Source: Clostridia bacterium (GTDB lineage: Bacteria; Bacillota; Clostridia; Oscillospirales; Acutalibacteraceae). Taken from it: a stretch of 64,000 nt of DNA. The position numbers and the translations under genes were made by a program. How positions within the stretch are numbered: position 1 is the first letter of the stretch; each line of letters opens with the position of its first letter. Where the stretch lies: positions 9,661-73,660 of the forward strand of contig JAKSQJ010000002.1 of the NCBI GenBank assembly GCA_024404195.1, written 5' to 3'. Shown piece by piece: positions 1 to 64,000 of the stretch. The notes below the pieces were generated by a model, which made no database searches, was not told where the DNA came from, and saw nothing but the letters and a program-made list of their open reading frames with translations.

Positions 1-1270
1 TGCCTATGTTATCAATGGTATCGTTAATGGCATCAACTTCGGTATAATCCTGCGCTACGACCAGTAAAACGGTTGAAACATACTCCGAAATCATTTCAGA
101 GTCGGAAACCAAGCCGCAAGGCGCACTGTCAAAAATAACGAAATCATACATTTCTTCAAGAGTTTTTATAAATTTCAAGAACTTTTCACTTCTTAAATAT
201 TCAAGGGAGTTCTTATAACTCTTTTTGTTTCCGTAAAGATATACCTTGCTTTCCTTGTCAAACTGAACTGTTTGGTCAAAGTCAATATCGCCTTTAATGT
301 ATTTTGCAAGGTCGTGATTTTCCTCTGAACTGAAACCTTTAAATCTCTTATGAATGGTAGGGCGCTTAAAGTCAATATCAACAAGCGCTACCTTATTGCC
401 CTCTGCGGCTAATGCGCAGGCGAGGTTTGAACTGACGGTGGTTTTGCCTTCGTTTTCAAAAACACTCGTTATAAGAACAGATTTAAGGTCGCTTGTTCTT
501 TTTAAGCTTTCAAGCTTAATTGCCATTTGGCTGAAGCTGTGATTGAAAAGATAGCTTGTCGTATGGTCGGAGAACAGGAAATAATCCTTATCGCTCTTTT
601 TATCATGTTTTTCTTCATAAACAACGCCGAATGCTTCGGAGCCCAACAAATGCTCAAAATCACTTTCGTTCTTAACGGTGTCACGGAAATATGAAAGAAT
701 AACAATTAAAAGTATTGCAAATATACCGCTGAAAATAGAATATTCTATTTCAAGAATAAGGTCGGTAAATTTATGCGAAGCAATGATATCCATATGCGGA
801 TTTTTGACTATGCTGAATATAACGCCGGGGAAACATTCCTCCGCCAGCTGCTCCTGATTGTCAAGAATGATTCCCAATTCTTCGTATGCTTTGTTAGGAT
901 CATCGCAGGTGCAGGAAACATGAACAAAGTTAGTGTCGGTATATTGCACCGAATAAACATGGGATGTAAACGGTTTTCCCGTTTTTTCGGATACAACGCT
1001 CAAAAAGGTGGGGTTTGAGATAACATCACTGACCTTATTGGCAAGCTGAATGGAATCCGATACATTTTGCGATGCTGCGGCAACGCCGTTTCGGCTGGTG
1101 TTTACCGAAATGGTCATTGAACTGCTGTATTCTTTTTTTTCAAAATAAGTGCAGTAAACACGGGAGGCCGAGAAACCTATCCAAATTGCAAGAAGAATAA
1201 AAATAATATTCTTTTTAAGGTCCTTAACGGTAGTGAACAGGTTAAAATATATAAATTTTAATTCTCTCAT
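1..1270 (-). CDS. Fused Wzz/CpsC-like chain-length determinant + CpsD/Wzc-type BY tyrosine kinase (3' end outside window)
   Basis: This gene is absent from the ORF track because it runs off the window. Reading the minus strand from the ATG at 1270..1268 (ATGA overlap with the stop of the upstream ORF) gives an uninterrupted frame to position 1. The translation starts MRELKFIYFNLF. Two hydrophobic segments (IIFILLAIWIGF and IFSGIFAILLIVILSYF) flank a roughly 140-aa loop. A P-loop domain follows with Walker A ENEGKTT, Walker A' VALVDIDFKRP and Walker B YDFVIFDSAP, as in BY-kinases. Confidence 0.8.
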   Translation of the reverse strand, partial: MRELKFIYFNLFTTVKDLKKNIIFILLAIWIGFSASRVYCTYFEKKEYSSSMTISVNTSRNGVAAASQNVSDSIQLANKVSDVISNPTFLSVVSEKTGKPFTSHVYSVQYTDTNFVHVSCTCDDPNKAYEELGIILDNQEQLAEECFPGVIFSIVKNPHMDIIASHKFTDLILEIEYSIFSGIFAILLIVILSYFRDTVKNESDFEHLLGSEAFGVVYEEKHDKKSDKDYFLFSDHTTSYLFNHSFSQMAIKLESLKRTSDLKSVLITSVFENEGKTTVSSNLACALAAEGNKVALVDIDFKRPTIHKRFKGFSSEENHDLAKYIKGDIDFDQTVQFDKESKVYLYGNKKSYKNSLEYLRSEKFLKFIKTLEEMYDFVIFDSAPCGLVSDSEMISEYVSTVLLVVAQDYTEVDAINDTIDNIG

Positions 1271-2067
1271 CTGTTATCACCTACCACTACGATTATACGG
1301 CTGAAGCCGTCGGGAGAGTTATCGTCATTTCCGACCCGATATAATACCTCGTAAGAGCCGTCCTTGTTCATATCAAGCGCTGAGTCGTCTATTTTGATGT
1401 TATTTTTGTTTGCGGTTGTATTCTTTATGTAAGATTTGAAATCGGGCTTTTTATCACCTTTTTTAACATAGATGATATAGTCCTTCAACTCAATTGTATA
1501 TTTGAGCGGTTCGGGGAAAACATATAACCTGAAATTGATATCAAGTGTCGTTCCGTAATAATTGCTTACCTTGGCTTGTGCCTTGTAACTTCCGATTTGA
1601 CGGTTGCTGAAATTGTTGGAAATAATCTTAACCCTTGAAGAGATATCACCGCTGAATTGGTCCTCGGCGGTAAGCGGGAAACGGCAAGTCCTGTCGTTAA
1701 GATAAAAAATACCGCTTGTTTTGGCATAAATCCTCGGACCTATGTAATCGGTGTAGATTATATCCTTTGTAAGCTTTGTGATGTTTTTATCGCTGTCTAT
1801 GGCAACAAAGGTGATTTTTGATTTGTTATCGGTCAAGAAATACATACGCTCAATGGCGATATTATCTATTTCTCCGTCCTGCGCATCGGTAGCGGTTACA
1901 TATTTAAGAAGCTCCTCATCCTTAGTATCACAGGTAACCTCAAAGATTTCCTTTTCGCATTTTATTTCGGGAGCCACATCAATATCGGATAAAGTCAAAT
2001 AAAGTCCGATACGAAGAAGCGTTACCACAACGGCAAGAACTGCCACAATCCATCTGAAAATTTTCAT
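1267..2067 (-). CDS. Membrane-anchored protein with Ig-like (DUF5011-type) repeats, function unknown
   Basis: A 266-aa ORF with an N-terminal TM helix (WIVAVLAVVVTLLRIGLYL). It has repeated TATDAQDGEI / TAEDQFSGDIS-type motifs typical of bacterial Ig-like domains. It is translationally coupled to the flanking capsule-regulatory genes. Confidence 0.55.
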   Translation of the reverse strand: MKIFRWIVAVLAVVVTLLRIGLYLTLSDIDVAPEIKCEKEIFEVTCDTKDEELLKYVTATDAQDGEIDNIAIERMYFLTDNKSKITFVAIDSDKNITKLTKDIIYTDYIGPRIYAKTSGIFYLNDRTCRFPLTAEDQFSGDISSRVKIISNNFSNRQIGSYKAQAKVSNYYGTTLDINFRLYVFPEPLKYTIELKDYIIYVKKGDKKPDFKSYIKNTTANKNNIKIDDSALDMNKDGSYEVLYRVGNDDNSPDGFSRIIVVVGDNR

Positions 2068-2077
2068 AAAACTTTTG

Positions 2078-2803
2078 TTACCACCTTACGCTGATTTCTT
2101 TTCCCGTAATAATTTTTTCGGGGTTTTCAAAAAACAGTTTTTCCGCATAGGATTTGGAAAAATTGCCGTAAATCCACATAAACGCTTTTTGCAGGTCGGT
2201 GTTGCGATATGTAATATCGTGCGCGTCACTTGCAACAACCGAGGCAAATTCATTTTGAAGAAGAAAGCAGGCAAATCGGGCGGCATTTTCGCCGTGCAGA
2301 CCCGCCAAGCTTGAAGTATTCACCTGAAAAAGAGCGCCTTTTGAAAGAACCGTCTTAACAAAGTATTCGTCAGTTCTCAAAAAAGTATATCTTTCGGGGT
2401 GAGCGATTATCGGCTTATAGCCGAAATCCTTTATTAGTTCAAGTGAAAAAATCATTCGGTCAAAATCGTCATGAAAATCAAACTCAACCAAAAGATAATC
2501 GGTGTTGTTTACCGTTAAAAAGTTATTTTCCTTTATTTCCCGTAAAAACCGGTCACTGCAAAAAACTTCGCTTCCGAGCAGAAGCTCAATGTCAATATCC
2601 TTTGCTTTTTCTCTTAATCTTTCATAAGAGGAAATAACATTCTTCTTATCAAGATATCCTATTCTCGGATTATAAAAATGAGGGGTCAAGACGATTTTGT
2701 TTGTTCCTGTTTTCTTAGCCAAGCGCAACAAATCCAGCGACTCCGCAAGGGTCGCCGAACCGTCATCCGTTTTAGGTAAAATATGGCTGTGAATATCTAT
2801 CAT
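2078..2803 (-). CDS. CpsB/YwqE-type PHP-family protein-tyrosine phosphatase
   Basis: The N-terminal MIDIHSHILPKTDDGS motif, the later HPERY and DAH motifs, and the ~240-aa length match Mn-dependent capsule tyrosine phosphatases. Confidence 0.85.
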   Translation of the reverse strand: MIDIHSHILPKTDDGSATLAESLDLLRLAKKTGTNKIVLTPHFYNPRIGYLDKKNVISSYERLREKAKDIDIELLLGSEVFCSDRFLREIKENNFLTVNNTDYLLVEFDFHDDFDRMIFSLELIKDFGYKPIIAHPERYTFLRTDEYFVKTVLSKGALFQVNTSSLAGLHGENAARFACFLLQNEFASVVASDAHDITYRNTDLQKAFMWIYGNFSKSYAEKLFFENPEKIITGKEISVRW

Positions 2804-2910
2804 AACTGCCTCAAAATTTATATATTCATATGTAAGTATTATATAATCAAATAAAGTATATCATATTCACCGAAAAAAAGCAAGAAATTTCTGGCGGTTT
2901 GTGTAAAAAC

Positions 2911-2939
2911 AACAAAAAAGACCTCCGAAAACGGAGGTC
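2911..2939 (-). terminator. Intrinsic terminator after the trehalase gene
   Basis: Hairpin GACCTCCG-AAAA-CGGAGGTC, followed on the minus strand by a U-run (plus-strand AACAAAAAA). Confidence 0.7.
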
Positions 2940-2963
2940 AAAATGTTAAATAAATATCAAACC

Positions 2964-4193
2964 TTAATTGTTCTTCAAAAGGTCAAGGGCTTCAATATAA
3001 ACGCCGGCGGTCCAGCCCATCATGGAAGGCATTGTCTTATGTCCGTCAGAGCTTTCGTCGGCAATATCTATACCGCCCGTTACAACATTGTATTTTTCCC
3101 AAAGGTTGCCGGTTTTTTCAAAGTTTCTTTCAATTAAATCAACATATTTTTTGGCAACTCTTTTTGCGTCCTCAACATAGCCGTAACGAAGCAAACCGTT
3201 ATAAACAAGGTTTTGCATCGGAGACCAGCCGTTCGGATACTGCCACTGATATGTATAACGGTCGGCGTCATACATTTTTTCGGTAACGGCAATACCGTAA
3301 TCGGTTTCAAGACGGTGAAGATTATCTTTAAGCGCCTTTGCCTGCTCGTCGTTAAGCATACCGAGTGTCATAGCATAAAAGCTTGCGCAGGTAAACTTAT
3401 CGCTTATTACATCATTTTTGAAGTCATAATCATAAAAAATGCCGTCTTTAAGCATATATTTTGTCATAAGCGCCTTGCGGTTTTCGGCTTTCTTTTCCCA
3501 TTCTTCCTTACCGTCAATGCCCAAAATTCCGCAGAACTTTGCCATATTCATTTCAAAGCCGTAAAGAAGGGAATTAAGCTCAACCGAGCAGAAATCTTCA
3601 ACATGGAAATCAAAACGGGGGTTAATATCCCAGCCGCTTTCGCAAATTGCAACATACTGCCAAGCGAGTTTTTCGTCAGATATGCCGTCGGGACGGTTTC
3701 CTATTCTCTCAAGAAAACCAACATTCATTCCCTCGTCAACAGCCATTTGTCTGTTACCCGTATATTGATTAAGACCGATTGGCGACATTCTCTTTGTCAT
3801 CCAAAAGTCATACTCTTTAAGCAAAACGCCGTATGCCTTTTTAAGCCACTCTTTATCCTTTGTTGCGGTATAAACATCGTCAACCATCATGGAAAGGAAG
3901 GGGGGTTGAGAGTTATGGAGATAGTATGTTCTGTTTCCGTTTGGCATAAACCCGTATTTTTCAACAAGGAAAAACATATTTTCGGTGTTGTTTTTTGCCT
4001 GTTCCACCCAACCTTTGAGGATAAGTCCTCTGTTAAGGAAATAAGTATCCCAATAATACATCTCTTGGAAATGGTCGGAAACGGTTGGAACATTATAGGG
4101 ATTCGGAAGACCTATAAGGGTGCCGTTGTCCTCGGGATTACAGCGGATTGTTTTCGGAAAATTTTCGTTAATAAACTTTTGAATATCGGGCAT
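2964..4193 (-). CDS. Cytoplasmic trehalase, glycoside hydrolase family 37
   Basis: GH37 signatures are present: HFQEMYYWDTYF (RFxExYxWDxY type), CESGWDINPRF (catalytic ESGWD) and QWQYPNGWSPMQ (QWDxPxGW[SAP]P type). No signal peptide is visible. I prefer the ATG at 4193, preceded by AAGGGGAG, over the GTG at 4220 used by the ORF track. Confidence 0.85.
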   Translation of the reverse strand: MPDIQKFINENFPKTIRCNPEDNGTLIGLPNPYNVPTVSDHFQEMYYWDTYFLNRGLILKGWVEQAKNNTENMFFLVEKYGFMPNGNRTYYLHNSQPPFLSMMVDDVYTATKDKEWLKKAYGVLLKEYDFWMTKRMSPIGLNQYTGNRQMAVDEGMNVGFLERIGNRPDGISDEKLAWQYVAICESGWDINPRFDFHVEDFCSVELNSLLYGFEMNMAKFCGILGIDGKEEWEKKAENRKALMTKYMLKDGIFYDYDFKNDVISDKFTCASFYAMTLGMLNDEQAKALKDNLHRLETDYGIAVTEKMYDADRYTYQWQYPNGWSPMQNLVYNGLLRYGYVEDAKRVAKKYVDLIERNFEKTGNLWEKYNVVTGGIDIADESSDGHKTMPSMMGWTAGVYIEALDLLKNN

Positions 4194-4274
4194 TTGAGCG
4201 CTCCCCTTTTGTAAAATCACAGTAATATTTTAACATTACGGCTCATTATTGTCAAACAAAAGATATAAAAATAA

Positions 4275-4303
4275 TTGACAAAATGCAAAATAGGTGTTAA
4301 TAT
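4275..4303 (+). promoter_or_regulatory. SigmaA-type promoter P1 (TTGACA-17-TAATAT)
   Basis: TTGACA at 4275-4280, a 17-nt spacer, and TAATAT at 4298-4303, directly upstream of T-box leader 1. Confidence 0.6.
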
Positions 4304-4309
4304 GGTTAA

Positions 4310-4590
4310 AATAATAAATGCGATGAAGATATTAAGCTTTGCTTTTATTGCTTTTCAGAGAGTCGGCGGCAGGTGAAAGCCGATAGGTCAGAAGCAAGGC
4401 ATCTCACATCTGAGCAGGAAGCCGGAAATTTAAGTATGGCTTTCCGGGTGAGCCCGTAACAGCTCGGGAGCTTGTTTGAGCTTCTTTGAGAGGTTGACAC
4501 CGTGCAACAATGTGGGTGGTACCGTGGTTAATTTTTTGTTAATCATCCCGCAGAAAGTTTAGGACTTTCTGCGGATTTTTCTTTTTTCGG
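4310..4590 (+). promoter_or_regulatory. T-box riboswitch leader 1, specifier CUC (Leu)
   Basis: The K-turn is UGC-GAU-GA ... GA-GCA. The AG bulge is AGAGAG and the distal loop is GGUGAAA. The specifier loop reads CUC-A (4403-4406), followed by CAUCU-GA-GCA. The T-box sequence AAUGUGGGUGGUACCGUGG lies at 4508-4526. The terminator CCGCAGAAAGU/ACUUUCUGCGG plus a U-run lies at 4547-4587. Confidence 0.85.
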
Positions 4591-4600
4591 AGGTATTGTT

Positions 4601-5983
4601 ATGAGAAAAATTAAGATTATTGACTATTCCTTAAAAGCGCTTAGCGACAAAAACTTGCTATTCAGGGAAAAGACGGCTATTGCCGAAAATGTGGATAATT
4701 TCGGGGTTGACGCAATAGAGCTTCCCGCCGCTCAAAACATCAAGGAAGATGCCATAATTTACGGAACAATATCCTCGGTTGCTCAAAACAGTGAAATTTG
4801 TCTTCCCGTCGGCTTTGACGAGGAGAAAATCGGCGAGGTTTTTGAGTGCATAAAGAGTGCCAAAAAGCCCTGCCTTCAGGTTGCGGTCCCCGTTTCAACA
4901 ACGACCATGGAATATACCTATCACTATAAAGCCGATAAAATGCTCAAAAAGGTTGACTCCCTTGTTAAAGCGGCAAAAAAATACTGCAAAAATATAGAAT
5001 TTGTCGCAATGGATGCAACAAGAGCCGACAAAGAATATCTTACCGAAATAATAAACACCGCAAAAAACGCAGGTGCAACGGCTGCAACCGTTTGCGACGA
5101 TGCGGGAATTATGACCCCCGAAGCTTTCGGTAATTTAATAAAAACTCTTACCGAAAAATGCGACCTGCCGATATATGTTAAGGTGTCAAACGAGCTTAAT
5201 ATGGCGGTGGCATGCGCTTACTATGCCGTTCTTTGCGGTGCGAGTGGAATAAAGGCGTCCGTTTCGGGCGAAAATGAGCTGAAAACCGCCGATATCGCCG
5301 CCGTTTTGGAGGCGCAAAAGGATGCTCTTCAAATATCCTTTAATCTTAAAACAACACAGCTTAAAAACGATATCGGTAAGCTTAAAAAGGTTGTTAAAAA
5401 AGTCCCCGAAACGAGCGAAACAAGCGCTTCGGACGACGGGCTTTTAATCAGTGCCGAAAGCACGCTTGCCGACATTGAAAAGGCGGCAAAAGCATTGGGT
5501 TATGAGCTTTCGGGCGAGGACATCGGAAAGGTTTATAAATCCCTTGTTCCTTTGTTTGAAAAAAGAACAGGTGTCGGAACAAAAGAGCTTGAAGCAATAA
5601 TAGCCATCGTGGCAAATGAGGCGCCCTCAACCTACCATCTTGACACATATAATATAAATATAAGCAATGTTTCGTCGTCTATGGCAAATGTTGTGCTTAA
5701 AAAGGACGATACTTTACTTGCCGGAATTGCAACGGGCGACGGCCCTATTGATGCCGCTTTCTTGGCTATTGAGCAGGGAACGGGACTTCATTATGAGCTT
5801 GACGGCCTTGAAATTTCGGCAGTTACCGAGGGTAAAGAGGCATTGGGCTCCGCCGTTGTCCGCCTTCGCAGCGAGGGTGTTCTCTATTCGGGAACGGGAC
5901 TTTCTTCCGATATTGTCGGAGCAAGTATAAGAGCATATATCAACGCCCTTAACAAAATCGTATATGAGGAGGGACTTGCTTGA
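4601..5983 (+). CDS. LeuA/HMGL-family protein with degenerate catalytic motifs but an intact LeuA C-terminal allosteric (dimerisation) domain
   Basis: The 460-aa protein has the overall layout of 2-isopropylmalate/citramalate synthase. DTTLRDGEQ is replaced by DYSLKALSD, and the HxHxD metal motif by VKVSNELNMAV. The C-terminal segment GDGPIDAAFLAIEQ...GTGLSSDIVGASIRAYINALNKI keeps the regulatory-domain pattern. The RBS is GGAGG. Confidence 0.7.
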   Translation: MRKIKIIDYSLKALSDKNLLFREKTAIAENVDNFGVDAIELPAAQNIKEDAIIYGTISSVAQNSEICLPVGFDEEKIGEVFECIKSAKKPCLQVAVPVSTTTMEYTYHYKADKMLKKVDSLVKAAKKYCKNIEFVAMDATRADKEYLTEIINTAKNAGATAATVCDDAGIMTPEAFGNLIKTLTEKCDLPIYVKVSNELNMAVACAYYAVLCGASGIKASVSGENELKTADIAAVLEAQKDALQISFNLKTTQLKNDIGKLKKVVKKVPETSETSASDDGLLISAESTLADIEKAAKALGYELSGEDIGKVYKSLVPLFEKRTGVGTKELEAIIAIVANEAPSTYHLDTYNINISNVSSSMANVVLKKDDTLLAGIATGDGPIDAAFLAIEQGTGLHYELDGLEISAVTEGKEALGSAVVRLRSEGVLYSGTGLSSDIVGASIRAYINALNKIVYEEGLA

Positions 5984-8427
5984 AGATAGTATTCTCAACA
6001 AAAGACCATAACGAAAAGTCCTTTGTAGAGCTTTGTAATTTTACAAAATCCTATAACTGCGCCGGTTTTGAGATTTTTGACGCAAAGAGTGAACAAAAAT
6101 ATCACAGCGACAGTATTTTCAGAAATAATCTTGTAAATGCAGGTAAAAGAAAGCTCTATAACAGAGGAATTTCCATTTCGGCGATTTCCTTTCCCTATGC
6201 GGTTGAAAGGGACGATGTTACCGCCGACCAGATATTGAGTTATGTTGATTTTGCCGTTGTTTCGGGTTGCGAAAATGTTATTCTTTTTATAGAAAATGAG
6301 CCCGATATTGAAAAGTTGACGGAAAAACTCGCTTTGGCGGTAAAAAAGGCGGAGGATAACGATATTTCCGTTCTTTTTGAAACAAAAAATTACCTTTCAA
6401 ATTCAAAAAACATCCTTAAAATAATAAACCATATTTCAAGCGCCGCTTTGGGTGCCGCCTGGAATATAAGAGAAACATATTTTGAGGCAAAAGAAACCGC
6501 CGACGAAACGATAGGAATTTTAGGCGCTTATATAAAATATGTGCGTTTAGGTGACCGAAAAGACGGCGTAAATACCCTTATAGGTCAGGGAAAATTACCG
6601 TTTGACGAGTTTTTGGATGCTTTGGCTTCGCTTAATTACGATTCTTTCGTTTGCGCTCTTTGGAATGACGAAATTACTGATGCGGATATTGTTATAACGC
6701 ATTTTGTAAACTTTATTTCCAGTGTTAAAGACGAGCGGAAAAATGCTAAAAAACTCTATTATAACCGTGATAAAAGCGGAACATTTCCGTATAAAAAATA
6801 TACCGTTGTAGATAAAACTTTTCCCCAAGTTCTTGATGATATGGTGGAATGTTATCCCGACCAATATGCCTTTAAGTATTCAACCCTCCAATATAAGAGG
6901 ACTTACAGCGAATTTCGTAAAGATGTTGATAAGGTTGCGGCGGCGCTTATTTCAATAGGTGTAAAGCCGGGGCATCATGTTGCGGTTTGGGCAACCAATG
7001 TTCCCGAATGGTTTTTAACCTTCTGGGCGGCAACAAAAATCGGCGCCGTTTTGGTTACCGTTAATACCGCTTATCGCATAAACGAGATTGAATATCTTTT
7101 GAGGCAGTCGGATACCCATACCCTTGTTATGATAGAAAACTGCAAGGATATTAACTACGGCGAAATAATAAGTGAGCTTTGCCCCGAGCTTAAAACCCTT
7201 AAAGCCGGTGAGCATTTATACAGTAAAAAACTGCCCTTCCTTAAAAATGTCATTACCGTCGGCTTTGATATGGCAGGTTGCCTTAATTGGAACAAGTTTT
7301 TGCTTCGTGCCGACAGTATTCCAAAAGCGGAGGTAAACAGGCGTGCCGCTATGGTTAAGCCCGACGATGTTGCGAATATGCAATATACATCGGGAACAAC
7401 CGGCTTCCCGAAGGGCGTTATGCTTACCCACCGAAACATTATAAATAACGGCAAGATAATAGGCGACCGTATGGACCTTTCAACCGCCGAGCGCATGATG
7501 ATTCAGGTGCCGATGTTCCATTGCTTCGGAATGGTGCTTTCAATGACATCAATGATGACTCACGGCGGAACATTATCACCGCTCCCCTATTTTTCGCCGA
7601 AGTCATCTCTTGCTTGCATAAACGCCGAAAAGATTACCTGCTTTAACGGTGTTCCAACTATGTTTATTGCGATGTTCTCTCACGAGGACTTCAAAAAAAC
7701 CGATTTTTCATATATGAGAACGGGTATTATGGCAGGGTCTAACTGCCCTCCCGAGCTTATGAAAAAGGCGGCAAAGGAAATGAATATGCGAGAAATCCTT
7801 TCGGTTTACGGTCAAACCGAGGCGTCCCCCGGTTGCACTATGGGCGAGGTAAACGAGGATTTGGAGCATAGAACAGAAACCGTCGGAAGTGCTTTTCCGC
7901 TTATTGAATGCAAAATCATTGACCCCGAAACGGGCGAGGATTTGCCGAACGGTCAAAGCGGCGAATTTGTTGTCCGTGGCTTTAATGTTATGAAGGGCTA
8001 TTATAAAATGCCCGCCGCAACAAAACAGGCGATTGATAAGGAAGGTTGGCTCCATTCGGGCGACCTTTGTATGAAAACCGAGGACGGCTATTATAAGGTA
8101 ACGGGCCGTCTTAAGGATATGATTATCCGAGGCGGAGAAAACATCTATCCCCGTGAAATTGAGGAATTTTATTTAACCCATGAAAAGATAAGGGATGTTC
8201 AGGTTGTCGGCGTTAAGGACGAAAGATACGGCGAAGAAGCATGTGCATTCATTATATTAAAGGAAAACGAAACCTCAACCGAAGCCGAAATGCGAGAGTT
8301 CGGTATGAAGCATATAGCAGGTCATAAGGTCCCCCGATATTTTGTATTTACCGATAGTTTCCCGATGAACGCCGCAGGAAAAATCTTAAAATACAAAATG
8401 AAGGAAGATTTTGAGAAAAATCTTTAA
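5980..8427 (+). CDS. Fusion protein: xylose-isomerase-like TIM-barrel domain + AMP-forming acyl-CoA ligase (FadD-like)
   Basis: An 815-aa ORF. Its TTG start overlaps the upstream stop (TTGA) and has a GAGGAGG RBS. The N-terminal ~245 aa resemble sugar-phosphate isomerase/epimerase TIM barrels. The C-terminal part has AMP-binding motifs YTSGTTGFPKGVMLTH, YGQTE, SGDLCMKTEDGYYKVTGRLKD and a terminal AAGKILK. Confidence 0.8.
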   Translation: MKIVFSTKDHNEKSFVELCNFTKSYNCAGFEIFDAKSEQKYHSDSIFRNNLVNAGKRKLYNRGISISAISFPYAVERDDVTADQILSYVDFAVVSGCENVILFIENEPDIEKLTEKLALAVKKAEDNDISVLFETKNYLSNSKNILKIINHISSAALGAAWNIRETYFEAKETADETIGILGAYIKYVRLGDRKDGVNTLIGQGKLPFDEFLDALASLNYDSFVCALWNDEITDADIVITHFVNFISSVKDERKNAKKLYYNRDKSGTFPYKKYTVVDKTFPQVLDDMVECYPDQYAFKYSTLQYKRTYSEFRKDVDKVAAALISIGVKPGHHVAVWATNVPEWFLTFWAATKIGAVLVTVNTAYRINEIEYLLRQSDTHTLVMIENCKDINYGEIISELCPELKTLKAGEHLYSKKLPFLKNVITVGFDMAGCLNWNKFLLRADSIPKAEVNRRAAMVKPDDVANMQYTSGTTGFPKGVMLTHRNIINNGKIIGDRMDLSTAERMMIQVPMFHCFGMVLSMTSMMTHGGTLSPLPYFSPKSSLACINAEKITCFNGVPTMFIAMFSHEDFKKTDFSYMRTGIMAGSNCPPELMKKAAKEMNMREILSVYGQTEASPGCTMGEVNEDLEHRTETVGSAFPLIECKIIDPETGEDLPNGQSGEFVVRGFNVMKGYYKMPAATKQAIDKEGWLHSGDLCMKTEDGYYKVTGRLKDMIIRGGENIYPREIEEFYLTHEKIRDVQVVGVKDERYGEEACAFIILKENETSTEAEMREFGMKHIAGHKVPRYFVFTDSFPMNAAGKILKYKMKEDFEKNL

Positions 8428-8437
8428 AAATTACCAC

Positions 8438-8466
8438 TTGACAAGTATTGTTTCGTGTGATACAAT
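8438..8466 (+). promoter_or_regulatory. SigmaA-type promoter P2 (TTGACA-17-TACAAT)
   Basis: TTGACA at 8438-8443, a 17-nt spacer, and TACAAT at 8461-8466. It begins 10 nt after the stop of the upstream ligase. Confidence 0.6.
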
Positions 8467-8472
8467 TTATCA

Positions 8473-8752
8473 GTAAATTGAATACCTATCAAACAAAAGC
8501 TATGATGAAGACGGAAAATTTATTGTAAAGCTTTTAGAGAGTCGGGGACGGTGGAAGCCCGACAGCCGGATATTTTTTCTTATCACTTCTGAGCCGAAAG
8601 GACGAAACAGCAGTAGTTCTTTCCGTGTGGGCTACGTTAACGCATACGACTTGTTAGAGTCTGAGGGGCACAGTTTTGTGCAATTTGAGTGGTAACGCGG
8701 GTTTAATTTTTAACTCGTCTCAAGGTTTCTTGGGACGGGTTTTATTTATTTT
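8473..8752 (+). promoter_or_regulatory. T-box riboswitch leader 2, specifier AUC (Ile)
   Basis: The AG bulge is AGAGAG and the distal loop is GGUGGAA. The specifier loop reads AUC-A (8582-8585), followed by CUUCU-GA-GC. The T-box sequence CAAUUUGAGUGGUAACGCGG lies at 8681-8700. The terminator CGUCUCAAG/CUUGGGACG plus a U-rich tail lies at 8714-8752. Confidence 0.85.
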
Positions 8753-8764
8753 CGGAGGTAATTT

Positions 8765-11032
8765 ATGAGCACACAAAATCCCATGTCGCAACTTTTGGAT
8801 ATTGCTTTTCGTATTAGAGAAATGCGAGAAATTATGGGTTATTCCGTCGCCGAAATGGCGGAAAAAACCGAGGTTTCCGTTGAGCAATACGAAAATTACG
8901 AAAACTGCAAAACCGATTTGCCTTTTACATTTGTTCATAAATGCGCACTTGTTTTCGGAATTGAGCTTACCGAACTTTTAGAGGGCAGAAGCGCCAAGCT
9001 TTCTTCCTATACCGTAACAAGAAAGGGCAACGGTCAGCAAACCGCCAAGGAAGACGGTATTGATATTGCAAACTTAGCACCCGAATTCAGAAATAAAATA
9101 GCCGAGCCATACTGGGTTAAGTATGATTATTCCGAGGAGCTTCAAAATAAGCCCATTCATTTAACTAACCACAGCGGTCAGGAATTTGACCTTGTTGTTT
9201 CGGGCTCTTTGATGGTGCAGGTAGGCACAAATACCGAAATTCTTAACGAGGGCGACAGTATTTACTATAATTCTTCAACACCTCACGGTATGATAGCCGT
9301 CGGCGGAAAGGATTGCGAATTTTTGGCAGTTGTTCTTCCGGGCGAGGACGAGCAGGAGGAAACTATCCGCACAAGTATTGCCGCCGCAAAACCCTCTAAA
9401 AAGTTGCTTTGCGAAAAATTCGTTAAGACAACCGAGGACGAAAACGGCGCTTTGCAGGATATTAAATTCGTTGATACCGATAAGTTTAATTTCGGCTTTG
9501 ATGTTGTTAATGCTATCGCAAATAAATACCCCGATAAGCTTGCGATGGTGCATATTGACAGAAACAAGAGGGAAAGACAGTTTACCTTTGACGATATAAA
9601 GAGAGAGTCGGCAAGATGCGCTAACTATTTTACAACTATGGGCATCAAAAAGGGCGACAAAGTAATGCTTGTTCTCAAAAGGCATTATCAGTTCTGGTTT
9701 GCTATGGTAGCACTTCATAAAATCGGCGCCGTCGCAATTCCCGCAACATTCTTACTTAAAGAGCACGATTTTGAGTATAGATTTAATGCCGCCGAAATTT
9801 CGGCTATTGTCTGCACTGCCGACGGCGATGTTGCCGAAATTGCCGAAAAAGCCGCAAAAAAATGCAAAACCGTTAAAACCAAAATCATGGTTGGCGGAAA
9901 TAGAGACGGTTGGCACGATTTTGATAATGAATATAAGGTTTATTCAAGCCATTTCCGCAGAAGTGCCGATACTCCCTGCGGTGATGACCCTGCAATCATC
10001 TTCTTCTCCTCGGGAACAACGGGCGAGCCAAAAATGGTTGAACATTCTCATACCTATCCGTTAGGTCATTTCGTAACCGCTAAATATTGGCATTGTTGCG
10101 AAAGGGACGGTCTTCACTTCACCATTTCCGACACCGGTTGGGGTAAATCCCTTTGGGGAAAACTTTACGGACAGTGGCTTTGCGAGGGTGCCGTATTTGT
10201 TTATGACTTTGACCGCTTTGACGCTTCTGATATTTTGCCGATGTTCAAAAAGTATAATGTTACAACATTCTGCGCTCCCCCTACCATGCTTCGTATGATG
10301 GTAAAAGAAGACCTTACAAAATATGATTTTTCGTCTGTTAAGCATATGACAACCGCAGGCGAGGCGCTTAATCCCGAGGTTGCAAAGCAGTTTAAGGAAG
10401 CAACCGGACTTACGATTTATGAGGGCTTCGGTCAAACCGAAACCACCCTTACGGTTGCAAATCTTGGCGGAACAAGGACAAAAATCGGCTCAATGGGCAA
10501 ACCTTCTCCGCAATATGAAATTGACATTGTTGACCATGACGATAAGCCGGTCGCAAACGGCGAAACGGGCGAAATCGTTATAAAACTTCAAAACGGCAAC
10601 CCCGTCGGTCTTTTCAGACAATACCTAAAAGAGCCCGAAAAAACCAAAGAGGTAAGAAGAAACAACCTTTATCATACGGGCGATACCGCTTGGCGAGATG
10701 AATCGGGATATTTTTGGTATGTCGGCAGGGTTGACGATATTATTAAATCGTCAGGTTACCGTATAGGGCCGTTTGAAATTGAAAATGTTATTATGGAGCT
10801 TCCGTATGTTCTTGAATGCGGTGTTTCCGCCGAGCCCGACGAAATAAGGGGTCAGATTGTTAAGGCAAGTATCGTTTTAACAAAGGGAACAAAGCCGAGC
10901 GAAGAACTCAAAAAGGAAATCCAGAATTATGTTAAGAGCCATACTGCTCCTTATAAATATCCCCGTCTTGTTGTGTTTAAGGACGAGCTTCCGAAAACCA
11001 ATAACGGAAAAATAATGCGCAGTTTACTGTAA
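8765..11032 (+). CDS. Fusion protein: XRE-family HTH + cupin domain + medium-chain (ACSM/MacS-like) AMP-forming acyl-CoA synthetase
   Basis: A 755-aa ORF. The N-terminus (IREMREIMGYSVAEMAEKTEVSVEQYENYE) is HTH_3-like. The cupin core is HSGQEFDLVVSGSLMVQVG...GDSIYYNSSTPHGM. The synthetase part has FFSSGTTGEPKMVEHSH, EGFGQTET, YHTGDTAWRDESGYFWYVGRVDD and a terminal NNGKIMR. Confidence 0.85.
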   Translation: MSTQNPMSQLLDIAFRIREMREIMGYSVAEMAEKTEVSVEQYENYENCKTDLPFTFVHKCALVFGIELTELLEGRSAKLSSYTVTRKGNGQQTAKEDGIDIANLAPEFRNKIAEPYWVKYDYSEELQNKPIHLTNHSGQEFDLVVSGSLMVQVGTNTEILNEGDSIYYNSSTPHGMIAVGGKDCEFLAVVLPGEDEQEETIRTSIAAAKPSKKLLCEKFVKTTEDENGALQDIKFVDTDKFNFGFDVVNAIANKYPDKLAMVHIDRNKRERQFTFDDIKRESARCANYFTTMGIKKGDKVMLVLKRHYQFWFAMVALHKIGAVAIPATFLLKEHDFEYRFNAAEISAIVCTADGDVAEIAEKAAKKCKTVKTKIMVGGNRDGWHDFDNEYKVYSSHFRRSADTPCGDDPAIIFFSSGTTGEPKMVEHSHTYPLGHFVTAKYWHCCERDGLHFTISDTGWGKSLWGKLYGQWLCEGAVFVYDFDRFDASDILPMFKKYNVTTFCAPPTMLRMMVKEDLTKYDFSSVKHMTTAGEALNPEVAKQFKEATGLTIYEGFGQTETTLTVANLGGTRTKIGSMGKPSPQYEIDIVDHDDKPVANGETGEIVIKLQNGNPVGLFRQYLKEPEKTKEVRRNNLYHTGDTAWRDESGYFWYVGRVDDIIKSSGYRIGPFEIENVIMELPYVLECGVSAEPDEIRGQIVKASIVLTKGTKPSEELKKEIQNYVKSHTAPYKYPRLVVFKDELPKTNNGKIMRSLL

Positions 11033-11039
11033 AAAACTG

Positions 11040-11068
11040 TTGACAAATAGGAATTCTTGTATTATACT
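11040..11068 (+). promoter_or_regulatory. SigmaA-type promoter P3 (TTGACA-17-TATACT)
   Basis: TTGACA at 11040-11045, a 17-nt spacer, and TATACT at 11063-11068. It begins 7 nt after the upstream stop codon. Confidence 0.6.
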
Positions 11069-11074
11069 TTGAGA

Positions 11075-11356
11075 ATAAAGGCAAAGACGAAGAGGACTTT
11101 ATTATTCCGAAATTTAGAGAGATAACGGTTGGTGAAAGTTATCGGTAGGGTAATTTGGTTGTAACTTCTGAGCTGAAGGGAAGAAAGCATTTTTGCAAGT
11201 AGAGCCCTTTCGTGTAGGCTGCGTTAATGCATACGGCTTGTTAGAGCCTGAGTGGCACTTTTTTGTGCAATTTGAGTGGTACCGCGGGTGTATTTTGATA
11301 TTTTTTACGCTCGTCTCAAAGTATTAAGCTTTGGGACGGGTGTTTTTTCGTTTTTT
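11075..11356 (+). promoter_or_regulatory. T-box riboswitch leader 3, specifier GUA (Val)
   Basis: The AG bulge is AGAGAG and the distal loop is GGUGAAA. The stem AGAGG/CUUCU closes the specifier loop, which reads GUA-A (11161-11164), followed by CUUCU-GA-GC. The T-box sequence CAAUUUGAGUGGUACCGCGGG lies at 11268-11287. The terminator CGUCUCAAAG/CUUUGGGACG plus a U-run ends near 11356. The 3' half is clearly paralogous to leader 2. Confidence 0.85.
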
Positions 11357-11378
11357 GTCCCGAACAGGAGGTTATGGT

Positions 11379-13667
11379 ATGCAAGAAATAAGCAATCTTG
11401 ATTATAAAATCAAGGAAATGGCGGGGCGTATTAAAGAGCTTCGTGAAATTGAGGGCGTTTCTCCCGAAGAAATGGCTCAAAAAACCGATGTTTCCGTCAG
11501 TGAATACCTTTCCTGCGAAAGCGGAGAAAGCGACTTAAACTTTGCATTTCTTTACCGTTGCGCATTGGCGCTTAATGTCAATGTTACCGATATAATTGAG
11601 GGTCACAGTCCTACCCTTAAGGCATTTACCGTTACAAAAAAAGGCAAGGGTCAGGAAATTGCGAATGCTCACGGTATGACATATTACAATATGGCTTATG
11701 CTTTCAAAAACAGAATTGCCGAGCCGCTTTATGTTAAATCAAATTACGACGAATCAGCCCAAACGAAAGAAATTGAGCTTACAACCCATGAGGGACAGGA
11801 GCTTGATATTATAATTTCTGGTCAGCTTCGTGTTCAGATAGGTGAGCATAGCGAGGTTTTAAGCGAGGGCGACAGTGTTTACTTTAATTCCTCAACCCCC
11901 CACGGTATGATAGCCGTCGGCGGTAAGGACTGCGAGTTTTATGCCATTGTCCTTAATCCTACGGGGGAACCCATTCCCGAGCTTATTCCGACAAAGGCGA
12001 TTGAGTTTGAAAAGGAAGTAAAGCAGGATACAAGCGACAGAGTTTACCGCAAGTATGTTGATATCGTTAAAAACGATAAGGGAACACCTACATCAATTAA
12101 ATTTAAGAACACAGATAAGTTTAACTTTGCCTTTGATGTTGTTGACGAAATGGCAAACAAAAACCCGAATAAACTCGCCATGCTTCATATTGACCGCAAC
12201 GAAACAGAGAGAAGATTTACCTTCCTTGATATGAAGAAAGAGTCGGCAAGATGCGCAAACTATTTCAGTTCTTTGGGAATTAAAAAGGGCGACAGAGTTA
12301 TGCTTGTTTTAAGGCGTAATTATCAGTTTTGGCCCATAATGTTAGGCCTTAATAAGTTGGGCGCTATTGCAATTCCCGCAACAAGCCAACTTCTTCCGCA
12401 TGACCTTGAATACAGATTTGATAAGGCGGGAGTTACCTCTATTGTCTGCACTTCGGACGATAATTCCCCCGATTCCGCCGACACTGCCGCCGCTACATAC
12501 GGTAAAATGAAAAACAAGATTATCGTAGGCGGTAAAAGAGACGGTTGGAGAGAATTTGATAAAGAATATAAGCGCTTCAGCTCAACCTATGAGCGAACAA
12601 AGGATTCTCCCTGCGGCGATGACCTTCTTCTTATGTTCTTTACTTCGGGAACTTCGGGTTATCCGAAAATTGCCGCTCATAACCATAAATATCCTTTCGG
12701 ACATTTTGTTACGGCTAAATATTGGCATTGCTGCGACCCCGACGGACTTCATTTTACAATTTCCGATACGGGCTGGGCTAAGGCAATGTGGGGCAAGCTT
12801 TACGGTCAGTGGTTCTGCGAAGCCGCAACCTTTGTTTATGACTTTGACCGTTTTGATGCATCAAAGATAATGCCGATGTTCGCAAAGCATAAAATAACAA
12901 CCTTTTGCGCTCCGCCTACTATGCTTCGTATGATGATAAAGCAGGATTTATCAAATTATGATTTTTCGTCCGTTAAGCATATGACAACCGCAGGCGAGGC
13001 ACTTAACCCCGAGGTTTATAAGCAATTTAAGAATTTGACGGGACTTCATATTATTGAGGGCTTCGGTCAAAGCGAATCTACCATGATGATAGGCAATCTT
13101 CGTGGCGCTCCGCATAAAATCGGCTCAATGGGTAAACCCTGCCCGATTTATGATATTGACCTTTTGGACAGCGACGGTAACCCCGTTGCCATCGGTGAAA
13201 CGGGCGAAATTTGCGTAAATGTTAAAAACGGTGCGCCCTGCGGACTGTTTACCGGTTACTATAACGACCCCGAAAAGACCGACGAGGCAATTCACGACGG
13301 TTATTACCATACCGGCGATACCGCTTGGAAGGACGAGGACGGTTTCTATTGGTTTGTCGGCAGAGTTGACGATGTTATTAAATCATCGGGCTACCGTATA
13401 GGACCCTTTGAAATAGAAAGCGTTATTATGGAGCTTCCCTATGTTCTTGAATGCGGCGTTTCCCCCGAGCCCGATGAAATAAGGGGACAAATTGTTAAAG
13501 CAAGTATTGTTTTAACAAAGGGAACTAAGCCGACCGAGGAACTTAAAAAAGAAATCCAAAACTATGTTAAACAGCATACCGCTCCTTATAAATACCCCCG
13601 TCTTGTTGTGTTCAGAGATGAACTTCCGAAAACAACAAGCGGTAAGATAATGCGAAATAAGCTTTAA
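11379..13667 (+). CDS. Fusion protein: XRE-family HTH + cupin domain + medium-chain AMP-forming acyl-CoA synthetase (paralog of 8765..11032)
   Basis: I prefer the ATG at 11379 (RBS AGGAGG) over the TTG at 11331, which lies inside the T-box terminator. The domain order matches the upstream paralog and the C-terminal ~90 aa are nearly identical. Motifs present are FFTSGTSGYPKIAAHNH, EGFGQSES and YHTGDTAWKDEDGFYWFVGRVDD. Confidence 0.85.
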   Translation: MQEISNLDYKIKEMAGRIKELREIEGVSPEEMAQKTDVSVSEYLSCESGESDLNFAFLYRCALALNVNVTDIIEGHSPTLKAFTVTKKGKGQEIANAHGMTYYNMAYAFKNRIAEPLYVKSNYDESAQTKEIELTTHEGQELDIIISGQLRVQIGEHSEVLSEGDSVYFNSSTPHGMIAVGGKDCEFYAIVLNPTGEPIPELIPTKAIEFEKEVKQDTSDRVYRKYVDIVKNDKGTPTSIKFKNTDKFNFAFDVVDEMANKNPNKLAMLHIDRNETERRFTFLDMKKESARCANYFSSLGIKKGDRVMLVLRRNYQFWPIMLGLNKLGAIAIPATSQLLPHDLEYRFDKAGVTSIVCTSDDNSPDSADTAAATYGKMKNKIIVGGKRDGWREFDKEYKRFSSTYERTKDSPCGDDLLLMFFTSGTSGYPKIAAHNHKYPFGHFVTAKYWHCCDPDGLHFTISDTGWAKAMWGKLYGQWFCEAATFVYDFDRFDASKIMPMFAKHKITTFCAPPTMLRMMIKQDLSNYDFSSVKHMTTAGEALNPEVYKQFKNLTGLHIIEGFGQSESTMMIGNLRGAPHKIGSMGKPCPIYDIDLLDSDGNPVAIGETGEICVNVKNGAPCGLFTGYYNDPEKTDEAIHDGYYHTGDTAWKDEDGFYWFVGRVDDVIKSSGYRIGPFEIESVIMELPYVLECGVSPEPDEIRGQIVKASIVLTKGTKPTEELKKEIQNYVKQHTAPYKYPRLVVFRDELPKTTSGKIMRNKL

Positions 13668-13677
13668 GAGGGCGTTT

Positions 13678-14400
13678 ATGAAAATATCGGTTATTCAAAT
13701 GGATGTTAAGCTTAATGCTCCCGATATTAACTTTAATAAGGCGAAAAAACTTATCAAAGAAGCGGTAAGTGAGGACCCCGATGTAATCGTTTTGCCCGAA
13801 ACCTTTAATGTCGGCTTTTTTCCGAAGGATATAAAAAGGGAATTTTGCGATATTGACGGAAAAAGGGTAAAAGAAGAAATCGGAAAACTTGCAAAAGAGT
13901 ATAATGTTAATATCGTTGCCGGCTCTGTTGCGAACATAAAAAACGGTAATCTTTATAATACCGCCTATGTTTTTTCAAGGTCGGGCGAGCAAATAGCCGA
14001 ATACGATAAAATCAATTTGTTTTCGGCTATGGACGAGGATAAATACTTTAATAAGGGCGATAAAACCGTTCGTTTTTATCTTGACGGGCATCCCTGCACA
14101 CTTATTATTTGCTATGATATCCGCTTCCCCGAAATTATAAGAAAAGCAACGGCAAATGAGCCGACTGACCTTTTGTTTATCTTATCCGAATGGCCGAAAG
14201 TCAGAATAAACGAACTAACCGCTCTTGTTACCGAAAGGGCAACGGAAAACAGAATGTTTGCCGTTTGCTCAAACTCCTGCGGAAAGGCAAACGATGTAAA
14301 ATATGGCGGAAATTCGGTTATTGTTGACCCGCTCGGCAATATTCTCATAAAAGCAGAAGAAACCGAAAGCATCATAACCGCAAACTGCGATATACAATAA
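13678..14400 (+). CDS. Carbon-nitrogen hydrolase (Nit/omega-amidase, YafV/MtnU-like)
   Basis: A 240-aa ORF. The E-K-C triad context is visible: VLPETFN, YDKINLF and LIICYDIRFPE. The start lies 10 nt after the upstream stop, so the gene is co-transcribed. Confidence 0.75.
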   Translation: MKISVIQMDVKLNAPDINFNKAKKLIKEAVSEDPDVIVLPETFNVGFFPKDIKREFCDIDGKRVKEEIGKLAKEYNVNIVAGSVANIKNGNLYNTAYVFSRSGEQIAEYDKINLFSAMDEDKYFNKGDKTVRFYLDGHPCTLIICYDIRFPEIIRKATANEPTDLLFILSEWPKVRINELTALVTERATENRMFAVCSNSCGKANDVKYGGNSVIVDPLGNILIKAEETESIITANCDIQ

Positions 14401-14420
14401 ATTTTAAGTAGGAATAAACA

Positions 14421-15092
14421 ATGCGAGATTATAAGCGACTTACAATAATATGCGGACATTACGGAAGCGGTAAAACAAATATCGCCGTAAATATGGCGTT
14501 AGAGCTTTGCAAAATCCGTGAAAATGTTGCCGTTGCCGACCTTGATATTGTTAATCCTTATTTCAGAACAAAGGACAGCGAGGAAGATTTTAAGGCAAAC
14601 GGAATAAAACTTATTTGTTCGCAGTTTGCAAATACAAATCTTGATTTACCGTCGCTTCCTGCCGATTTATATTCAATAACCGATGATAAGGAAACCTCGG
14701 TTATTCTTGATATCGGCGGTGATGACAGGGGTGCTTTTGCTTTGGGCAGATTAAGCCCCGAAATAATCAAAGAAAATAACTATGATATGTATTATGTCAT
14801 CAATAAATACCGTCCCTTAACTCCCGATGCCGAGTCGGCTTATGAGATAATGCTTGAAATTGAAGCGGCTTGCGGAATTAAGTTTACGGGAATTCTCAAC
14901 AACTCAAATTTGGGCTCGCAAACTTCGGCGGAAGATGTTCTTAATTCTTTGGAGTTTGCGGATAGATTATCCGAAATTTCTTCTTTGCCTGTTAAAGCCA
15001 CCTGCATAGAAAAACGGCTTGAAGACGAGCTTAAAGATAAAATTCCAAACTTGTTTTCAATGAAATTGCAAAACAAAATAATAGACGGTTAA
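14421..15092 (+). CDS. P-loop NTPase of unknown function, UreG/HypB (G3E)-like motif pattern
   Basis: A 223-aa ORF with Walker A GHYGSGKTN, a Walker B-like VILDIGGDDRG (compare UreG ESGGDNL) and INKY at the position of NKxD. Confidence 0.5.
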   Translation: MRDYKRLTIICGHYGSGKTNIAVNMALELCKIRENVAVADLDIVNPYFRTKDSEEDFKANGIKLICSQFANTNLDLPSLPADLYSITDDKETSVILDIGGDDRGAFALGRLSPEIIKENNYDMYYVINKYRPLTPDAESAYEIMLEIEAACGIKFTGILNNSNLGSQTSAEDVLNSLEFADRLSEISSLPVKATCIEKRLEDELKDKIPNLFSMKLQNKIIDG

Positions 15093-15184
15093 TAAACCGA
15101 TTATTGTGTTAAAAATTTTGAGGACTTGACAGCGAAATGTTGCCTTAGCTCTTAAAAGTATATAAATTGAAAGGAAAGATGATT

Positions 15185-15391
15185 ATGGCTAAACTTACTT
15201 TTAAAACAGATAATTGTAAGGGCTGCGGACTTTGCGTTGATGCTTGTCCGAAAAATCTGTTGCTTTTGGCGCAGGACAAAATAAACAAAAAGGGACATCA
15301 TCCTGTTGAAATTTCAAATATGGATGAATGCATAGGTTGCGCTTCCTGCGCTGTTATGTGCCCCGACTGTATAATAAAGGTAGAAAGGTGA
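15185..15391 (+). CDS. 2-oxoacid:ferredoxin oxidoreductase delta subunit (2x[4Fe-4S] ferredoxin)
   Basis: Two CxxCxxCxxxCP motifs are present (CKGCGLCVDACP and CIGCASCAVMCP). The start is uncertain: ATG at 15185, 15179, or TTG at 15167. Confidence 0.8.
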   Translation: MAKLTFKTDNCKGCGLCVDACPKNLLLLAQDKINKKGHHPVEISNMDECIGCASCAVMCPDCIIKVER

Positions 15392-15397
15392 TAAATT

Positions 15398-16465
15398 ATG
15401 GCAGACAAGGTTCTTATGAAAGGTAACGAAGCGATAGCCGAAGCCGCTATAATCGCCGGTTGCCGTCACTATTTCGGATATCCGATTACACCGCAAACCG
15501 AGGTTGCCGCATATATGGCAAAGAAGATGCCGAAAATCGGCGGAACATTTTTGCAGGCAGAAAGCGAAATTGCGGCTATCAGTATGGTTTACGGCGTATC
15601 CTCGGCAGGATACAGAGTTATGACCTCTTCTTCATCCCCCGGAATATCCTTAAAGCAAGAGGGAATATCCTATCTTGCTGGTTCCGACCTTCCGGCACTT
15701 ATTGTTAATGTTCAAAGAGGCGGTCCCGGACTCGGCGGTATTCAACCCTCTCAGTCGGATTATTTTCAGGCAACAAAGGGCGGCGGACACGGCGACTATC
15801 ATTTGATAGTTTTGGCTCCTGCCTCCGTTCAGGAAATGGCAGAGCTAACAATAAAGGGTTTTGACCTTGCCGATAAATACAGAATGCCGACAATGCTCCT
15901 TGCCGACGGCACTATGGGACAAATGATGGAGCCGGTATCTCTTGATGAGTATTCCGACATTAAAACATTTGATAAGCCCTGGGCAACCAACGGAACAAAG
16001 ATGAACAGAGAACATAATATTACAAACTCTTTGTCGCTCGTTCCCGAAGAACTTGAACAGTTGAATATAGCAAGATATGAGCGTTATAAAATTGTTGAAG
16101 AAAACGAAACCATGTATGAAGAATACTATATGGATGATGCCGAAATCTGCATTGCGGCTTTCGGTATTGCGGCAAGAGTTTCGCTCCATGCAGTAGAAAA
16201 GGCAAGAAAAGAAGGCATAAAGGTCGGTATGATAAGACCTATAACTCTTTGGCCGTTCCCGAGCGCACCGTTCAAAAAAGCGGCTCCGCATCTTAAACAC
16301 ATTATGTCGGTAGAGCTTTCTATGGGACAGATGATAGAGGATGTTAAACTCGCTTGTGAATGTTGTTGCCCTGTAACCCTTTGCAACCGTGTCGGCGGTA
16401 TGATTCCCGACCCGTTGCAGGTTCTTGAAAGAATTAAAGAAGTCAATAAGGAGGTAAACGGATAA
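15398..16465 (+). CDS. 2-oxoacid:ferredoxin oxidoreductase alpha subunit (VorB/KorA type)
   Basis: A 355-aa ORF. The N-terminus MKGNEAIAEAAIIAGCRHYFGYPITPQTE is typical of OFOR alpha subunits. The gene is followed by coupled beta and gamma genes. Confidence 0.85.
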   Translation: MADKVLMKGNEAIAEAAIIAGCRHYFGYPITPQTEVAAYMAKKMPKIGGTFLQAESEIAAISMVYGVSSAGYRVMTSSSSPGISLKQEGISYLAGSDLPALIVNVQRGGPGLGGIQPSQSDYFQATKGGGHGDYHLIVLAPASVQEMAELTIKGFDLADKYRMPTMLLADGTMGQMMEPVSLDEYSDIKTFDKPWATNGTKMNREHNITNSLSLVPEELEQLNIARYERYKIVEENETMYEEYYMDDAEICIAAFGIAARVSLHAVEKARKEGIKVGMIRPITLWPFPSAPFKKAAPHLKHIMSVELSMGQMIEDVKLACECCCPVTLCNRVGGMIPDPLQVLERIKEVNKEVNG

Positions 16466-17229
16466 TGGTAGTATTTGAAAAACCGCACGCACTAATTGAT
16501 GTGCCGCTTCATTATTGTCCGGGTTGTACTCACGGTATAGTGCATAGATTGGTAGCCGAAGTAATAGACGAATTAGGCATTGAAGGTCAAACCATAGGTA
16601 TAGCACCTGTTGGCTGTTCCGTTATGGCTTATAATTATTTTAATTGCGATATGATAGAGGCGGCTCACGGCAGAGCACCGGCAGTTGCTACCGGCGTTAA
16701 GCGAGCAGACCCCGATAACAATATCGTATTCACCTATCAGGGTGACGGCGACTTGGCATCCATCGGAACTGCCGAAACAGTTCACGCCGCCGCAAGAAAC
16801 GAAAATATAACCATAATCTTTATAAATAACGCAATTTACGGTATGACCGGCGGTCAAATGGCTCCTACCTCGCTTCCCGGTCAGATAACCCAGACCTCTC
16901 CCTACGGCAGAGACCCGAAGCTTTGCGGTTATCCGATTAAGGTTTGCGAAATGCTTTCCGAACTTGACGGCCCCGAATATTTAGAGCGTGTTGCCGTAAA
17001 TAATGTTAAGAATGTAAGAAATGCCAAAAAAGCCATTAAAAAGGCGTTCCAAAATCAGATAGATAAAAAGGGATTTTCTCTTGTAGAGGTTATTTCAACC
17101 TGCCCGACCAACTGGGGACTTACTCCTAAAAAGGCTCTTGAATGGGTTGACGAAAAGATGATTCCGTATTATCCGCTCGGCGTTTATAAGGATAGAAGCG
17201 CCGCACAGGACGAAAAGGAGGAAGGTTAA
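16465..17229 (+). CDS. 2-oxoacid:ferredoxin oxidoreductase beta subunit (TPP-binding)
   Basis: A 254-aa ORF with YCPGCTHG and the GDGD...NNxxYGMTGGQ TPP-binding motif. It has a TAATG overlap with the alpha gene. Confidence 0.85.
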   Translation: MVVFEKPHALIDVPLHYCPGCTHGIVHRLVAEVIDELGIEGQTIGIAPVGCSVMAYNYFNCDMIEAAHGRAPAVATGVKRADPDNNIVFTYQGDGDLASIGTAETVHAAARNENITIIFINNAIYGMTGGQMAPTSLPGQITQTSPYGRDPKLCGYPIKVCEMLSELDGPEYLERVAVNNVKNVRNAKKAIKKAFQNQIDKKGFSLVEVISTCPTNWGLTPKKALEWVDEKMIPYYPLGVYKDRSAAQDEKEEG

Positions 17230-17766
17230 ATGACTTCGCAGTTTTTGTTTTCCGGTTTCGGCGGACAGGGTATCTTGTTCGCAGGTAAATTTATGTCATA
17301 TAAGGGTATGACAGACGGTAAAAATGTATCATGGCTTCCCTCTTACGGCCCCGAAATGAGAGGCGGTACCGCAAGTTGCAGCGTTGTTGTCAGAGATAAG
17401 CCTATCGGCTCGCCGATAGTTGCTTTCCCCGATACTCTTATTGCTATGAATCTTCCGTCGCTTGATAAGTTTGAAGATTCAGTTCAGGAGGGCGGAACAA
17501 TATTTATTGATTCAACCCTTGTTGAAAGAAAGGTAAAGAGGGATGATGTAAATGTTTATTACATCCCTGCTACCAAGCTTGCAAACGATAATGGTATGCC
17601 TACTCTTGCAAATATGATTATCGTAGGCAAAATTCTTAAAGTCAGAAACGAATTTAACGAGGAAAGCATTAAAGCGGCTCTCGGAAAGGTTGTTTCCGCA
17701 AAGCATGCAGATTTATTTGATGTAAACCTTAAAGCATTACAAATCGGCGCTTCTTATGAGGGCTGA
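17230..17766 (+). CDS. 2-oxoacid:ferredoxin oxidoreductase gamma subunit
   Basis: A 178-aa [15 protein letters not shown] near the N-terminus is typical of OFOR gamma subunits. The start directly abuts the beta stop. Confidence 0.85.
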
Positions 17767-17787
17767 TACTGAAAGGAAGAGTTTTTT

Positions 17788-18849
17788 ATGGAAATTAAAA
17801 TTATCAAAAAGCAAAATCCTACCTTAAAGCCGGGCGAAGAATACGGCTTCGGACGAGTATTTACCGACCATATGTTTGTTATGGATTATGACAGCGAAAA
17901 CGGTTGGCATGATGCCCGTATAGTTCCGTTTGACAGAATTTCAATCCATCCTGCATCAACCGTTCTTCACTACGGCGCAGAAATATTTGAGGGACTTAAA
18001 GCATATAGGCGTGCCGACGGCGGCGTTCAGCTTTTCAGACCTATTGAAAATATCCGCCGTATGAACAACTCGGCCGAGCGTCTTTGCTTACCGCAGATTG
18101 ACGAAGATATGGCTATGGATATCCTTACAACCTTTATTTCTCACGAAAAAGAGTGGACTCCGTCCGACCCCGGCACTACACTTTACATCCGTCCGTTTAT
18201 GTATGGTAACGATGAACAGCTCGGTGTTCATGCCGTAAAGCATGCAACCTTTATGATAATCGCATCACCTACCGGAAGCTACTATAAGCAGGGCTTCCAG
18301 CCGGTTCGCATTATGATAGAAGATACCGATGTCCGAGCAGTTCGCGGCGGAACAGGTTATGCTAAATGCGGCGGTAACTATGCCGCAAGCACCCGTGCAG
18401 GCGAAAAGGCAGAACAGCAGGGCTATTCTCAGGTTCTTTGGCTTGACGGTGTTGAACATAAGTATGTTGAAGAAGTAGGCGCTATGAATGTTATGTTCAA
18501 GATTAACGGCGAGATAGTAACTCCGGCGCTTACCGGTTCTATTCTTCCGGGTGTTACAAGAAAGTCATGCGTTGAGGCTCTTAAGAAAGAGGGTTACACC
18601 GTAAACGAGCGCCTTTTGAGCATTGACGAGTTAGCAGAAGCTATGAAAAACGGCACCTTAGAGGAAGCTTGGGGTTGCGGAACTGCCGCAGTTATTTCAC
18701 CGATTGGCGAGCTTTGCTATAAGGGTGTTAAATATGCAATTAACGACGGTAAGATAGGTCCTGTTACCCAGCACCTTTACGATAAGCTTACCGGTATTCA
18801 GTGGGGCAGAGTTGAGGACGAGTTCGGTTGGACTTATCCGATTGACTGA
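17788..18849 (+). CDS. ilvE: Branched-chain amino acid aminotransferase
   Basis: A 353-aa fold-type IV aminotransferase. Motifs seen are EGLKAYR, TGYAKCGGNYAAS, EEVGAMNVMF and LPGVTRKS. Confidence 0.85.
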   Translation: MEIKIIKKQNPTLKPGEEYGFGRVFTDHMFVMDYDSENGWHDARIVPFDRISIHPASTVLHYGAEIFEGLKAYRRADGGVQLFRPIENIRRMNNSAERLCLPQIDEDMAMDILTTFISHEKEWTPSDPGTTLYIRPFMYGNDEQLGVHAVKHATFMIIASPTGSYYKQGFQPVRIMIEDTDVRAVRGGTGYAKCGGNYAASTRAGEKAEQQGYSQVLWLDGVEHKYVEEVGAMNVMFKINGEIVTPALTGSILPGVTRKSCVEALKKEGYTVNERLLSIDELAEAMKNGTLEEAWGCGTAAVISPIGELCYKGVKYAINDGKIGPVTQHLYDKLTGIQWGRVEDEFGWTYPID

Positions 18850-18864
18850 TAGCTGAAAAGCAGT

Positions 18865-18907
18865 AAAAAACGGAGCGCAGAAAGATTTTTCTGCACTCCG
18901 TTTTTTT
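18865..18907. terminator. Bidirectional intrinsic terminator between ilvE and metH
   Basis: A 13-bp hairpin CGGAGCGCAGAAA/TTTCTGCACTCCG with one mismatch, flanked by an A-run and a T-run. Confidence 0.75.
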
Positions 18908-18914
18908 AAGGTTT

Positions 18915-21299
18915 TTAATTAAACTGTTCGGCATACCTGACAGTTTCCATAGCGTCTTTTGCGTATTTATCGGCACCGATTTTTTCGGCATATTCGGGGT
19001 TTAATACCGCTCCGCCGACAACTGTTTTGCAAAACGGCGCTTTTTCGTGTATTAGTTTTATCGTTTCCTCCATTGCGGGAACTGTTGTCGTCATAAGTGC
19101 GCTAAGTCCCAAAACGGGGGCTTTTTCTTTTATTACGGCATTAAGTATCGCTTCGGGCGCAACATCTTTTCCAAGGTCAATAACCCTAAATCCGTAATTT
19201 TGCAAAAGAAGCTTAACGATGTTTTTTCCAATATCGTGAATATCGCCCTTAACCGTTGCGAGAACGACGGTGCATTTTGTAGATTCGCCCGATTTTACGG
19301 TGGCTTTTATCTCCTCAAAGGCGAATTTTGCCGCCTCGGCGCTCATAAGAAGTTGAGGCAAATATACCTTTTTTTCTTCAAAATCCTTACCCACATTATC
19401 AAGAGCCGGGATAATGTCATCATTTACGATTTTTAAGGCATTTTCGTTTGCAAGACGCATTTTCGTTATTCTTTTTGCATCATCTTTTAGTCCCTTTATA
19501 ATGGCATAAGAAAGGGTGATATTTTCGCTTTTTTCGGCGGTTTTTATCGGTTTTTCCGCCGTCATTATCTCTATGGCGGAATTTGCAAAATCAATGTAAT
19601 TTAAACAGTTTTCGTCCTTACCTTTAAGCAAAAGGAAGGTTTTATATGCCTTCATCATTTCGTCGGAATTAGGGTTCATAATAGCCGCCGAAAGTCCGTT
19701 TTCAAGGGCGAGAGTAAAGAAAATTCCGTTAACAAAATCCCTTTTGGGAAGACCGAAAGAAATGTTTGAAACGCCAAGCGAGGTATGGCAACCTAAATTT
19801 TCCTTTATCATTTTAAGCGCCTTTATTGTCTCGTTTGCGCTGTTTTGGTCGGTGGAAACGGTCATGGCAAGGGTATCAAAAACAAGGTCGTTCTTTGAAA
19901 TACCGTATTTTTTTGCCTCTTTTACTATTTTTTCGGCAATTTTGTATCGGTCCTCCGCCTTTTTCGGAATACCGTTTTCGTCAAGCGTCAGGGCAACAAT
20001 TACACCGCCGTATTTTTTGGCTATCGGGAAGATTTGTTCCATAACTTCCTTTTTGCCGTTTACGGAATTTATCATGGCTTTTCCGTTATAAACCCGAAGC
20101 GCTTTTTCCATAGCGATAGCATTAGAGGTATCAATCTGCAAAGGAAGAGAGCAAACCTCTTGAAGCGCCGTAACGGTTTCAAAAAGCTTCTTTTCCTCGT
20201 CAATATCGGGGATACCGACATTAACATCAAGAATATGGCAACCCTTTTCCTGCTCGTTTATACCCTCGTTAAGAATATAACCCATATCGTTTTCCATAAG
20301 GGCAAGTTTAAGCTTCTTTTTCCCCGTCGGGTTAATTCTTTCGCCTATTAAAAGCGGAATATCGCCGAAATATGCGGTATTCATATAGGAAGATACAACC
20401 GTTAAATTTTTACTTATTATCTCTTTCGGCTTAATATTTTCGGTCTTTTTAACTACCGCCTTTATATATTCGGGTGTAGTTCCGCAGCAACCGCCCAAAA
20501 GACCGACACCTTCCTTTGCGCAAGTCAAAAGAACATCGGAAAATTCTTCGGGCAGGACATTGAATACGGTTTTGCCGTCCTTATCCTCGGGAAGTCCTGC
20601 ATTCGGCTTAAATGCAACGGGTGTTGACGAGCATTTTAATATTCTTTCAACAACGCCTTTAAGTTGCTTTGGTCCTAAGGAACAGTTGACTCCGATAACA
20701 TCGGCGCCCAAACCCTCAAGCATACTTACCATAACCTCGGGGGTAGCGCCGGTCATTAACTTTTCGTCCTCGCCGTAGGCATTGTAAACAAAAACGGGCA
20801 AATCGGAGTTTTCCTTAACCGCCAAAACCGCCGCCTTTGTTTCCAAACTGTCGTTCATCGTTTCAATAACGAAAAGGTCAATATCTTTTTTGGTTGCTAT
20901 GCGGACATTTTTCGCAAAAACCTCAACCGCATCCTCAAAATCAAGGTCGCCGTACGGTTTTAACATTCTGCCCGTAGGTCCTATATCAAAGGCAATAAAT
21001 TTTTCCCTTTTTCCGCCCGATATTTTTTTGGCTTCGTTTGCGTTATCAATAGCCGAGTTTATGAGATTTTTTAGGGTTTCGCCGTCATATTTAAGGCAGT
21101 TTACCCCGAAGGTATTGGTCGTAACGATGTTCGTTCCGCTTTCAAAATAGGATTTATGAACATCTATTATATCTTCTTTATGGCTTAAATTCCAAGTTTC
21201 CGTAGCCTCGCCGGGTTTAAGTCCCCTTGCTTGAAGCAAAGTTCCCATTGCGCCGTCAAGATATGTAATATTTTCTTTAATATAGTCAAGAACTTTCAT
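18915..21299 (-). CDS. metH: Cobalamin-dependent methionine synthase, short form (Hcy-MT + pterin-binding + B12-binding, no activation domain)
   Basis: A 794-aa ORF with an N-terminal homocysteine S-methyltransferase domain (GGCCGTTPEY). The B12-binding motif GDIHDIGKNIV lies near the C-terminus. Confidence 0.85.
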   Translation of the reverse strand: MKVLDYIKENITYLDGAMGTLLQARGLKPGEATETWNLSHKEDIIDVHKSYFESGTNIVTTNTFGVNCLKYDGETLKNLINSAIDNANEAKKISGGKREKFIAFDIGPTGRMLKPYGDLDFEDAVEVFAKNVRIATKKDIDLFVIETMNDSLETKAAVLAVKENSDLPVFVYNAYGEDEKLMTGATPEVMVSMLEGLGADVIGVNCSLGPKQLKGVVERILKCSSTPVAFKPNAGLPEDKDGKTVFNVLPEEFSDVLLTCAKEGVGLLGGCCGTTPEYIKAVVKKTENIKPKEIISKNLTVVSSYMNTAYFGDIPLLIGERINPTGKKKLKLALMENDMGYILNEGINEQEKGCHILDVNVGIPDIDEEKKLFETVTALQEVCSLPLQIDTSNAIAMEKALRVYNGKAMINSVNGKKEVMEQIFPIAKKYGGVIVALTLDENGIPKKAEDRYKIAEKIVKEAKKYGISKNDLVFDTLAMTVSTDQNSANETIKALKMIKENLGCHTSLGVSNISFGLPKRDFVNGIFFTLALENGLSAAIMNPNSDEMMKAYKTFLLLKGKDENCLNYIDFANSAIEIMTAEKPIKTAEKSENITLSYAIIKGLKDDAKRITKMRLANENALKIVNDDIIPALDNVGKDFEEKKVYLPQLLMSAEAAKFAFEEIKATVKSGESTKCTVVLATVKGDIHDIGKNIVKLLLQNYGFRVIDLGKDVAPEAILNAVIKEKAPVLGLSALMTTTVPAMEETIKLIHEKAPFCKTVVGGAVLNPEYAEKIGADKYAKDAMETVRYAEQFN

Positions 21300-21889
21300 T
21301 TTTTGACACCTATTATTGCAGTAACCGATTTTGAAGGGGTCATAAGCAGGTTTTCGCCTAAACTTATGCCGATGTTTTTGTTCATCTGCAACACCTTAAA
21401 AATTTCCCTTTGAAACGAAAGGGGTAAATCTCCGTAACCGGGAGAAAAACGGGGTCTTGTTTCCCCGAAATCGCTTTTTATTGCGTCTGCAAAAACATCG
21501 CAGAGCTTTTCAATTCTTTCGGCGCCTATCGCCCCTAAAACAACCGATTTTGCAGGGGAAACGGCGGCATATTTTTTTATAAGGCGGTCAATTTCAAGCC
21601 CGACCGTTGCGGCAAAAATAACGCAGGTATCAAGTCCTGCAAGATTTTTTGATAAATCCTTGCTTTTTAACTCGCAAAAAGGAAAAATAACCGTATCGTT
21701 TTCAATATGAATATCAAAAACGGCATAGCAAACCTTATAGGAAAGCGCACTTTTTGCCTCGTCAAGACAAGAGCTTATTATATTTTTTGTATTTTGGTCG
21801 TTCTTTGCGCCGCAGTATCTTGATGCCTCGTCAATATCAACGGGAATATCCTTTAAAACCTCGGCAAAATCCTTTGTTTTAACCGTCAT
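21296..21889 (-). CDS. Stand-alone methionine synthase activation (AdoMet-binding)-domain protein
   Basis: A 197-aa ORF. RPRFSPGYGDLPL resembles the MetH reactivation-domain motif. It overlaps both flanking genes by 4 nt. Confidence 0.65.
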   Translation of the reverse strand: MTVKTKDFAEVLKDIPVDIDEASRYCGAKNDQNTKNIISSCLDEAKSALSYKVCYAVFDIHIENDTVIFPFCELKSKDLSKNLAGLDTCVIFAATVGLEIDRLIKKYAAVSPAKSVVLGAIGAERIEKLCDVFADAIKSDFGETRPRFSPGYGDLPLSFQREIFKVLQMNKNIGISLGENLLMTPSKSVTAIIGVKK

Positions 21890-22764
21890 TTTCCTATTAT
21901 AGCCGATAAATTTCGGTTTATTGTTTCGGCAACATCGGGCTTGTTCATTGAATAAATATGAACATTTGTAACCCCGTTTGCAAAAAGGTCAATAATCTGG
22001 TCGGTGGCATAGGCAATACCCGCCTGTTTCATGGCTTCGGGGTCGCCGCCGAACTTATCAACAATGCTTCTGAACCGCTGTGGCATAAGCGAGCCCGAAA
22101 GTTTTATGGCTCTTTCAACCTGATTTGCATTTGTTATGGGCATAATTCCCGCAACAACAGGTGCGGTTATACCTGCTTCCCTTATCTTATAAAGGAAATT
22201 ATAGAGAAGATTATTATCAAAAAACATCTGGGTAGTCAAAAATTCACAGCCGCAGTCAATCTTTTCTTTAAGATGCAAAATATCGTCTTTTTGATTTTTG
22301 CTTTCGGGGTGAATTTCGGGATAACAAGCGCCGCCGACCGTTATTTCGGGGGCAATTCGCTTAATATCTCTGATAAGGTCAGTTGCATGGTGATAGTCCC
22401 AAGTGCTTCTGTCCTCGTTTATTCTGTCAGCAGGAATATCGCCCCGAAGCGCCATAATATTATCAATACCGGCTTCTTTTATGGCTTTTATCTTTTCCTC
22501 AACGAATGCCCTTGAAGAAGAAACGCAGGTTAAATGCGCCAAAGTCGGAACACCGTATTTATCCTTTATATTTTTGGCGATATCAAGCGTATGCTGACTT
22601 GTTCCGCCGCCTGCGCCGTATGTAACGCTCATAAAGGTAGGTTTAAGTTTCGCTATTTCCTCGGTTGCAGTTTTAACCGACTCAAAGGAAGCGTCGGTTT
22701 TCGGAGGGAAAACCTCAAAGGAAACCGAAAGAGTATCTTTTTTAAGCAAATCAATAATTTTCAT
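21886..22764 (-). CDS. metF: 5,10-methylenetetrahydrofolate reductase
   Basis: A 292-aa ORF. The pattern SFEVFPPKT...SVTYGAGGGT...HLTC is typical of MetF. Confidence 0.85.
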   Translation of the reverse strand: MKIIDLLKKDTLSVSFEVFPPKTDASFESVKTATEEIAKLKPTFMSVTYGAGGGTSQHTLDIAKNIKDKYGVPTLAHLTCVSSSRAFVEEKIKAIKEAGIDNIMALRGDIPADRINEDRSTWDYHHATDLIRDIKRIAPEITVGGACYPEIHPESKNQKDDILHLKEKIDCGCEFLTTQMFFDNNLLYNFLYKIREAGITAPVVAGIMPITNANQVERAIKLSGSLMPQRFRSIVDKFGGDPEAMKQAGIAYATDQIIDLFANGVTNVHIYSMNKPDVAETINRNLSAIIGK

Positions 22765-22783
22765 TTTGCACCTTCGTAAAAAA

Positions 22784-23392
22784 TCACTTTTTCTTTTTAG
22801 GTCTAATAAACGACCAAAGAATAATAATTACCTGACCTGCAATTCCGAGTAAGAATATGAGAAGCATTGTTTTAATGTTTGACTTAAAATAGTAAAAGGT
22901 TGCGAAAACCGCAAGAAGCACCGACCAAATAAGCCCCGAAACAAAGTAATAATTTGTTCTTTTGTTAAACCAGATACTGTTAAGAACAACCGAAACTATT
23001 AAATCTATCGGCAAAGCATAAACAAAGTAAAGCCAGGAAAATTTAATATGTCCGCCGTTTATTATTACGGTTAAAACAAACATAAATAAAGCGACTGTCC
23101 AAATAAAAACATCAACAATAAGTTTAACGGCTTTGAGATTATGCTTTTTTTCGGGCACTTTTTCGTAAGGTTTAAGAATATCCTCCGATTTAACCAAATC
23201 GTCAAGCGAAACCGAAAAAAGCTCGCTTATTGAAATAAGGGCGGAAATATCGGGGATAGATTCGCCTCGCTCCCATTTTGAAACCGCCTTATCCGAATAA
23301 TGCAGTTTTTCCGCAAGCTCTAATTGCGTCATATTGTTATAAACTCTTAAAGCGCTTATGTTTTTGGCAATAACACTCTTAATTTCCGACAC
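22784..23392 (-). CDS. XRE-family HTH protein with C-terminal four-TM membrane domain
   Basis: A 202-aa ORF with a GTG start. The HTH is NMTQLELAEKLHYSDKAVSKWERGESIPD, followed by four hydrophobic helices. Its stop lies 19 nt upstream of metF. Confidence 0.7.
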   Translation of the reverse strand: MSEIKSVIAKNISALRVYNNMTQLELAEKLHYSDKAVSKWERGESIPDISALISISELFSVSLDDLVKSEDILKPYEKVPEKKHNLKAVKLIVDVFIWTVALFMFVLTVIINGGHIKFSWLYFVYALPIDLIVSVVLNSIWFNKRTNYYFVSGLIWSVLLAVFATFYYFKSNIKTMLLIFLLGIAGQVIIILWSFIRPKKKK

Positions 23393-23420
23393 CTTTTCAC
23401 CACCTACTATATCAAGATGT

Positions 23421-23449
23421 ATTATACTTTATTTTAATGTTTTTTTCAA
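23421..23449 (-). promoter_or_regulatory. SigmaA-type promoter (TTGAAA-17-TATAAT) for the HTH-metF-metH unit
   Basis: On the minus strand, TTGAAA at 23449-23444, a 17-nt spacer, and TATAAT at 23426-21. Confidence 0.6.
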
Positions 23450-23502
23450 GCAAATTTCTCCGTTTAAGTTTTTATATAATTATATCATATTCTTTAAAAA
23501 TA

Positions 23503-23511
23503 TGGTATAAT
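23503..23511 (+). promoter_or_regulatory. Extended -10 element (TGgTATAAT) upstream of tex
   Basis: TGGTATAAT lies 30 nt upstream of the tex ATG. The -35 hexamer is weak. Confidence 0.45.
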
Positions 23512-23540
23512 TATTTCAAACACGCAAAGGAATATGATTT

Positions 23541-25670
23541 ATGGAAATTTTTGAACAGTTATCAAACGAATTTAAGATTAAACCCGAACACTCAAAGAAT
23601 GTTATCAAAATGCTTGATGACGGCGATACAATTCCCTTTATCGCCCGTTACCGTAAGGAGTTGACCGGCTCTCTTGATGACCAGATTTTAAGAGGGTTTT
23701 CGGAGCGCCTTTCCTATATCCGCAACCTTAATGAAACAAAGGAAAAGTATAGGGCAACCATAGAGGAGCAGGGCGCTTTAACAGAGGAGCTTGAAAAAGC
23801 CCTGCAAAATGCCGTAACACTTGCAGAGCTTGAAGATATATACAGACCCTTTAGACCCAAAAGAAGAACGAGGGCAACCGTTGCAAAGGAAAAGGGATTA
23901 GAGCCGCTTGCAACCGCCGTTTATGAGCAACAAGACGGCATAAATCCTTATGAGCTTGCAAAGGAATATATTTCCGAACAGGTTGAAAATGAGGAAAATG
24001 CACTGCAAGGGGCAAGGGATATAATCGCCGAGATTATCGCCGATGACCCGAATGTGCGAAAACGGCTTAAATATGTTCTTAAAGCAAACGGGTTTTTGGT
24101 GTCGTCCGCCGCAAAAGAGGAGGACAGCGTTTATGCCAACTACTATGAATATAAAGAGCCGCTTTCAAAAATCCCCTCGCATAGAATTCTTGCCATAAAC
24201 CGTGGTGAAAAAGAGGAATTTTTAAAGGTAAAGGTTGAATTTTCGGAGGATTTGGCGCTTAATATCATCTTTTCCGAGCATATTAAGGGCGAAAACGAAT
24301 GCGCAAACGAGGTAATTGAAGCCGCAAAGGACAGTTATTCCCGACTTATTTTCCCCTCGGTTGAAAGGGAAATGCGAAACGATTTAACCGAAAGCGCAAG
24401 TGACAGCGCGATAAAGGTTTTCGGCGATAATTTGCGCCAACTTTTAATGCAGCCGCCCGTAAAAGGTAAAGTGACATTAGGTCTTGACCCCGGTTACAGA
24501 CACGGTTGCAAAACCGCCGTTATTGACGAAATCGGCAGGGTGCTTGATACGGGTATAATATTCCCCGTTGAGCAGTTCGGCAAGATAGAGGAAGCCAAAA
24601 AGGTTATAACAAACTTTATAAACAAGTATAATGTTGAGGTTATCGCAATAGGAAACGGCACCGCTTCGCATGAAACCGAGGTGTTTACCGCTAACCTTAT
24701 AAAAGAACTTAACAACCCGAAGGTTAAATATATGGTGGTAAGCGAGGCAGGAGCATCGGTTTATTCCGCATCAAAACTCGCCGCCGAAGAGTTCCCCGAT
24801 TATGATGTTAATCTTCGCTCGGCGGTATCAATAGCAAGAAGAACGGAGGACCCTCTTTCCGAGCTTGTAAAGATTGACCCTAAGGCAATAGGTGTCGGTC
24901 AGTATCAGCACGATTTGCCCCAAAAGCATCTTGAAGAAGCGCTAAACGGCGTTGTTGAGTCCTGCGTAAACTCGGTAGGCGTTGACCTTAATACCGCCTC
25001 GGCTCCGCTTCTTTTAAGGGTTGCCGGAATAAACAGCAGTGTCGCAACAAACATAGTTAAATTCAGAGAAGAAAACGGTATGTTTACTTCAAGAGCACAA
25101 CTTAAAAAAGTGCCGAAATTAGGCGCAAAGGCATTTGAACAGTGCGCAGGATTTTTAAGGGTCGCCGAAAGCAAAAACCCCTTTGACCGCACCGCCGTTC
25201 ACCCCGAAAGTTATGATGTTGCCGAAAAATTGCTTAAAAATTACGGACTTTCGGCGGACGATGTTTCGTCCCTTGAAGAAAGGGTTAATGCCGACGGAGT
25301 AGGCGCCGTTGCCGAGAAATTAGGCGTGGGCGAGCCGACACTTAAGGATATTATTTCCGAGCTTATGCATCCGGGCAGAGACCCCCGTGACGAATTACCC
25401 GCTCCGCTTTTGCGCACCGATGTTTTGGGAATGGAATCTCTGACACCGGGTATGGAGCTTATGGGAACGGTCAGAAATGTTATTGATTTCGGCGCATTTG
25501 TTGATATCGGTGTCCATCAGGACGGACTTGTTCATATTTCGCAAATAACCGATAGATTTATTAAACACCCGAGCGAGATATTAAAGGTCGGAGATATTGT
25601 TAAGGTTTGGGTTATTTCGGTGGACATCAACAAAAAGCGCATAAGCTTAACTATGAAAAAACCGAATTGA
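23541..25670 (+). CDS. tex: Tex-like transcription accessory protein (YqgF/HhH/S1 domains)
   Basis: A 709-aa ORF. It has the N-terminal IPFIARYRKE motif and a C-terminal S1 domain (GTVRNVIDFGAFVDIG...GLVHISQ). Confidence 0.9.
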   Translation: MEIFEQLSNEFKIKPEHSKNVIKMLDDGDTIPFIARYRKELTGSLDDQILRGFSERLSYIRNLNETKEKYRATIEEQGALTEELEKALQNAVTLAELEDIYRPFRPKRRTRATVAKEKGLEPLATAVYEQQDGINPYELAKEYISEQVENEENALQGARDIIAEIIADDPNVRKRLKYVLKANGFLVSSAAKEEDSVYANYYEYKEPLSKIPSHRILAINRGEKEEFLKVKVEFSEDLALNIIFSEHIKGENECANEVIEAAKDSYSRLIFPSVEREMRNDLTESASDSAIKVFGDNLRQLLMQPPVKGKVTLGLDPGYRHGCKTAVIDEIGRVLDTGIIFPVEQFGKIEEAKKVITNFINKYNVEVIAIGNGTASHETEVFTANLIKELNNPKVKYMVVSEAGASVYSASKLAAEEFPDYDVNLRSAVSIARRTEDPLSELVKIDPKAIGVGQYQHDLPQKHLEEALNGVVESCVNSVGVDLNTASAPLLLRVAGINSSVATNIVKFREENGMFTSRAQLKKVPKLGAKAFEQCAGFLRVAESKNPFDRTAVHPESYDVAEKLLKNYGLSADDVSSLEERVNADGVGAVAEKLGVGEPTLKDIISELMHPGRDPRDELPAPLLRTDVLGMESLTPGMELMGTVRNVIDFGAFVDIGVHQDGLVHISQITDRFIKHPSEILKVGDIVKVWVISVDINKKRISLTMKKPN

Positions 25671-25690
25671 AAATAAATATAAACCAAAAA

Positions 25691-25724
25691 CAATCGGGAG
25701 GGCTTTGCCCTCCCGATTGTTTTA
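25691..25724 (+). terminator. Intrinsic terminator after tex
   Basis: Hairpin CAATCGGGAGGG-CTTT-GCCCTCCCGATTG followed by TTTT. Confidence 0.8.
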
Positions 25725-25881
25725 TACAATAAAAATTGATATTCATAGGATGGTCGTTTGTCGCCACCGTTGATTTGTTGCAGAATGAAGTTTTGTCTGA
25801 CGAGGTATCGTCATGTAATACAATAAAATTTAATTATGCACAAAAATATAAAATGATTTAATATCGTTTCACAAATAGATA

Positions 25882-26550
25882 TTAGTCTTTTATGTCGGAA
25901 AAATCCTTTAGCTCTATAATGGTATCGTTTGGAATACAGTTGAAGCTTCTGCTTTTTAATCTTAAAATTGAAGCGACTTCCTCTTTTGTTTTGTTAACAG
26001 CTAATATTTTGAAACCGTAATTAAAAATCAAATTTGACAAAGGAATAGATTGAGTGCTTCTTACAGTTTTGCCCAACTTAAACCATTTAACCTTTTCTTC
26101 TAAAAACTCGCCTATTTCAAAGTTTTGACCATAACAAATAAAAAGCAAATCGCTTGCATTTTTCCATACTGCCAAAGCAAGATATACTTTTTTATCTTTA
26201 AATGCTTCAGCTTTTTCAATGGTAGTATCATTAAAAGTTGCTTGCCAAGATTGTGCGCTAAAGCTCGCAGATTTTACTTCTAAATAGCAAGGTTTTTCTG
26301 TTGATAATTTGCAATCAAAACCATGTTTATCCACATTTACTAAATCAAATCCTAAGGTATATCCGGCTATAGAGTCTCTTAATTCGTTAATAAAAGTATC
26401 GGTGTCTCCCTTATGAAATTTTTCCTGAACTTTTTGAACATTTTGCAAAACTTCATGACCTTCAATCATAAATTGTTTATCAATTGGCAAAAAAGTCCCT
26501 TTGTTGAACAAATCTAAGTTTTTGTCTTCCATTTTTTTACACATCCTCAA
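25882..26550 (-). CDS. Putative type II restriction endonuclease (PD-(D/E)xK-like)
   Basis: A 216-222-aa ORF immediately downstream of, and overlapping, the methyltransferase gene. GFDCKL...CYLEVKS is a candidate D...ExK motif. The DNA is AT-rich. The start is either TTG at 26550 or ATG at 26532. Confidence 0.5.
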   Translation of the reverse strand: MRMCKKMEDKNLDLFNKGTFLPIDKQFMIEGHEVLQNVQKVQEKFHKGDTDTFINELRDSIAGYTLGFDLVNVDKHGFDCKLSTEKPCYLEVKSASFSAQSWQATFNDTTIEKAEAFKDKKVYLALAVWKNASDLLFICYGQNFEIGEFLEEKVKWFKLGKTVRSTQSIPLSNLIFNYGFKILAVNKTKEEVASILRLKSRSFNCIPNDTIIELKDFSDIKD

Positions 26551-27737
26551 TTAAAATAATAACTATTAAAGTCAATTTCCTTTTTTTTCTTATCCAAAAA
26601 GCGGTTAATTCTAAATTTTAATATTTCATCTACCGACGGATTTATATTGAATTTTTCGCATTCTTTATAAACCTCACTTTTTGGATTTATTTTTTCTCTT
26701 ATTTGAATTAATACATAACTAATATTTTTATTGTCTTCTTCGTTCACTTCATAAACTGCTTGTGCCAAAGATCCAGATCCTGCAAAATAATCTAAAACCA
26801 CATCGTCTTTGTTAGTTGAAATTCTAATTAAAAACTTTAACATTTCCACCGGTTTTGGAGTATCAAACAAGTCATTGATTCCCAATTTTTTCAAATCGTT
26901 AGTTCCCTGCCTTGAAAAGAATCTCAACATTGACGGAACATTATCTTCAGATTCGTATAAATAATGCTTGCTATAGGGACGACCGTCTTTGAAACACAAC
27001 CTGTTTTCTTTATATAATTGAATAAATCTTTTATCGCTGGACCAACCTCTTGTGGGCAACGGATCAAGTTTCAAATTAATTTCGGGAATATCGACGGCTC
27101 TCGGTTTGCCTGGAGTTGACAAATCAACTGCAAAAAAAATATTTCCGTTTTCATCAACATTTGAATAGTTTTTCAACCAAGTTATATTGTAATTATAACA
27201 ATAATCTTTAATGATGGATTTTAATTTTTTATTTGCAACTTCAAGCCCTTCCAATTCAATTATTTTTTTAATTTCACTACTTAATTTTTCTATCATTTTT
27301 TTATCTTCGGGAATTTCCATGCGATTAATCACGAATTTATGCAATAGGTTTTTGTCTTTTGCAAAACACACAATGTATTCGTGGACGGTATTAATATGCT
27401 TGGCATTACTCCTTTGGGCTTGTTGAGTAATAAAAGTTCCGACGAAATTTTCCTTTTTGAAAACATCATCGCATATTAATTTCAAATTGGCATATTCATT
27501 GTCGTCTATGCTGATAAAAATAACGCCATCATTTTTTAGAAGTTTTCGTGAAGCAATAAGCCTTTTCCGCATAAAACTTCCCCATTCGTCGCTTGAATTT
27601 TTATCATTATAGCTTTTTTCTCCATTAGTGTTATAAGGAGGATCAATATAAATCATTTTGATTTTATCATTATATTTATCAAATGCCTGACTTGTCATGA
27701 CTTTTAGATTATCGCCAACATAAATTTCGTTTTTCAC
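26547..27737 (-). CDS. Beta-class N6-adenine/N4-cytosine DNA methyltransferase (type III Mod-like catalytic core)
   Basis: A 396-aa ORF. Motif IV IYIDPPYNT precedes motif I DYFAGSGSLAQAV, which is the beta-class order. The segment DEWGSFMRKRLIASRKLLKNDGVIFISIDDNE is typical of Mod/MboII-like enzymes. Confidence 0.85.
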   Translation of the reverse strand: MKNEIYVGDNLKVMTSQAFDKYNDKIKMIYIDPPYNTNGEKSYNDKNSSDEWGSFMRKRLIASRKLLKNDGVIFISIDDNEYANLKLICDDVFKKENFVGTFITQQAQRSNAKHINTVHEYIVCFAKDKNLLHKFVINRMEIPEDKKMIEKLSSEIKKIIELEGLEVANKKLKSIIKDYCYNYNITWLKNYSNVDENGNIFFAVDLSTPGKPRAVDIPEINLKLDPLPTRGWSSDKRFIQLYKENRLCFKDGRPYSKHYLYESEDNVPSMLRFFSRQGTNDLKKLGINDLFDTPKPVEMLKFLIRISTNKDDVVLDYFAGSGSLAQAVYEVNEEDNKNISYVLIQIREKINPKSEVYKECEKFNINPSVDEILKFRINRFLDKKKKEIDFNSYYFN

Positions 27738-27778
27738 GATATCACTCCAAATAATATTTTATAAAAACCCGACTTTTC

Positions 27779-29143
27779 TCACCTAATAAGTCCTACGGCT
27801 TCTTTTAGGTTTTTGACGGGGATAATTTCTATTCCGTCGGGAACGGATGTTAGCGCCTTATATGAGCTTTTAGGCATAATACAAGTTGTAAATCCCAAAG
27901 ATTTTGCCTCTTTTATTCGGGATAATGCACGGGGCACTGCCCTTATTTCGCCCGAAAGTCCGACCTCGCCGAAAGCTATAACATTGTCGCCAATCGGAAT
28001 ATCCCGAAGTCCCGAAACAAGCGACATACAAACCGCTAAATCAACGGCGGGCTCGTCCAACCTCATACCGCCTACAACATTAAGGTAGGTGTCAAGGTTT
28101 GAAAAGAAAAGTCCGAGCCGCTTTTCAAGCACGGCTAAAAGCATATTAAGACGGTTAAAATCATAACCGTTTGCCATTCTTCTCGGGTTGCCGAAGCCGG
28201 TTGTCGTAACAAGTCCCTGAATTTCCGAAAGAATAGGTCTTGTCCCCTCAATAACGCAGGTAATACAACCTCCCGAAACATTATTTATTCTTCCCGAAAG
28301 AAGCATTGCCGACGGGTTTTCAACCACCATAAGTCCTTTATCGGTCATTTCAAAAACGCCGATTTCATTAGTTGAGCCGAAACGGTTTTTAATGGCACGA
28401 AGAATCCTATACGACTGATTTCTCTCGCCCTCAAAATATAAAACGGTATCAACGATATGCTCAAGAACCTTAGGCCCTGCAATATCGCCGCCTTTATTGA
28501 CATGCCCTACGATTAAAATTGGGATTTCAAGGGCTTTTCCCGTGCGAAGAAGCATATTGGTTGACTCTCTGACCTGCACTAAACTGCCTGCCGACGAGGC
28601 AATTTCGGAAATTTGCATTGTTTGAATGGAATCTATCATTACGAGGTCGGGTTTTTGCGCCTTTATGTATTCGCAGACCGAAAGCGTATCGGTATCTGAA
28701 ACTATGGTTACATTATCGCCCTCAACCGAAAGACGGGAAGCACGAAGCTTTATTTGATTAGGCGACTCCTCGCCCGAAACATACATAATATTAAGTTTAT
28801 CGGAAAATGCCTTGCAAATCTGCAAAAGAATGGTTGATTTACCTATTCCGGGGTCACCCGAAAGCAAAACGACACTGCCCTTTACAATACCGCCGCCAAG
28901 CACTCTGTCAAGCTCGGAAATACCCGTAACATACCGTTGCTCGTCCGCAGAAGAAATTTTAGAAAGGGTTTTGGCGGAAGTTATATTTTCGGCGGAAACC
29001 GACAGGGGTTTTGAAGTGCTTTGCACCGAAAGATGCTCTTCCATACTGTTCCAAGCGCCGCAGCTTGCGCATTTTCCCGCCCATTTCGGACTTTGGGCGC
29101 CACATTCGTTACAAACGAAAACCGTTTTTTGTTTTGGTGGCAT
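27779..29143 (-). CDS. radA: DNA repair protein RadA/Sms
   Basis: A 454-aa ORF with an N-terminal zinc ribbon (CNECGAQSPKWAGKCASCGAWNS), Walker A GDPGIGKST, KNRFG and a Lon-like C-terminal domain. Confidence 0.9.
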   Translation of the reverse strand: MPPKQKTVFVCNECGAQSPKWAGKCASCGAWNSMEEHLSVQSTSKPLSVSAENITSAKTLSKISSADEQRYVTGISELDRVLGGGIVKGSVVLLSGDPGIGKSTILLQICKAFSDKLNIMYVSGEESPNQIKLRASRLSVEGDNVTIVSDTDTLSVCEYIKAQKPDLVMIDSIQTMQISEIASSAGSLVQVRESTNMLLRTGKALEIPILIVGHVNKGGDIAGPKVLEHIVDTVLYFEGERNQSYRILRAIKNRFGSTNEIGVFEMTDKGLMVVENPSAMLLSGRINNVSGGCITCVIEGTRPILSEIQGLVTTTGFGNPRRMANGYDFNRLNMLLAVLEKRLGLFFSNLDTYLNVVGGMRLDEPAVDLAVCMSLVSGLRDIPIGDNVIAFGEVGLSGEIRAVPRALSRIKEAKSLGFTTCIMPKSSYKALTSVPDGIEIIPVKNLKEAVGLIR

Positions 29144-29152
29144 AAAATCAAC

Positions 29153-29863
29153 TCACTTGTAAAAATTTTCAATTCCGTTTTCAATGGCAAACGCCATTTT
29201 GTTTTGATATTCTTCCTGCTTTAACAGTTTTAGGTCCTGATTATTGCTTAAAAATCCACATTCAACGATAACGGCAGGGATATTTGCATTATAAAGAAGA
29301 TATGCCGCACTTGTTGCCTTTTTTATCACCCGTTTATTATCCTTTTGGACAAGCGAAACTACACTTTTTTGGATAAAATCCGCCAAATCTTTTGATTTAT
29401 CATTATTCCCCGAATAAAATGTTTGTGTGCCGAAGGCGGCAGAGGTGGTATATTTATTTAAGTGGATACTGACGAATATCGCATTCGGGTTTTCCCTCAT
29501 AATTTCAAGTCGGTTTTGCATATCGCTTCGCTTTTTATGGCGGATTTTCGTGCCCGAATCGTTGGTGGCGGTGTCGGTAGTCCTCGTCATAATCGTTTTA
29601 TAGCCGTTAAATATCAAAAGACGGTTTAATTTTTTGGCAATAATAAGGTTTATATCCTTTTCGTTTGTGCCGTCTATGGCGACGGCGCCGCCGTCAAAAC
29701 CGCCGTGACCTGCGTCAATAATAACGGTAGGAGCACTATTTTTTACCCTTGCCGAAGCGGTAACCGATTTGTTACTGCGAGTGGCAAAAAATCCGAAAAC
29801 AAGCGCCAAGCCAAAAAATAAAATCGGCAAAAACTTTTTTATATAACCCTTCAAATCTATCAC
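29153..29863 (-). CDS. cwlD: N-acetylmuramoyl-L-alanine amidase, CwlD-like
   Basis: A 236-aa ORF with an N-terminal TM helix. The Amidase_3 pattern is present: IIDAGHGGFDGGA...SIHLN. Confidence 0.75.
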   Translation of the reverse strand: MIDLKGYIKKFLPILFFGLALVFGFFATRSNKSVTASARVKNSAPTVIIDAGHGGFDGGAVAIDGTNEKDINLIIAKKLNRLLIFNGYKTIMTRTTDTATNDSGTKIRHKKRSDMQNRLEIMRENPNAIFVSIHLNKYTTSAAFGTQTFYSGNNDKSKDLADFIQKSVVSLVQKDNKRVIKKATSAAYLLYNANIPAVIVECGFLSNNQDLKLLKQEEYQNKMAFAIENGIENFYK

Positions 29864-29924
29864 CCGAACATAAAAGATAATAGATTTTATTCAGAGCGGC
29901 GGCTTTTTATTACCGAATGGGGAA

Positions 29925-30869
29925 TTATCCTATTTTTTTGATGTTTTCATCGTTTGTTTGCGAAATAATATAGTGCGGTCGGCGTTTTGTTTCGGAGTAG
30001 GTTTTTGAAAGATACTGTCCCATAACTCCGATACAAAAGAGTTGAATGCCGCCGATAAAAAGGATAAAACATATCGTTGACGGCCAACCGGCAACGGGGT
30101 CGCCGAACAAAATTTTCTTAAAGATTATAACGAGCATAACCAAAAAAGAAATAACGGTCATAATAATTCCGAACCACGAAGCAAGATTTAGCGGAACCTG
30201 CGAAAAATTGATTATGCCGTCTATCGCATACTTAAATAATTTCCAAAAACTCCATTTTGTTTCTCCGGCTATTCGTTCATTGTTTTCATAAGAAAGCCAA
30301 TAGGTCTTAAAGCCGATCCAACCGAAAATGCCTTTTGAAAAGCGGTTTGCCTCGCCCATGGCGACAACGGCATCAACCATTTCTCTTTTCATAAGGCGGA
30401 AATCTCTTGCCCCGTCAACAATATCGGCATCGGAAAAGCGGTTAATAAGCTTATAGAACATTCTCGCAAAAAAGCTTCTTATTACCGGCTCACCTTTTCT
30501 TGAAACCCTGCGTGTCGCAACGCTGTCATAATCATTGTTTTCAAGCAATTCAAGCATATCGGGAAGAAGCGAAGGCGGATCCTGCATATCGGCGTCCATA
30601 ACGGCAACAAAGTCCCCCGAAGCATTGGAAAAACCGGCATACATAGCGGCTTCTTTTCCGAAATTTCTTGAAAATGAAATATATTTAATGTTTTTGTTTT
30701 CCTTTGAAATTTCTTTTAATATTTTAAGGGTGTTATCGGTTGAGCCGTCATCAATAAAAAGCAGTTCGTAATCATACTTTATCTTTGACAAAACTTTTAT
30801 GACTTCTTTATAAAATAAGGCGACGGTTTTTCCCTCGTTAAAGCATGGAACGATAAGCGAAATTTTCAT
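29925..30869 (-). CDS. GT2 polyprenyl-phosphate glycosyltransferase (GtrB/CsbB-like) with C-terminal TM helices
   Basis: MKISLIVPCFNEG...LFIDDGSTDNT...MDADMQDPP. There are two C-terminal TM helices. I prefer the ATG at 30869, preceded by GGAGG. Confidence 0.8.
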   Translation of the reverse strand: MKISLIVPCFNEGKTVALFYKEVIKVLSKIKYDYELLFIDDGSTDNTLKILKEISKENKNIKYISFSRNFGKEAAMYAGFSNASGDFVAVMDADMQDPPSLLPDMLELLENNDYDSVATRRVSRKGEPVIRSFFARMFYKLINRFSDADIVDGARDFRLMKREMVDAVVAMGEANRFSKGIFGWIGFKTYWLSYENNERIAGETKWSFWKLFKYAIDGIINFSQVPLNLASWFGIIMTVISFLVMLVIIFKKILFGDPVAGWPSTICFILFIGGIQLFCIGVMGQYLSKTYSETKRRPHYIISQTNDENIKKIG

Positions 30870-30977
30870 ATAAAAACCTCCTGCGCCTAAAAATAACACT
30901 TAAAGCAATCGGCGGTATAATACCGCCGATTACACATAATTAGTATATCATAAAAAAGTCGCTTTTTCAATAATGCG

Positions 30978-33005
30978 TTACGAATTTTTGCCGCTTACGA
31001 TTTTTAAGTAGGCATTTGAGGTGATTTTATAAACAACCGCATAAAAAAGTGAGAAAATAAGGGCGGTCGCAAGGGTTGTAAATACGAGAAGCGCCGTATT
31101 TGTTATACCGAAAAGAATTAAGATTTTCTTAATAAGGGGAAAGGCAAAGGCGGTATGCATAACGGCAAAGACGATAGGCAGAAAAAAGACGGTCAGCATC
31201 TGCGAATTAACGCTTCTTTTGATGTCTTTTTTTGTCATTCCGATTTTTTGCATTATTAAGAAGCGGTCGGCATCTTCAAAGCCCTCGGTTATCTGCTTAT
31301 AGTAAATGATAATTACTGCCGCAACAAGAAACATTATGCTCAACATAACCGCAAGGAAGAAAAATCCGCCGAATGTTCCGTAAAAGTCGTTTTTCTCCTG
31401 CTCGGCACTTGTAACGGTTAAACGGACATTATTGCCGTAACCTACCGCTTTTCTTGCGGTTTCGGCAAGTTCTTTAGTGATTTTTTCCTGCGTTTTAAGG
31501 TCTTTAACGGTATCAAATGCGTATTCATAATTATAGCTGATAAGAGGGTCTTCTGCGTTTTCATCTTTTACGGCAAGGGCGTTTGTAACATCGCTTAAAT
31601 TATTAACAATAACAAAAAGGTTAGGGTTGACGGCAACATTTGAGGAGCCGTTGATTTTTAGTTTTTTAAGCTTTTTGACGGTTTTTATTTTAAGTCCCGA
31701 AATATCGTAATGCTTTTGAATTTTGCCCTTATGCGTTGCAAAAATAAGCGCCTCGCCCGATTTTAACTTTTCGTTTTTGCCCATCATTTTATTATAATCC
31801 TTAAGCGAAATAAAATGCAGAGTAACGATATCCTTAAAGCTGTAAACCGTTTCGTTTTCGCTGTCAATTATTATTTTGCCGTTATCTTTTAAAAGTCCCG
31901 AAACATAGATTTCAAAATAGTCCCAGCCGTTGTTTTTTGTGTTGTATTTTTTTGCGGCGGTATCAAAATCGCTTCGCAATTTCCCCGTTTTTTCTTCGCT
32001 TAAAACATTTCTGTAAGAGGTTGAAGCGTTAAACATAATATCCCTCGGATACCTGTTATTTAAGCTATCCTCTGAGCCGATAAAAAGGCAACCCGTTGAG
32101 GAAAGCATAACAAGAACCATAGTAAGAAGAATACAGATAGAGGCAAGTCCTGCGCCGTTTCGTCTCATTCTGAAGGTCATACTTGAAACCGAAACAAAAT
32201 GATTTTTCTTATAGTAATATCTTTTGTTCTTTGAAAGAAGTCGGCAAAGCATAACCGAGCCCGAAATAAAGACGAGATACGAGCCGATTATTACCATAAT
32301 AACCGCAACCAAAAACCATATCGCCGCTTCAATGGGACTTTCAATGGAAACCGCAATATAATAGGCGCCGCCCAAAATAACAAATCCCAAAATGCCTAAA
32401 AGAATATTGGCTTTCGGCGGTTTTTCGCCGAGATTTGCGCTCTTTGTAAGGTTAAGCGCACTGCTTGAGCGAATCTGCCTTATACTGTTGAGAAGAATAA
32501 GAAGAAAAATTCCCAAAAACAAAACAAAGGTTTTGATTATTGCCGAAAGGGAGAGAGAAAATGTGAATTTTGCGTTTTCGCCGATAAGCTTAATTAAGGA
32601 AAGTTCAAAAAGCTTTGAAAATGCGATACCGACAACCGTTCCCGAAACAAACGAAATAGCGAAAAGAAAACCGCTTTCAAAAAGCAGGATTTTACCTATT
32701 CCCTTTTTATCCATTCCGAGAATGTTATAAAGACCGAACTCTTTTTTGCGGTTTTTTATCAAAAATGAGTTGGTATAAAATAAGAAAATAACCGAAAATA
32801 CGGCTATAACCCAAACGCCGAGCCCCAAAAGCGTTTTAAGCGATTCGGCTTTCGGTATTTCATCTATTATTTTTGCATCGCAAAGGTATGCCATAATATA
32901 GAACATCGCAACCGAAAGAACGCAGGTTAAAATATAGGGAAAATAGGTTTTCTTGTTCTTTTTTATACCCTCCGACGCAAGCTTCGGATAAAAGACGGTG
33001 TTCAT
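30978..33005 (-). CDS. BceB-type FtsX-family ABC permease (10 TM, large extracellular domain)
   Basis: A 675-aa ORF with the architecture and length of peptide-antibiotic-sensing BceB permeases. Its ATG overlaps a TAA that is in frame with the upstream ATPase tail (TAATG). Confidence 0.8.
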   Translation of the reverse strand: MNTVFYPKLASEGIKKNKKTYFPYILTCVLSVAMFYIMAYLCDAKIIDEIPKAESLKTLLGLGVWVIAVFSVIFLFYTNSFLIKNRKKEFGLYNILGMDKKGIGKILLFESGFLFAISFVSGTVVGIAFSKLFELSLIKLIGENAKFTFSLSLSAIIKTFVLFLGIFLLILLNSIRQIRSSSALNLTKSANLGEKPPKANILLGILGFVILGGAYYIAVSIESPIEAAIWFLVAVIMVIIGSYLVFISGSVMLCRLLSKNKRYYYKKNHFVSVSSMTFRMRRNGAGLASICILLTMVLVMLSSTGCLFIGSEDSLNNRYPRDIMFNASTSYRNVLSEEKTGKLRSDFDTAAKKYNTKNNGWDYFEIYVSGLLKDNGKIIIDSENETVYSFKDIVTLHFISLKDYNKMMGKNEKLKSGEALIFATHKGKIQKHYDISGLKIKTVKKLKKLKINGSSNVAVNPNLFVIVNNLSDVTNALAVKDENAEDPLISYNYEYAFDTVKDLKTQEKITKELAETARKAVGYGNNVRLTVTSAEQEKNDFYGTFGGFFFLAVMLSIMFLVAAVIIIYYKQITEGFEDADRFLIMQKIGMTKKDIKRSVNSQMLTVFFLPIVFAVMHTAFAFPLIKKILILFGITNTALLVFTTLATALIFSLFYAVVYKITSNAYLKIVSGKNS

Positions 33006-33088
33006 TAGGCATTACCCCCTGCAAGTAGGGTTACGGTGTCGGTTATTTTTTGGTAAAACTGCTCGTTTGTGTCCTCGCCCTTGAAAAT

Positions 33089-33763
33089 TTAATGAAAAAC
33101 CTCGCCGTCCTTAATGAAAAGCACCCGTTTTGCATGACTTGCGGCACGGACCGAATGGGTTACCATAAGAATTGTCTGACCTTTTTCGTTTATGCTTGAA
33201 AATTGCCTTAAAAGCTCGTCGGATGATTTTGAATCAAGCGCACCCGTCGGCTCGTCGGCAAGGATAATGTGAGGGTTTGTTATAATCGCTCTTGCAACGG
33301 CGGCGCGTTGCTTTTGTCCGCCCGAAACCTCATAAGGATATTTTTTAAGCAGGTCAAAAATGCCCAAATCCTTTGCTATCGGCTCTAATCTTTTCCGCAT
33401 TACCTTATAGTCCGTTCCCGAAAGGACAAGCGGAAGATAGATGTTATCTTCAAGGGTAAAGGTGTCAAGCAGGTTAAAATCCTGAAAAACAAAACCCAAA
33501 TTATCCCTGCGAAAAGCCGAAACGGCGGAGTCCTTAATTCCCGAAAAGTCAATGCCGCCGAGTGTTATTGTTCCGGCGGTCGGCTTATCAATGGCGGCTA
33601 AAATGTTAAGAAGTGTCGTTTTGCCGCTTCCCGACTCGCCCATAATGGCAACATATTCGCCCTCCTCAACCGAAAAATTGACATTTTTAAGCGCTTCAAC
33701 GGTGTTTGCGCCGAAACGGGTTCTGTAAACCTTTTTAATGCCTTTGGCTTCAAGTAAACTCAT
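33089..33763 (-). CDS. BceA-type ABC ATPase, truncated by an in-frame TAA 27 codons before the family-typical end
   Basis: Walker A GESGSGKTT, the signature SGGQKQR and Walker B ILADEPT are present. After ...FIKDGEVFH there is a TAA at 33089-33091. The same frame continues as IFKGEDTNEQFYQKITDTVTLLAGGNA to the TAATG at 33003-33007. Confidence 0.8.
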   Translation of the reverse strand: MSLLEAKGIKKVYRTRFGANTVEALKNVNFSVEEGEYVAIMGESGSGKTTLLNILAAIDKPTAGTITLGGIDFSGIKDSAVSAFRRDNLGFVFQDFNLLDTFTLEDNIYLPLVLSGTDYKVMRKRLEPIAKDLGIFDLLKKYPYEVSGGQKQRAAVARAIITNPHIILADEPTGALDSKSSDELLRQFSSINEKGQTILMVTHSVRAASHAKRVLFIKDGEVFH

Positions 33764-33873
33764 AAAAAATTACCTCGCTTTTTGCTTTTATGCCCCGATT
33801 ATAACAAAAAAAGGCGATTCATTCCATTGAATCACCTTACATTTTCGGCTCAAAACTAACGGTTTTGTCACAT

Positions 33874-34857
33874 TTAATCGCAAATTCCTGATTTTCTGCT
33901 TAAATCTATATAAACAGTCGTTCCCTTATCAAGTTTTGACTCTATATAGATGTTATGCCCTAAATTATCGCAAATTCTTTTGCAAAGATAAAGACCTATT
34001 CCGCTTGCTTTTTTATCGTTCCTGCCGTTAAGTCCCGTAAAGCCGTTTTCAAAAATTCTGGGCAGCTCGGACGGCAAAATCCCGATACCCGTATCGGATA
34101 TTGAAAGAATATCGTTTTCGTCAAGCGCAACCGTTACTCCGCCCTTGTTTGTGTATTTAACGGCGTTTGAGATAACCTGTTCAACAACAAACGAGAGCCA
34201 TTTTTCGTCGGTTAAAACCTGCTTTTTTGTATCGGAATAATTAAAGCTTAATTTCTTTGAAATAAACTGCGCCGAAAACTTTTTGACCGAGCTTTTTACC
34301 AAACTGTCTATATCGCAGTTCTTAAACACAAAGTCGGTTGTTTTACTGTCAAGGCGCAAAAAGGTCAAAACCATATTGACATAATTTTCTATCCTCAAAA
34401 GGTCGTAACTTAACCTTTTTGAATTTTCATTATCCTCATTTTGAATATTTAGGCGCATTGAGGCAATAGGCGATTTTATTTGATGAACCCATAAGGTATA
34501 GTAATTTATCATATTATCGTATTTTTCGTCCGACTGTTTTATGAAAATACGGTTATTTTCCTCTAATAACTCAATTATTTCCTTATAGGTTTCTTCGCAA
34601 AAAGAGGCGGATTTCGGCAGGGTATCAATTAAAACCGCCCCCGTTTTTTTGATTTTTTGAAGCTCATTATACCGCTTTAATTCAACAAAATAATCAATAA
34701 TCAAGATAACGGCGCCTATACCGATACATAAAAACAAAGGATAAAGAATTGTGTTTACGGATATACCGTAAAGATAAAAGGTAAACCCGAAAATAACGGC
34801 AAAAACAAAAAAAGCGGTTATCGCTTTATACTTTTGTTTTAAGTATTTTATAAGCAT
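33874..34857 (-). CDS. BceS-type intramembrane-sensing histidine kinase
   Basis: A 327-aa ORF. Two N-terminal TM helices have almost no external loop. The H-box is WVHQIKSPI, and the HATPase motifs are NAVKYT and DTGIGI. Confidence 0.8.
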   Translation of the reverse strand: MLIKYLKQKYKAITAFFVFAVIFGFTFYLYGISVNTILYPLFLCIGIGAVILIIDYFVELKRYNELQKIKKTGAVLIDTLPKSASFCEETYKEIIELLEENNRIFIKQSDEKYDNMINYYTLWVHQIKSPIASMRLNIQNEDNENSKRLSYDLLRIENYVNMVLTFLRLDSKTTDFVFKNCDIDSLVKSSVKKFSAQFISKKLSFNYSDTKKQVLTDEKWLSFVVEQVISNAVKYTNKGGVTVALDENDILSISDTGIGILPSELPRIFENGFTGLNGRNDKKASGIGLYLCKRICDNLGHNIYIESKLDKGTTVYIDLSRKSGICD

Positions 34858-34879
34858 AAATAACCACCCTTTTTTTATT

Positions 34880-35551
34880 TTATGAAATTATATATCCGAC
34901 ACCGAATTTTGTTGTAATAAACCCGTCAAGTCCGACATTTTCAAGCTTTTTGCGAAGCCGTCCGACATTTACCGTAAGAGTATTTTCATCAACAAAACTG
35001 TCGGTTTCCCAAAGTGCCTGCATAAGCGTTTCTCTGCTGACGGTTTTGCCCTTATTCTGCAAAAGCGTTAAAAGAATACGGTATTCGTTTTTTGAAAGGT
35101 CAATGTTTTCGCCTTTATAGTTTAATGTTCCGTCACCTAAATTAAGAACGGCGCCCTTATGCTCAATAATGCTTGAACTGCCTGCAAAATCATAGGTTCT
35201 TCTGAGAATTGCCTGAACCTTCGCGAGTAAAACATTTTTATCAAAGGGCTTCGGGATAAAATCGTCCGCCCCCATATTTATTGCATAAACGATATTCATA
35301 TTATCCGAAGCCGAGGAAATAAAGACAATCGGAACAGAGCTTATGTTTCTTATTTCCCTGCAAAAATGGTAGCCATCCTTAAAGGGTAGGGAAATATCCA
35401 TTAAAACAAGGTGCGGACAGTAGGCGGAAAATTCGCCTATGATATTTTTGAAATCGTTTACACCCGAAACCTCAATATCCCATGGCGAAAGGGTGTCCTT
35501 AATGCCCGTTAAAATGCCTGCGTCGTCCTCAACTGCCAAAACCTTATACAT
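34880..35551 (-). CDS. OmpR-family response regulator (BceR-like)
   Basis: A 223-aa ORF. The receiver domain carries DISLPFKDG, and a C-terminal winged-helix domain follows. Confidence 0.85.
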   Translation of the reverse strand: MYKVLAVEDDAGILTGIKDTLSPWDIEVSGVNDFKNIIGEFSAYCPHLVLMDISLPFKDGYHFCREIRNISSVPIVFISSASDNMNIVYAINMGADDFIPKPFDKNVLLAKVQAILRRTYDFAGSSSIIEHKGAVLNLGDGTLNYKGENIDLSKNEYRILLTLLQNKGKTVSRETLMQALWETDSFVDENTLTVNVGRLRKKLENVGLDGFITTKFGVGYIIS

Positions 35552-35553
35552 TT

Positions 35554-36348
35554 TCAGTTTTCCTCTTTATCAAAATGGACATCCAACTGATTATACGGAA
35601 TAACAATATTTTCTTCGTCTAATATCTTTTGTATTTCATATAAAACCTCTCGGCGAACGGCGGCTTTTTTGGTGGAGTCGCAAAGGATTAAAATGCGGTA
35701 AAGTATTGAAGATTCGCCGAAATTCTCTGTTCCGAGGAAGCGACATTCTTTAACATCTTCAATTTTTTGAATTCTCTCGCAGTTATCGCCGAACAACTTA
35801 TGTATTCTTTCAAAATCCTCGTCATAAGACAAAGGAATATCAACAACAAAACGGCTTCTTATCCTATGAACTTCGGTTATGTTGCGGTTACAAATCGTTG
35901 TTATGGAGCGGTCATTAAGGTCGCCTAACTTTGTAGTTGTAAGGTTAAAGCTTACAACAATACCCTCTCTGCCGTTTATTTCAACACATTCGCCTACCGT
36001 AAAAAACTTATCGGACAAAATATGTATTCCCATTATAACATCTTTAAGGTAATCCTGAAGCGCAAGACCGACAACGGCACTCGCAATTCCGAGACCTGCA
36101 ATAACGGACATTAAATTAACACCGTTTATTTGGCAAATAATAAGAAAGCCGAACGCAATTACAAACACACGAATAACAAGAAAAAGCCGTCTTGTTATAA
36201 TAACCTTCGGGTCCTGCAAGCTTTCAATTTTTTGAGTTATTTTCTTTTTATATTTGCCGAGAATGGCGCAAATAACAACGCAAACGATAAAAATAACACA
36301 GCTTATTATAAATCGGCTGCTTTTTAAGTAATTAAGAATTTCGGGCAT
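35554..36348 (-). CDS. MscS-family mechanosensitive channel
   Basis: The TM helices are followed by the conserved MscS beta domain (VGECVEINGREGIVVSFNLTTTKL). I prefer the ATG at 36348 with RBS GGTG. Confidence 0.75.
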   Translation of the reverse strand: MPEILNYLKSSRFIISCVIFIVCVVICAILGKYKKKITQKIESLQDPKVIITRRLFLVIRVFVIAFGFLIICQINGVNLMSVIAGLGIASAVVGLALQDYLKDVIMGIHILSDKFFTVGECVEINGREGIVVSFNLTTTKLGDLNDRSITTICNRNITEVHRIRSRFVVDIPLSYDEDFERIHKLFGDNCERIQKIEDVKECRFLGTENFGESSILYRILILCDSTKKAAVRREVLYEIQKILDEENIVIPYNQLDVHFDKEEN

Positions 36349-36444
36349 ATATTTCACCTTCCGATATTTTTTATCAATTATACCACAACAAATGATTAAA
36401 TTAAAGTTTTTTTATTAAAATCGGGCGGCTTTTGAAAAAAACTA

Positions 36445-36473
36445 TTGACAAAACACCCTATATAGTTGATAAT
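36445..36473 (+). promoter_or_regulatory. SigmaA-type promoter (TTGACA-17-GATAAT) for rsmD-coaD
   Basis: TTGACA at 36445-36450, a 17-nt spacer, and GATAAT at 36468-36473. Confidence 0.5.
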
Positions 36474-36505
36474 ATAATAGATATTATATAGTTTGGTGTG
36501 ATGTT

Positions 36506-37057
36506 ATGCGGGTTATAACGGGTTTGGCTCGTGGCAAACGGTTGATAACCGTGCCCGGTAACGACCTTGTCCGCCCGACAAGTGAAAAGGTTAAGGAATC
36601 TATATTCAGTTCCATTCAGTTTGATATTGAGGGCAGAAGAATTTTAGACCTTTTTGCCGGAAGCGGTCAAATGGGTATTGAGGCATTAAGCCGAGGCGCC
36701 GAAAGTGCCGTCTTTGTTGACTCTTCCGATGTTTCGTTAGGGGTTGTCAGGCAAAACCTTTCGGGAACCGTTTTTGAAGACAAGGCAAAAATCGTTAAAT
36801 CCGATTATAAAACTTTTCTTTCAAGAGAAAATGTTTTTGATATTGCGTTTTTGGACCCTCCATATAATAAGGGAATTTTGAAAGAAGCATTGCCCCTTGT
36901 TTGCAAAGTTATGAGCGATTACGGTATAATTATCTGCGAACACGAATCAGAAGAAATTATGCCAAAGGCGGTCGGTGATTTTGCCATATACCGTGAGTAT
37001 AAATTCGGCAAGATTAAGGTTACCGTTTATAAAAAAGGAGAAATGGCAAATGACTGA
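36506..37057 (+). CDS. rsmD: 16S rRNA (guanine966-N2)-methyltransferase
   Basis: A 183-aa ORF with MRVITG..RG, LDLFAGSG and DPPY motifs. It shows the conserved rsmD-coaD pairing. Confidence 0.85.
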   Translation: MRVITGLARGKRLITVPGNDLVRPTSEKVKESIFSSIQFDIEGRRILDLFAGSGQMGIEALSRGAESAVFVDSSDVSLGVVRQNLSGTVFEDKAKIVKSDYKTFLSRENVFDIAFLDPPYNKGILKEALPLVCKVMSDYGIIICEHESEEIMPKAVGDFAIYREYKFGKIKVTVYKKGEMAND

Positions 37058-37541
37058 AAAAATTGCGATTTGTCCGGGCAGTTTTGACCCTATAACATTC
37101 GGTCATATTGATATTATTCAAAGAGCCGCCTTGATGTTTGATGAAATCATCGTGGTTATTATGAAAAACATAAGCAAAACTTCGGGGTCTTTTACTCCCG
37201 AAGAGCGAAAAGAGTTTATTCTTAAATGTGTCGGCGATATTCCGAATGTCCGTGTTGATATTTATGATGGACTTTTAGCCGACTATGCAAGGCAGAAAAA
37301 TGCCTGTGCGATTATTAAGGGTCTTCGCGCCATGTCTGATTTTGAATATGAATTTCAGATGGCGCTGACTAATAAAAAGCTTAACCCCGAGGTTGAAACG
37401 ATTTTCCTTACGACGAGTGCGGAAAATATGTATTTAAGCTCAAGTATGGTTAAGCAAATTGCAAGTATGGGCGGGGATATATCCGATTTTGTCCCTAAAG
37501 AAATACTTGGCGAAATTTCAAGTCGTTTAAGAAAAGATTAA
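37050..37541 (+). CDS. coaD: Phosphopantetheine adenylyltransferase
   Basis: It starts MTEKIAICPGSFDPITFGHIDII (the T/HxGH motif). The longer ORF from 36975 is an upstream extension that overlaps rsmD. Confidence 0.9.
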   Translation: MTEKIAICPGSFDPITFGHIDIIQRAALMFDEIIVVIMKNISKTSGSFTPEERKEFILKCVGDIPNVRVDIYDGLLADYARQKNACAIIKGLRAMSDFEYEFQMALTNKKLNPEVETIFLTTSAENMYLSSSMVKQIASMGGDISDFVPKEILGEISSRLRKD

Positions 37542-37562
37542 AGATAAACGGAGGATAAAAAA

Positions 37563-38021
37563 ATGACACTTGATGAATTACTTGAACAGTTTGACGAGGT
37601 GCTTGACAGCGGTATTAAAATCCCCGGCAAAAAAACGGTAGTTGACATTGAAAAATTGCGTGCGGTTGTTGACGATATCCGTCTTAACATTCCGAGCGAA
37701 ATCAAGCAGGCAAGAGGAATCGTTGCCGACAGAACCGAGATTATCACCAATGCCAAGAAGGAAGCCGACAGCATTATCCGTAATGCCGACGAGCGTGCAA
37801 AGGCAATGGTTGCCGAGCAGGAAATCGTTAAACTCGCTCAGGAAAAGGCAACCGAGATTATCGCAAATGCTCAGGCAAAGACCCGTGATATGAGAAAGGC
37901 CGCTCAGGACTTTGTTGACGACATTATGAAGCGTGCCGATGAGGGACTTACCGCTAATCTTGCCGAAATCCGCAAGACAAGAGCCGCTTTGCACAGTCAG
38001 GCCCCTATGAATAAAGAATAA
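37563..38021 (+). CDS. Coiled-coil protein of unknown function
   Basis: A 152-aa ORF with charged heptad-rich sequence (AKKEADSIIRNADERAKAMVAEQEIVKLAQEKATEIIANAQ). No enzymatic motif is visible. Confidence 0.5.
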   Translation: MTLDELLEQFDEVLDSGIKIPGKKTVVDIEKLRAVVDDIRLNIPSEIKQARGIVADRTEIITNAKKEADSIIRNADERAKAMVAEQEIVKLAQEKATEIIANAQAKTRDMRKAAQDFVDDIMKRADEGLTANLAEIRKTRAALHSQAPMNKE

Positions 38022-38080
38022 TCATTAAAAAATAGGGCAGTAGCATCTGGCTATTGCCTTTTTTAAGTAAGGTGAGAAAA

Positions 38081-38758
38081 ATGAAAAAAATCGTATCTTT
38101 GCTTATTTGTTTGGCGCTTGTTTTAGGAATCGGATTTGTTATGACGGGTTGCAAAGGCGGTGATACAGATACTGCAAATGCAGGAAAAAAAGAAGCTCCG
38201 TCCATCGTTGCAAAATGGGAAGCAACCGTTGACTGCACCAATGCCGTAAAGGAAAAACTTGCAACCGTTAATCATCAAATGGCTGATTATTTTGATTTTG
38301 ACGGTCTTACCGTTAAATATTCTTATGTTTTTGATAAAGAGGGCAACTATGTTTTGAGCGTTGACTCCAAAAAGTTTGACAAGCAAACGGCAAAAATAAA
38401 GAGCTCAACAAAAAAAGCGGTTGTATCGTATTTAGAAGACATTATTAAAGCGCACGGCGAGAATATGACCCCCGAAGAAATGTGCAAACAGTCGGATAAT
38501 ATGACTCTTGACGAGGTTTGCGAGGATTTCCTTAACAAATGGGATATCGCTTCCTGCAAACCTGCCGCTTCAAAAGGAAAATATAAGCTTGACGGCGATA
38601 AATTATATATCGGCGAAAGCGAACAAGGCCTGCAAAACGGTCCGTTCTATACCGTCGGCTTGGAATCTAATAAATTGACCTTAAAGGAATATAGCATTAA
38701 GGACAATTCAAGAGCCGAAAACAAATTGTTACCCATAATATTTAAAAGAATAAAATAA
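38081..38758 (+). CDS. Lipoprotein of unknown function
   Basis: The signal peptide MKKIVSLLICLALVLGIGFVMTGC carries a lipobox. RBS GGTGAG. It shares a KWEA motif with the next gene. Confidence 0.7.
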   Translation: MKKIVSLLICLALVLGIGFVMTGCKGGDTDTANAGKKEAPSIVAKWEATVDCTNAVKEKLATVNHQMADYFDFDGLTVKYSYVFDKEGNYVLSVDSKKFDKQTAKIKSSTKKAVVSYLEDIIKAHGENMTPEEMCKQSDNMTLDEVCEDFLNKWDIASCKPAASKGKYKLDGDKLYIGESEQGLQNGPFYTVGLESNKLTLKEYSIKDNSRAENKLLPIIFKRIK

Positions 38759-38780
38759 TTAAAAAAGAGGAGAAATTATT

Positions 38781-39422
38781 ATGAAAAAATTAGTTTCACT
38801 TGTTCTTGCGGTATGTCTTGCTATCGGTATGATGGCAACAATGTCGGGTTGCTTCGGCAACAAATTGGTCGGCAAATGGGAAGCCGATATTGATATGCGT
38901 GACTATATGTTGAAAGAACTCGGGAGTAACGAAGAAATCAATATTGCAAAGTATTTAAAGCTTGACAGTTTTAATATTCCGATGATTGTTGAGTTCGGCA
39001 AAGACGGCAAATACAATGTTAACATTGACGAAAAGAAGTTCGCAAAGGAAATAGATAAGTTTAAGGGCGCATTAAAGGACGCGCTTTACGGTATATTTAA
39101 GGATATGTTGAAGGTTGACAGCAACGATGCGGTTGATGTTGCCATTAAAGCGCAGGGAATGTCAATGGAAGACCTTATGAAGTCATTTGACAGTGAGGTT
39201 AACTTGGATTCTTTGTTTGACAAGGTAAAGTCAAAGGGCAAATATGAATATGATGCCAAGGACGGCGAGCTTTCGTTTGAAGAATCCGGCTCCGATGACG
39301 AGGAAACCTGGACGATTAAGTTAAAGGGCGACAAGTTTAAGGTTACCGACTATGAAAGCGATGACGACGACGAAGCCGAAATGTTCAAAAACCTTCTCCC
39401 GATAACATTTGAAAAACAGTAA
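38781..39422 (+). CDS. Lipoprotein of unknown function (paralog of the preceding gene)
   Basis: The signal peptide MKKLVSLVLAVCLAIGMMATMSGC carries a lipobox. The GKWEADID motif and the acidic C-terminal region parallel the upstream gene. Confidence 0.7.
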   Translation: MKKLVSLVLAVCLAIGMMATMSGCFGNKLVGKWEADIDMRDYMLKELGSNEEINIAKYLKLDSFNIPMIVEFGKDGKYNVNIDEKKFAKEIDKFKGALKDALYGIFKDMLKVDSNDAVDVAIKAQGMSMEDLMKSFDSEVNLDSLFDKVKSKGKYEYDAKDGELSFEESGSDDEETWTIKLKGDKFKVTDYESDDDDEAEMFKNLLPITFEKQ

Positions 39423-39431
39423 TAAAACAGT

Positions 39432-39473
39432 AAAAATCCCGTTGTGTTGATAAATAACACAACGGGATTTTTT
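39432..39473. terminator. Bidirectional intrinsic terminator
   Basis: A 13-bp perfect hairpin ATCCCGTTGTGTT/AACACAACGGGAT flanked by A- and T-runs, between convergent genes. Confidence 0.8.
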
Positions 39474-39489
39474 GTCAGTGTTTTGCGAA

Positions 39490-40638
39490 TTAAAGATTCG
39501 TAACCGTTTCCATTAAATAGTCGGCAAATTCTTTACAGGTGGCGCCGTCTCTGTCGCCCGTAACGATAACCTTCTTTTCGGTTTCGGTGCAAATAGTTAT
39601 TGCTTTGTTGAGCTTTTCGGCTTGCGCCTTAAAGCCGATATGGTTAAGCATCATTTCGGTTGCCTTAAAAATGCTTGTCGGGTTGGCATATTCGCCGATG
39701 CCCTGTTCTATCATACGGGGAGCCGAGCCGTGAATCGGCTCAAACATAGCATATTTATCCCCTATGTTGGCGCTTCCCGCCGTTCCGACACCGCCTTGAA
39801 TTTGCGCCGCCTCGTCGGTAATTATATCACCGTAAAGGTTGGGCATTAAAAACACCTCAAAATTGCTTCTGATAGCGGTGTTTACAAGGTTTGCGGTCAT
39901 AATATCAATATACCATTCCTCAACCGTTATATCGGGATAATCCTTTGCGATTTCATGGCAAATCTGCGAGAATTTACCGTCGGTTTTCTTCATAATGTTC
40001 GCCTTTGTAACAATGGCGACATTTTTTTTGCCGTTATTTTTTGCAAACTCAAAAGCGGCACGGGCAATTCGCCTTGTTCCGGCATTTGTTGTAACCTTAA
40101 AATCAAAGGCAAGTTTTTCGGGGATTTCAACACCGCGCGAGCCTAAAACATACTCGCCCTCGGTGTTTTCTCTAAAGAAAGTCCAGTCAATATTCTCGCT
40201 CGGAACACATACGGGGCGGACATTCGCATAAAGGTCAAGCTCTCGCCTCATTGCAACATTTGCGCTTTCAAGAGTTCCGCCTTTAAGGGTGGTTGTAGGC
40301 GCCTTTAAAATAACATTACAGCTTTTGATTTCGGCTAAAACATCATCGGGAATGGCTTTATTCTTTGCAATTCTGTTTTCAATGGTCAGTCCCTCAATGT
40401 TTTTAATCTCAACCTTGCCGTTTGCGATTTCGTCTTTAAGCAAAAAGTTTATAAGGCGGTCGGATTCCTTTGAAATAATGGGACCTATGCCGTCACCCGA
40501 GCAAATACCGATTACAATTTTACTTAGTTTCTGATAATCGGTAGCCGAGGTGTCATTTTCCATTTTGTCCTGTCTTGCGATTTGCTCTGTTAAAAGCGTT
40601 CTGAACTGCTCAACCGCACTGTCTATATATTCCTGCAT
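39490..40638 (-). CDS. icd: Isocitrate dehydrogenase (isocitrate/isopropylmalate dehydrogenase family)
   Basis: A 382-aa ORF with the family motif NLYGDIITDEAAQIQGGVGTAGSANIG. It is adjacent to the aconitase and citrate synthase genes. Confidence 0.75.
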   Translation of the reverse strand: MQEYIDSAVEQFRTLLTEQIARQDKMENDTSATDYQKLSKIVIGICSGDGIGPIISKESDRLINFLLKDEIANGKVEIKNIEGLTIENRIAKNKAIPDDVLAEIKSCNVILKAPTTTLKGGTLESANVAMRRELDLYANVRPVCVPSENIDWTFFRENTEGEYVLGSRGVEIPEKLAFDFKVTTNAGTRRIARAAFEFAKNNGKKNVAIVTKANIMKKTDGKFSQICHEIAKDYPDITVEEWYIDIMTANLVNTAIRSNFEVFLMPNLYGDIITDEAAQIQGGVGTAGSANIGDKYAMFEPIHGSAPRMIEQGIGEYANPTSIFKATEMMLNHIGFKAQAEKLNKAITICTETEKKVIVTGDRDGATCKEFADYLMETVTNL

Positions 40639-40640
40639 TT

Positions 40641-42566
40641 TTAATTCTCCTTTGTGTAGGCCAAAAGTCCGCCTGCCTTAAGTATTGCTTTTTGACGCTC
40701 TGTAAAGTTGCAAACAAGGGTAATTTCCTTGCCGTTTGTTTCGTTTTTAAGGGTGATTTCGCCCTTATCCATACCGTTATATATATCGGTAAGGGATAAC
40801 TTGTCCCCTTGGTTTAAGGTATCGTAATCGTCGGGATTTTTGAAGGTTAAGGGCATAATTCCGGCATTTATAAGGTTTGCAACATGAATTCTTGCAAAGC
40901 TTTTTGTAATAACGCAGCGGACGCCCAAATACATCGGCACCAAAGCAGCATGCTCTCTTGAAGAGCCCTGACCGTAGTTTGCGCCGCCGATTACTATGCT
41001 TTCTCCGAGCGCCTTTGCTCTTTCGGGGAACGACTTATCGCAAACACCGAAGCAGAACTGCGAAAGATGTGGAATATTTGAACGGTAGGGAAGAATTTTA
41101 GCACCTGCCGGCATAATATGGTCGGTTGTAATATTATCGCCGACTTTAAGGGAAATTTCGGCGCTTAAACTGTCTAAAACCTTTTTAGAGGTTGGAAACG
41201 GCTTAATATTGGGGCCTCTTAAAATCTCCAAATCACCCGACTTTTCCTCACATTCGGGGTCTAAAACCGCAGTGTCGTTTATTTTGAACTTTTCGGGCAT
41301 CTTTATTTCGGGCATTTCGCCTAAAAGACGGGGGTCGGTAATTTCACCCGTAAGCGCTGCCGCAACGGCGGTTTCGGGGGAAACAAGGTAAACTCCCGCA
41401 TCGGCAGTTCCGCTTCTTCCCTCAAAGTTACGGTTAAATGTTCTAAGTGACACACCTGCGGAATTAGGCGAAAAGCCCATTCCGATACAAGGTCCGCAGG
41501 CACATTCAAGAAGTCGTGCGCCCGAAGCCAAAATATCGCTTAATGCTCCGCAGTCCGAAAGCATTGTAAGAACCTGCTTTGAGCCGGGGGAAACCGACAT
41601 ACTGACAGAGGGCAAAACGGTCTTTCCTTTAAGAAGCGCCGCAACCTTTAACATATCAAGAAGCGAAGAATTAGTGCAGGAGCCGACACAAACCTGGTCA
41701 ACCTTTGTGCCTTTAAGCGAGGCAACCTCAACAACATTGTCGGGGCTGTGCGGACAGGCGATTAGCGGAACAAGAGTATCAAGGTTAATATCAATAATCT
41801 TATCGTATTTTGCATCGGGGTCGCTTGAAAGCGGAATATAGTCATTTTCTCTGCCCTGCGCCTTTAAAAACTGTCTTGTTATTTCGTCGGATGGGAAAAT
41901 TGAGGTTGTAGCACCAAGCTCTGTTCCCATATTGGTTATGGTTGCTCTTTCGGGAACGGAAAGCGTTTTAATTCCCTCACCGCCCCATTCAATTATGGCA
42001 CCGACACCGCCCTTAACCGACAAAATTCTTAAAATTTCAAGCGAAATATCCTTTGCCGAAACAAAGGGTTTAAGTTTACCCGTAAGGTTAACCTTATACA
42101 TTTTGGGCATTGTTATATAGTATGCGCCGCCGCCCATAGCAACCGCAACATCAAGACCGCCGGCACCCATGGCAAGCATACCGATACCGCCGCCCGTCGG
42201 GGTATGACTGTCGGAGCCGATTAGGGTTTTACCGGGGATACCGAAGCGTTCAAGCTGAACCTGATGGCAAATTCCGTTGCCGGGACGGGAGAAATAAATA
42301 CCGTGTTTTTTTGCAACCGACTGTATGTAACGGTGGTCATCGGCATTTTCAAAACCGGACTGCAAGGTGTTATGGTCAATATATGCAACGCTTTTTTCGG
42401 TCTTTACCCTTTTAAGCCCCATGGTTTCAAATTCAAGATACGCCATAGTTCCCGTTGCATCCTGCGTTAGGGTCTGGTCAATTTTTAAGGCGATTTCACT
42501 TCCTACCGTCATATCACCGCTTATAAGGTGATTTTTGATTATCTTTTGTGCTATCGTAAGTCCCAT
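40641..42566 (-). CDS. Aconitate hydratase
   Basis: A 641-aa ORF. The Fe-S ligand contexts are GSDSHT, VGSCTNSS and CGPCIGMG, and a C-terminal swivel domain is present. Confidence 0.85.
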   Translation of the reverse strand: MGLTIAQKIIKNHLISGDMTVGSEIALKIDQTLTQDATGTMAYLEFETMGLKRVKTEKSVAYIDHNTLQSGFENADDHRYIQSVAKKHGIYFSRPGNGICHQVQLERFGIPGKTLIGSDSHTPTGGGIGMLAMGAGGLDVAVAMGGGAYYITMPKMYKVNLTGKLKPFVSAKDISLEILRILSVKGGVGAIIEWGGEGIKTLSVPERATITNMGTELGATTSIFPSDEITRQFLKAQGRENDYIPLSSDPDAKYDKIIDINLDTLVPLIACPHSPDNVVEVASLKGTKVDQVCVGSCTNSSLLDMLKVAALLKGKTVLPSVSMSVSPGSKQVLTMLSDCGALSDILASGARLLECACGPCIGMGFSPNSAGVSLRTFNRNFEGRSGTADAGVYLVSPETAVAAALTGEITDPRLLGEMPEIKMPEKFKINDTAVLDPECEEKSGDLEILRGPNIKPFPTSKKVLDSLSAEISLKVGDNITTDHIMPAGAKILPYRSNIPHLSQFCFGVCDKSFPERAKALGESIVIGGANYGQGSSREHAALVPMYLGVRCVITKSFARIHVANLINAGIMPLTFKNPDDYDTLNQGDKLSLTDIYNGMDKGEITLKNETNGKEITLVCNFTERQKAILKAGGLLAYTKEN

Positions 42567-42568
42567 TT

Positions 42569-43204
42569 TTATACCCCTTTTATGTGGTTATAAGCATTGT
42601 TTATATGCTCAACCGATAATTTTGAAGCCAAATCGCCGTCGCCCTTTGCTATTGCCTCATAGAGCGCTCTGTGTTCGCTGACCGAGGCACCTGCACGGCT
42701 CTTGTTGGTTACTGCCGCACGGCGGTATTTTTGGATTTTTTTATGAAGTGTTACAAGAATTTCATAGAAAATTGTTTTTTTGCTGATTTTATATATCATC
42801 TCATGGAATTGGTTATCCATAGCTTTTATGCCGTCAGGGTCGTTCTTTTCGGTGTAGTATTCCTGAAGCTCAACGATTTTTTCAAGCTCTGAAAGTTGGC
42901 TCTCGGTATGATTTTCGGCGGCAACCTTGCAAACGATACCCTCTAACTGCCGTCTTATCAGAAAAATATCATCAAGGTCATCCTCGCTTATGCCGATAAC
43001 AACCGAGCCCTTGCCCGATTCTTCTATAAGATGCTCCTGTTCAAGTCGGCGAAGCGCCTCTCTTATCGGAGTTCGGCTGACACCTAATTCCAAGCTTAAC
43101 TTGCTTTCGGTTAATACATCACCTTTTTTATATGTGCCGCTTAAAATATCGTTTTCTATGTGTTCAAAAACCTGGTCGGCAAGTGAAACGGTTTTATGTT
43201 GCAT
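42569..43204 (-). CDS. GntR-family (FadR/FCD subfamily) transcriptional regulator
   Basis: A 211-aa ORF. The winged HTH is ESKLSLELGVSRTPIREALRRLEQEHLI, followed by a helical C-terminal FCD-like domain. Confidence 0.8.
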   Translation of the reverse strand: MQHKTVSLADQVFEHIENDILSGTYKKGDVLTESKLSLELGVSRTPIREALRRLEQEHLIEESGKGSVVIGISEDDLDDIFLIRRQLEGIVCKVAAENHTESQLSELEKIVELQEYYTEKNDPDGIKAMDNQFHEMIYKISKKTIFYEILVTLHKKIQKYRRAAVTNKSRAGASVSEHRALYEAIAKGDGDLASKLSVEHINNAYNHIKGV

Positions 43205-44586
43205 TATTTGCTACCTCCCTTAAAATTACCGCCGGAAAATTCGTTTATCTTTTCTTCAATTTCTTCGGCGGAAAGAAGTGTCTGTCTGCCGTCCTCATAT
43301 TCCTTGTCTATCCATTCCTTCATTTTAACAACAAGGTCACTCTTTTTATCTACCTGATTTTCGCCTTTAAGACGGTAGTTTTGGTTAATCCAGTAGGCAA
43401 TTCCGGCAAGCCCCGATGCCTTACCCAAAAGAACGGAGGCAGGGCGGTTAAGGATTTTTTCGGTATTGAAAATATTATAGATTTCTTCGTCTTTTAACAG
43501 TCCGTCGGCGTGAATACCTGCTCTTGTAACATTGAAATTTCTGCCGACAAACGGCGTCATAGGCGGAATTTTATAGCCGATTTCATTCTTAAAGTATTCG
43601 GCAATTTCGGTTATAACCGAGGGGTCCATTCCGTCAAAGGAGCCCCGAAGCGAAGCATATTCCATAACCATTGCTTCAAGCGGAACATTACCCGTTCTCT
43701 CGCCGATACCTAAAAGCGAACAGTTAACGGCGCTCGCTCCGTAAAGCCAAGCGGTAGCGGCATTTGATACCGCCTTATAAAAGTCATTATGACCGTGCCA
43801 TTCAAGAAGCTCGCTCGGAACATCGGCATACTGCCTTAAACCGTAAATAATACCGGGAACGCTTCTCGGCAAAACGGTTCCGGGATAGGAAACGCCGTAA
43901 CCCATAGTATCACAAGCACGGATACGAACGGGAATACCGGCATCTCTTGACATCTTCATAAGCTCATTTACAAACGGAACAACAAAGCCGTAAAAATCGG
44001 CTCTTGTTATATCCTCTAAATGACAACGGGGCATAACTCCTGCCTCAAATGCTTCGGCAACCGATGCCAAATATGTATCCATAGCTTGTTTTCTTGTCAT
44101 TTTGAGTTTCTTGAATATATGATAATCGCTGCACGAAACCAAAATTCCCGTTTCACGAATACCCAAATCCTTAACAAGCTTAAAGTCCTCTTTTTTGGCT
44201 CTTATCCAGGTTGTTATTTCAGGGAATTTAAGGCCCAATTCCTGACATTTTTCTATTGCCTCACGGTCTTTTTTGCTATATACGAAAAATTCGGTCTGAC
44301 GGATAATGCCGTAAGGACCGCCTAATCTTGACATATATTTATAAAGCTCAACTATTTGTTTTACCGAATACGGCTCAACCGACTGCTGACCGTCACGAAG
44401 CGAGGTATCGGTTATCCAAATATCCTTTGGCATTCCGATAGGCACATGGCGGTGGTTAAACGCAACCTTCGGCACCTCCTCATAGTTGTAAAAATCTCTG
44501 TATAAATTAGGGTCGGGAATATCCTGCAAGGAATATTTATAACTGTCCCTTTCAAGCAAATTGCTGTTGTTTGATAATTCAAGCAT
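43204..44586 (-). CDS. Re-face citrate synthase candidate (homocitrate/isopropylmalate synthase family)
   Basis: The HMGL-like catalytic motifs are intact (ITDTSLRDGQQ and WHGHNDFYKAVSNA). The context with aconitase and IDH supports the call. I prefer the ATG at 44586 with RBS AAAGAGG. Confidence 0.65.
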   Translation of the reverse strand: MLELSNNSNLLERDSYKYSLQDIPDPNLYRDFYNYEEVPKVAFNHRHVPIGMPKDIWITDTSLRDGQQSVEPYSVKQIVELYKYMSRLGGPYGIIRQTEFFVYSKKDREAIEKCQELGLKFPEITTWIRAKKEDFKLVKDLGIRETGILVSCSDYHIFKKLKMTRKQAMDTYLASVAEAFEAGVMPRCHLEDITRADFYGFVVPFVNELMKMSRDAGIPVRIRACDTMGYGVSYPGTVLPRSVPGIIYGLRQYADVPSELLEWHGHNDFYKAVSNAATAWLYGASAVNCSLLGIGERTGNVPLEAMVMEYASLRGSFDGMDPSVITEIAEYFKNEIGYKIPPMTPFVGRNFNVTRAGIHADGLLKDEEIYNIFNTEKILNRPASVLLGKASGLAGIAYWINQNYRLKGENQVDKKSDLVVKMKEWIDKEYEDGRQTLLSAEEIEEKINEFSGGNFKGGSK

Positions 44587-44649
44587 AATAATACCTCTTT
44601 TCGCAATTTGTATAATTGTATGCAATTATACTCGTATATATGAATTCTG

Positions 44650-46266
44650 TCAAGGGTTTTTGACGATTTTTTCGGCAATTTCCTTAAAAATTTGACCGCA
44701 GGAAATTTCGTTTGTGCCTTCGGAAAAAACGACCCCAACATATTGTGGTTTATCATAGGGGAAGAAACCGCAAAACCAACTGTTTGTAATCTCGGTTTTT
44801 CGGTTATATTTGCCCGTTTGCGCCGTTGCGGTTTTTCCTGCTATTTGAACTTTTTCGGAGGCAGCATCGGTGCCCGTTCCCTTTACGACCGTTCCTCTTA
44901 AACCTGTTTTTAACTTATCGGCGGCGACTTTTGACATAGCATAGGTTTTTTCGCCGATATTATAGGGTGTTTTAATGCCGTTTTTTATAGTTGCTTCAAC
45001 TATTGAGGGGATATGGTAACCGCCGTCACCTGCAATAGATAAATAAAGCGGCAAAATGCCGACGGGCGAAACGGTTATATCACCCTGACCTATCGCAAAG
45101 TTTGCTATTTGCGCATCGGCGGTAAGGTTATCTGTTTTGGTTAAATTTCCGCCCGAAACCGACAAGTTTTTACATATATTAAAGGAATTTCCGAAATTAA
45201 AGTTTGAACTGTATTTTCGGATTTTTTCGCTTCCTAAATTTATGGCAAGGTTATAAAAATAGGTGTTGCAGGAAAAGGCGAGGGCGCCGTTTAGGTCAAC
45301 AGTGCCGTGTCCGTCGTGCTTATGGCAGTAAAAATACCGGTGCGATAAAAGACATCTGCCCTTACAAGTATATGAAAATCCCGAAAGGTTATTATCAATG
45401 GCTGCGGCGGCTATTGTCGGCTTAAATACCGAGCCGACCGCAAAGCTTAAAAGCGCTCGGTTTATTAAGGGCGAGTTTTTGTCATTAAGCGAAGCGCTTA
45501 AATTTTGAGGGTCATAAGACGGGGTGCTTACAAGAGCCCTTATTTTGCCGTTTTTTGCATCGGCAATAATTATTGCGCCCTTTTTAAGCTTATTGCCTGC
45601 CTCAAATACTGCCTTTTGAATGTTTGTGTCAAGCGTTAAAACAACACCGTCCTTTACTGCTCTTATATCGTTTTCAAAATAGGGTTTTTCGCCGAGCAAG
45701 GACTGACCGTTTCCCGAAATCCGATAAACACCCTTAACATATTTATCGGTGTAAAGAATATCGTCATAAGCCGCTTCAATCCCCGAAACACCGTGTCCGT
45801 TTTCTCCCAAATAGCCGACAATATGCGGAAAAATGAAGTTTTTATAGTCGGTTTTATAGATGTATGTTGTTGCGATATTTTCGTTTTTAATTATCATATC
45901 GGGTTTGCAAAGGGCAACCTTTTTTTCTTTAAGGGTTTTAATTGCGCTTTCCTTTTCGCTTCCCGAAAGGTAGTCACTTACCGAAATAACGGCATCGGGC
46001 GAGGGCGGAATAAGGGCAAAATAATCGCGTTTGTTGTTTGTAATCGGCAGCATATTAGTATTGTAAACCGTCCACCTTATTCTCATTATGTTTTGAGTTT
46101 TGAGGGACTGTGAATTTTGAGCGGCGCTTAGGTTTTCGGTGGTTGAAATCTCATAAATGCGAAGAGCGGTCAAGAAAAAAAGGCAGGCAAAAAGCCCGTA
46201 ACAAACAATAATCCTGACCGAAAGAATTTCAAAGAAATTTTTATCTTTTTTGGCTCTTTTTTCCAT
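44650..46266 (-). CDS. Class B penicillin-binding protein (PBP2/SpoVD-like transpeptidase)
   Basis: An N-terminal TM anchor is present. The motifs are SxxK (GSVFKP), SxN (FSCN) and a KTG-like AGKTATA. I prefer the ATG at 46266 after GAGGTG. Confidence 0.8.
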   Translation of the reverse strand: MEKRAKKDKNFFEILSVRIIVCYGLFACLFFLTALRIYEISTTENLSAAQNSQSLKTQNIMRIRWTVYNTNMLPITNNKRDYFALIPPSPDAVISVSDYLSGSEKESAIKTLKEKKVALCKPDMIIKNENIATTYIYKTDYKNFIFPHIVGYLGENGHGVSGIEAAYDDILYTDKYVKGVYRISGNGQSLLGEKPYFENDIRAVKDGVVLTLDTNIQKAVFEAGNKLKKGAIIIADAKNGKIRALVSTPSYDPQNLSASLNDKNSPLINRALLSFAVGSVFKPTIAAAAIDNNLSGFSYTCKGRCLLSHRYFYCHKHDGHGTVDLNGALAFSCNTYFYNLAINLGSEKIRKYSSNFNFGNSFNICKNLSVSGGNLTKTDNLTADAQIANFAIGQGDITVSPVGILPLYLSIAGDGGYHIPSIVEATIKNGIKTPYNIGEKTYAMSKVAADKLKTGLRGTVVKGTGTDAASEKVQIAGKTATAQTGKYNRKTEITNSWFCGFFPYDKPQYVGVVFSEGTNEISCGQIFKEIAEKIVKNP

Positions 46267-46300
46267 AAAAAACACCTCGGTAAATAAATTATTACCGAGG
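46267..46300 (-). terminator. Hairpin + U-run immediately upstream of the PBP start codon
   Basis: On the minus strand, CCTCGGTAA-TAATTTA-TTACCGAGG is followed by TGTTTTTT and then ATG. The 3' arm contains the PBP Shine-Dalgarno sequence. Confidence 0.55.
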
Positions 46301-46382
46301 TTTTAATGTTTTATTCCGATTGATTATACGACTTATGCAATATCAATATTTATTGCATAAACCGTCCGCAGTCCGTTGTCCG

Positions 46383-47621
46383 CTATCTGCTATCTGCTGC
46401 CTTCATTCTGAGCATTGACCCCTTTTTAACGGGTCTTTCAAACGGGATTTTTATTATCTGCATCGGGTGGGGAGCGGAATCTATCTGCTCATCGTTTTCG
46501 TCAAACATAATATCGGTTGATATCCAAAACGGCTCGTTTCCCGCCTCTAAACAGTTAAGCTTTGTTCCCGAAAGGAATTTGTTTTTAAGAACGGCGGTAA
46601 TTTTGCCGTCCTCATAACCCTCAACAATGGCGGCAAGAGCATAATCTCTTATGTAACCTGCGTCCTTGTAGGTCTGGGCATTTTCGGGTCTGCCGAAATA
46701 AAAACCTGTTGAATATGTGCGGTGGCTTATGGTGTTAAGTTCTTCTTCTACCCAACTCGGCAACACCCAGTTATCAAGACCGCCTTTTAAGCTGTCAAGG
46801 GCGCCTCTGTAAGCATTGGCGGTAACGGCAACATAGTATTCGGTTTTGGCTCTGCCCTCAATTTTAATGCTTGAAACACCTGCCTTTACCATTTTATCAA
46901 GGTAAGGCGCCATACACATATCATTGGCATTAAGAATATAAGTTCCCTTTTCGTTTTCGGTAATATCAAAATATTGACCGGGGCGAGTTTGCTCCATTAA
47001 GGAATAACTCCAACGGCAGGGTTGAGCGCAGTCGCCGCGGTTTGCGTCCCTGCCCGTCATATAGCTTGATAAAAGACATCTTGCCGAGAAGGAAACACAC
47101 ATAGCGCCGTGTCCGAATGCTTCAAGTTCAAGTTCTTTCGGTGTTTTAGCCCTAATGGTTGCGATTTCTTCAAGCGATAATTCCCTTGCAAGAACAACCC
47201 GTTTTGCCCCCATATTGTAAAACTCGTTGGCGGTTACGGAATTAACCGTTCCCGACTGCACCGAGATATGAAGTTCGCAGTTTGGCGCATACTTTTTAAC
47301 AAGCGAAATCGTGCCCAAATCGGAGGCAATAACGGCATCCGCTCCTAAATCGTTAAGGGCGGTAAGATATTCGGGCAAGCGTTCCATTTCGTCTTCGTGC
47401 GGAATGGTGTTGCAGGTTATATGCACCTTTTTGCCGAACTTATGGGCATAATCAATACCCTCTTTTAACTCTGAAAAATCAAAGTTTTTTGAGGCGGTTC
47501 TCATTCCGAACTCTTTTCCTGCAATATATACCGCATCGGCGCCGAAATCAACGGCGGTTTTAAGGCGGTCAAGGTCACCGGCAGGGCATAAAAGCTCGGG
47601 AATTATTATATCATTCTTCAT
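46383..47621 (-). CDS. Peptidase U32 family protein
   Basis: A 412-aa ORF. The N-terminus PELLCPAGDLDRLKTAVDFGADAVY and the Cys-rich centre are typical of the U32 family. Confidence 0.8.
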   Translation of the reverse strand: MKNDIIIPELLCPAGDLDRLKTAVDFGADAVYIAGKEFGMRTASKNFDFSELKEGIDYAHKFGKKVHITCNTIPHEDEMERLPEYLTALNDLGADAVIASDLGTISLVKKYAPNCELHISVQSGTVNSVTANEFYNMGAKRVVLARELSLEEIATIRAKTPKELELEAFGHGAMCVSFSARCLLSSYMTGRDANRGDCAQPCRWSYSLMEQTRPGQYFDITENEKGTYILNANDMCMAPYLDKMVKAGVSSIKIEGRAKTEYYVAVTANAYRGALDSLKGGLDNWVLPSWVEEELNTISHRTYSTGFYFGRPENAQTYKDAGYIRDYALAAIVEGYEDGKITAVLKNKFLSGTKLNCLEAGNEPFWISTDIMFDENDEQIDSAPHPMQIIKIPFERPVKKGSMLRMKAADSR

Positions 47622-48813
47622 AAATCCAGTTTTTCTCCGATTTGAGTTTTGCTATAATTCTGTTATGCTCGTTAAGGGTTTTTGTATAGTAAAATTTCAT
47701 TTTTGCATCGGTTACAAAGAAATAATAATCAAAGTTTTCCTTTGGCTCTATTGAGGCCATAATCGCATTTATATCGGGCGAACAAAGCGGACCTACGGGA
47801 AGACCTTTGCACTGATAGGTATCATAACTTCCGTCACCGTAGGGATATTTCCTTGTCGGCGAGGAGCCGAGAGTCGGGAAATCGGGATTATCCATTCTCT
47901 TAAAGAAAATTGCCGCAACCTTTGACATTTCTTTCGGGTATTTTCCTGCCTCTAACTCAACAATAGACGACATACTCATTATTTCGTGGAAAGAATAACT
48001 CTTTCCCATAACCGAAATATTATTTATATCAACATTTTTATCAAGAAGCTTTTTATTGAGTGTTGAAAGCATTTTTTCAACCGCTAAATGCGCACATTCC
48101 TTTGAATCATAGCAGGAAAACTTATAGGTTTCGGGGTATAAATAACCTTCAAGACGGTAATATACCGAATCGGTCGGAATTTGCTTTACAAAATCAAAGT
48201 CAAATTCACCCTCCTGAACCTCATAAATAAAGTCCTCCTTCGTGCAGACGCCTTTTTTGTCTAAAAGCTCGGCAATTTCGTCAACCATTGCGCCCTCAAC
48301 TATTGTTACCTTAACATTTTTGGCTTCCTTGCCGTTTTGCATAAGGATTTGAGCGATACCGTCATAACCGAGTTCGGGGTTAAAGTGGTGGTAACCGTCA
48401 CGGAATTTGCCGTCATAGTGCTTCGCTTTGGCAAAAAGACGGAACAAAAGCGCCGATTTAACCGCACCCGTTTCTTTAAGCTCCGAAGCGATTTCGGTTG
48501 TTGTGGCGCCCGAAGTAATAGTTACCTCGCATTCGCCTAAATTCTCCCTGCCGAAGCCGATACCCAAATAGTCGGCTCCTGCAAAAATAATGCCGAAAGC
48601 CAAAATAAGTGCTACCAAAACAATGGAAACTATCCATATTATAGGGTTTGACTTCTTTTCTCTTTTTTCGCCCTTTTTCTTGCTGTGAGAAGTAGGGGTG
48701 TAGGGAGTATCGTCAATCTTAAAGCCGTCGGCAATACTAAATTCGTCTCGGACTTTGTTTTCTTCTTCGTTTGTTTGCAAATTTTCTTTGTTTTCTTCCA
48801 TATTATTCTCCAA
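47611..48813 (-). CDS. mltG: Endolytic murein transglycosylase MltG (YceG-like)
   Basis: A 400-aa ORF with a single TM helix after a charged N-terminus. The YceG motif is YRLEGYLYPETYKF. Confidence 0.8.
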   Translation of the reverse strand: MENNMEENKENLQTNEEENKVRDEFSIADGFKIDDTPYTPTSHSKKKGEKREKKSNPIIWIVSIVLVALILAFGIIFAGADYLGIGFGRENLGECEVTITSGATTTEIASELKETGAVKSALLFRLFAKAKHYDGKFRDGYHHFNPELGYDGIAQILMQNGKEAKNVKVTIVEGAMVDEIAELLDKKGVCTKEDFIYEVQEGEFDFDFVKQIPTDSVYYRLEGYLYPETYKFSCYDSKECAHLAVEKMLSTLNKKLLDKNVDINNISVMGKSYSFHEIMSMSSIVELEAGKYPKEMSKVAAIFFKRMDNPDFPTLGSSPTRKYPYGDGSYDTYQCKGLPVGPLCSPDINAIMASIEPKENFDYYFFVTDAKMKFYYTKTLNEHNRIIAKLKSEKNWIYEE

Positions 48814-49348
48814 AACGCATTGATTTGCGGATATTTTCGGCGGTGTTTTTATCCTTTAATGCCGCCAGAATTTCAAAGCCGAACAAAAATGCGGCTCCGG
48901 CTCCGAAAGCGGTTATGATGTTACCGTCTTTTACTACGGGGGCTGATAAAACATTCGCACCCGTAAGCTCTTTTTCAAAACCCAAATAGCAGGTGGCATT
49001 TTTATTTTTCAAAATTCCCTTGTGTCCCAAAATAGAAGGAGCGGCGCAAATTGCCGAAATAAGAACACCGTTTTCGTCGCAAAAATCAATAAATTTCTGC
49101 ACTTTTTCGTTCTTTTCAAGGTTAATCGTTCCCGGCATACCGCCCGGCAGGATAATCGCCTCAATTTCGCCATTCGGCATAACTTCATCTACCGTTTTAT
49201 CGCATAAAACGGGGATATTATGAGAACCCGTTACCGTTTTCCCCGTTACACCGACGGTTAAAACTTCAACCTTTGCCCTTCTTAAAATATCAATGGGGGC
49301 GAGGGCTTCAAGCTCCTCAAAACCGTCCGCTAAAAATACATATACCAT
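48803..49348 (-). CDS. DJ-1/PfpI/ThiJ-family protein
   Basis: A 181-aa ORF with FLADGFEELEA, ILPGG and the nucleophile-elbow AICAAP. Confidence 0.8.
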   Translation of the reverse strand: MVYVFLADGFEELEALAPIDILRRAKVEVLTVGVTGKTVTGSHNIPVLCDKTVDEVMPNGEIEAIILPGGMPGTINLEKNEKVQKFIDFCDENGVLISAICAAPSILGHKGILKNKNATCYLGFEKELTGANVLSAPVVKDGNIITAFGAGAAFLFGFEILAALKDKNTAENIRKSMRFGE

Positions 49349-49357
49349 TTATTTCAC

Positions 49358-50020
49358 CTATAAAACCTTTAACACTTCTTCTAAAATATCCTTTGAAATA
49401 TCCTCAACGCTTCGGGGCATCCCGTCTTTAGCGCAGGGGATAACCGTCCAACCCGAATATTTTGCGGTAAAATATGCGGCATCACGGCACTTTTTAAGGT
49501 AATCAACATCGCTTTCGTGAATATCCTTTTTGTTTTCGTCACCCTCGTATCTTCCCGACAAAAGTTTTTGAGAAACCTCTATCGGCATATCAAGGAAAAT
49601 AACCTTATCGGGCTTCGGAATAGCAACCTTTTTATATTCAAAATCATAAAGCCAGTCAAGAAAATTCTTCCATTCGCTTTCGGGCAGTTTTGAGGTTTGG
49701 TGAACGGCATTTGAGGTAGTATATCTTCCCGAAACGATGATACCGCCGCCGTTATAATATTCTCCCCAATTTTTCTTAAAAGAGGCAAAGCGGTCAACGG
49801 TATAAAAAACCGAAGCGGCATAGGCGTTAACATCATTCGGTTTGCTTCCGAACTCACCGCCTAAATACATCTTTATTAGGGCACTTGAATTGCTTTCATA
49901 ATCGGGGAAAGAAACACTTTTTGAGTCAAAGCCCTTTTCTTTTAATGCCTTCGGTAAAAGGGCAAGTTGTGTAGATTTTCCGCTTCCGTCAAGCCCCTCA
50001 ATAACAATAAGTTTACCCAT
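49358..50020 (-). CDS. tmk: Thymidylate kinase family protein
   Basis: The P-loop [12 protein letters not shown] is present. The length is 220 aa, and the gene overlaps thyX. Confidence 0.7.
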
Positions 50021-50786
50021 TTTTCTTTAATTCCTCGTAAAATTCACGCATTTCTTTGGCTTTTCCGCAGGTCATTTTACCCTCGGGACAAGCCCCTGCA
50101 ACGCAGGAAGGTCCTGCCTTTTTAAACAGGTTCGGAGCAACCGCACAAACCTCTTTAAGCATTAAATCGGCTACCTCTTTTATCTCCCATTGGGCACGGC
50201 TGCAACAACGGTGATGAAAGAAATTCATAAGCGTTCTTGCATTCATGGTAACAACTATTTTTGTTTCGCAGGCATTGGGAAGAACGAAACGGGCATCCTC
50301 TATTGCCTTTTTTTCAGCCATTCTTGAGGCAGTTTTCTCGTCAAAACCCTCTTTAATAAAGGTTTTTTCGTGCTTCTTCTTTAATACCTCGGCGAGTTTA
50401 TCATATGCCTTTTGGTCGGCGTCCATTGTATCCTTAAAGAGTTTAAGCGCTTCGTCATTATCGGCAATTTCGGGAGGAACGATATACTCAAATGCCCCCT
50501 CGGTAACATATCTTTGGCTCTTTTGACTGTAAGATGCGATACGGTGACGGACAAGCTGATGCGTGCAGGCACGGCTAATGCCCTCAATTCCGAATGTAAA
50601 GGAAACATGCTCAATCGGGCTTTCGTGTCCCATATCGGCAAGCATTTTAACAAAAGAACTTATTTTTTCTTCGGTCAAACCGTCTCTTAAATCTTCTATA
50701 CCCGAACTGCTGTAACATAACTTTGCGGCAAACGCAACCGTTCTTTCGGGGTCGGGAGTGTGGGCTAAAAGAGTAACTTTAGGCAT
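50013..50786 (-). CDS. thyX: FAD-dependent thymidylate synthase
   Basis: The ThyX signature [14 protein letters not shown] (RHRxxSxxxxSxRY) is present. Confidence 0.9.
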
Positions 50787-50960
50787 AATAATCCTCCTAA
50801 AAATATATACTTGTTTAATTATAACAAAAAGTTAAGATATTATCAAATAAATTTTTTAATAAAAATTTAAAAAAATTAGCAAAAAGGTCTTTTTATGTTG
50901 AAAGAAGTGTGGTATTATATACATATAGAAAATTTAATTTACGGTTCGGAGGAATTATGG

Positions 50961-52088
50961 ATGTCTAACATTGATTTTAAGCACACACCTTACGGCGACC
51001 TTGCCATAGTAAGCATGAAGGGTTGCGAAGAAATTTCGTCAAAGGTTGACTATTATCTTAAGCAGTGGAGAAATATTCCCGAGGATGAGAGTTTTGTTGT
51101 CGGCGCTAACTGTCCCCGTTTCGGAACAGGCGAAGCGAAGGCAGTTCTTAACCATACTGCCCGCGGTCTTGACGCATTTATTATTTGCGACTGTTTTAAC
51201 TATAATGTTACATATAAAATGTATGGACAAACCGTTCCGATGAGCCCCGATGACCATTTTCAGGACTTAAAGCGTGTTATTGCCGCTTTCGGAGGCAAGG
51301 CAAGAAGAATTACCGTTATTATGCCTATGCTTTACGAGGGCAGACAGCATAGAAGAACGACCCGTGAATCTATGGACTGCGCTATGGCTTTGCAGGAGCT
51401 TATCGCAATGGGTGTTAAGAATATCATTACCTTTGATGCGCATGACCCCCGTGTAAACAATGCCATTCCGCTTGACGGTTTTGATAATGTTCAGGCAGCA
51501 TATCAGATGATTAAGGCGCTTCTTAAATCCGTTCCCGATGTTAAGCTTGATAAGGAGCATACGATGGTTGTTTCTCCCGATGAGGGCGGTATGGGAAGAT
51601 GTATTTACTATTCCTCCGTTTTGGGTCTTGACCTCGGTATGTTCTATAAGAGAAGAAATTATTCTATCGTTGTAAACGGCAGAAACCCGATAGAAGCTCA
51701 TGAGTTTTTAGGTAACGATATAACAGGCAAAGACCTTGTTTTGGTTGACGATATGATTTCTTCGGGCGATTCCATGCTTGATATTGCCAAAAAGCTTAAA
51801 GAAAAAGGCGCAAGAAGAATTTTTGTTTTCGCAACCTTCGGTCTTTTTGTTGAAGGTTTAGATAAATTTGATGAGTATTATAAAAACGGTATGATAGATA
51901 AGGTATTTACTACCAACCTTATTTATCAAACCCCCGAACTTTTGTCAAGAGAATGGTATGTAAATGTTAATATGTCAAAGTATATTGCCCTTCTTGTTGA
52001 TACCCTTAATAACGATAATTCAATCAGTTCGCTCCTTGACCCTGCCGACAGAATTAAGAAAATCGTTGCAAAATACGATGCAAACTGA
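50961..52088 (+). CDS. prs: Ribose-phosphate pyrophosphokinase family protein (long form)
   Basis: The PRPP-binding loop is LVLVDDMISSGDS, with FDAHD and SPDEGG motifs. I prefer the ATG at 50961 after GGAGG. Confidence 0.75.
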   Translation: MSNIDFKHTPYGDLAIVSMKGCEEISSKVDYYLKQWRNIPEDESFVVGANCPRFGTGEAKAVLNHTARGLDAFIICDCFNYNVTYKMYGQTVPMSPDDHFQDLKRVIAAFGGKARRITVIMPMLYEGRQHRRTTRESMDCAMALQELIAMGVKNIITFDAHDPRVNNAIPLDGFDNVQAAYQMIKALLKSVPDVKLDKEHTMVVSPDEGGMGRCIYYSSVLGLDLGMFYKRRNYSIVVNGRNPIEAHEFLGNDITGKDLVLVDDMISSGDSMLDIAKKLKEKGARRIFVFATFGLFVEGLDKFDEYYKNGMIDKVFTTNLIYQTPELLSREWYVNVNMSKYIALLVDTLNNDNSISSLLDPADRIKKIVAKYDAN

Positions 52089-52124
52089 TAATTAAAGCAA
52101 AAATTAAATATCACAATATAATTT

Positions 52125-52158
52125 CCCGTAAAGGTAAAAACCTTTGCGGGATTTTTTT
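52125..52158 (+). terminator. Intrinsic terminator after prs
   Basis: Hairpin CCCGTAAAGGT-AAAA-ACCTTTGCGGG followed by ATTTTTTT. Confidence 0.75.
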
Positions 52159-52258
52159 ATGAATTGTCATAAAGAGAATACCGTCAAATATCTGTTTCGG
52201 GCAGTTTTAAGAATAAAAGGGGGCTTTGGCGACATAAATATAAATAGGAGGCGAAGAT

Positions 52259-53281
52259 ATGAAAATAAACGGACAAAAGGTGATATTTTTTATATATTCG
52301 CTTTTCGGGATATTCCTTTTTTCAGGGATTTTTTATTTTATGTTTTTTGTTGATATTAAAACAACTACCGGTGTTTTTGATATCCCAGCAAATGCAGGAG
52401 AAATGATGGAAACGGCGGAAATAAGCGCAAAACCCACCGAAAAAGCGGCAGTTTCCACCACAAAAATCACCGATGTTGCGGCGAAGGGAAGCGCCATAGG
52501 CAAGATTACCGAGCGATACATTTCGCCCTATACCGCCAACACTTCGTATAAGAACATCTACCTTAAAAACAACACCGAATTAAAGGTTGACCTAAAATCG
52601 CTTTTTTTGGCAAAAACGGGGTATCATATAGAAAAAAACGGCTCACCGCAGGTGCTTATCCTACATACCCATGCGACCGAGTCGTATATGCCGACAAGCA
52701 GAGATTATTACACCAATAAGGATGTTACAAGGTCAACCGACAACTCAAAAAATATGGTTGCGATAGGCGAAATCGTCACGAAAAAACTAAACGCAAAGGG
52801 TATAAACACACTTCACAGCAAGACACAGCACGATTATCCGTCCTATAACGAGAGTTACGGCAGAGCGGCGGACACGATTTGTTCATACAAGCGAAAATAT
52901 AAAAATTTGAAGGTCGTAATAGATATTCACAGGGACGCAATTTCCGACGGAAAAACCGACAAAATCAAACTGACAAAGGATATAAACGGAAAACCTGCGG
53001 CGCAGATTATGCTCGTTATGGGGTCGCAGTCGGGAGGGGTCAAAAACTTCCCGAATTACAAGGAAAACCTTAAACTTGCGGTTAAAATTCAAAGCAAGGC
53101 AGAGCAGATGTATCCCGGTCTTGCAAGAAGCATTTGTCTTATGTCAAAAAATTATAACGAGTCGCTGACAAACGGCTCGGTTTTAATAGAAATCGGCACC
53201 GATGCCAACAGTTTTGAGGAGGCGAAATATTCGGCAGAGCTTTTGGGGAACATACTTTGCGAGGTCTTGCCGACACTTTGA
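52259..53281 (+). CDS. spoIIP: Stage II sporulation protein P
   Basis: A 340-aa ORF with an N-terminal TM helix. The motifs ILHTHATESY and VIDIHRDA are typical of SpoIIP. RBS AGGAGG. Confidence 0.8.
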   Translation: MKINGQKVIFFIYSLFGIFLFSGIFYFMFFVDIKTTTGVFDIPANAGEMMETAEISAKPTEKAAVSTTKITDVAAKGSAIGKITERYISPYTANTSYKNIYLKNNTELKVDLKSLFLAKTGYHIEKNGSPQVLILHTHATESYMPTSRDYYTNKDVTRSTDNSKNMVAIGEIVTKKLNAKGINTLHSKTQHDYPSYNESYGRAADTICSYKRKYKNLKVVIDIHRDAISDGKTDKIKLTKDINGKPAAQIMLVMGSQSGGVKNFPNYKENLKLAVKIQSKAEQMYPGLARSICLMSKNYNESLTNGSVLIEIGTDANSFEEAKYSAELLGNILCEVLPTL

Positions 53282-53283
53282 TA

Positions 53284-53490
53284 ATGAAAAGCTTTTTGGG
53301 ATTTTTAAAAGGAATGATTTTAACATTTTTTGTGATTTTCGCCGTGGCTTTCACTTCGTTCGCCGTCGCAAAGGCATACGAAAATACGGTTTATCTTGCA
53401 TTCGGCGTCAAAAAATCCGCCACCGAAATAACCGATGACGGAATAAGAATACTTGATTTTGAAATTAAACTTAAAAATTTCAAGTTTTAA
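53284..53490 (+). CDS. Small membrane protein of unknown function
   Basis: A 68-aa ORF (MKSFLGFLKGMILTFFVIFAVAFTSFAVA...) that starts 2 nt after the spoIIP stop. No homology was recognised. Confidence 0.4.
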   Translation: MKSFLGFLKGMILTFFVIFAVAFTSFAVAKAYENTVYLAFGVKKSATEITDDGIRILDFEIKLKNFKF

Positions 53491-54053
53491 GTTTCCAGTA
53501 AAACGAAGTTTGCGAGTTCGCTTTTAAGACGCGAAACAGGCAGTCCTACAACATTGAAATAATCGCCGTCTATTCCCTTAATAAGCTGGCTTCCTTTGCC
53601 CTGAATACCGTAACCTCCTGCCTTGTCAAAGGGCTCCTTTGTGGCAATATACTCTAAAATTTCGGATTTTGAAAGCGGATAAAATGTTACAAGGGTTTTC
53701 ACCGAAAAGCTGTGAATTCTATCGCCGAAAACGATGGCGCAACCGGTTATTACCGTATGAGTTTTGCCCGAAAGGGAGCAAAGCATATTAAATGCCTCGC
53801 TTTCCGATTTCGGCTTTCCGAGCATTTTATCCCCTGAAAATACGGCAGTATCGGCACCTATGACGATGCTGTTTTTATTTTTTTCGGCAATATGCTTTGC
53901 CTTTAATTTTGCCAAATATTCAGGTCGTTTTTGAAGCAAAATATCCTCGGGACAAACCTCGTCTATATCGGCGGTCACACAACTGTATTCGTCAACTATT
54001 TGTTTAAGAAGTTCTTTTCTGCGAGGCGATGACGACGCTAAAATATAATCCAT
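53487..54053 (-). CDS. maf: Maf-like nucleoside triphosphate pyrophosphatase
   Basis: It starts MDYILASSSPRRKELL, with later GADT and GAYGIQG-like (GGYGIQG) motifs. I prefer the ATG at 54053 after GGTG. Confidence 0.85.
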   Translation of the reverse strand: MDYILASSSPRRKELLKQIVDEYSCVTADIDEVCPEDILLQKRPEYLAKLKAKHIAEKNKNSIVIGADTAVFSGDKMLGKPKSESEAFNMLCSLSGKTHTVITGCAIVFGDRIHSFSVKTLVTFYPLSKSEILEYIATKEPFDKAGGYGIQGKGSQLIKGIDGDYFNVVGLPVSRLKSELANFVLLET

Positions 54054-54311
54054 ATTTTTCACCTTTTCACATTTTATCACACCTTTTTCGGAAATACAAA
54101 TAAAATTTGCAATATTTGCAATATAAATTGATACCGCAGAGAACGGGCTTGCTCGTTCCGCTTTTTATTCCCTACGGTCTAATGTCTGATATCTATTTCG
54201 GCAGGAGTGAACCCCTGCCCTACGCTCGCCGTTCATTATCCGTAAACCTTAAAGCTTTTCGGCGTTATTACGGTTTTATTATATATAATATAATAATATT
54301 TATTTTATCAG

Positions 54312-54340
54312 TTGAAAAAAATGCAATGCTATGGTATAAT
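54312..54340 (+). promoter_or_regulatory. SigmaA-type promoter with extended -10 (TTGAAA-17-TGgTATAAT) for the polymer locus
   Basis: TTGAAA at 54312-54317, a 17-nt spacer ending in TGG, and TATAAT at 54335-54340. Confidence 0.6.
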
Positions 54341-54380
54341 TGGGAAGATAGTAAATTTTAGTAGGGTGAAAATTTATTTT

Positions 54381-56846
54381 ATGGATGTTTTAACAAAAAA
54401 GGATTTTAAGTATGCGGCTTTATTTGACCCCGATACCGGAGAATATGTTTCCGACGGACTGAAAAGCGGTCTTATAATGGGCAAAGAGACCAAAAAGCGC
54501 TTTGACAGTAACTCTGACGACTGCGCCGTTACGGTCTGCTGCATTACATATAAGCACGAGGACCTTATTTCAAAGACTCTTGACGGCTTTTTGATGCAAA
54601 AAACCAACTTTAAGTTCAAGGTTTTCGTCGGCGAGGACCACGGTCCCGACGGCACCGCCGATGTTATTAGGGAATATGCAAAAAAATACCCCGATATAAT
54701 AGTTCCCTTTATCCGTGAAAACAATATGGGCGCCCAAACAAACCTTATTGACCTTTGTAACCATGCTAACAGCCCGTATATTGCCTTTTGTGAGGGCGAT
54801 GACTTCTGGATAGACGAATATAAGCTCCAAAAGCAGTTTGACTATATGCAAAAACACACCGAAGTCCGTATGTGCTACACCCATACCGAGATTTTGGCTC
54901 CTGAGGACTGGCACCTCAACTCCTACTACAAGCATGACAAAGACGGAAAAATGATAATCCCCCGTTGCACACCGGGATTCAAGTATAAAAAGTATTATTT
55001 AGCGGAGGATTTTGTTGAGGTTTTCCCGAATCACACCTCCTCTGCGTTCTACCGTTGGAACTATGACTTAAACATTCCCGACTGGTATTTTAAGGGTCTT
55101 ATCGGCGATACACCCATTACCATTATGCAAATGGGCGAGGGTAGAGCAGCATATCTTCCCGATGTGACATCGGTTTACAGAAGAAGCGATGTCGGCGTAT
55201 TTATGAACAAGTCGGATATGGACCATTTTGCCAACACAAGACTTGACTATGTTCGTTTGCTTAAAGGTTTAAGGGAATATTTCAGCGATAATTTCGGAAA
55301 TTATATTGACGGTGTTTACCGCTTGAGAATAACAAAGGAAATCGCCAACTATTTAAGTGCCGCCGAGAATTACGGCAACAAGGAAATGATATTACGGCTT
55401 TTGGAGGAATATCCTTCTGAATATTTTGAGTCAACACATACATTTGTCGGCGCTTTCAATATTTTTTCCTCGCTTAAAAAGAGGTTTAAGCACGATGACC
55501 TTTACCACTTATATTCAACAAGAACCGCCTTCCTTTTCGCCCTGCCTGGTCTTGCAGTATATTCTATCCTGAGCGGTGCGGTCGTTAAGGCGAAAAAGGC
55601 CGTAAAATATATTGTAAGGACACTTAAAAACCATAGGGGCTATTGGAAATATTCAAAGGTTCCGAAAGAGAAAAATTTATGGGTTTTCTCGGGATTTAGA
55701 CATAATAATTATATGGATAATACAATGTATTTTTACGAATACATTGTTAAAAACCGTCCGGAAATCAATGCGGTTTGGCTTACGACCAACCCGAAGATCT
55801 ACTGCGAACTGAAAGCAAAAGGTATGCCCGTTCTCAAAATGGACAGTCCCGAGGGTATAAGCACGGTAGCAAGAGCGGAAATTGCCGTTACCGACCACTT
55901 TGTTATGAGCGACTTTCCGCCGATGTTCGGATTTAACGACAAGACAAAGGTTGTTCAGCTTTGGCACGGTGTCGGCTTTAAGTCAATGGGAGATAAGGAC
56001 GGTGTCCGCAACACTAAGGAACGGGGCGTTGTCCGAAGCGGAGATATTCTTATTCAGGACGGCGATAACTTTATTGTTCGTGGTTTCAAAAAAATCAAAT
56101 ACTATTTTTTGGCTCCCTTCCGTGAGTGCTTTGAAAAGTATTTCCTTTTTGTATGTCCCGGTCAAGAACGGCTTGATATGATAGCCGATGTTTGGAACAT
56201 TCCGCATGAAAACTGCTTTTTGGCAGGTCATCCGAGGGATATTCCCGTTTATGAAAGCGAAATTTCAAAAGACCCCGTTAAGATTATGTATGCTCCTACC
56301 TACCGCTTTGATTTCAGAAGAGAAAGCGAAATGGTGCGTGAATTTTTACAAAAAGCCCCCGAAATTCAAGCTCTTATGGAAGATATCGGCGGAGAGTTTT
56401 ATCTTCGTATGCATCCGCACACCTGGAGAAACTACAAGGCGAAAATTTTGGAAAAGCTTTTCAGTTTTGACCGCATTTTTCTTGACGACTCAAAGGATGT
56501 TTACACCGAGATAGGAACATTATCGGTTATGATTTCCGACTATTCAAGTATTGCCCTTGATTTTGCAATGCTTGACCGTCCCGTAATATTCCACGGCTCC
56601 GACTATGACTGGTTTGTTGAAAACGAGGCGGGCTTTAACCTTGATTTCCCGAATGTCATTCCCGGTCCTCTTACGAAAAGCTGGGACGAAACACTTAAAA
56701 AGGTCAAAGAATATATTGAAAATCCTCAAAAGGACAGCGAACTCCGTAAGGAAAAAATCAAATATTTCTTTGATGCAGAGGTTAACGGTATAGACAACTC
56801 CGAAAGAATTGTAAACGAGATAGAAAAACGCATAAATCTAAATTGA
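54381..56846 (+). CDS. Fusion protein: GT2 glycosyltransferase + TagF/TagB-type CDP-glycerol glycerophosphotransferase
   Basis: The N-terminal GT2 domain has VCCITYKHE...GEDHGPDGT...CEGDDFW. The C-terminal domain has the TagF motifs VQLWHGVGFK and MYAPTYR. I prefer the ATG at 54381. Confidence 0.8.
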   Translation: MDVLTKKDFKYAALFDPDTGEYVSDGLKSGLIMGKETKKRFDSNSDDCAVTVCCITYKHEDLISKTLDGFLMQKTNFKFKVFVGEDHGPDGTADVIREYAKKYPDIIVPFIRENNMGAQTNLIDLCNHANSPYIAFCEGDDFWIDEYKLQKQFDYMQKHTEVRMCYTHTEILAPEDWHLNSYYKHDKDGKMIIPRCTPGFKYKKYYLAEDFVEVFPNHTSSAFYRWNYDLNIPDWYFKGLIGDTPITIMQMGEGRAAYLPDVTSVYRRSDVGVFMNKSDMDHFANTRLDYVRLLKGLREYFSDNFGNYIDGVYRLRITKEIANYLSAAENYGNKEMILRLLEEYPSEYFESTHTFVGAFNIFSSLKKRFKHDDLYHLYSTRTAFLFALPGLAVYSILSGAVVKAKKAVKYIVRTLKNHRGYWKYSKVPKEKNLWVFSGFRHNNYMDNTMYFYEYIVKNRPEINAVWLTTNPKIYCELKAKGMPVLKMDSPEGISTVARAEIAVTDHFVMSDFPPMFGFNDKTKVVQLWHGVGFKSMGDKDGVRNTKERGVVRSGDILIQDGDNFIVRGFKKIKYYFLAPFRECFEKYFLFVCPGQERLDMIADVWNIPHENCFLAGHPRDIPVYESEISKDPVKIMYAPTYRFDFRRESEMVREFLQKAPEIQALMEDIGGEFYLRMHPHTWRNYKAKILEKLFSFDRIFLDDSKDVYTEIGTLSVMISDYSSIALDFAMLDRPVIFHGSDYDWFVENEAGFNLDFPNVIPGPLTKSWDETLKKVKEYIENPQKDSELRKEKIKYFFDAEVNGIDNSERIVNEIEKRINLN

Positions 56847-56855
56847 GGAAGATAT

Positions 56856-58148
56856 ATGGATAACATAAATATTATGGTGTTCCCCTGCGGCTCCGAAATC
56901 GGGCTTGAGCTTCACCGTTGCTTAAAGGATATAAGATTTATAACCCTTTTCGGCGGTTCAAGTGTTGTTGACCACGGTGCCTATGTTTATAAGAATTATA
57001 TCGGGGATTTGCCCTATATTACCGACGAAAAGTTTATAACAAAGTTCAACGAGGAAATTGATAAGCATAATATTGACTTTATTTTCCCCGCTTTTGACAG
57101 TGTTATTGCATTTTTAAGTAAGAATAGGGACAAGCTTCATGCAAAGCTTTTAACCTGCTCTGACGATGCGGTTCAGATTTGCCGAAGCAAAGCAAAAACC
57201 TATGAGCGACTTAAAGGTTGTTACTTTTTGCCGAAAACCTATAAATCGGTTGAGGAGATTAAAAATTATCCCGTTATCATAAAACCTGCCGAATCGCAGG
57301 GGGCTCTGGGCTTTATGATATTAAAAAGCGAGGACGAGCTTAAATATGAGCTTTCATCTCGCACCGAAGAACAGGTTATATGCGAGTATCTTCCGGGCGA
57401 GGAATATACTATTGACTGCTTTACCGACCGCCACGGGAAACTTCGCTATGCCTCATGCCGTAACCGTCATAGAATTAAGAACGGTATAAGCGTTAATTCT
57501 TCTCTTATGGAGCCCGACGGCGAAATTATTAAAATTGCCGAAGAAATAAACGGCAAAATGGATTTAAGAGGTGTTTGGTTTTTCCAGTTAAAAAGAAATA
57601 CTCTTGGAGAATACCGACTGCTTGAATGTGCTACCCGTGTTGCGGGAACAATGTGTGTTGAAAGGGCGGCAGGAATAAATCTTGCTCTGCTTACCGTTTT
57701 TGATGCGCTTAATATGGATGTTGATATTGCCCCGCAAATTAAAAATGTAACGGTTGACCGAGCACTTCATAATGTTTTCTCGCTTGACCTTGATTTTGAC
57801 GAGGCATATATTGATTTTGACGATACCCTCATTATTAAGGACAAGGTTAATTTAACCGTTCTTAATTTCATATATCAGTGTGTCGCAAAGGGAATAAAGG
57901 TCATTCTTTTAACCCGACACGATACCGATGTTAAAGAGGATATGAAAAAATACCGCATTTTCCCCGAGCTTTTTGACGAGATTATATGTCTGCCGAGAAG
58001 CGAAAGAAAAATTGACCATGTTTCGCCGTCAGAAAAAGCCGTTTTTATTGACGACTCGTTTGCCGAAAGAAAGGCAATGAGCGAAAAATACGGCACCTTG
58101 TCATTCGGCGTTGAAACGGTTGAAGCATTACTTGATAATAAACAGTAA
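56856..58148 (+). CDS. Fusion protein: ATP-grasp ligase domain + HAD-like phosphatase domain
   Basis: A 430-aa ORF. The ATP-grasp core is VIIKPAESQGALGF...EYLPGEEYTIDCF...FFQLK...LLECATRVAG. The C-terminal HAD motifs are I (YIDFDDTL) and IV (FIDDS). Confidence 0.7.
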   Translation: MDNINIMVFPCGSEIGLELHRCLKDIRFITLFGGSSVVDHGAYVYKNYIGDLPYITDEKFITKFNEEIDKHNIDFIFPAFDSVIAFLSKNRDKLHAKLLTCSDDAVQICRSKAKTYERLKGCYFLPKTYKSVEEIKNYPVIIKPAESQGALGFMILKSEDELKYELSSRTEEQVICEYLPGEEYTIDCFTDRHGKLRYASCRNRHRIKNGISVNSSLMEPDGEIIKIAEEINGKMDLRGVWFFQLKRNTLGEYRLLECATRVAGTMCVERAAGINLALLTVFDALNMDVDIAPQIKNVTVDRALHNVFSLDLDFDEAYIDFDDTLIIKDKVNLTVLNFIYQCVAKGIKVILLTRHDTDVKEDMKKYRIFPELFDEIICLPRSERKIDHVSPSEKAVFIDDSFAERKAMSEKYGTLSFGVETVEALLDNKQ

Positions 58149-58159
58149 AAGAGGCATTT

Positions 58160-58927
58160 ATGAAAACAAAACTTAAAGAATACAAGTTCTTATTTTCCGA
58201 GCTTGTTAAAAGAGATTTCAAGAAAAAATACAAGAGAACGGTTCTCGGTATGCTTTGGAGCGTTTTATCTCCGTTACTTAATGTGCTTGTTCTTTTGCTC
58301 GTCTTTTCTCAAATATTCGGCAAAAACTCTCCGCACTTCATCATCTATATTTTCAGCGGAACTCTTGTTATGTCATTTTACACCGAGGCAACACAGGGTT
58401 GTATGAGAGGTCTTATGGCAAACGCCTCAATTTTCACCAAAATAAATGTTCCGAAATACCTGTTTTTGTTTTCAAAGGCATTTCAGGCATTCATAAATTT
58501 CCTTTTGACCTTGGGGCTTTATATTGTATTCTGCATATTTGACGGAATTAAGTTCAATGTTAATATGCTGATGCTCTTTTATCCGATTATTATGCTTTTG
58601 ATATTCAGCTTGGGTGTCGGTATGATACTTTCTGCTTTGTTTGTGTTTTTCAGGGATATTGAGTATCTTTACGGTGTTTTCCTGATTCTTCTTAACTATG
58701 TTTCGGCGATTTTCTATCCTATTACCATAGTGCCCGAACAGTTCCGCAAGATTTTTATGCTTAACCCCGTTTATGTTTATATTCATTATTTCCGTGTTGT
58801 TGTCATTGACGGCACAATGCCATCACTCGGACATCACGCGCTTTGCGCACTCTATGCGCTTATTGCCATAGCCATCGGCTGCGGTATTTACAGAAAATAT
58901 AACCACGAATTCCTATACTATGTATAA
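58160..58927 (+). CDS. tagG: ABC-2 type polymer export permease (TagG/Wzm-like)
   Basis: A 255-aa ORF with six TM helices. The N-terminus LVKRDFKKKYKRTVLGMLWSVLSPLL is typical of ABC-2 permeases. Confidence 0.8.
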   Translation: MKTKLKEYKFLFSELVKRDFKKKYKRTVLGMLWSVLSPLLNVLVLLLVFSQIFGKNSPHFIIYIFSGTLVMSFYTEATQGCMRGLMANASIFTKINVPKYLFLFSKAFQAFINFLLTLGLYIVFCIFDGIKFNVNMLMLFYPIIMLLIFSLGVGMILSALFVFFRDIEYLYGVFLILLNYVSAIFYPITIVPEQFRKIFMLNPVYVYIHYFRVVVIDGTMPSLGHHALCALYALIAIAIGCGIYRKYNHEFLYYV

Positions 58928-58942
58928 AGAGAGGTAACCGTC

Positions 58943-59911
58943 TTGCCTATTGTTGATTGCAAAAATGTTTCAATTAGATATAAAACAGGCGACCTTAAAG
59001 CCATTGGTCTTAAGGACTATGTCATTAAGAAAATCTCGGGTAAATATAAAGTTGTTGAGTTTTGGGCGGATAAAAATGTTACTTTTTCGCTTGAAAAGGG
59101 CGACATGCTCGGCATAGTCGGAACAAACGGCGCCGGAAAATCAACACTCCTTAAAGCCGTTACGGGTATAATGGTGCCTACCGAGGGCTCGGTTACGGTA
59201 AACGGAAATATTGCCGCTTTACTTGAGCTTGCCTCGGGCTTTGACGACGAGCTTACCGTCAGAGAAAACACCTATCTTCGCGGCGCTTTGCTCGGATACA
59301 CCAAGGAATTTATGGAAAAGAAATACAAGGAAATTATCGCCTTTGCCGAGCTTGAAGATTTTCAGGAATATATGTTCAAACAGCTTTCAAGCGGTATGAA
59401 AAGCCGTCTTGCTTTCTCTATTGCCTGTCTTGTTGAGCCCGATGTTTTAATTCTTGACGAAGTTTTATCGGTCGGCGACGAGGGCTTTAAGGACAAAAGT
59501 TCAAGAAGGATAAAGGGTATTCTTGCCAACGGCGTTACGGGTATTCTTGTTTCTCATTCCGTTCAACAGGTCCGTGACCTATGCAACAAATGCCTTTGGC
59601 TTGACCACGGTAAACAGGTTGCCTTCGGCCCTGCAAATGTTGTTTGCAATGCATACAGCGCATACCTTTTTACCCCGAAGGACAAGCGAAAGCTTCCCGA
59701 AAATGAGGAAGAACTCTATAAGGTTTCGGATGATTTCCGTATTGCTTGGCGAATAGGTGTTAAAGAAAGAGAGCATCCCGAAAACTTCTCTTATGAAATA
59801 CCGAAAAACGAGTCGGAAACGGCAAGAATTTGGCGACTTCTCAATATTGTTAAAGAATTATCGCCGGAAGAAAGACAGAAAATTGCCGACGAGATAGATA
59901 AAAAAAGATAG
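58943..59911 (+). CDS. tagH: Polymer export ABC ATPase (TagH/Wzt-like)
   Basis: It has a TTG start. Walker A GTNGAGKST, the signature LSSGMKSRL and Walker B LILDEV are present, plus a ~90-aa C-terminal extension. Confidence 0.8.
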   Translation: MPIVDCKNVSIRYKTGDLKAIGLKDYVIKKISGKYKVVEFWADKNVTFSLEKGDMLGIVGTNGAGKSTLLKAVTGIMVPTEGSVTVNGNIAALLELASGFDDELTVRENTYLRGALLGYTKEFMEKKYKEIIAFAELEDFQEYMFKQLSSGMKSRLAFSIACLVEPDVLILDEVLSVGDEGFKDKSSRRIKGILANGVTGILVSHSVQQVRDLCNKCLWLDHGKQVAFGPANVVCNAYSAYLFTPKDKRKLPENEEELYKVSDDFRIAWRIGVKEREHPENFSYEIPKNESETARIWRLLNIVKELSPEERQKIADEIDKKR

Positions 59912-59929
59912 AAAAGGACGGTAGCTTTA

Positions 59930-60811
59930 ATGAAAGGAATTATTTTAGCAGGCGGTTCCGGAACTCGGCTTTATCCGCTTACAAAGGTAACCTCAAAACA
60001 ACTATTGCCGATATACGATAAACCGATGATTTTTTATCCGCTTTCAACCCTTATGCTTGCAGGTATCAGGGATATTCTTGTTATTTCAACCCCTGCCGAC
60101 ACCCCTCGTTTTAAGGAACTTTTAGGCGACGGCCATCAATACGGTGTTAACCTTTCTTATGCCGTTCAGCCGAGTCCCGACGGCTTGGCTCAGGCATTCC
60201 TTATCGGCGAGGAATTTATCGGAAACGACTCCTGCGCTTTGGTGCTCGGTGACAATATCTTTTACGGCGGTTATTTTTCAAAGCATTTATCGGAGGCCGC
60301 CCAAAATGCCGAAAACGGTTTTGCTACCATATTCGGCTACTATGTTCCCGACCCCGAACGCTTCGGTATTGTTGAGTTTGATAAGGATATGAATGTTTTG
60401 TCGGTTGAAGAAAAACCGAAAAACCCGAAATCAAACTACTGCATTACGGGACTTTATTTTTACGACAACCGCATTGTTGAAATGGCAAAAAAGGTTAAGC
60501 CGTCAGACCGCGGCGAGCTTGAAATAACCGACCTTAACCGCCTTTATCTTGAAGATAATTCCTTAAAGGCGCAGATTTTAGGAAGAGGATTTGCATGGCT
60601 TGATACGGGAACTATGGACAGTCTTATGGAGGCATCATCCTTTGTTCAGACCGTTCAAAACCGTCAGGGACTTGTTATCTCGGCTCCCGAGGAAATTGCC
60701 TACCGCAAAAAATGGATTTCAAAGGAAGAACTGCTTAATTCCGCTGATATATACGGTAAATCACCATACGGCGAATATCTGCGCCGTGTGTCGCTTGATA
60801 AATTGATTTAA
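59930..60811 (+). CDS. rfbA: Glucose-1-phosphate thymidylyltransferase
   Basis: [18 protein letters not shown]...[17 protein letters not shown]-type N-terminus. Length 293 aa. Confidence 0.9.
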
Positions 60812-60821
60812 GGAGAAAAAT

Positions 60822-61841
60822 ATGACTGTTATCGTAACCGGAGGAGCCGGATTTATCGGCTCAAACTTTATTTTTCATATGCTCAAAGCTCATCCCGATT
60901 ATAGAATTATCTGTTTAGATAAGCTTACCTATGCCGGCAACCTTTCAACACTTAAGGACATTATGGATAACAAAAATTTCCGCTTTGTTAAGGCGGATAT
61001 TTGCGACCGTGATGCCGTTTACAAACTCTTTGAGGAGGAAAAACCCGATATGGTGGTAAACTTTGCCGCCGAAAGTCATGTTGACCGTTCTATTGAAGAC
61101 CCGGGTATTTTCCTTCAAACGAACATCATGGGAACGGCAACACTTATGGATGCCTGCCGTAAATACGGTATCAAACGCTACCATCAGGTTTCAACCGACG
61201 AGGTTTACGGCGATTTGCCGCTTGACCGACCTGACCTTTTCTTTACCGAAACAACACCTATTCATACAAGCAGTCCGTATAGCAGTTCAAAGGCGGCTGC
61301 CGACCTTCTTGTTTTGGCGTATCAGAGAACATACGGTCTGCCCGTAAGTATCAGTCGTTGCTCAAATAACTACGGACCTTACCATTTCCCCGAAAAGCTT
61401 ATCCCATTGATGATAGCAAATGCGCTTAATGATAAGCCGCTTCCCGTTTACGGTAAGGGCGAAAATGTTCGTGACTGGCTCTATGTTGAGGACCACTGCA
61501 AAGCCATTGACCTTATTATCCATAAGGGAAGAGTCGGCGAGGTTTACAATATCGGCGGTCATAATGAAATGAAGAATATTGATATTGTTAAAATCATTTG
61601 CAAGGAATTAAATAAGCCCGAAAGCTTGATTACCTATGTTACCGACCGTAAGGGACATGATATGCGTTATGCCATTGACCCGACAAAAATCCATAACGAG
61701 CTCGGATGGCTGCCCGAAACAAAGTTTAAGGACGGCATAAAAAAGACGATTAAGTGGTATCTTGACAACCGTGAGTGGTGGGAAACGATTATCAGCGGCG
61801 AATATACAAAATACTACGAAAAAATGTATAAAAACAGATAA
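60822..61841 (+). CDS. rfbB: dTDP-glucose 4,6-dehydratase
   Basis: The Rossmann motif VTGGAGFIGSNF is present, with the catalytic YSSSKAAAD (YxxxK). Length 339 aa. Confidence 0.9.
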   Translation: MTVIVTGGAGFIGSNFIFHMLKAHPDYRIICLDKLTYAGNLSTLKDIMDNKNFRFVKADICDRDAVYKLFEEEKPDMVVNFAAESHVDRSIEDPGIFLQTNIMGTATLMDACRKYGIKRYHQVSTDEVYGDLPLDRPDLFFTETTPIHTSSPYSSSKAAADLLVLAYQRTYGLPVSISRCSNNYGPYHFPEKLIPLMIANALNDKPLPVYGKGENVRDWLYVEDHCKAIDLIIHKGRVGEVYNIGGHNEMKNIDIVKIICKELNKPESLITYVTDRKGHDMRYAIDPTKIHNELGWLPETKFKDGIKKTIKWYLDNREWWETIISGEYTKYYEKMYKNR

Positions 61842-61867
61842 TCCCCAATCCGAAAGGAAGAAAAAAA

Positions 61868-62536
61868 TTGGCGATATTTCTTGAATTGGCGGCTTTCGCC
61901 GTTACGGCGTCGGTCTTTATCTTCGGCGCTTTTAATCTTTTCAAAAAAGAAATACCGAAATATTTTAAGCTTTATGTCTGCGCCGCAGGGTGCTATATGC
62001 TTGAAGAATTATGGGTTATCGTCAACGCCCTTTTGGGAAACGGCAAAGCTGACGGGCTTTCAACCGTTCGGTTGGTCGGAATTTTCGGTTGCCTTTGTTT
62101 TATGCTTTCTGCCAATGTAAACGAGTTTGACAAGGTTGTTGACGACGGCGAAAACAAAAAAGCAAAACTGTTATCCCTTATTGCGCCGGCGATTTTAATT
62201 GCTTTGTGCGCCGTTTCCGTTTTCTCGCCGCTCAACAGTATGACGGCAGTAGAAAAAGTAATGGGAACTTTAAGCATTTTACCGGCACTTTTCGGCTCAT
62301 ATTATAGCTTAAAACATCTGCTTTTGCCCGAAGATTCCATGGGCTTTTTAAGGGCAACGAGGAAAATAGATGTTCTCGCCCTCGCTTTTTATCTTCTTAC
62401 ATATTTATATTCCCTTGCAAATTTGTTTTTTTCAAATTTGATAATGAGTTTATACGATTTTTTAATTACAATTGTTTTTTTAGGCATTATCGTATTTTGC
62501 AAAAAGGGGGCCAATAAATGGAAAGCCCTGATTTGA
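61868..62536 (+). CDS. Polytopic membrane protein of unknown function
   Basis: A 222-aa ORF with a TTG start and about six hydrophobic helices. It overlaps the next gene by 19 nt. Confidence 0.5.
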   Translation: MAIFLELAAFAVTASVFIFGAFNLFKKEIPKYFKLYVCAAGCYMLEELWVIVNALLGNGKADGLSTVRLVGIFGCLCFMLSANVNEFDKVVDDGENKKAKLLSLIAPAILIALCAVSVFSPLNSMTAVEKVMGTLSILPALFGSYYSLKHLLLPEDSMGFLRATRKIDVLALAFYLLTYLYSLANLFFSNLIMSLYDFLITIVFLGIIVFCKKGANKWKALI

Positions 62537-63144
62537 TGCTTTTTATATGCCTTGCCGCCCCGCTTTCAATGATGCTTTTTGTTTTTAAGGGAAAATCAAG
62601 AGCAATTCTCGGATTTTTGCTTACGGGGATTTTTATGTGCCTTTTTGCGGGGGAAATTGACGGATTTATCCTATCCCGAACAAACTTATCTGTCCGCTTT
62701 TTGACCGTTAATGTCACCCCGATAGTTGAGGAAATATTAAAAGCTCTTCCCATTGTTTTCATTGCTTTTCTTATAAAACCCGACCGCCAGTTTTTGCTTG
62801 AGGGCGCTATTGCCGTCGGTGTCGGATTTGCGACAATGGAAAACGCCTGCCTGCTTCTGAATTCATCGGTTGCGCTTTCGGTGGGACTGACGGTTGCAAG
62901 GGGCTTCGGCGCAGGTATGCTCCACGGTGTCAGCACTTTGGCTGTCGGATATTCTATGACACTCGCAAGTAAAGACAAAAAACTGTCATTTACCGGAACG
63001 GTTGCCGCCTTATCCACCGCCATTATTTACCACTCTATTTATAATATTTTAGTTCAGTCAAAATATCCCGCTCTCGGAATTTTAATGCCGATATTAACCT
63101 TTATTCCGATTGTTTTGGCATTGAGAAGAAAAAGCAAAGCATAA
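62518..63144 (+). CDS. PrsW-family intramembrane protease candidate
   Basis: A 208-aa polytopic protein with EEILK (EExxK), FATMEN (FxxxEN) and GMLHG motifs, in the order seen in PrsW-type proteases. Confidence 0.55.
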   Translation: MESPDLMLFICLAAPLSMMLFVFKGKSRAILGFLLTGIFMCLFAGEIDGFILSRTNLSVRFLTVNVTPIVEEILKALPIVFIAFLIKPDRQFLLEGAIAVGVGFATMENACLLLNSSVALSVGLTVARGFGAGMLHGVSTLAVGYSMTLASKDKKLSFTGTVAALSTAIIYHSIYNILVQSKYPALGILMPILTFIPIVLALRRKSKA

Positions 63145-63149
63145 AAAAC

Positions 63150-63197
63150 AAAAATATAACGGCTCTTTTGGGTTTTACTCCAAGAGAGCCGTTTTTT
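63150..63197. terminator. Bidirectional intrinsic terminator
   Basis: A 12-bp hairpin CGGCTCTTTTGG/CCAAGAGAGCCG with one G-U pair, flanked by an A-rich run and TTTTTT, between convergent genes. Confidence 0.75.
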
Positions 63198-63198
63198 A

Positions 63199-63717
63199 TT
63201 AAAATTTCGTTATAAAGGTCATAATATAATCAACCATTTCCTCGGGCGACTCCTTTTTGCCCTGCGCCATCCATTGTTTGATGATGTTTACGATAAGACC
63301 TATTTTCCCGAACGGTATATATTTTTCGCTTATTGTTTTATCGGTATCGGAAGTTTTCGGAAGCTTTGCCGAAATTCTTATAAAAAGCTCCTCTATATTT
63401 TCGGGTCTTTTGCCGTTTTTTAACGAATGATGCTTCGGGAACCGATAAAACATAGTTGTTAAGAGCTTTCGCCAACCCTCTTCGTCGTTACTGTTTAATA
63501 CCGGCAGTATTTCCGACACGAGCTCATCAAAAATATCGTTTGCAATATCATCAAAAACCTCGGCAACCGAACTGAAATTTCTGTAAAAGGAAACCCTTGC
63601 GACACCTGCTTTTTTTGCAACATCGGTTACGGTTATATCCATATACGATTTTTCGCTCAAAAGGTTTACCGAAGCCATTTTTATTTTGTCCTTAACGGTG
63701 AGGTTTTTCTTATCCAT
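63199..63717 (-). CDS. TetR-family transcriptional regulator
   Basis: A 172-aa ORF with the N-terminal HTH YMDITVTDVAKKAGVARVSFYRNF. Confidence 0.8.
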   Translation of the reverse strand: MDKKNLTVKDKIKMASVNLLSEKSYMDITVTDVAKKAGVARVSFYRNFSSVAEVFDDIANDIFDELVSEILPVLNSNDEEGWRKLLTTMFYRFPKHHSLKNGKRPENIEELFIRISAKLPKTSDTDKTISEKYIPFGKIGLIVNIIKQWMAQGKKESPEEMVDYIMTFITKF

Positions 63718-63861
63718 GATACATCTTTCCCCTATACTGTTTCATTTAATAATTTATCTGTTGACGAGTTAAATTCCCTTTGATATAATGCTCTTTGCGT
63801 GTTACACATTGTAACATCCGAAAAACATTTTGTCAATATTATCAAAAGGAGAAACGATTGA

Positions 63862-64000
63862 ATGTTTAAGTTACTTAAATACACCAAAAAGAAGGACTGG
63901 CTTTTTGCCGTTCTTGCGGTGGGATTTATCGTTGTTCAGGTCTGGCTTGAACTTAAAATGCCCGACTATATGAACATAATCACTCAAATTGCTCAGGGTA
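63862..64000 (+). CDS. ABC exporter (fused TMD-NBD type), N-terminal fragment, continues beyond window
   Basis: The ATG at 63862 follows AAAGGAG. MFKLLKYTKKKDWLFAVLAVGFIVVQVWLEL is typical of MsbA/LmrA-type half-transporter N-termini. It is divergent from the TetR gene. Confidence 0.5.
   Translation, partial: MFKLLKYTKKKDWLFAVLAVGFIVVQVWLELKMPDYMNIITQIAQG

Follow-up and report, generated by a model that had tools for sequence, protein, structure and literature searches.

Closest described systems

T-box leaders of the transcription-attenuation class (Rfam RF00230), such as those of ileS, valS, leuS and ilv-leu in B. subtilis, share a Stem I with K-turn, specifier loop, AG bulge and distal loop, followed by Stem II, the IIA/B region, Stem III, an antiterminator with a UGGN bulge and a competing terminator. 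Canonical specifiers in ileS, valS and leuS of B. subtilis are AUC, GUA and CUC, the same three as here. T-boxes are recognised to evolve by duplication with a change of specificity (PMC3766115, citing Vitreschak 2008; PMC2494555), and neither of these two surveys mentions acyl-CoA ligases or ferredoxin oxidoreductases.

Among characterised enzymes, two acyl-CoA ligases come closest to those described here. MacsMa, the medium-chain acyl-CoA synthetase of Methanosarcina acetivorans (PDB 3ETC), prefers 2-methylbutyrate (PMC10455477). MbcS, the methylbutyryl-CoA synthetase of S. aureus (NF047394), acts selectively on 2-methylbutyrate and isobutyrate, with isovalerate a poor substrate (PMC10026030). 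Branched volatile acids are carboxylated and then aminated in a route described for rumen bacteria (PMC7356843, citing Allison 1962), in which 2-methylbutyrate, isobutyrate and isovalerate yield Ile, Val and Leu via 2-ketoisovalerate:ferredoxin oxidoreductase (VOR; Allison and co-workers, 1960s). Our literature search for the activation genes of this route or their regulation found no paper assigning them, and a genome-scale reconstruction of gut-microbiome amino-acid biosynthesis does not mention the rumen carboxylation route.

Organization of the locus

The locus lies in the window, the whole 64,000-nucleotide stretch of a Clostridia bacterium contig that was analysed and to which all positions refer. 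The two cassettes studied here, 8438–11032 (Ile) and 11040–13667 (Val), are homologous and in tandem, and sit within a 14.6-kb unit (4.3–18.9 kb) with the following features.

4275–4574, +, Leu promoter and T-box leader (Rfam span 4314–4553; specifier CUC 4403–4405; terminator 4548–4574)
4601–5983, +, LeuA-like protein (HMGL-like and LeuA_dimer) behind the Leu T-box (domain matches, synteny)
5980–8427, +, xylose-isomerase-like TIM barrel fused to a FadD/4CL-type CoA ligase, behind the Leu T-box (synteny)
8438–8466, +, Ile-cassette promoter (–35 TTGACA 8438–8443; 17-nt spacer with the TG of an extended –10; –10 TACAAT 8461–8466)
8493–8725, +, Ile T-box leader (RF00230, 102.6 bits against a gathering score of 93)
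8582–8584, +, Ile specifier AUC, followed by A8585, the 4-bp helix CUUC and the K-turn UGAGC
8682–8701, +, Ile T-box core AAUUUGAGUGGUAACGCGGG (UGGU 8690–8693)
8712–8751, +, intrinsic terminator of the Ile leader (13-bp stem and U tract)
8765–11032, +, Lig1, 755 aa (Pfam HTH_3/HTH_19, Cupin_2, AMP-binding and AMP-binding_C)
11040–11068, +, Val-cassette promoter (TTGACA-17-TATACT)
11075–11321, +, Val T-box leader (RF00230, 86.8 bits, E 1.8e-19, under the gathering score of 93)
11161–11163, +, Val specifier GUA, followed by A11164, the helix CUUC and UGAGC
11269–11288, +, Val T-box core AAUUUGAGUGGUACCGCGGG (UGGU 11277–11280)
11307–11353, +, intrinsic terminator of the Val leader (16-bp stem and U tract)
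11379–13667, +, Lig2, 762 aa (the same four domains as Lig1)
13678–14400, +, CN_hydrolase, beginning 10 nt past the Lig2 stop and co-transcribed with Lig2
14421–15092, +, MinD/Mrp-like P-loop protein, co-transcribed with Lig2
15167–17766, +, 2-oxoacid:ferredoxin oxidoreductase as a whole (synteny in >50 loci)
15167–15391, +, its delta subunit (ferredoxin-like)
15398–16465, +, its alpha subunit (NCBIfam VorB, 3-methyl-2-oxobutanoate dehydrogenase subunit, 538.8 bits against a cutoff of 399)
16465–17229, +, its beta subunit
17230–17766, +, its gamma subunit
17788–18849, +, IlvE, branched-chain amino acid aminotransferase (466.9 bits against a cutoff of 307)
18865–18906, no strand, strong bidirectional terminator at the end of the unit (terminator scan)

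What these leaders gate is not an aminoacyl-tRNA synthetase, a classical ilv/leu enzyme or a transporter: it is AMP-forming short-chain acyl-CoA ligases that carry a fused HTH-cupin part, with a ferredoxin oxidoreductase after them. Three branched-chain specificities, each with its own promoter, stand in series. As the Leu T-box upstream gates a different ligase fusion, the whole of 4.3–18.9 kb can be regarded as a three-gate branched-chain amino acid unit; the poor use of isovalerate by MbcS mirrors this different ligase family behind the Leu gate. Orthologous Leu leaders all carry CTC (29/29). The rumen route is known from labelling experiments. Its three predicted steps, activation, a VorB-type oxidoreductase and IlvE, are exactly those represented in the unit. 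MAGs from the guts of ruminants and other animals account for most occurrences of the cluster.

Each cassette consists of a near-consensus promoter, a T-box leader and a gene for an XRE-HTH/cupin/AMP-forming ligase fusion, so that the common order given by the sequence-only reading (TTGACA-17 promoter, T-box, fusion gene) holds in both copies. The two promoters are the top two + strand promoter matches in 4000–19500 (11/12 each), and a TTGACA-17-TAnnnT promoter lies 5' of nearly all orthologous Ile leaders (n = 77). That the promoter had been duplicated along with the cassette can be upheld only in that both copies have one, since the segments from promoter to T-box start are 44% identical and homology is not demonstrable outside the consensus hexamers. 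A search for a conserved operator at the cassette promoters found none.

The Val promoter begins 7 nt past the Lig1 stop codon with no terminator between. On the + strand from the Val-leader terminator to 18865, a scan gave no intergenic or long-stem terminator-like site, and the remaining matches in that span are stems of 5–8 pairs inside genes. The oxidoreductase and IlvE are behind the Val T-box only.

T-box leaders and their specifiers

The two leaders are T-boxes with an Ile and a Val specifier, respectively. The AG bulge and distal loop, Stem II, the IIA/B region, Stem III and the antiterminator could all be identified in the Ile leader. Analysis of 24 orthologous leaders with RNAalifold showed that 21 of 33 pairs hold their pairing through two-sided changes, and covariation also supports the Val leader, whose orthologues exceed the RF00230 gathering score (95.6–101.6 bits). 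Covariance-model alignment confirmed the specifiers of the sequence-only reading, AUC and GUA; the GUA frame is a sensible one because adjacent frames at this site would read UAG or UAA. The specifier column is ATC in 79/79 Lig1 leaders and GTA or GTC in 63/63 Lig2 leaders, a count that excludes two further GTA/GTC leaders whose downstream gene is lost at a contig end.

The tRNA 3' end NCCA, with A as the discriminator, would be the pairing partner of UGGU in the Ile core. In both leaders the terminator overlaps the antiterminator, and the 5' arm of the Ile terminator is the antiterminator 3' strand. Three points at this level count against the functional reading preferred below: the Ile core deviates once, with A replacing the highly conserved C at 8695 in the motif GGUACCGCG; 29% of the Ile leaders have C, not a purine, right after the specifier; and the Val leader of this genome scores below the gathering threshold.

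The ligase fusions

Lig1 comprises an XRE-type HTH (aa 14–74), a cupin (aa ~80–195), a linker and an AMP-forming acyl-CoA ligase (aa ~216–755), with the HTH_3/HTH_19 and Cupin_2 matches above the Pfam gathering scores. A ribosome-binding site GGAGG stands 6 nt upstream of its start, and AGGAGG stands 7 nt upstream of ATG 11379, the start of Lig2. A mechanically called Lig2 start at TTG 11331 was set aside, as it falls inside the terminator. The N-terminal part resembles XRE-HTH plus cupin regulators such as PuuR in its domain order, first an XRE-type HTH and then a Cupin_2 barrel, but it is covalently fused to an enzyme and the PuuR model gives only 19.9 bits (cutoff 211). It may add a second layer of regulation that responds to a specific ligand.

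Of the proteins with solved structures, MacsMa matches the ligase domain best, aligning end to end over aa 216–752 (E 1.5e-186, ~51% identity). Lig1 has in common with MacsMa the alternate-pocket Trp (KYW), the Gly of DTGW-G-K and the GFGQTE Gly in place of Acs Trp414/416, whereas Lig2 has Ala at DTGWxK; MacsMa is archaeal, unfused (no HTH-cupin) and without a T-box. MbcS is the top NCBIfam model for both Lig1 and Lig2, yet at 450 and 444 bits they fall far under its equivalog cutoff of 850, and MbcS itself is a single unfused enzyme for lipid-primer supply with no T-box reported. We propose that Lig1 is a 2-methylbutyrate-CoA ligase and Lig2 an isobutyrate-CoA ligase.

The shortfall from the MbcS cutoff would also suit other chemistry, on 2-oxo, hydroxy or aromatic acids, or a catabolic flow from amino acid via acyl-CoA to acid with the AMP-forming enzyme reversed. 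In L201 a third fusion paralogue (43% identical) adjoins a class I/II aminotransferase, which suggests that the ligase-fusion family is functionally diverse. Set against this are the ~51% identity to a 2-methylbutyrate enzyme and the conserved KYW Trp and GFGQTE Gly; read-through of a T-box moreover needs uncharged tRNA, which means amino acid shortage and is the wrong signal for catabolism. We consider such alternatives very unlikely.

Age and origin of the pair

The sequence-only reading took the cassettes for a tandem duplication, and leaders and genes are indeed true paralogues. Its observations on the ends of the copies were accurate, including the quoted peptides: the 3' halves of the leaders are 85% identical, the last 100 residues of the proteins 90%, and the last 90 differ at few positions (81/90 identical). 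Together these could mean that the tandem duplication is recent and confined to this genome, or that gene conversion in this genome only makes it look so, with the specifier difference incidental. Pairwise alignment gave another picture. The proteins are 62.6% identical, dS is 1.27 (saturated) and dN/dS ranges from 0.01 to 0.58. Nor is divergence confined to three places as had been claimed, since identity is 35–50% in the HTH, ~30% in the linker and 40–70% over large parts of the ligase's N-terminal half, and 60% both in the 5' half of the leaders and from terminator to start.

Orthologues of each copy (~75% identical) occur in the same order and with the same specifiers in about 58 of 80 species genomes, and gene order is conserved across the 80 species loci. 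Orthologues of Lig1 are 71–82% identical to it, and for either copy the orthologues are closer than the paralogue is. The split between the two clades has a bootstrap of 40/40 in the ligase domain and likewise in the HTH-cupin domain. The cassettes are therefore an ancient conserved paralogous pair, not a duplication of this genome. As judged by dS, synteny, orthologue closeness, specifier counts and the bootstrap split, a recent origin is refuted and retains next to no probability.

The 3' leader half and the C-terminus are conserved across the whole family and so are not leftovers of recent copying. Two paralogues from one genome nevertheless resemble each other at the 3' end more than a pair drawn from different genomes does, by 6.6 points overall and by 15.8 at third codon positions; the similarity reflects family-wide purifying selection plus some gene conversion. 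A switch from Ile to Val, as originally proposed, fits the data in its direction: the basal and divergent relatives, among them a 551-aa ligase without the fusion, are without exception Ile/Gly, and the archaeal outgroup MacsMa is alike.

Coupling of specifier and a putative acyl-pocket residue

The coupling was examined in 80 genome loci and 39 metagenome cassettes. One codon in each ligase gene takes part in it.

10142–10144, +, codon GGT of Lig1 Gly460 (DTGW-G-K), aligned with Val310 of S. enterica acetyl-CoA synthetase
12777–12779, +, codon GCT of Lig2 Ala467 (DTGW-A-K), the Val-type state of this pocket position

A check of the residue numbering supported the match to Acs Val310, which reportedly lines the acyl pocket. 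Specifier, ligase clade and Gly/Ala state are coupled: Ile goes with Gly in 100/100 cassettes and Val with Ala in 70/71 (genome and metagenome sets), the sole exception among the 171 being a Val-type cassette with Gly (L110_2879). When all columns were scanned, the DTGWxK site was the only one in the ligase domain scoring >0.99 for specifier tracking. On contig L115 the ligase domains have been homogenised by gene conversion (78% identical mutually against 69% to either clade), and the coupling still holds.

The proposal that riboswitch specificity and enzyme pocket changed together is broadly borne out for the specifier and the Gly/Ala residue, but at a site other than the one named, and a change in substrate preference is what the residue suggests. 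The pocket site lies 96 residues upstream of GFGQxE, and the residues following GFGQ[T/S]E, where the divergence had been placed, are absent from the specifier-tracking columns. The HTH-cupin part, treated as conserved in the same account, contains in its cupin domain most of the specifier-tracking residues and the strongest specifier-linked divergence.

This distribution bears on whether the duplication was regulatory only, with one acid range for both ligases, a single activity that responds independently to starvation for Ile or for Val, and Gly/Ala and N-terminal differences that tune kinetics or regulation, not substrate choice. The tracking residues are mostly outside the catalytic domain, and the other three of four canonical pocket positions are the same in both paralogues (K461/K468, A531/A538, G556/G563). 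MbcS activates both acids, the adenylation range of MacsMa is broad, and one Val-type member has Gly. However, the residue is fixed in 170/171 cassettes and outlasts homogenisation of the remaining ligase domain, which argues for selection on it; Gly to Ala removes about one methyl of space, matching the difference between C5 2-methylbutyrate and C4 isobutyrate; and two copies are kept in about 58 species. We regard a purely regulatory duplication as unlikely.

Proposed function

We favour, as reasonably probable, tRNA-gated activation of 2-methylbutyrate (Ile) and isobutyrate (Val), with reductive carboxylation and then transamination as the later steps; the acid substrates, their split between Lig1 and Lig2 and the direction of flux are what we infer. 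Uncharged tRNA-Ile (anticodon GAU) would pair with the AUC specifier and the antiterminator-bulge UGGU, the terminator at 8712–8741 would not form, and Lig1 (Gly460) would be made and convert 2-methylbutyrate to 2-methylbutyryl-CoA. Uncharged tRNA-Val (anticodon UAC) would likewise allow read-through of the GUA leader, and Lig2 (Ala467) would activate isobutyrate, with the CN-hydrolase, the P-loop protein, the ferredoxin oxidoreductase and IlvE on the same transcript. The oxidoreductase may then carboxylate the acyl-CoAs reductively to 3-methyl-2-oxopentanoate and 2-oxoisovalerate, which IlvE would aminate to Ile and Val. Induction by uncharged tRNA fits a biosynthetic rather than a catabolic role. 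A clean substrate split is not guaranteed, as MbcS and MacsMa each take 2-methylbutyrate and isobutyrate or related acids.

Alternatively, the acyl-CoAs could mainly prime branched-chain fatty acid synthesis, with the T-boxes signalling that the amino acids from which these primers normally come are scarce. Primer supply is the established role of MbcS in S. aureus (PMC10026030, PMC11167679), the best NCBIfam model here, and divergent Ile-type cassettes are solitary, with no oxidoreductase nearby. Co-transcription of the ligases with a VorB-type oxidoreductase and IlvE in >50 loci, and a unit in which no FabH or fatty-acid synthesis genes were found, make lipid-primer salvage very unlikely as the main role. 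The lipid-primer and amino-acid roles are not mutually exclusive.

The solitary Ile-type cassettes also count against tRNA-gated amino acid synthesis, as does L110_2879 with its Gly. A rise of oxidoreductase and IlvE under Ile-only starvation is likewise unexplained when both stand behind the Val T-box only. On the favoured reading, the unit as a whole would turn branched volatile fatty acids into branched-chain amino acids under three T-box gates, and this uncultured gut or rumen Clostridium probably makes Ile and Val from the matching short branched fatty acids.

Two cassettes with Ile and Val T-box leaders

The stretch 8438–13667 of the + strand holds two units in head-to-tail order, made up of the following elements:

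8438–8466, + strand, promoter of unit 1, TTGACA-17-TACAAT with an extended -10 (11/12 match)
8493–8725, + strand, Ile T-box leader (Rfam RF00230, 102.6 bits)
8582–8584, + strand, Ile specifier AUC
8712–8741 plus U tract, + strand, intrinsic terminator of the Ile leader
8765–11032, + strand, Lig1, fusion gene of 755 aa with HTH_3/HTH_19, Cupin_2, AMP-binding and AMP-binding_C domains (Pfam)
11040–11068, + strand, promoter of unit 2, TTGACA-17-TATACT (11/12 match), beginning 7 nt past the Lig1 stop codon
11075–11321, + strand, Val T-box leader (RF00230, 86.8 bits, E 1.8e-19)
11161–11163, + strand, Val specifier GUA
11307–11343, + strand, intrinsic terminator of the Val leader
11379 (start ATG, behind AGGAGG), + strand, Lig2, paralogue of 762 aa with the same four Pfam domains as Lig1

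A mechanical ORF list places the start of Lig2 at TTG 11331, which was set aside in favor of the ATG. The two promoters are the top + strand matches in a 15.5-kb scan, and almost every orthologous locus has its own near-consensus promoter before each leader.

Leaders were assigned to the T-box family by a covariance-model score of at least 93 bits, the curated gathering score of RF00230. The Ile leader scores above this value, while the Val leader is under it in the window; Val leaders of orthologous loci in other genomes reach 95.6–101.6 bits. The specifier, defined in the covariance-model alignments as the three bases preceding the last unpaired base of the specifier loop, is AUC in the first leader and GUA in the second, as had also been read from the sequence alone. 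Both are followed by an unpaired A, the short helix CUUC and the K-turn sequence UGAGC (AUC-A-CUUC-UGAGC, 8582–8594; GUA-A-CUUC-UGAGC, 11161–11173). Shifted frames at the Val site give UAG or UAA, so alternative specifier frames make no sense. AUC, GUA, and CUC are the specifiers of classical ileS, valS, and leuS leaders. The base after the specifier is C, not a purine, in 23 of 79 Ile leaders.

At the position of the S-turn (AGUA/GAA) both leaders have GACG/GAGG on the 5′ side and no GAA on the 3′ side, with a low posterior probability of the alignment there. Both contain the AG bulge UAGAGAG, followed by the distal loop GGUGGAA (Ile) or UUGGUGAAA (Val), elements that support the tRNA elbow; the AGAGA of this bulge is at least 90% conserved in the Ile and the Val leader clade. 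The T-box core AAUUUGAGUGGUA(A/C)CGCGGG, with the UGGN bulge in the antiterminator, is found at 8682–8701 (Ile) and 11269–11288 (Val), and in each leader the terminator shares the CUCGUCUC strand with the antiterminator. The Ile leader of the window has GGUAACGCG at 8690–8698 in this highly conserved antiterminator bulge, where at least 90% of the orthologous leaders and the Val leader have GGUACCGCG. In a consensus built with RNAalifold from leaders of different genomes (12 Ile, 12 Val), 21 of 33 predicted pairs were kept despite two-sided changes; these covarying pairs belong to the distal helix of Stem I, to Stem II, to the IIA/B hairpins, and to the antiterminator. We propose read-through by the cognate uncharged tRNA as the predicted role of both leaders.

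Two MacsMa-type ligases differing at a probable pocket position

Both proteins are AMP-forming acyl-CoA synthetases (ANL superfamily) by their domains and by the catalytic A10 lysine in the PX4GK motif at their C-termini (PKTNNGK in Lig1, codons within 10990–11020; PKTTSGK in Lig2, within 13625–13655). In other AMP-forming synthetases this motif is a site of regulatory lysine acetylation. The AMP-binding and AMP-binding_C domains score above Pfam gathering, with 235.5 and 74.2 bits for Lig1 and 204.1 and 74.4 bits for Lig2. The best NCBIfam model for both is MbcS (NF047394; 449.7 bits for Lig1 and 443.7 bits for Lig2); the curated cutoff of 850 rules out membership of the MbcS equivalog, although MbcS is still the closest model. 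MbcS of S. aureus activates 2-methylbutyrate and isobutyrate, and isovalerate poorly (PMC10026030).

The closest structure match to the ligase domain (residues 216–752) is MacsMa from Methanosarcina acetivorans (PDB 3ETC; E 1.5e-186, about 51% identity). MacsMa has 2-methylbutyrate as preferred substrate; a Gly replaces Trp414/416 of acetyl-CoA synthetase, and an alternate Trp259 shapes a small branched-acid pocket (PMC10455477). Like MacsMa, both paralogues have the alternate Trp (TAKYWHCC) and the Gly (GFGQTE/GFGQSE), which places them with the MacsMa-type branched short-chain ligases.

Residues were compared with S. enterica Acs, whose numbering was verified against the PDB sequence. Acs GW-V310-T311-GH has a gap-free alignment with GW-G460-K461 (Lig1) and GW-A467-K468 (Lig2), and by alignment V386 corresponds to A531/A538 and W414 to G556/G563 (Lig1/Lig2). 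These four Acs residues (V310, T311, V386, and W414) reportedly line the acetate pocket, and the DTGW-[G/A]-K site (G460/A467) is taken by us to be an acyl-pocket position via its equivalence to V310. MacsMa has Gly here, like the Ile-type Lig1. A change from Gly to Ala would fit a substrate one carbon smaller, and the candidate substrates are probably 2-methylbutyrate for Lig1 and isobutyrate for Lig2.

An old and conserved pair

Lig1 and Lig2 are 62.6% identical at the protein level (473/755), and the Nei-Gojobori estimates for the whole genes are dN 0.28 and dS 1.27, the latter saturated. The sequence-only reading had proposed following dN/dS along the gene; it lies between 0.01 and 0.58 across 40-codon windows, so that this pairwise comparison, which has little power at saturated dS, gave no window with a sign of positive selection. 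The strings quoted in that reading are all correct. Its view that divergence is concentrated in three places does not hold: identity is 35–50% in the HTH, about 30% in the linker, and 40–70% over a large part of the N-terminal half of the ligase. It reaches 90% in the last 100 residues. For the leaders, overall identity is 71% (5′ half 60%, 3′ half up to the T-box core 85%, terminator to start codon 60%). Between promoter and T-box start the identity is only 44%, and homology of the promoters is therefore not demonstrable.

A protein search found thousands of full-length fusion proteins. The best 120 of these are 74–82% identical to Lig1 and thus much nearer to it than Lig2 is. In a scan with each species represented by a single genome, a Lig1 orthologue (71–77% identity) was present at 80 loci, in Acutalibacteraceae, Oscillospiraceae, and other Clostridia MAGs, mostly from the gut of goat, sheep, cattle, yak, deer, and rabbit. 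About 58 of the 80 have a Lig2 orthologue directly after Lig1, and the order kept is Lig1, Lig2, (CN-hydrolase), (IlvE), P-loop protein, ferredoxin, oxidoreductase alpha-beta-gamma, (IlvE). Mean identity is 77% within Lig1, 73% within Lig2, and 62% between them. The split between the two clades has a bootstrap of 40/40 in the ligase domain and, separately, 40/40 in the HTH-cupin part, from which it follows that the gene was already fused when it was duplicated. The saturated dS and the orthologues that are closer than the paralogue rule out a recent duplication; the pair is old and conserved.

The likeness of the C-termini and of the 3′ leader halves could also be ascribed to gene conversion. 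As its sole cause this is ruled out, because each part has one consensus, shared by the Lig1 and Lig2 clades across all genomes. On top of this family-wide conservation there is a moderate signal of gene conversion: paralogues from the same genome exceed cross-genome pairs in identity by 3–4 points throughout, and this excess doubles in the last 100 codons (+6.6 points overall, +15.8 at third positions). In one tandem Ile/Val pair from another contig (L115:3194–8568), the ligase domains have been homogenized (78% identical to each other and 69% to either clade), while the N-terminal domains (44% identical), the specifiers, and the Gly/Ala site remain distinct, which we read as evidence of domain-limited gene conversion.

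The sequence-only reading had asked whether relatives include one-cassette ancestors. Seven loci with Lig1 alone before the oxidoreductase were found, but their nested position within the Lig1 clade suggests that Lig2 was secondarily lost or relocated. Deeper single Ile-type cassettes do exist, and these stand alone.

One ligase residue tracks the specifier

With an nhmmer leader profile, a T-box was found before every ligase gene in the 80 loci. The specifier column reads ATC in all Lig1 leaders (79/79) and GTA (61) or GTC (2) in all Lig2 leaders (63/63). Two more leaders, whose downstream gene is lost at the contig end, have one GTA and one GTC, and the leaders of a LeuA-like gene have CTC (29/29). 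Apart from GTA/GTC in Lig2 the column is invariant inside each leader clade. Among the protein columns, 19 are at least 90% conserved in each clade with differing residues, 14 of them in the HTH-cupin part and 5 in the ligase.

To part phylogenetic signal from specificity, metagenome contigs were scanned for the common leader motif CAATTTGAGTGGTACCGCG. This gave 39 additional T-box and ligase cassettes, including clades only 55–60% identical to either paralogue and one unfused ligase of 551 aa. At the DTGW-[G/A]-K site, an Ile specifier goes with Gly in 19/19 and a Val specifier with Ala in 12/13 of the metagenome cassettes, and the combined genome and metagenome sets give 100/100 and 70/71. 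The lone exception (L110_2879, L110:314–2879) has a GTA (Val) specifier and a Lig2-like ligase with Gly at DTGWxK. The other four clade-separating ligase columns fail as specificity sites in the divergent metagenome clades and reflect phylogenetic signal only.

When all columns of 178 sequences were ranked, the DTGW-[G/A]-K site scored 0.993 and was the sole ligase-domain column above 0.99; the next ones, at about 0.97, are S581/[AV]588 and Q583/[ILV]590, both within the GSMGKxxPxY loop. The remaining top columns that track the specifier (E96/A97, D97/H98, I99/M100, Y116/L117, and P53/N54) belong to the N-terminal domain, and most specifier-linked residues sit in the fused XRE-HTH and cupin part. 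The sequence-only reading had placed the change around the GFGQ[T/S]E pocket motif, and the region after this motif does not track the specifier. Its central idea, that leader and enzyme changed together, is broadly borne out by the specifier tracking Gly/Ala in 170 of 171 cases; the timing and the location of the change had to be corrected. Every basal branch of a neighbor-joining tree with MacsMa as root is Ile/Gly, which makes the Val/Ala type the derived one; the tree is weakly resolved at depth (rooted monophyly of each clade 28–30/50 bootstrap).

The 3′ leader motif of the metagenome loci (L081–L200) is also found before unrelated ORFs, with ATC before ORFs of 441–444 aa, CTC before ORFs of 398 aa, and ATG (Met) before ORFs of 427–429 aa. 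Other amino-acid genes may have acquired leaders of this lineage.

The fused HTH-cupin domain

The assignment to HTH_3/HTH_19 and Cupin_2 holds at the domain level only. The domain weakly resembles SinR, the 434 repressor, the HppE cupin, and the PuuR cupin; a PDB sequence search with the N-terminal part gave SinR and the 434 repressor (E about 0.005) and the HppE cupin, all weak. For the N-terminal 215 aa, AlphaFold gave a model too poor to use (mean pLDDT 59, residues 74–118 below 50). A PuuR-like transcription factor was rejected at 19.9 bits against the PuuR cutoff of 211 and with no conserved operator. Near 169 promoters (77 Ile, 63 Val, and 29 Leu) we found no conserved operator or palindrome, and no conserved k-mer besides A-tracts and the extended -10. 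In the window an inverted repeat at 8460–8483 (ATACAATTTA-4 nt-TAAATTGAAT) spans the -10 of the Ile promoter, and locus L003 has the perfect palindrome TATTCAATTGAATA at that place. As an operator this palindrome was ruled out, since it is not conserved over the 77 Ile promoters. The specifier-linked residues of the XRE-HTH and cupin part suggest that it may act in ligand sensing.

Among 1.84 billion representatives at 50% identity, about three clusters are full-length fusions, and the nearest others are unfused ligases of 540–570 aa. One locus (L201:1438–7978) has an Ile T-box, fusion A (769 aa, 58% identical to Lig1, with Gly), fusion B, and a class I/II aminotransferase. With 758 aa and 43% identity, fusion B has neither its own T-box nor the DTGWGK motif and is a third paralogue type.

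The surrounding unit and its possible Leu arm

The wider unit is delimited by the following elements:

4275–8427, + strand, Leu unit, with a third promoter and T-box
4314–4553, + strand, Leu T-box (112.4 bits), specifier CUC at 4403–4405
13678–14400, + strand, CN_hydrolase gene, beginning 10 nt past the Lig2 stop and followed by a gene for a MinD/Mrp-like P-loop protein
18865–18906, bidirectional, strong terminator closing the unit

After the P-loop protein come a small ferredoxin, the oxidoreductase subunits alpha, beta, and gamma, and IlvE (466.9 bits, cutoff 307). The alpha subunit passes the VorB cutoff (538.8 vs. 399 bits), which places the complex with the 2-ketoisovalerate:ferredoxin oxidoreductases (VOR). 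Beta, gamma, and delta match 2-oxoacid:ferredoxin oxidoreductase models below cutoff, so the substrate range is not fixed by the VorB match of alpha. The CN_hydrolase, present in only some orthologous loci, has nitrilase and PRK10438 amidohydrolase as best NCBIfam models, both below cutoff; it could be an omega-amidase that pulls glutamine-dependent transamination forward.

On the + strand between 4.3 and 18.9 kb, the three T-box terminators are the longest-stemmed and the only intergenic terminator-like sites; the remaining hits are intragenic with stems of 5–8 pairs. The oxidoreductase and IlvE are placed solely behind the terminator of the Val T-box (11343–18865), with no other clear promoter or terminator between; in the single-cassette loci they follow the Ile gate. 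The flanks are unrelated, with a trehalase-like hydrolase upstream and metH and metF downstream on the opposite strand. There are no tRNA genes in the window; the tRNA-Lys near some loci is uninformative. Some loci carry inserted accessory genes: between Lig1 and the Val T-box, one for a GDSL-like hydrolase (L073:12281–13600); after Lig1, one for an ACT and metallo-beta-lactamase-fold protein (L076:6102–7541); and after the TIM-barrel ligase, one for an Amidohydro_2 protein (L074:8833–9663).

The Leu T-box gates a LeuA-like protein (HMGL-like and LeuA_dimer), far below the NCBIfam LeuA cutoffs, and a xylose-isomerase-like TIM barrel fused to a FadD/4CL-type CoA ligase. This arrangement is kept in 29 loci, upstream or downstream of the Ile/Val/oxidoreductase block, and the gene pair may be an isovalerate/Leu arm. 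Control of a different ligase subfamily by the Leu gate is consistent with the poor use of isovalerate by MbcS.

Taken together, the genes of the unit provide for activation, reductive carboxylation, and transamination. Rumen bacteria are known to turn branched volatile fatty acids into branched-chain amino acids by this route (PMC7356843, citing Allison 1962). With uncharged tRNA as the controlling signal, biosynthesis is a better fit than fermentation.

Meaning of the three-gate unit

Taken separately, T-box leaders, their duplication with altered specificity, MacsMa/MbcS-type ligases, and the carboxylation route are already known. In T-box regulon surveys, gut-microbiome amino-acid reconstruction, and the full-text literature, with incomplete coverage, we found no report of a T-box-gated cluster of branched-acid ligases and oxidoreductase or of an HTH-cupin-ligase fusion. 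Nor did we find there a description of these features together, with T-boxes acting on acyl-CoA ligases, the Ile/Val paralogues conserved as a pair, three gates and an oxidoreductase in one unit, and the HTH-cupin fusion. The XRE-HTH and cupin fused to an acyl-CoA ligase is an uncharacterized architecture.

It has been recognized since the 1960s that branched volatile fatty acids are growth factors of rumen Firmicutes, and these acids also serve as feed supplements. To our knowledge, the genes that activate them and their regulation are poorly assigned.

A joint reading of these observations is possible, and we offer it tentatively. The T-box specifiers would be natural labels that expose a minimal specificity switch, in which Gly to Ala at one pocket position and a retuned HTH-cupin sensor would turn a 2-methylbutyrate/Ile module into an isobutyrate/Val module. 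The HTH-cupin part would add a second input from a small molecule (branched acid, acyl-CoA, or amino acid), so that tRNA charging and a ligand would both control each ligase. The three-gate unit would then supply the hitherto unassigned genes behind the need of gut and rumen Clostridia for branched volatile fatty acids as growth factors.

The Gly/Ala residue is the single candidate specificity residue, and the pair offers a clean natural example of riboswitch and enzyme specificity shifting together. The RNA switch before each ligase names the amino acid served, which gives a direct, testable annotation of three ligases and the neighboring oxidoreductase in many uncultured Acutalibacteraceae and Oscillospiraceae.

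Follow-up and report, generated by a model that had tools for sequence, protein, structure and literature searches.

The window analysed here, a stretch of 64,000 nucleotides from contig JAKSQJ010000002.1 of a Clostridia bacterium (GCA_024404195.1), contains two paralogous genes, paralog 1 and paralog 2, each encoding an acyl-CoA synthetase that carries an XRE-type helix-turn-helix (HTH) and a cupin at its N-terminus. They lie in a cluster with the following features:

4314-4553, + strand: T-box with Leu specifier (CUC), heading an upstream unit of the same cluster (4314-8427)
4601-5983, + strand: LeuA-like gene
5980-8427, + strand: third synthetase, with an N-terminal xylose-isomerase-like TIM barrel (Leu branch)
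8438-8466, + strand: paralog 1 promoter, sigma-70-type (TTGACA, 17 nt, TG-n-TACAAT; 11/12 matches, extended -10)
8493-8741, + strand: paralog 1 T-box (Rfam RF00230; Ile specifier AUC at 8582-8584, terminator 8712-8741)
8765-11032, + strand: paralog 1, HTH-cupin-acyl-CoA synthetase fusion, 755 aa, Ile-type
8780-8992, + strand: paralog 1 XRE-like alpha-domain, aa 6-76, five helices, net charge -5
8999-9340, + strand: paralog 1 lead-in beta-strands and cupin barrel, aa 79-192 (Pfam Cupin_2, AF2)
9170-9286, + strand: paralog 1 triad codons (His136 9170-9172, Glu140 9182-9184, His174 9284-9286)
9341-9439, + strand: paralog 1 linker between module and enzyme, aa 193-225, poorly conserved, aa 193-209 predicted to be disordered
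9440-11029, + strand: paralog 1 AMP-forming acyl-CoA synthetase, complete, aa 226-755 (Pfam, homology to 3ETC)
11040-11068, + strand: paralog 2 promoter (TTGACA, 17 nt, TATACT)
11075-11343, + strand: paralog 2 T-box (Rfam RF00230; Val specifier GUA at 11161-11163, terminator 11307-11343)
11379-13667, + strand: paralog 2, HTH-cupin-acyl-CoA synthetase fusion, 762 aa, Val-type
11379-11978, + strand: paralog 2 N-terminal module, aa 1-200
12075-13664, + strand: paralog 2 synthetase, aa ~233-762
13678-14400, + strand: CN-hydrolase
14421-15092, + strand: P-loop protein
15167-15391, + strand: VOR delta (ferredoxin; VOR, 2-oxoacid:ferredoxin oxidoreductase)
15398-16465, + strand: VOR alpha
16465-17229, + strand: VOR beta
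17230-17766, + strand: VOR gamma
17788-18849, + strand: class IV (branched-chain) aminotransferase

Both open reading frames have the same domain order in Pfam, with all matches above the gathering scores: HTH_3/HTH_19 at residues ~14-75 (E 1.5e-8 and 4e-6 in the two paralogs), Cupin_2 at residues ~130-190 (4e-12 and 6e-13), AMP-binding (1e-69 and 4e-60; 235.5/204.1 bits against a cutoff of 29.9), and AMP-binding_C (1.5e-20; 74.2/74.4 bits against a cutoff of 24.5). This agrees with the original prediction that an HTH and a cupin form the first ~200 residues of the synthetase in both paralogs. Paralog 1 starts with ATG downstream of a GGAGG Shine-Dalgarno sequence. The frame of paralog 2 opens at TTG 11331; because the ATG at 11379 follows AGGAGG and lies past the T-box terminator, we set this gene at 11379-13667. 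Reading of the translations revealed no Met close to the domain junction in either protein and, therefore, no obvious internal ATG restart. Identity between the two proteins is lowest in the HTH (41%), higher in the cupin (56%), and highest in the synthetase (66-80%). In AF2 models of paralog 1, the alpha-domain folds into helices at residues 6-24, 28-34, 39-46, 54-64, and 68-73 (pLDDT 84-98), and the cupin part has pLDDT 85-98 in a model of the module alone. The full-length model (pTM 0.64) has no confident module-enzyme interface, with pLDDT <50 for linker residues 193-209. Within-group conservation is lowest in the linker (0.65/0.57), as compared to 0.86 in the cupin and 0.84 in the enzyme.

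The original prediction also held that the fusion is not an assembly accident and proposed surveying its spread. We counted at least 581 relatives in species-representative genomes, i.e. in hundreds of species. The fusion is not an assembly accident: the same architecture recurs in no fewer than 120 protein clusters (74-100% identity) and, in the paralog 2-like type, in at least 119 further clusters, and in the best 80 loci from species-representative genomes the module is part of the synthetase open reading frame except where contig ends or apparent frameshifts interrupt it. In a split form, an HTH-cupin gene of ~185-195 codons overlaps or abuts an unfused synthetase gene: these stand-alone modules are 33-45% identical, almost always lie directly 5' of an unfused ~550-aa synthetase, and are separated from it by a stop/start overlap of -4 or -1 or otherwise by a gap of 9-56 nt. 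A rough tree requires at least six transitions between the fused and split forms. Fused or split, the module accompanies this ligase family in hundreds of Clostridia, most of them uncultured; Pseudobacteroides cellulosolvens is a cultured host of the stand-alone protein. In split pairs with a T-box, the T-box lies upstream of the module gene; because split pairs are also found without T-boxes and outside obvious amino-acid contexts, the common denominator is the synthetase rather than branched-chain amino acids. One natural synthetase paralog (L018) has no module. A minority of stand-alone modules adjoin unrelated genes (IF-3, rRNA methylase, GH31, ABC transporter, as assigned by eye from their sequences), and these provided no functional lead. 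We note that stand-alone HTH-cupin proteins are named 'transcriptional regulator' in databases, a name that is probably wrong. The TIM-barrel domain and synthetase of the Leu branch likewise exist as a split pair; this TIM barrel resembles an enzyme and not a sensor, which hints at a possible catalytic role of these N-terminal additions. No relevant study of the HTH-cupin-synthetase fusion was found in the literature searched.

Each paralog has its own promoter and its own T-box, consistent with the earlier claim that the fusion enzymes sit beside T-box control. With 102.6 bits, the Ile T-box of paralog 1 exceeds the RF00230 gathering score of 93, and the Val T-box of paralog 2 matches over its full length with 86.8 bits (E 2e-18), slightly under that score. 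The paralog 1 promoter layout is likewise kept in 57 homologous promoters. Specifiers were read from the cmscan alignment and with a structure-anchored script, which replaced a planned covariance model of T-box stem I because MAFFT misaligned the stems. The script, for which the window's three leaders served as validation, is specific but insensitive, detecting leaders for ~45% of the paralog 1-type genes and for fewer of the paralog 2-type. Among detected leaders in other species, 42 of 44 upstream of paralog 1-type genes have the Ile specifier AUC and 12 of 13 of the paralog 2-type have a Val specifier; the specifier codons of all three branches (Ile, Val, Leu) agree from species to species. 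The upstream unit (Leu T-box, LeuA-like gene, TIM-barrel synthetase) is syntenic in 21 loci. The genes at 13678-18849 are predicted to be co-transcribed with paralog 2; a sequence scan detected no strong promoter or terminator between them, their order is kept in most of the 80 loci, and synteny with VOR delta-alpha-beta-gamma and the class IV aminotransferase is conserved.

The synthetase half is closest to the Methanosarcina acetivorans enzyme Macs (MacsMa; PDB 3ETC; E 1.4e-186, 525 aligned residues), for which 2-methylbutyrate is the preferred substrate. The ANL core motifs A3, A7, and A8 and the catalytic Lys of A10 are all present in paralog 1 (SSGTTGEPK, YHTGD, GRVDD, PKTNNGK) and paralog 2 (TSGTSGYPK, YHTGD, GRVDD, PKTTSGK), as they are in the homologous enzymes MacsMa and MbcS, the latter of which activates branched short acids in Staphylococcus aureus. 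The best NCBIfam model for both proteins is branched-chain MbcS (NF047394; 449.7 and 443.7 bits), yet because these scores lie far under the equivalog cutoff of 850 the window synthetases are not MbcS orthologs. Moreover, MacsMa and MbcS (525-580 aa) lack the N-terminal module, and the product of the window enzymes is predicted to feed amino-acid synthesis via VOR rather than fatty-acid priming. That rumen and gut anaerobes reductively carboxylate 2-methylbutyrate to make isoleucine, isobutyrate to make valine, and isovalerate to make leucine has been known for decades; we found no gene-level account of such a cluster in the literature searched. Based on the Ile and Val T-box specifiers and the content of the cluster, we infer that paralog 1 is a 2-methylbutyrate-CoA ligase serving isoleucine and paralog 2 an isobutyrate-CoA ligase serving valine. 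Both would activate short branched-chain fatty acids with CoA and thereby open a reductive-carboxylation route in which the acyl-CoA would be converted to the 2-oxoacid by the ferredoxin-dependent VOR and to the amino acid by the aminotransferase.

The sequence of the HTH is not that expected of a DNA reader. Its core has a net charge of -5 in paralog 1 and -7 in paralog 2 and a mean of -5.4 among family members (n=219; -2 to -10 in 218). The controls are few, three known DNA-binding proteins (PuuR, SinR, and the 434 repressor; +1 to +4) and six further ORFs with an XRE HTH in the same loci (+2 on average). Within the module, variability peaks at the surface of the recognition helix (helix 3), also among orthologs that are 75-80% identical, with an entropy of 2.0-2.5 bits versus 0.8-1.0 elsewhere in the HTH, and the positions on this surface include the first to tenth most variable among 187. 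Positions 40/41, which correspond to the DNA-touching Gln29/Ser30 of the 434 repressor, are mostly Glu/Asp. The structural pair Arg21-Glu46 is retained. In 57 non-redundant promoters, no operator is conserved, conservation being limited to the -35, the -10, and the T-box; inverted repeats with arms containing G/C are not enriched in the promoter cores (10 observed versus 5.2 +/- 2.9 in dinucleotide shuffles; 18 of 200 shuffles reached the observed number) and have no common arm sequence, and the three promoters of the window have no inverted repeat in common. A first excess of inverted repeats (411 versus 236 +/- 24) was gone in this restricted test and is attributed to upstream terminators and A/T tracts. 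The motif AATTGAATA, which precedes many Ile leaders, was rejected as an operator: it has no fixed distance and merges into the 5' consensus of the T-box.

Characterised XRE-cupin transcription factors (PuuR, PsdR, PauR, ErfA) have the same XRE HTH-to-cupin order and the same His/Glu/His pattern as the module, and the stand-alone relatives resemble them in size (~185 aa) and in linkage to an enzyme gene. These factors bind palindromic operators as dimers and, in Pseudomonas, locally repress adjacent enzyme genes (PMC7901475), whereas the module in the window is acidic, has a Glu/Asp-rich and variable recognition helix and no palindromic operator that we could find, and runs in the same direction as its enzyme, to which it is fused or translationally coupled. 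The PuuR model (NF007408, cutoff 211 bits) gave only 20.1, 19.1, and 34.5 bits, the last with a stand-alone protein (P0397) that aligns with it end to end. On these sequence grounds, the XRE-like alpha-domain is probably not DNA-binding, and the premise that HTH_3 plus cupin equals a repressor fails for this subfamily.

In the cupin, His136, Glu140, and His174 are invariant in 35 and in 46 fused and stand-alone sequences, as are G138, Q139, D164, S165, E114, and F108 across fused and split members. The triad aligns residue for residue with the Fe triad His138/Glu142/His180 of HppE, which matches the module end to end in profile (E 3e-6; 9-182 versus 12-196) and in fold (Foldseek E 2e-13; TM ~0.5; identity 18-19%). 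Functionally characterised relatives that match end to end, by profile and by fold, are HppE, Psf4, HEPD, and MPnS only, phosphonate non-haem-iron enzymes that, like the module, combine an alpha-domain with a cupin and the aligned 2-His-1-Glu site; the cupin part also matches 1Y9Q by Foldseek and profile. The XRE-like alpha-domain of HppE-type enzymes is not known to bind DNA, and by our own count it is also acidic (about -4). Because XRE-cupin regulators like PuuR have the His/Glu/His triad as well, it does not discriminate an enzyme from a regulator. The density of positions that discriminate the Ile from the Val type is 2-4 times as high in the module as in the synthetase, and these positions include hydrophobic swaps (Y116L, W117Y, Y120S, I99M, and I101Y) on strands by the invariant E114/V118 and in the 93-101 hairpin. 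These Ile/Val-specific residues could represent drift after duplication rather than ligand specificity; nevertheless, the invariant triad together with such changes on nearby strands favours a role of the module in binding a ligand and in controlling or partnering the enzyme. A role of the cupin as a 2-methylbutyrate racemase/epimerase was rejected, given that isobutyrate, the Val-type substrate, is achiral while the Val-type enzyme keeps the module.

Our best, though tentative, reading (probability roughly 0.4) is that the module is a metal-containing ligand module that does not read DNA and that exerts feedback on the branched-acid ligases of the Ile/Val route. The module would descend from XRE-cupin proteins, having lost DNA reading, and its His-Glu-His metal site would act on the synthetase itself, to which the module would be tethered in cis by the flexible linker in fused proteins or which it would join as a co-translated partner protein in split pairs. 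We infer that module and enzyme interact physically, that the ligand is a small carboxylate of the respective branch, i.e. the end-product amino acid or its 2-oxoacid, and that its effect is inhibitory: the head group would sit at the metal and the invariant polar residues and the side chain against the branch-specific hydrophobic residues, and the ligand-bound module would throttle adenylation, providing a fast enzyme-level feedback above the slower transcriptional control by the T-box. This corresponds to the second alternative of the original prediction, in which the cupin controls adenylation by binding a pathway metabolite; the evidence is consistent with that alternative, and we prefer it. 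The split pairs would agree as well with a ligand that all synthetases share (CoA, AMP, PPi, or acyl-AMP) as with an amino acid, or better. The module is accessory rather than part of the catalytic core: MacsMa and MbcS, and the paralog L018, do without it. In branched-chain amino-acid synthesis, the C-terminal domain of LeuA and the ACT subunits of acetolactate synthase are end-product feedback domains, and the module most likely works by analogy to these, with feedback on the first committed, ATP-consuming step above T-box or attenuation control, although it is a cupin with a predicted metal site and, therefore, of another fold. We know of no acyl-CoA synthetase under feedback by an appended ligand domain of this kind.

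An architectural role, in which the module would di- or tetramerise the ligase or dock VOR for acyl-CoA channelling and the metal would be structural with no ligand sensed, is unlikely, even though several observations agree with it. Cupins and HppE oligomerise via such domains, the acidic alpha-domain with its conserved core and variable surface fits packing or solubility, the tether is flexible, and the P-loop and VOR genes are constant neighbours, also in divergent orientation beside split pairs. However, a metal site and ~10 invariant polar residues maintained across 33-45% identity exceed the needs of a scaffold, split pairs often have no VOR nearby, and the variable surface of the alpha-domain speaks against a conserved docking interface.

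We regard as improbable that the module is a second catalytic domain, i.e. an HppE-like metallo-cupin enzyme or subunit whose chemical step is coupled to the ligase in a bifunctional enzyme. It could then carry out an unrecognised reaction in hundreds of gut and rumen species, acting on the acid, acyl-adenylate, thioester, or 2-oxoacid, e.g. by editing wrong acyl-adenylates or transforming the acid or 2-oxoacid, and the TIM barrel on the Leu-branch ligase would have an analogous catalytic role. In favour of this reading, the only characterised end-to-end matches are enzymes whose alpha-domain is likewise acidic, the triad aligns exactly and is accompanied by many more invariant polar residues in an active-site-like manner, and the sister synthetase is fused to a domain of an enzyme family. 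On the other hand, the pathway as drawn is complete without a further step, homologous ligases work alone, and the similarity to HppE is low and involves a triad pattern that PuuR-type regulators also have. The module also differs from HppE-type proteins in domain orientation and in being attached to or paired with an acyl-CoA ligase. Known HppE-type reactions use O2 or H2O2 and phosphonates, whereas the gene context in these gut/rumen Clostridia, with branched-chain amino-acid genes and a ferredoxin VOR, suggests neither phosphonates nor oxygen dependence.

Trigger enzymes such as BirA, PutA, and NadR combine a metabolic enzyme and a regulator-type domain in one polypeptide, and BirA is itself an adenylate-forming enzyme with an N-terminal HTH. 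For the fusions to act likewise, as the original prediction alternatively proposed, the XRE HTH would bind DNA as a dimer while the cupin or synthetase senses substrate, regulating their own or other genes; we consider this the least probable reading, because against the intact, confidently predicted five-helix XRE fold, the retained Arg21-Glu46 pair, and the stand-alone relatives adjoining a synthetase gene, of which P0397 aligns with the PuuR model end to end, stand the acidic HTH, the variable helix 3, the lack of an operator, the scores far under the PuuR cutoff, the 1:1 production of the module and an abundant, T-box-controlled metabolic enzyme, the translational coupling of split modules, unlike in characterised XRE-cupin repressors, and the separate LysR-type regulator gene just upstream in cultured hosts. 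The acyl-CoA ligase FadD1 of Pseudomonas aeruginosa, also in favour of this reading, is reported to bind promoters as a regulator (PMC12754631), but it lacks an HTH or cupin module. DNA binding has been demonstrated for FadD1 and the three trigger enzymes, whereas for the window proteins, which resemble them in architecture only (a catalytic and a regulator-type domain on one chain), all of the sequence proxies computed speak against it.

The cluster constitutes a complete candidate pathway: an Ile, a Val, and a Leu ligase, each behind its own T-box, together with VOR and an aminotransferase. Its unexplained part is the HTH-cupin module, which probably contains a metal and serves the enzyme as a small-molecule sensor or a partner domain; more generally, the module cautions that XRE HTH plus cupin does not equal repressor. 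If the module is catalytic, a reaction is missing from the pathway. If it acts as an allosteric sensor, we know of no earlier case of such control over an acyl-CoA synthetase, and it would provide a lever on the use of branched-chain fatty acids in ruminant nutrition and gut ecology.

Translation and Pfam confirmed both open reading frames of the original prediction together with their HTH-cupin-synthetase reading. Both proteins have the domain order HTH_3/HTH_19, Cupin_2, AMP-binding, and AMP-binding_C, all above gathering scores, and identity between the paralogs rises from 41% in the HTH to 56% in the cupin and 66–80% in the synthetase. For paralog 2, the ATG at 11379 is preferred as start because it is preceded by AGGAGG and lies past the leader terminator. 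The window contains three promoter and T-box units, arranged with the surrounding genes as follows.

Features of the cluster in the window
4314-4553: Leu T-box, specifier CUC, for the LeuA-like gene and the third ligase with its xylose-isomerase-like TIM barrel
4601..5983 (+): LeuA-like gene, HMGL-like plus LeuA_dimer, 460 aa
5980..8427 (+): third ligase with TIM barrel, 815 aa
8493-8725: Ile T-box, specifier AUC, for paralog 1
8765..11032: paralog 1, 755 aa
11075-11321: Val T-box, specifier GUA, for paralog 2 and the genes downstream
11379..13667: paralog 2, 762 aa
13678..14400 (+): carbon-nitrogen hydrolase, following paralog 2 and preceding the P-loop gene
14421..15092 (+): P-loop protein, 223 aa, with weak CbiA/ParA/Mrp-like matches, all below cutoffs
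15167..15391 (+): VOR (2-oxoacid:ferredoxin oxidoreductase) delta, a 74-aa 2x[4Fe-4S] ferredoxin ORF following the P-loop gene

That the fusion is not an assembly accident, as originally argued, held up in the survey proposed alongside it: the architecture is present in more than 230 protein clusters from two protein searches and in all of the best 80 loci among at least 581 relatives in species-representative genomes. Fusion and cluster are also carried by two metagenome-assembled genomes labeled Spirochaetales and Sphaerochaetaceae (loci L019 and L052), with modules 68–69% identical to the Clostridia versions, which would be explained by horizontal transfer or else by faulty binning.

The C-terminal 530 residues of both proteins contain every core motif of adenylate-forming ligases, and the synthetase half matches PDB 3ETC (E 1.4e-186), the Methanosarcina acetivorans enzyme MacsMa, which prefers 2-methylbutyrate as substrate. 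The top NCBIfam model for both fusions is the branched-chain ligase MbcS; because they score 450 bits where the cutoff is 850, they are MbcS relatives rather than orthologs. Paralog 2 is followed by genes for the carbon-nitrogen hydrolase, the P-loop protein, the ferredoxin, VOR alpha, beta, and gamma, and a class IV aminotransferase, an order kept across dozens of gut and rumen Clostridia. Based on the established chemistry of these protein families, we infer a three-step route in which a branched acid is converted to its acyl-CoA, reductively carboxylated to the 2-oxoacid, and transaminated; paralog 1 would act in the Ile branch, paralog 2 in the Val branch. Nearly all loci, also those in which module and ligase are encoded separately, have the P-loop gene directly 5' of the VOR genes, and the P-loop protein could be a VOR maturation or Fe-S carrier factor. 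The hydrolase belongs to the nitrilase/amidase superfamily, reaches no equivalog cutoff, and is found in some homologous clusters only, mostly adjoining the aminotransferase; we speculate that it is an omega-amidase pulling glutamine-dependent transamination forward.

The third (Val) leader scores 86.8 bits, slightly below the Rfam gathering threshold of 93. In other species, specifiers read by a script validated on the three leaders of the window were Ile in 42 of 44 leaders detected before homologs of paralog 1, Val in 12 of 13 before homologs of paralog 2, and Leu in all four before LeuA-like genes. Thus, three specifiers occur in one cluster, each gating its own ligase, and this split of tasks is kept across species. 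The LeuA-like protein falls far under all 2-isopropylmalate synthase equivalog cutoffs (best 231 versus 532 bits), and its gene has a Leu (CUC) T-box and the TIM-barrel-ligase fusion as constant companion; the protein could differ from a typical LeuA. The third ligase, co-transcribed with it behind the Leu T-box, has a xylose-isomerase-like TIM barrel at its N-terminus (AP_endonuc_2, E 3e-12) in a fusion kept in 21 loci; elsewhere a split counterpart (L166/L167, 7371-9872, minus strand) encodes AMP-binding (554 aa) and then AP_endonuc_2 (267 aa), the reverse of the domain order in the fusion. The TIM barrel is therefore a second accessory domain, unrelated to HTH-cupin, in ligases of the same pathway.

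An exhaustive search with the module as sole query returned 2,211 relatives. Those above ~44% identity are fusions or pieces of fusions, and those at 33–43% include a large group of proteins of ~185 aa that match over their full length. Among 80 loci from a metagenome scan with stand-alone seeds, the module was stand-alone in ~53 and fused in ~26. In nearly all cases, the gene after the stand-alone module, in the same orientation, encodes an unfused ~550-aa ligase of the family found in the fusions, an order also present in the cultured Clostridium thermosuccinogenes and Pseudobacteroides cellulosolvens. In these split pairs, the ligase start codon overlaps the module stop codon (−4 or −1) or follows it after 9–56 nt, and where a T-box is present it lies 5' of the module gene. 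At least six transitions between fused and split forms are required on a rough neighbor-joining tree without support values. Because the module has repeatedly been fused to one enzyme and is otherwise translationally coupled with it, we infer that module and ligase are physical partners. In a Eubacteriales metagenome-assembled genome (locus L018, 11639-13399), a 586-aa ligase lacking HTH-cupin takes the place of the second paralog, while the first paralog retains the module.

AlphaFold2 with a diverse alignment gave a confident model of the module (pLDDT 90), in which five helices span aa 6-73, lead-in strands aa 91-120, and the cupin barrel aa 139-191; when the full-length protein is modeled, a disordered linker (aa 193-209) leads to the ligase from ~aa 215. 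Residues invariant in members of both kinds, fused or stand-alone, are Arg21 and Glu46, which form a structural pair, and His136, Gly138, Gln139, Glu140, Asp164, Ser165, and His174. Because the metal triad of the cupin and the polar residues around it are invariant, and are conserved as strongly as the ligase, they speak for a functional pocket rather than for a scaffold. Positions discriminating Ile- from Val-type proteins have a density in the module 2–4 times that in the ligase (0.08–0.16 versus 0.035 and 0). They include hydrophobic swaps (Y116L, W117Y, Y120S) on the strand with the invariant Glu114/Val118 and swaps (T93I, I99M, I101Y) in the 93-101 hairpin, which in a profile alignment matches the Arg/Tyr hairpin of HppE that closes over the substrate. 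A conserved head-group site with a branch-specific hydrophobic part is what would be expected for binding of a branched 2-oxoacid, amino acid, or acid. Moreover, because homologous ligases function without the module and the L018 paralog naturally lacks it, the module is accessory.

Our working hypothesis, to which we assign a probability of roughly 40%, is that the module is an allosteric sensor controlling the ligase, which upon sensing its ligand would provide fast feedback on the ligase in addition to the T-box. Against this, the full-length model gives no confident module-ligase interface, the ligand is hypothetical, and the discriminating residues may be drift. In addition, some split pairs have no T-box, as would suit a ligand common to all ligases, and the Leu-branch ligase bears an enzyme-like TIM barrel in place of the module. 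A purely architectural role is unlikely given the signs of a working pocket. As for catalysis by the module itself, searches against solved structures matched HppE epoxidases end to end (E 3e-6) and the uncharacterized 1Y9Q in two pieces (E 2e-10); Foldseek ranked HppE first (E 2e-13), followed by 1Y9Q, HEPD, MPnS, and Psf4; and His136/Glu140/His174 align with His138/Glu142/His180 of HppE. Nevertheless, with homologous ligases working in its absence, we find it rather improbable that the module is a catalytic HppE-like domain.

XRE-cupin proteins characterized to date are local repressors of adjoining enzyme genes that bind palindromes as dimers (PMC7901475). In contrast, the ligase-linked module differs by every computable proxy of DNA binding. 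The HTH core has a net charge of −5 in paralog 1 and −7 in paralog 2; across 219 members the mean is −5.4 and all except one are at −2 or below, compared with +1 for PuuR, +4 for the 434 repressor, +1 for SinR, and an average of +2 for six other XRE HTH ORFs from the same loci, a small control set of three known proteins and six ORFs. Among orthologs with 75–80% overall identity, the solvent-facing positions of helix 3 have an entropy of 2.0–2.5 bits versus 0.8–1.0 in the remainder of the HTH; with all 187 module positions ranked by variability, they include the 1st to 10th. The two that match Gln29/Ser30 of the 434 repressor are Glu or Asp in most members. In 57 non-redundant promoters, only the −35, extended −10, A-tracts, and T-box start are conserved, and inverted repeats are neither enriched (10 observed versus 5.2 ± 2.9) nor held in common. 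The three promoters of the window likewise have no inverted repeat in common. A 10-nt A/T-rich inverted repeat with 90% complementarity (ATACAATTTA / TAAATTGAAT) at 8460-8483 overlaps the −10 box of the paralog 1 promoter; neither the other two promoters of the window nor other species have an equivalent. Expression of the module is under riboswitch control and in a 1:1 ratio to that of an abundant enzyme. In C. thermosuccinogenes (L162, 3840-4733) and P. cellulosolvens (L164, 3888-4772), a LysR-type gene lies directly 5' of the split pair, co-directionally, and its product is a candidate for the true transcriptional regulator. Species-specific operators or binding at other genomic sites are possible; judged from these sequence features, DNA binding by the module would be very unlikely, and the suggestion that the enzyme also binds DNA was not supported. 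An acyl-CoA ligase, FadD1, has been reported to regulate transcription (PMC12754631), but FadD1 lacks the HTH-cupin module, and we consider it very doubtful that the fusion is a trigger enzyme.

The module belongs to no curated NCBIfam model (PuuR, 19–35 bits against a cutoff of 211), and the thousands of these proteins in databases are named "AMP-binding protein", "cupin domain-containing protein", or "XRE family transcriptional regulator". Full-text literature searches turned up no account of the fusion, the split pair, or the cluster. We conclude that a known enzyme family is here joined to an accessory module that derives from regulators, is conserved widely, and is unstudied.
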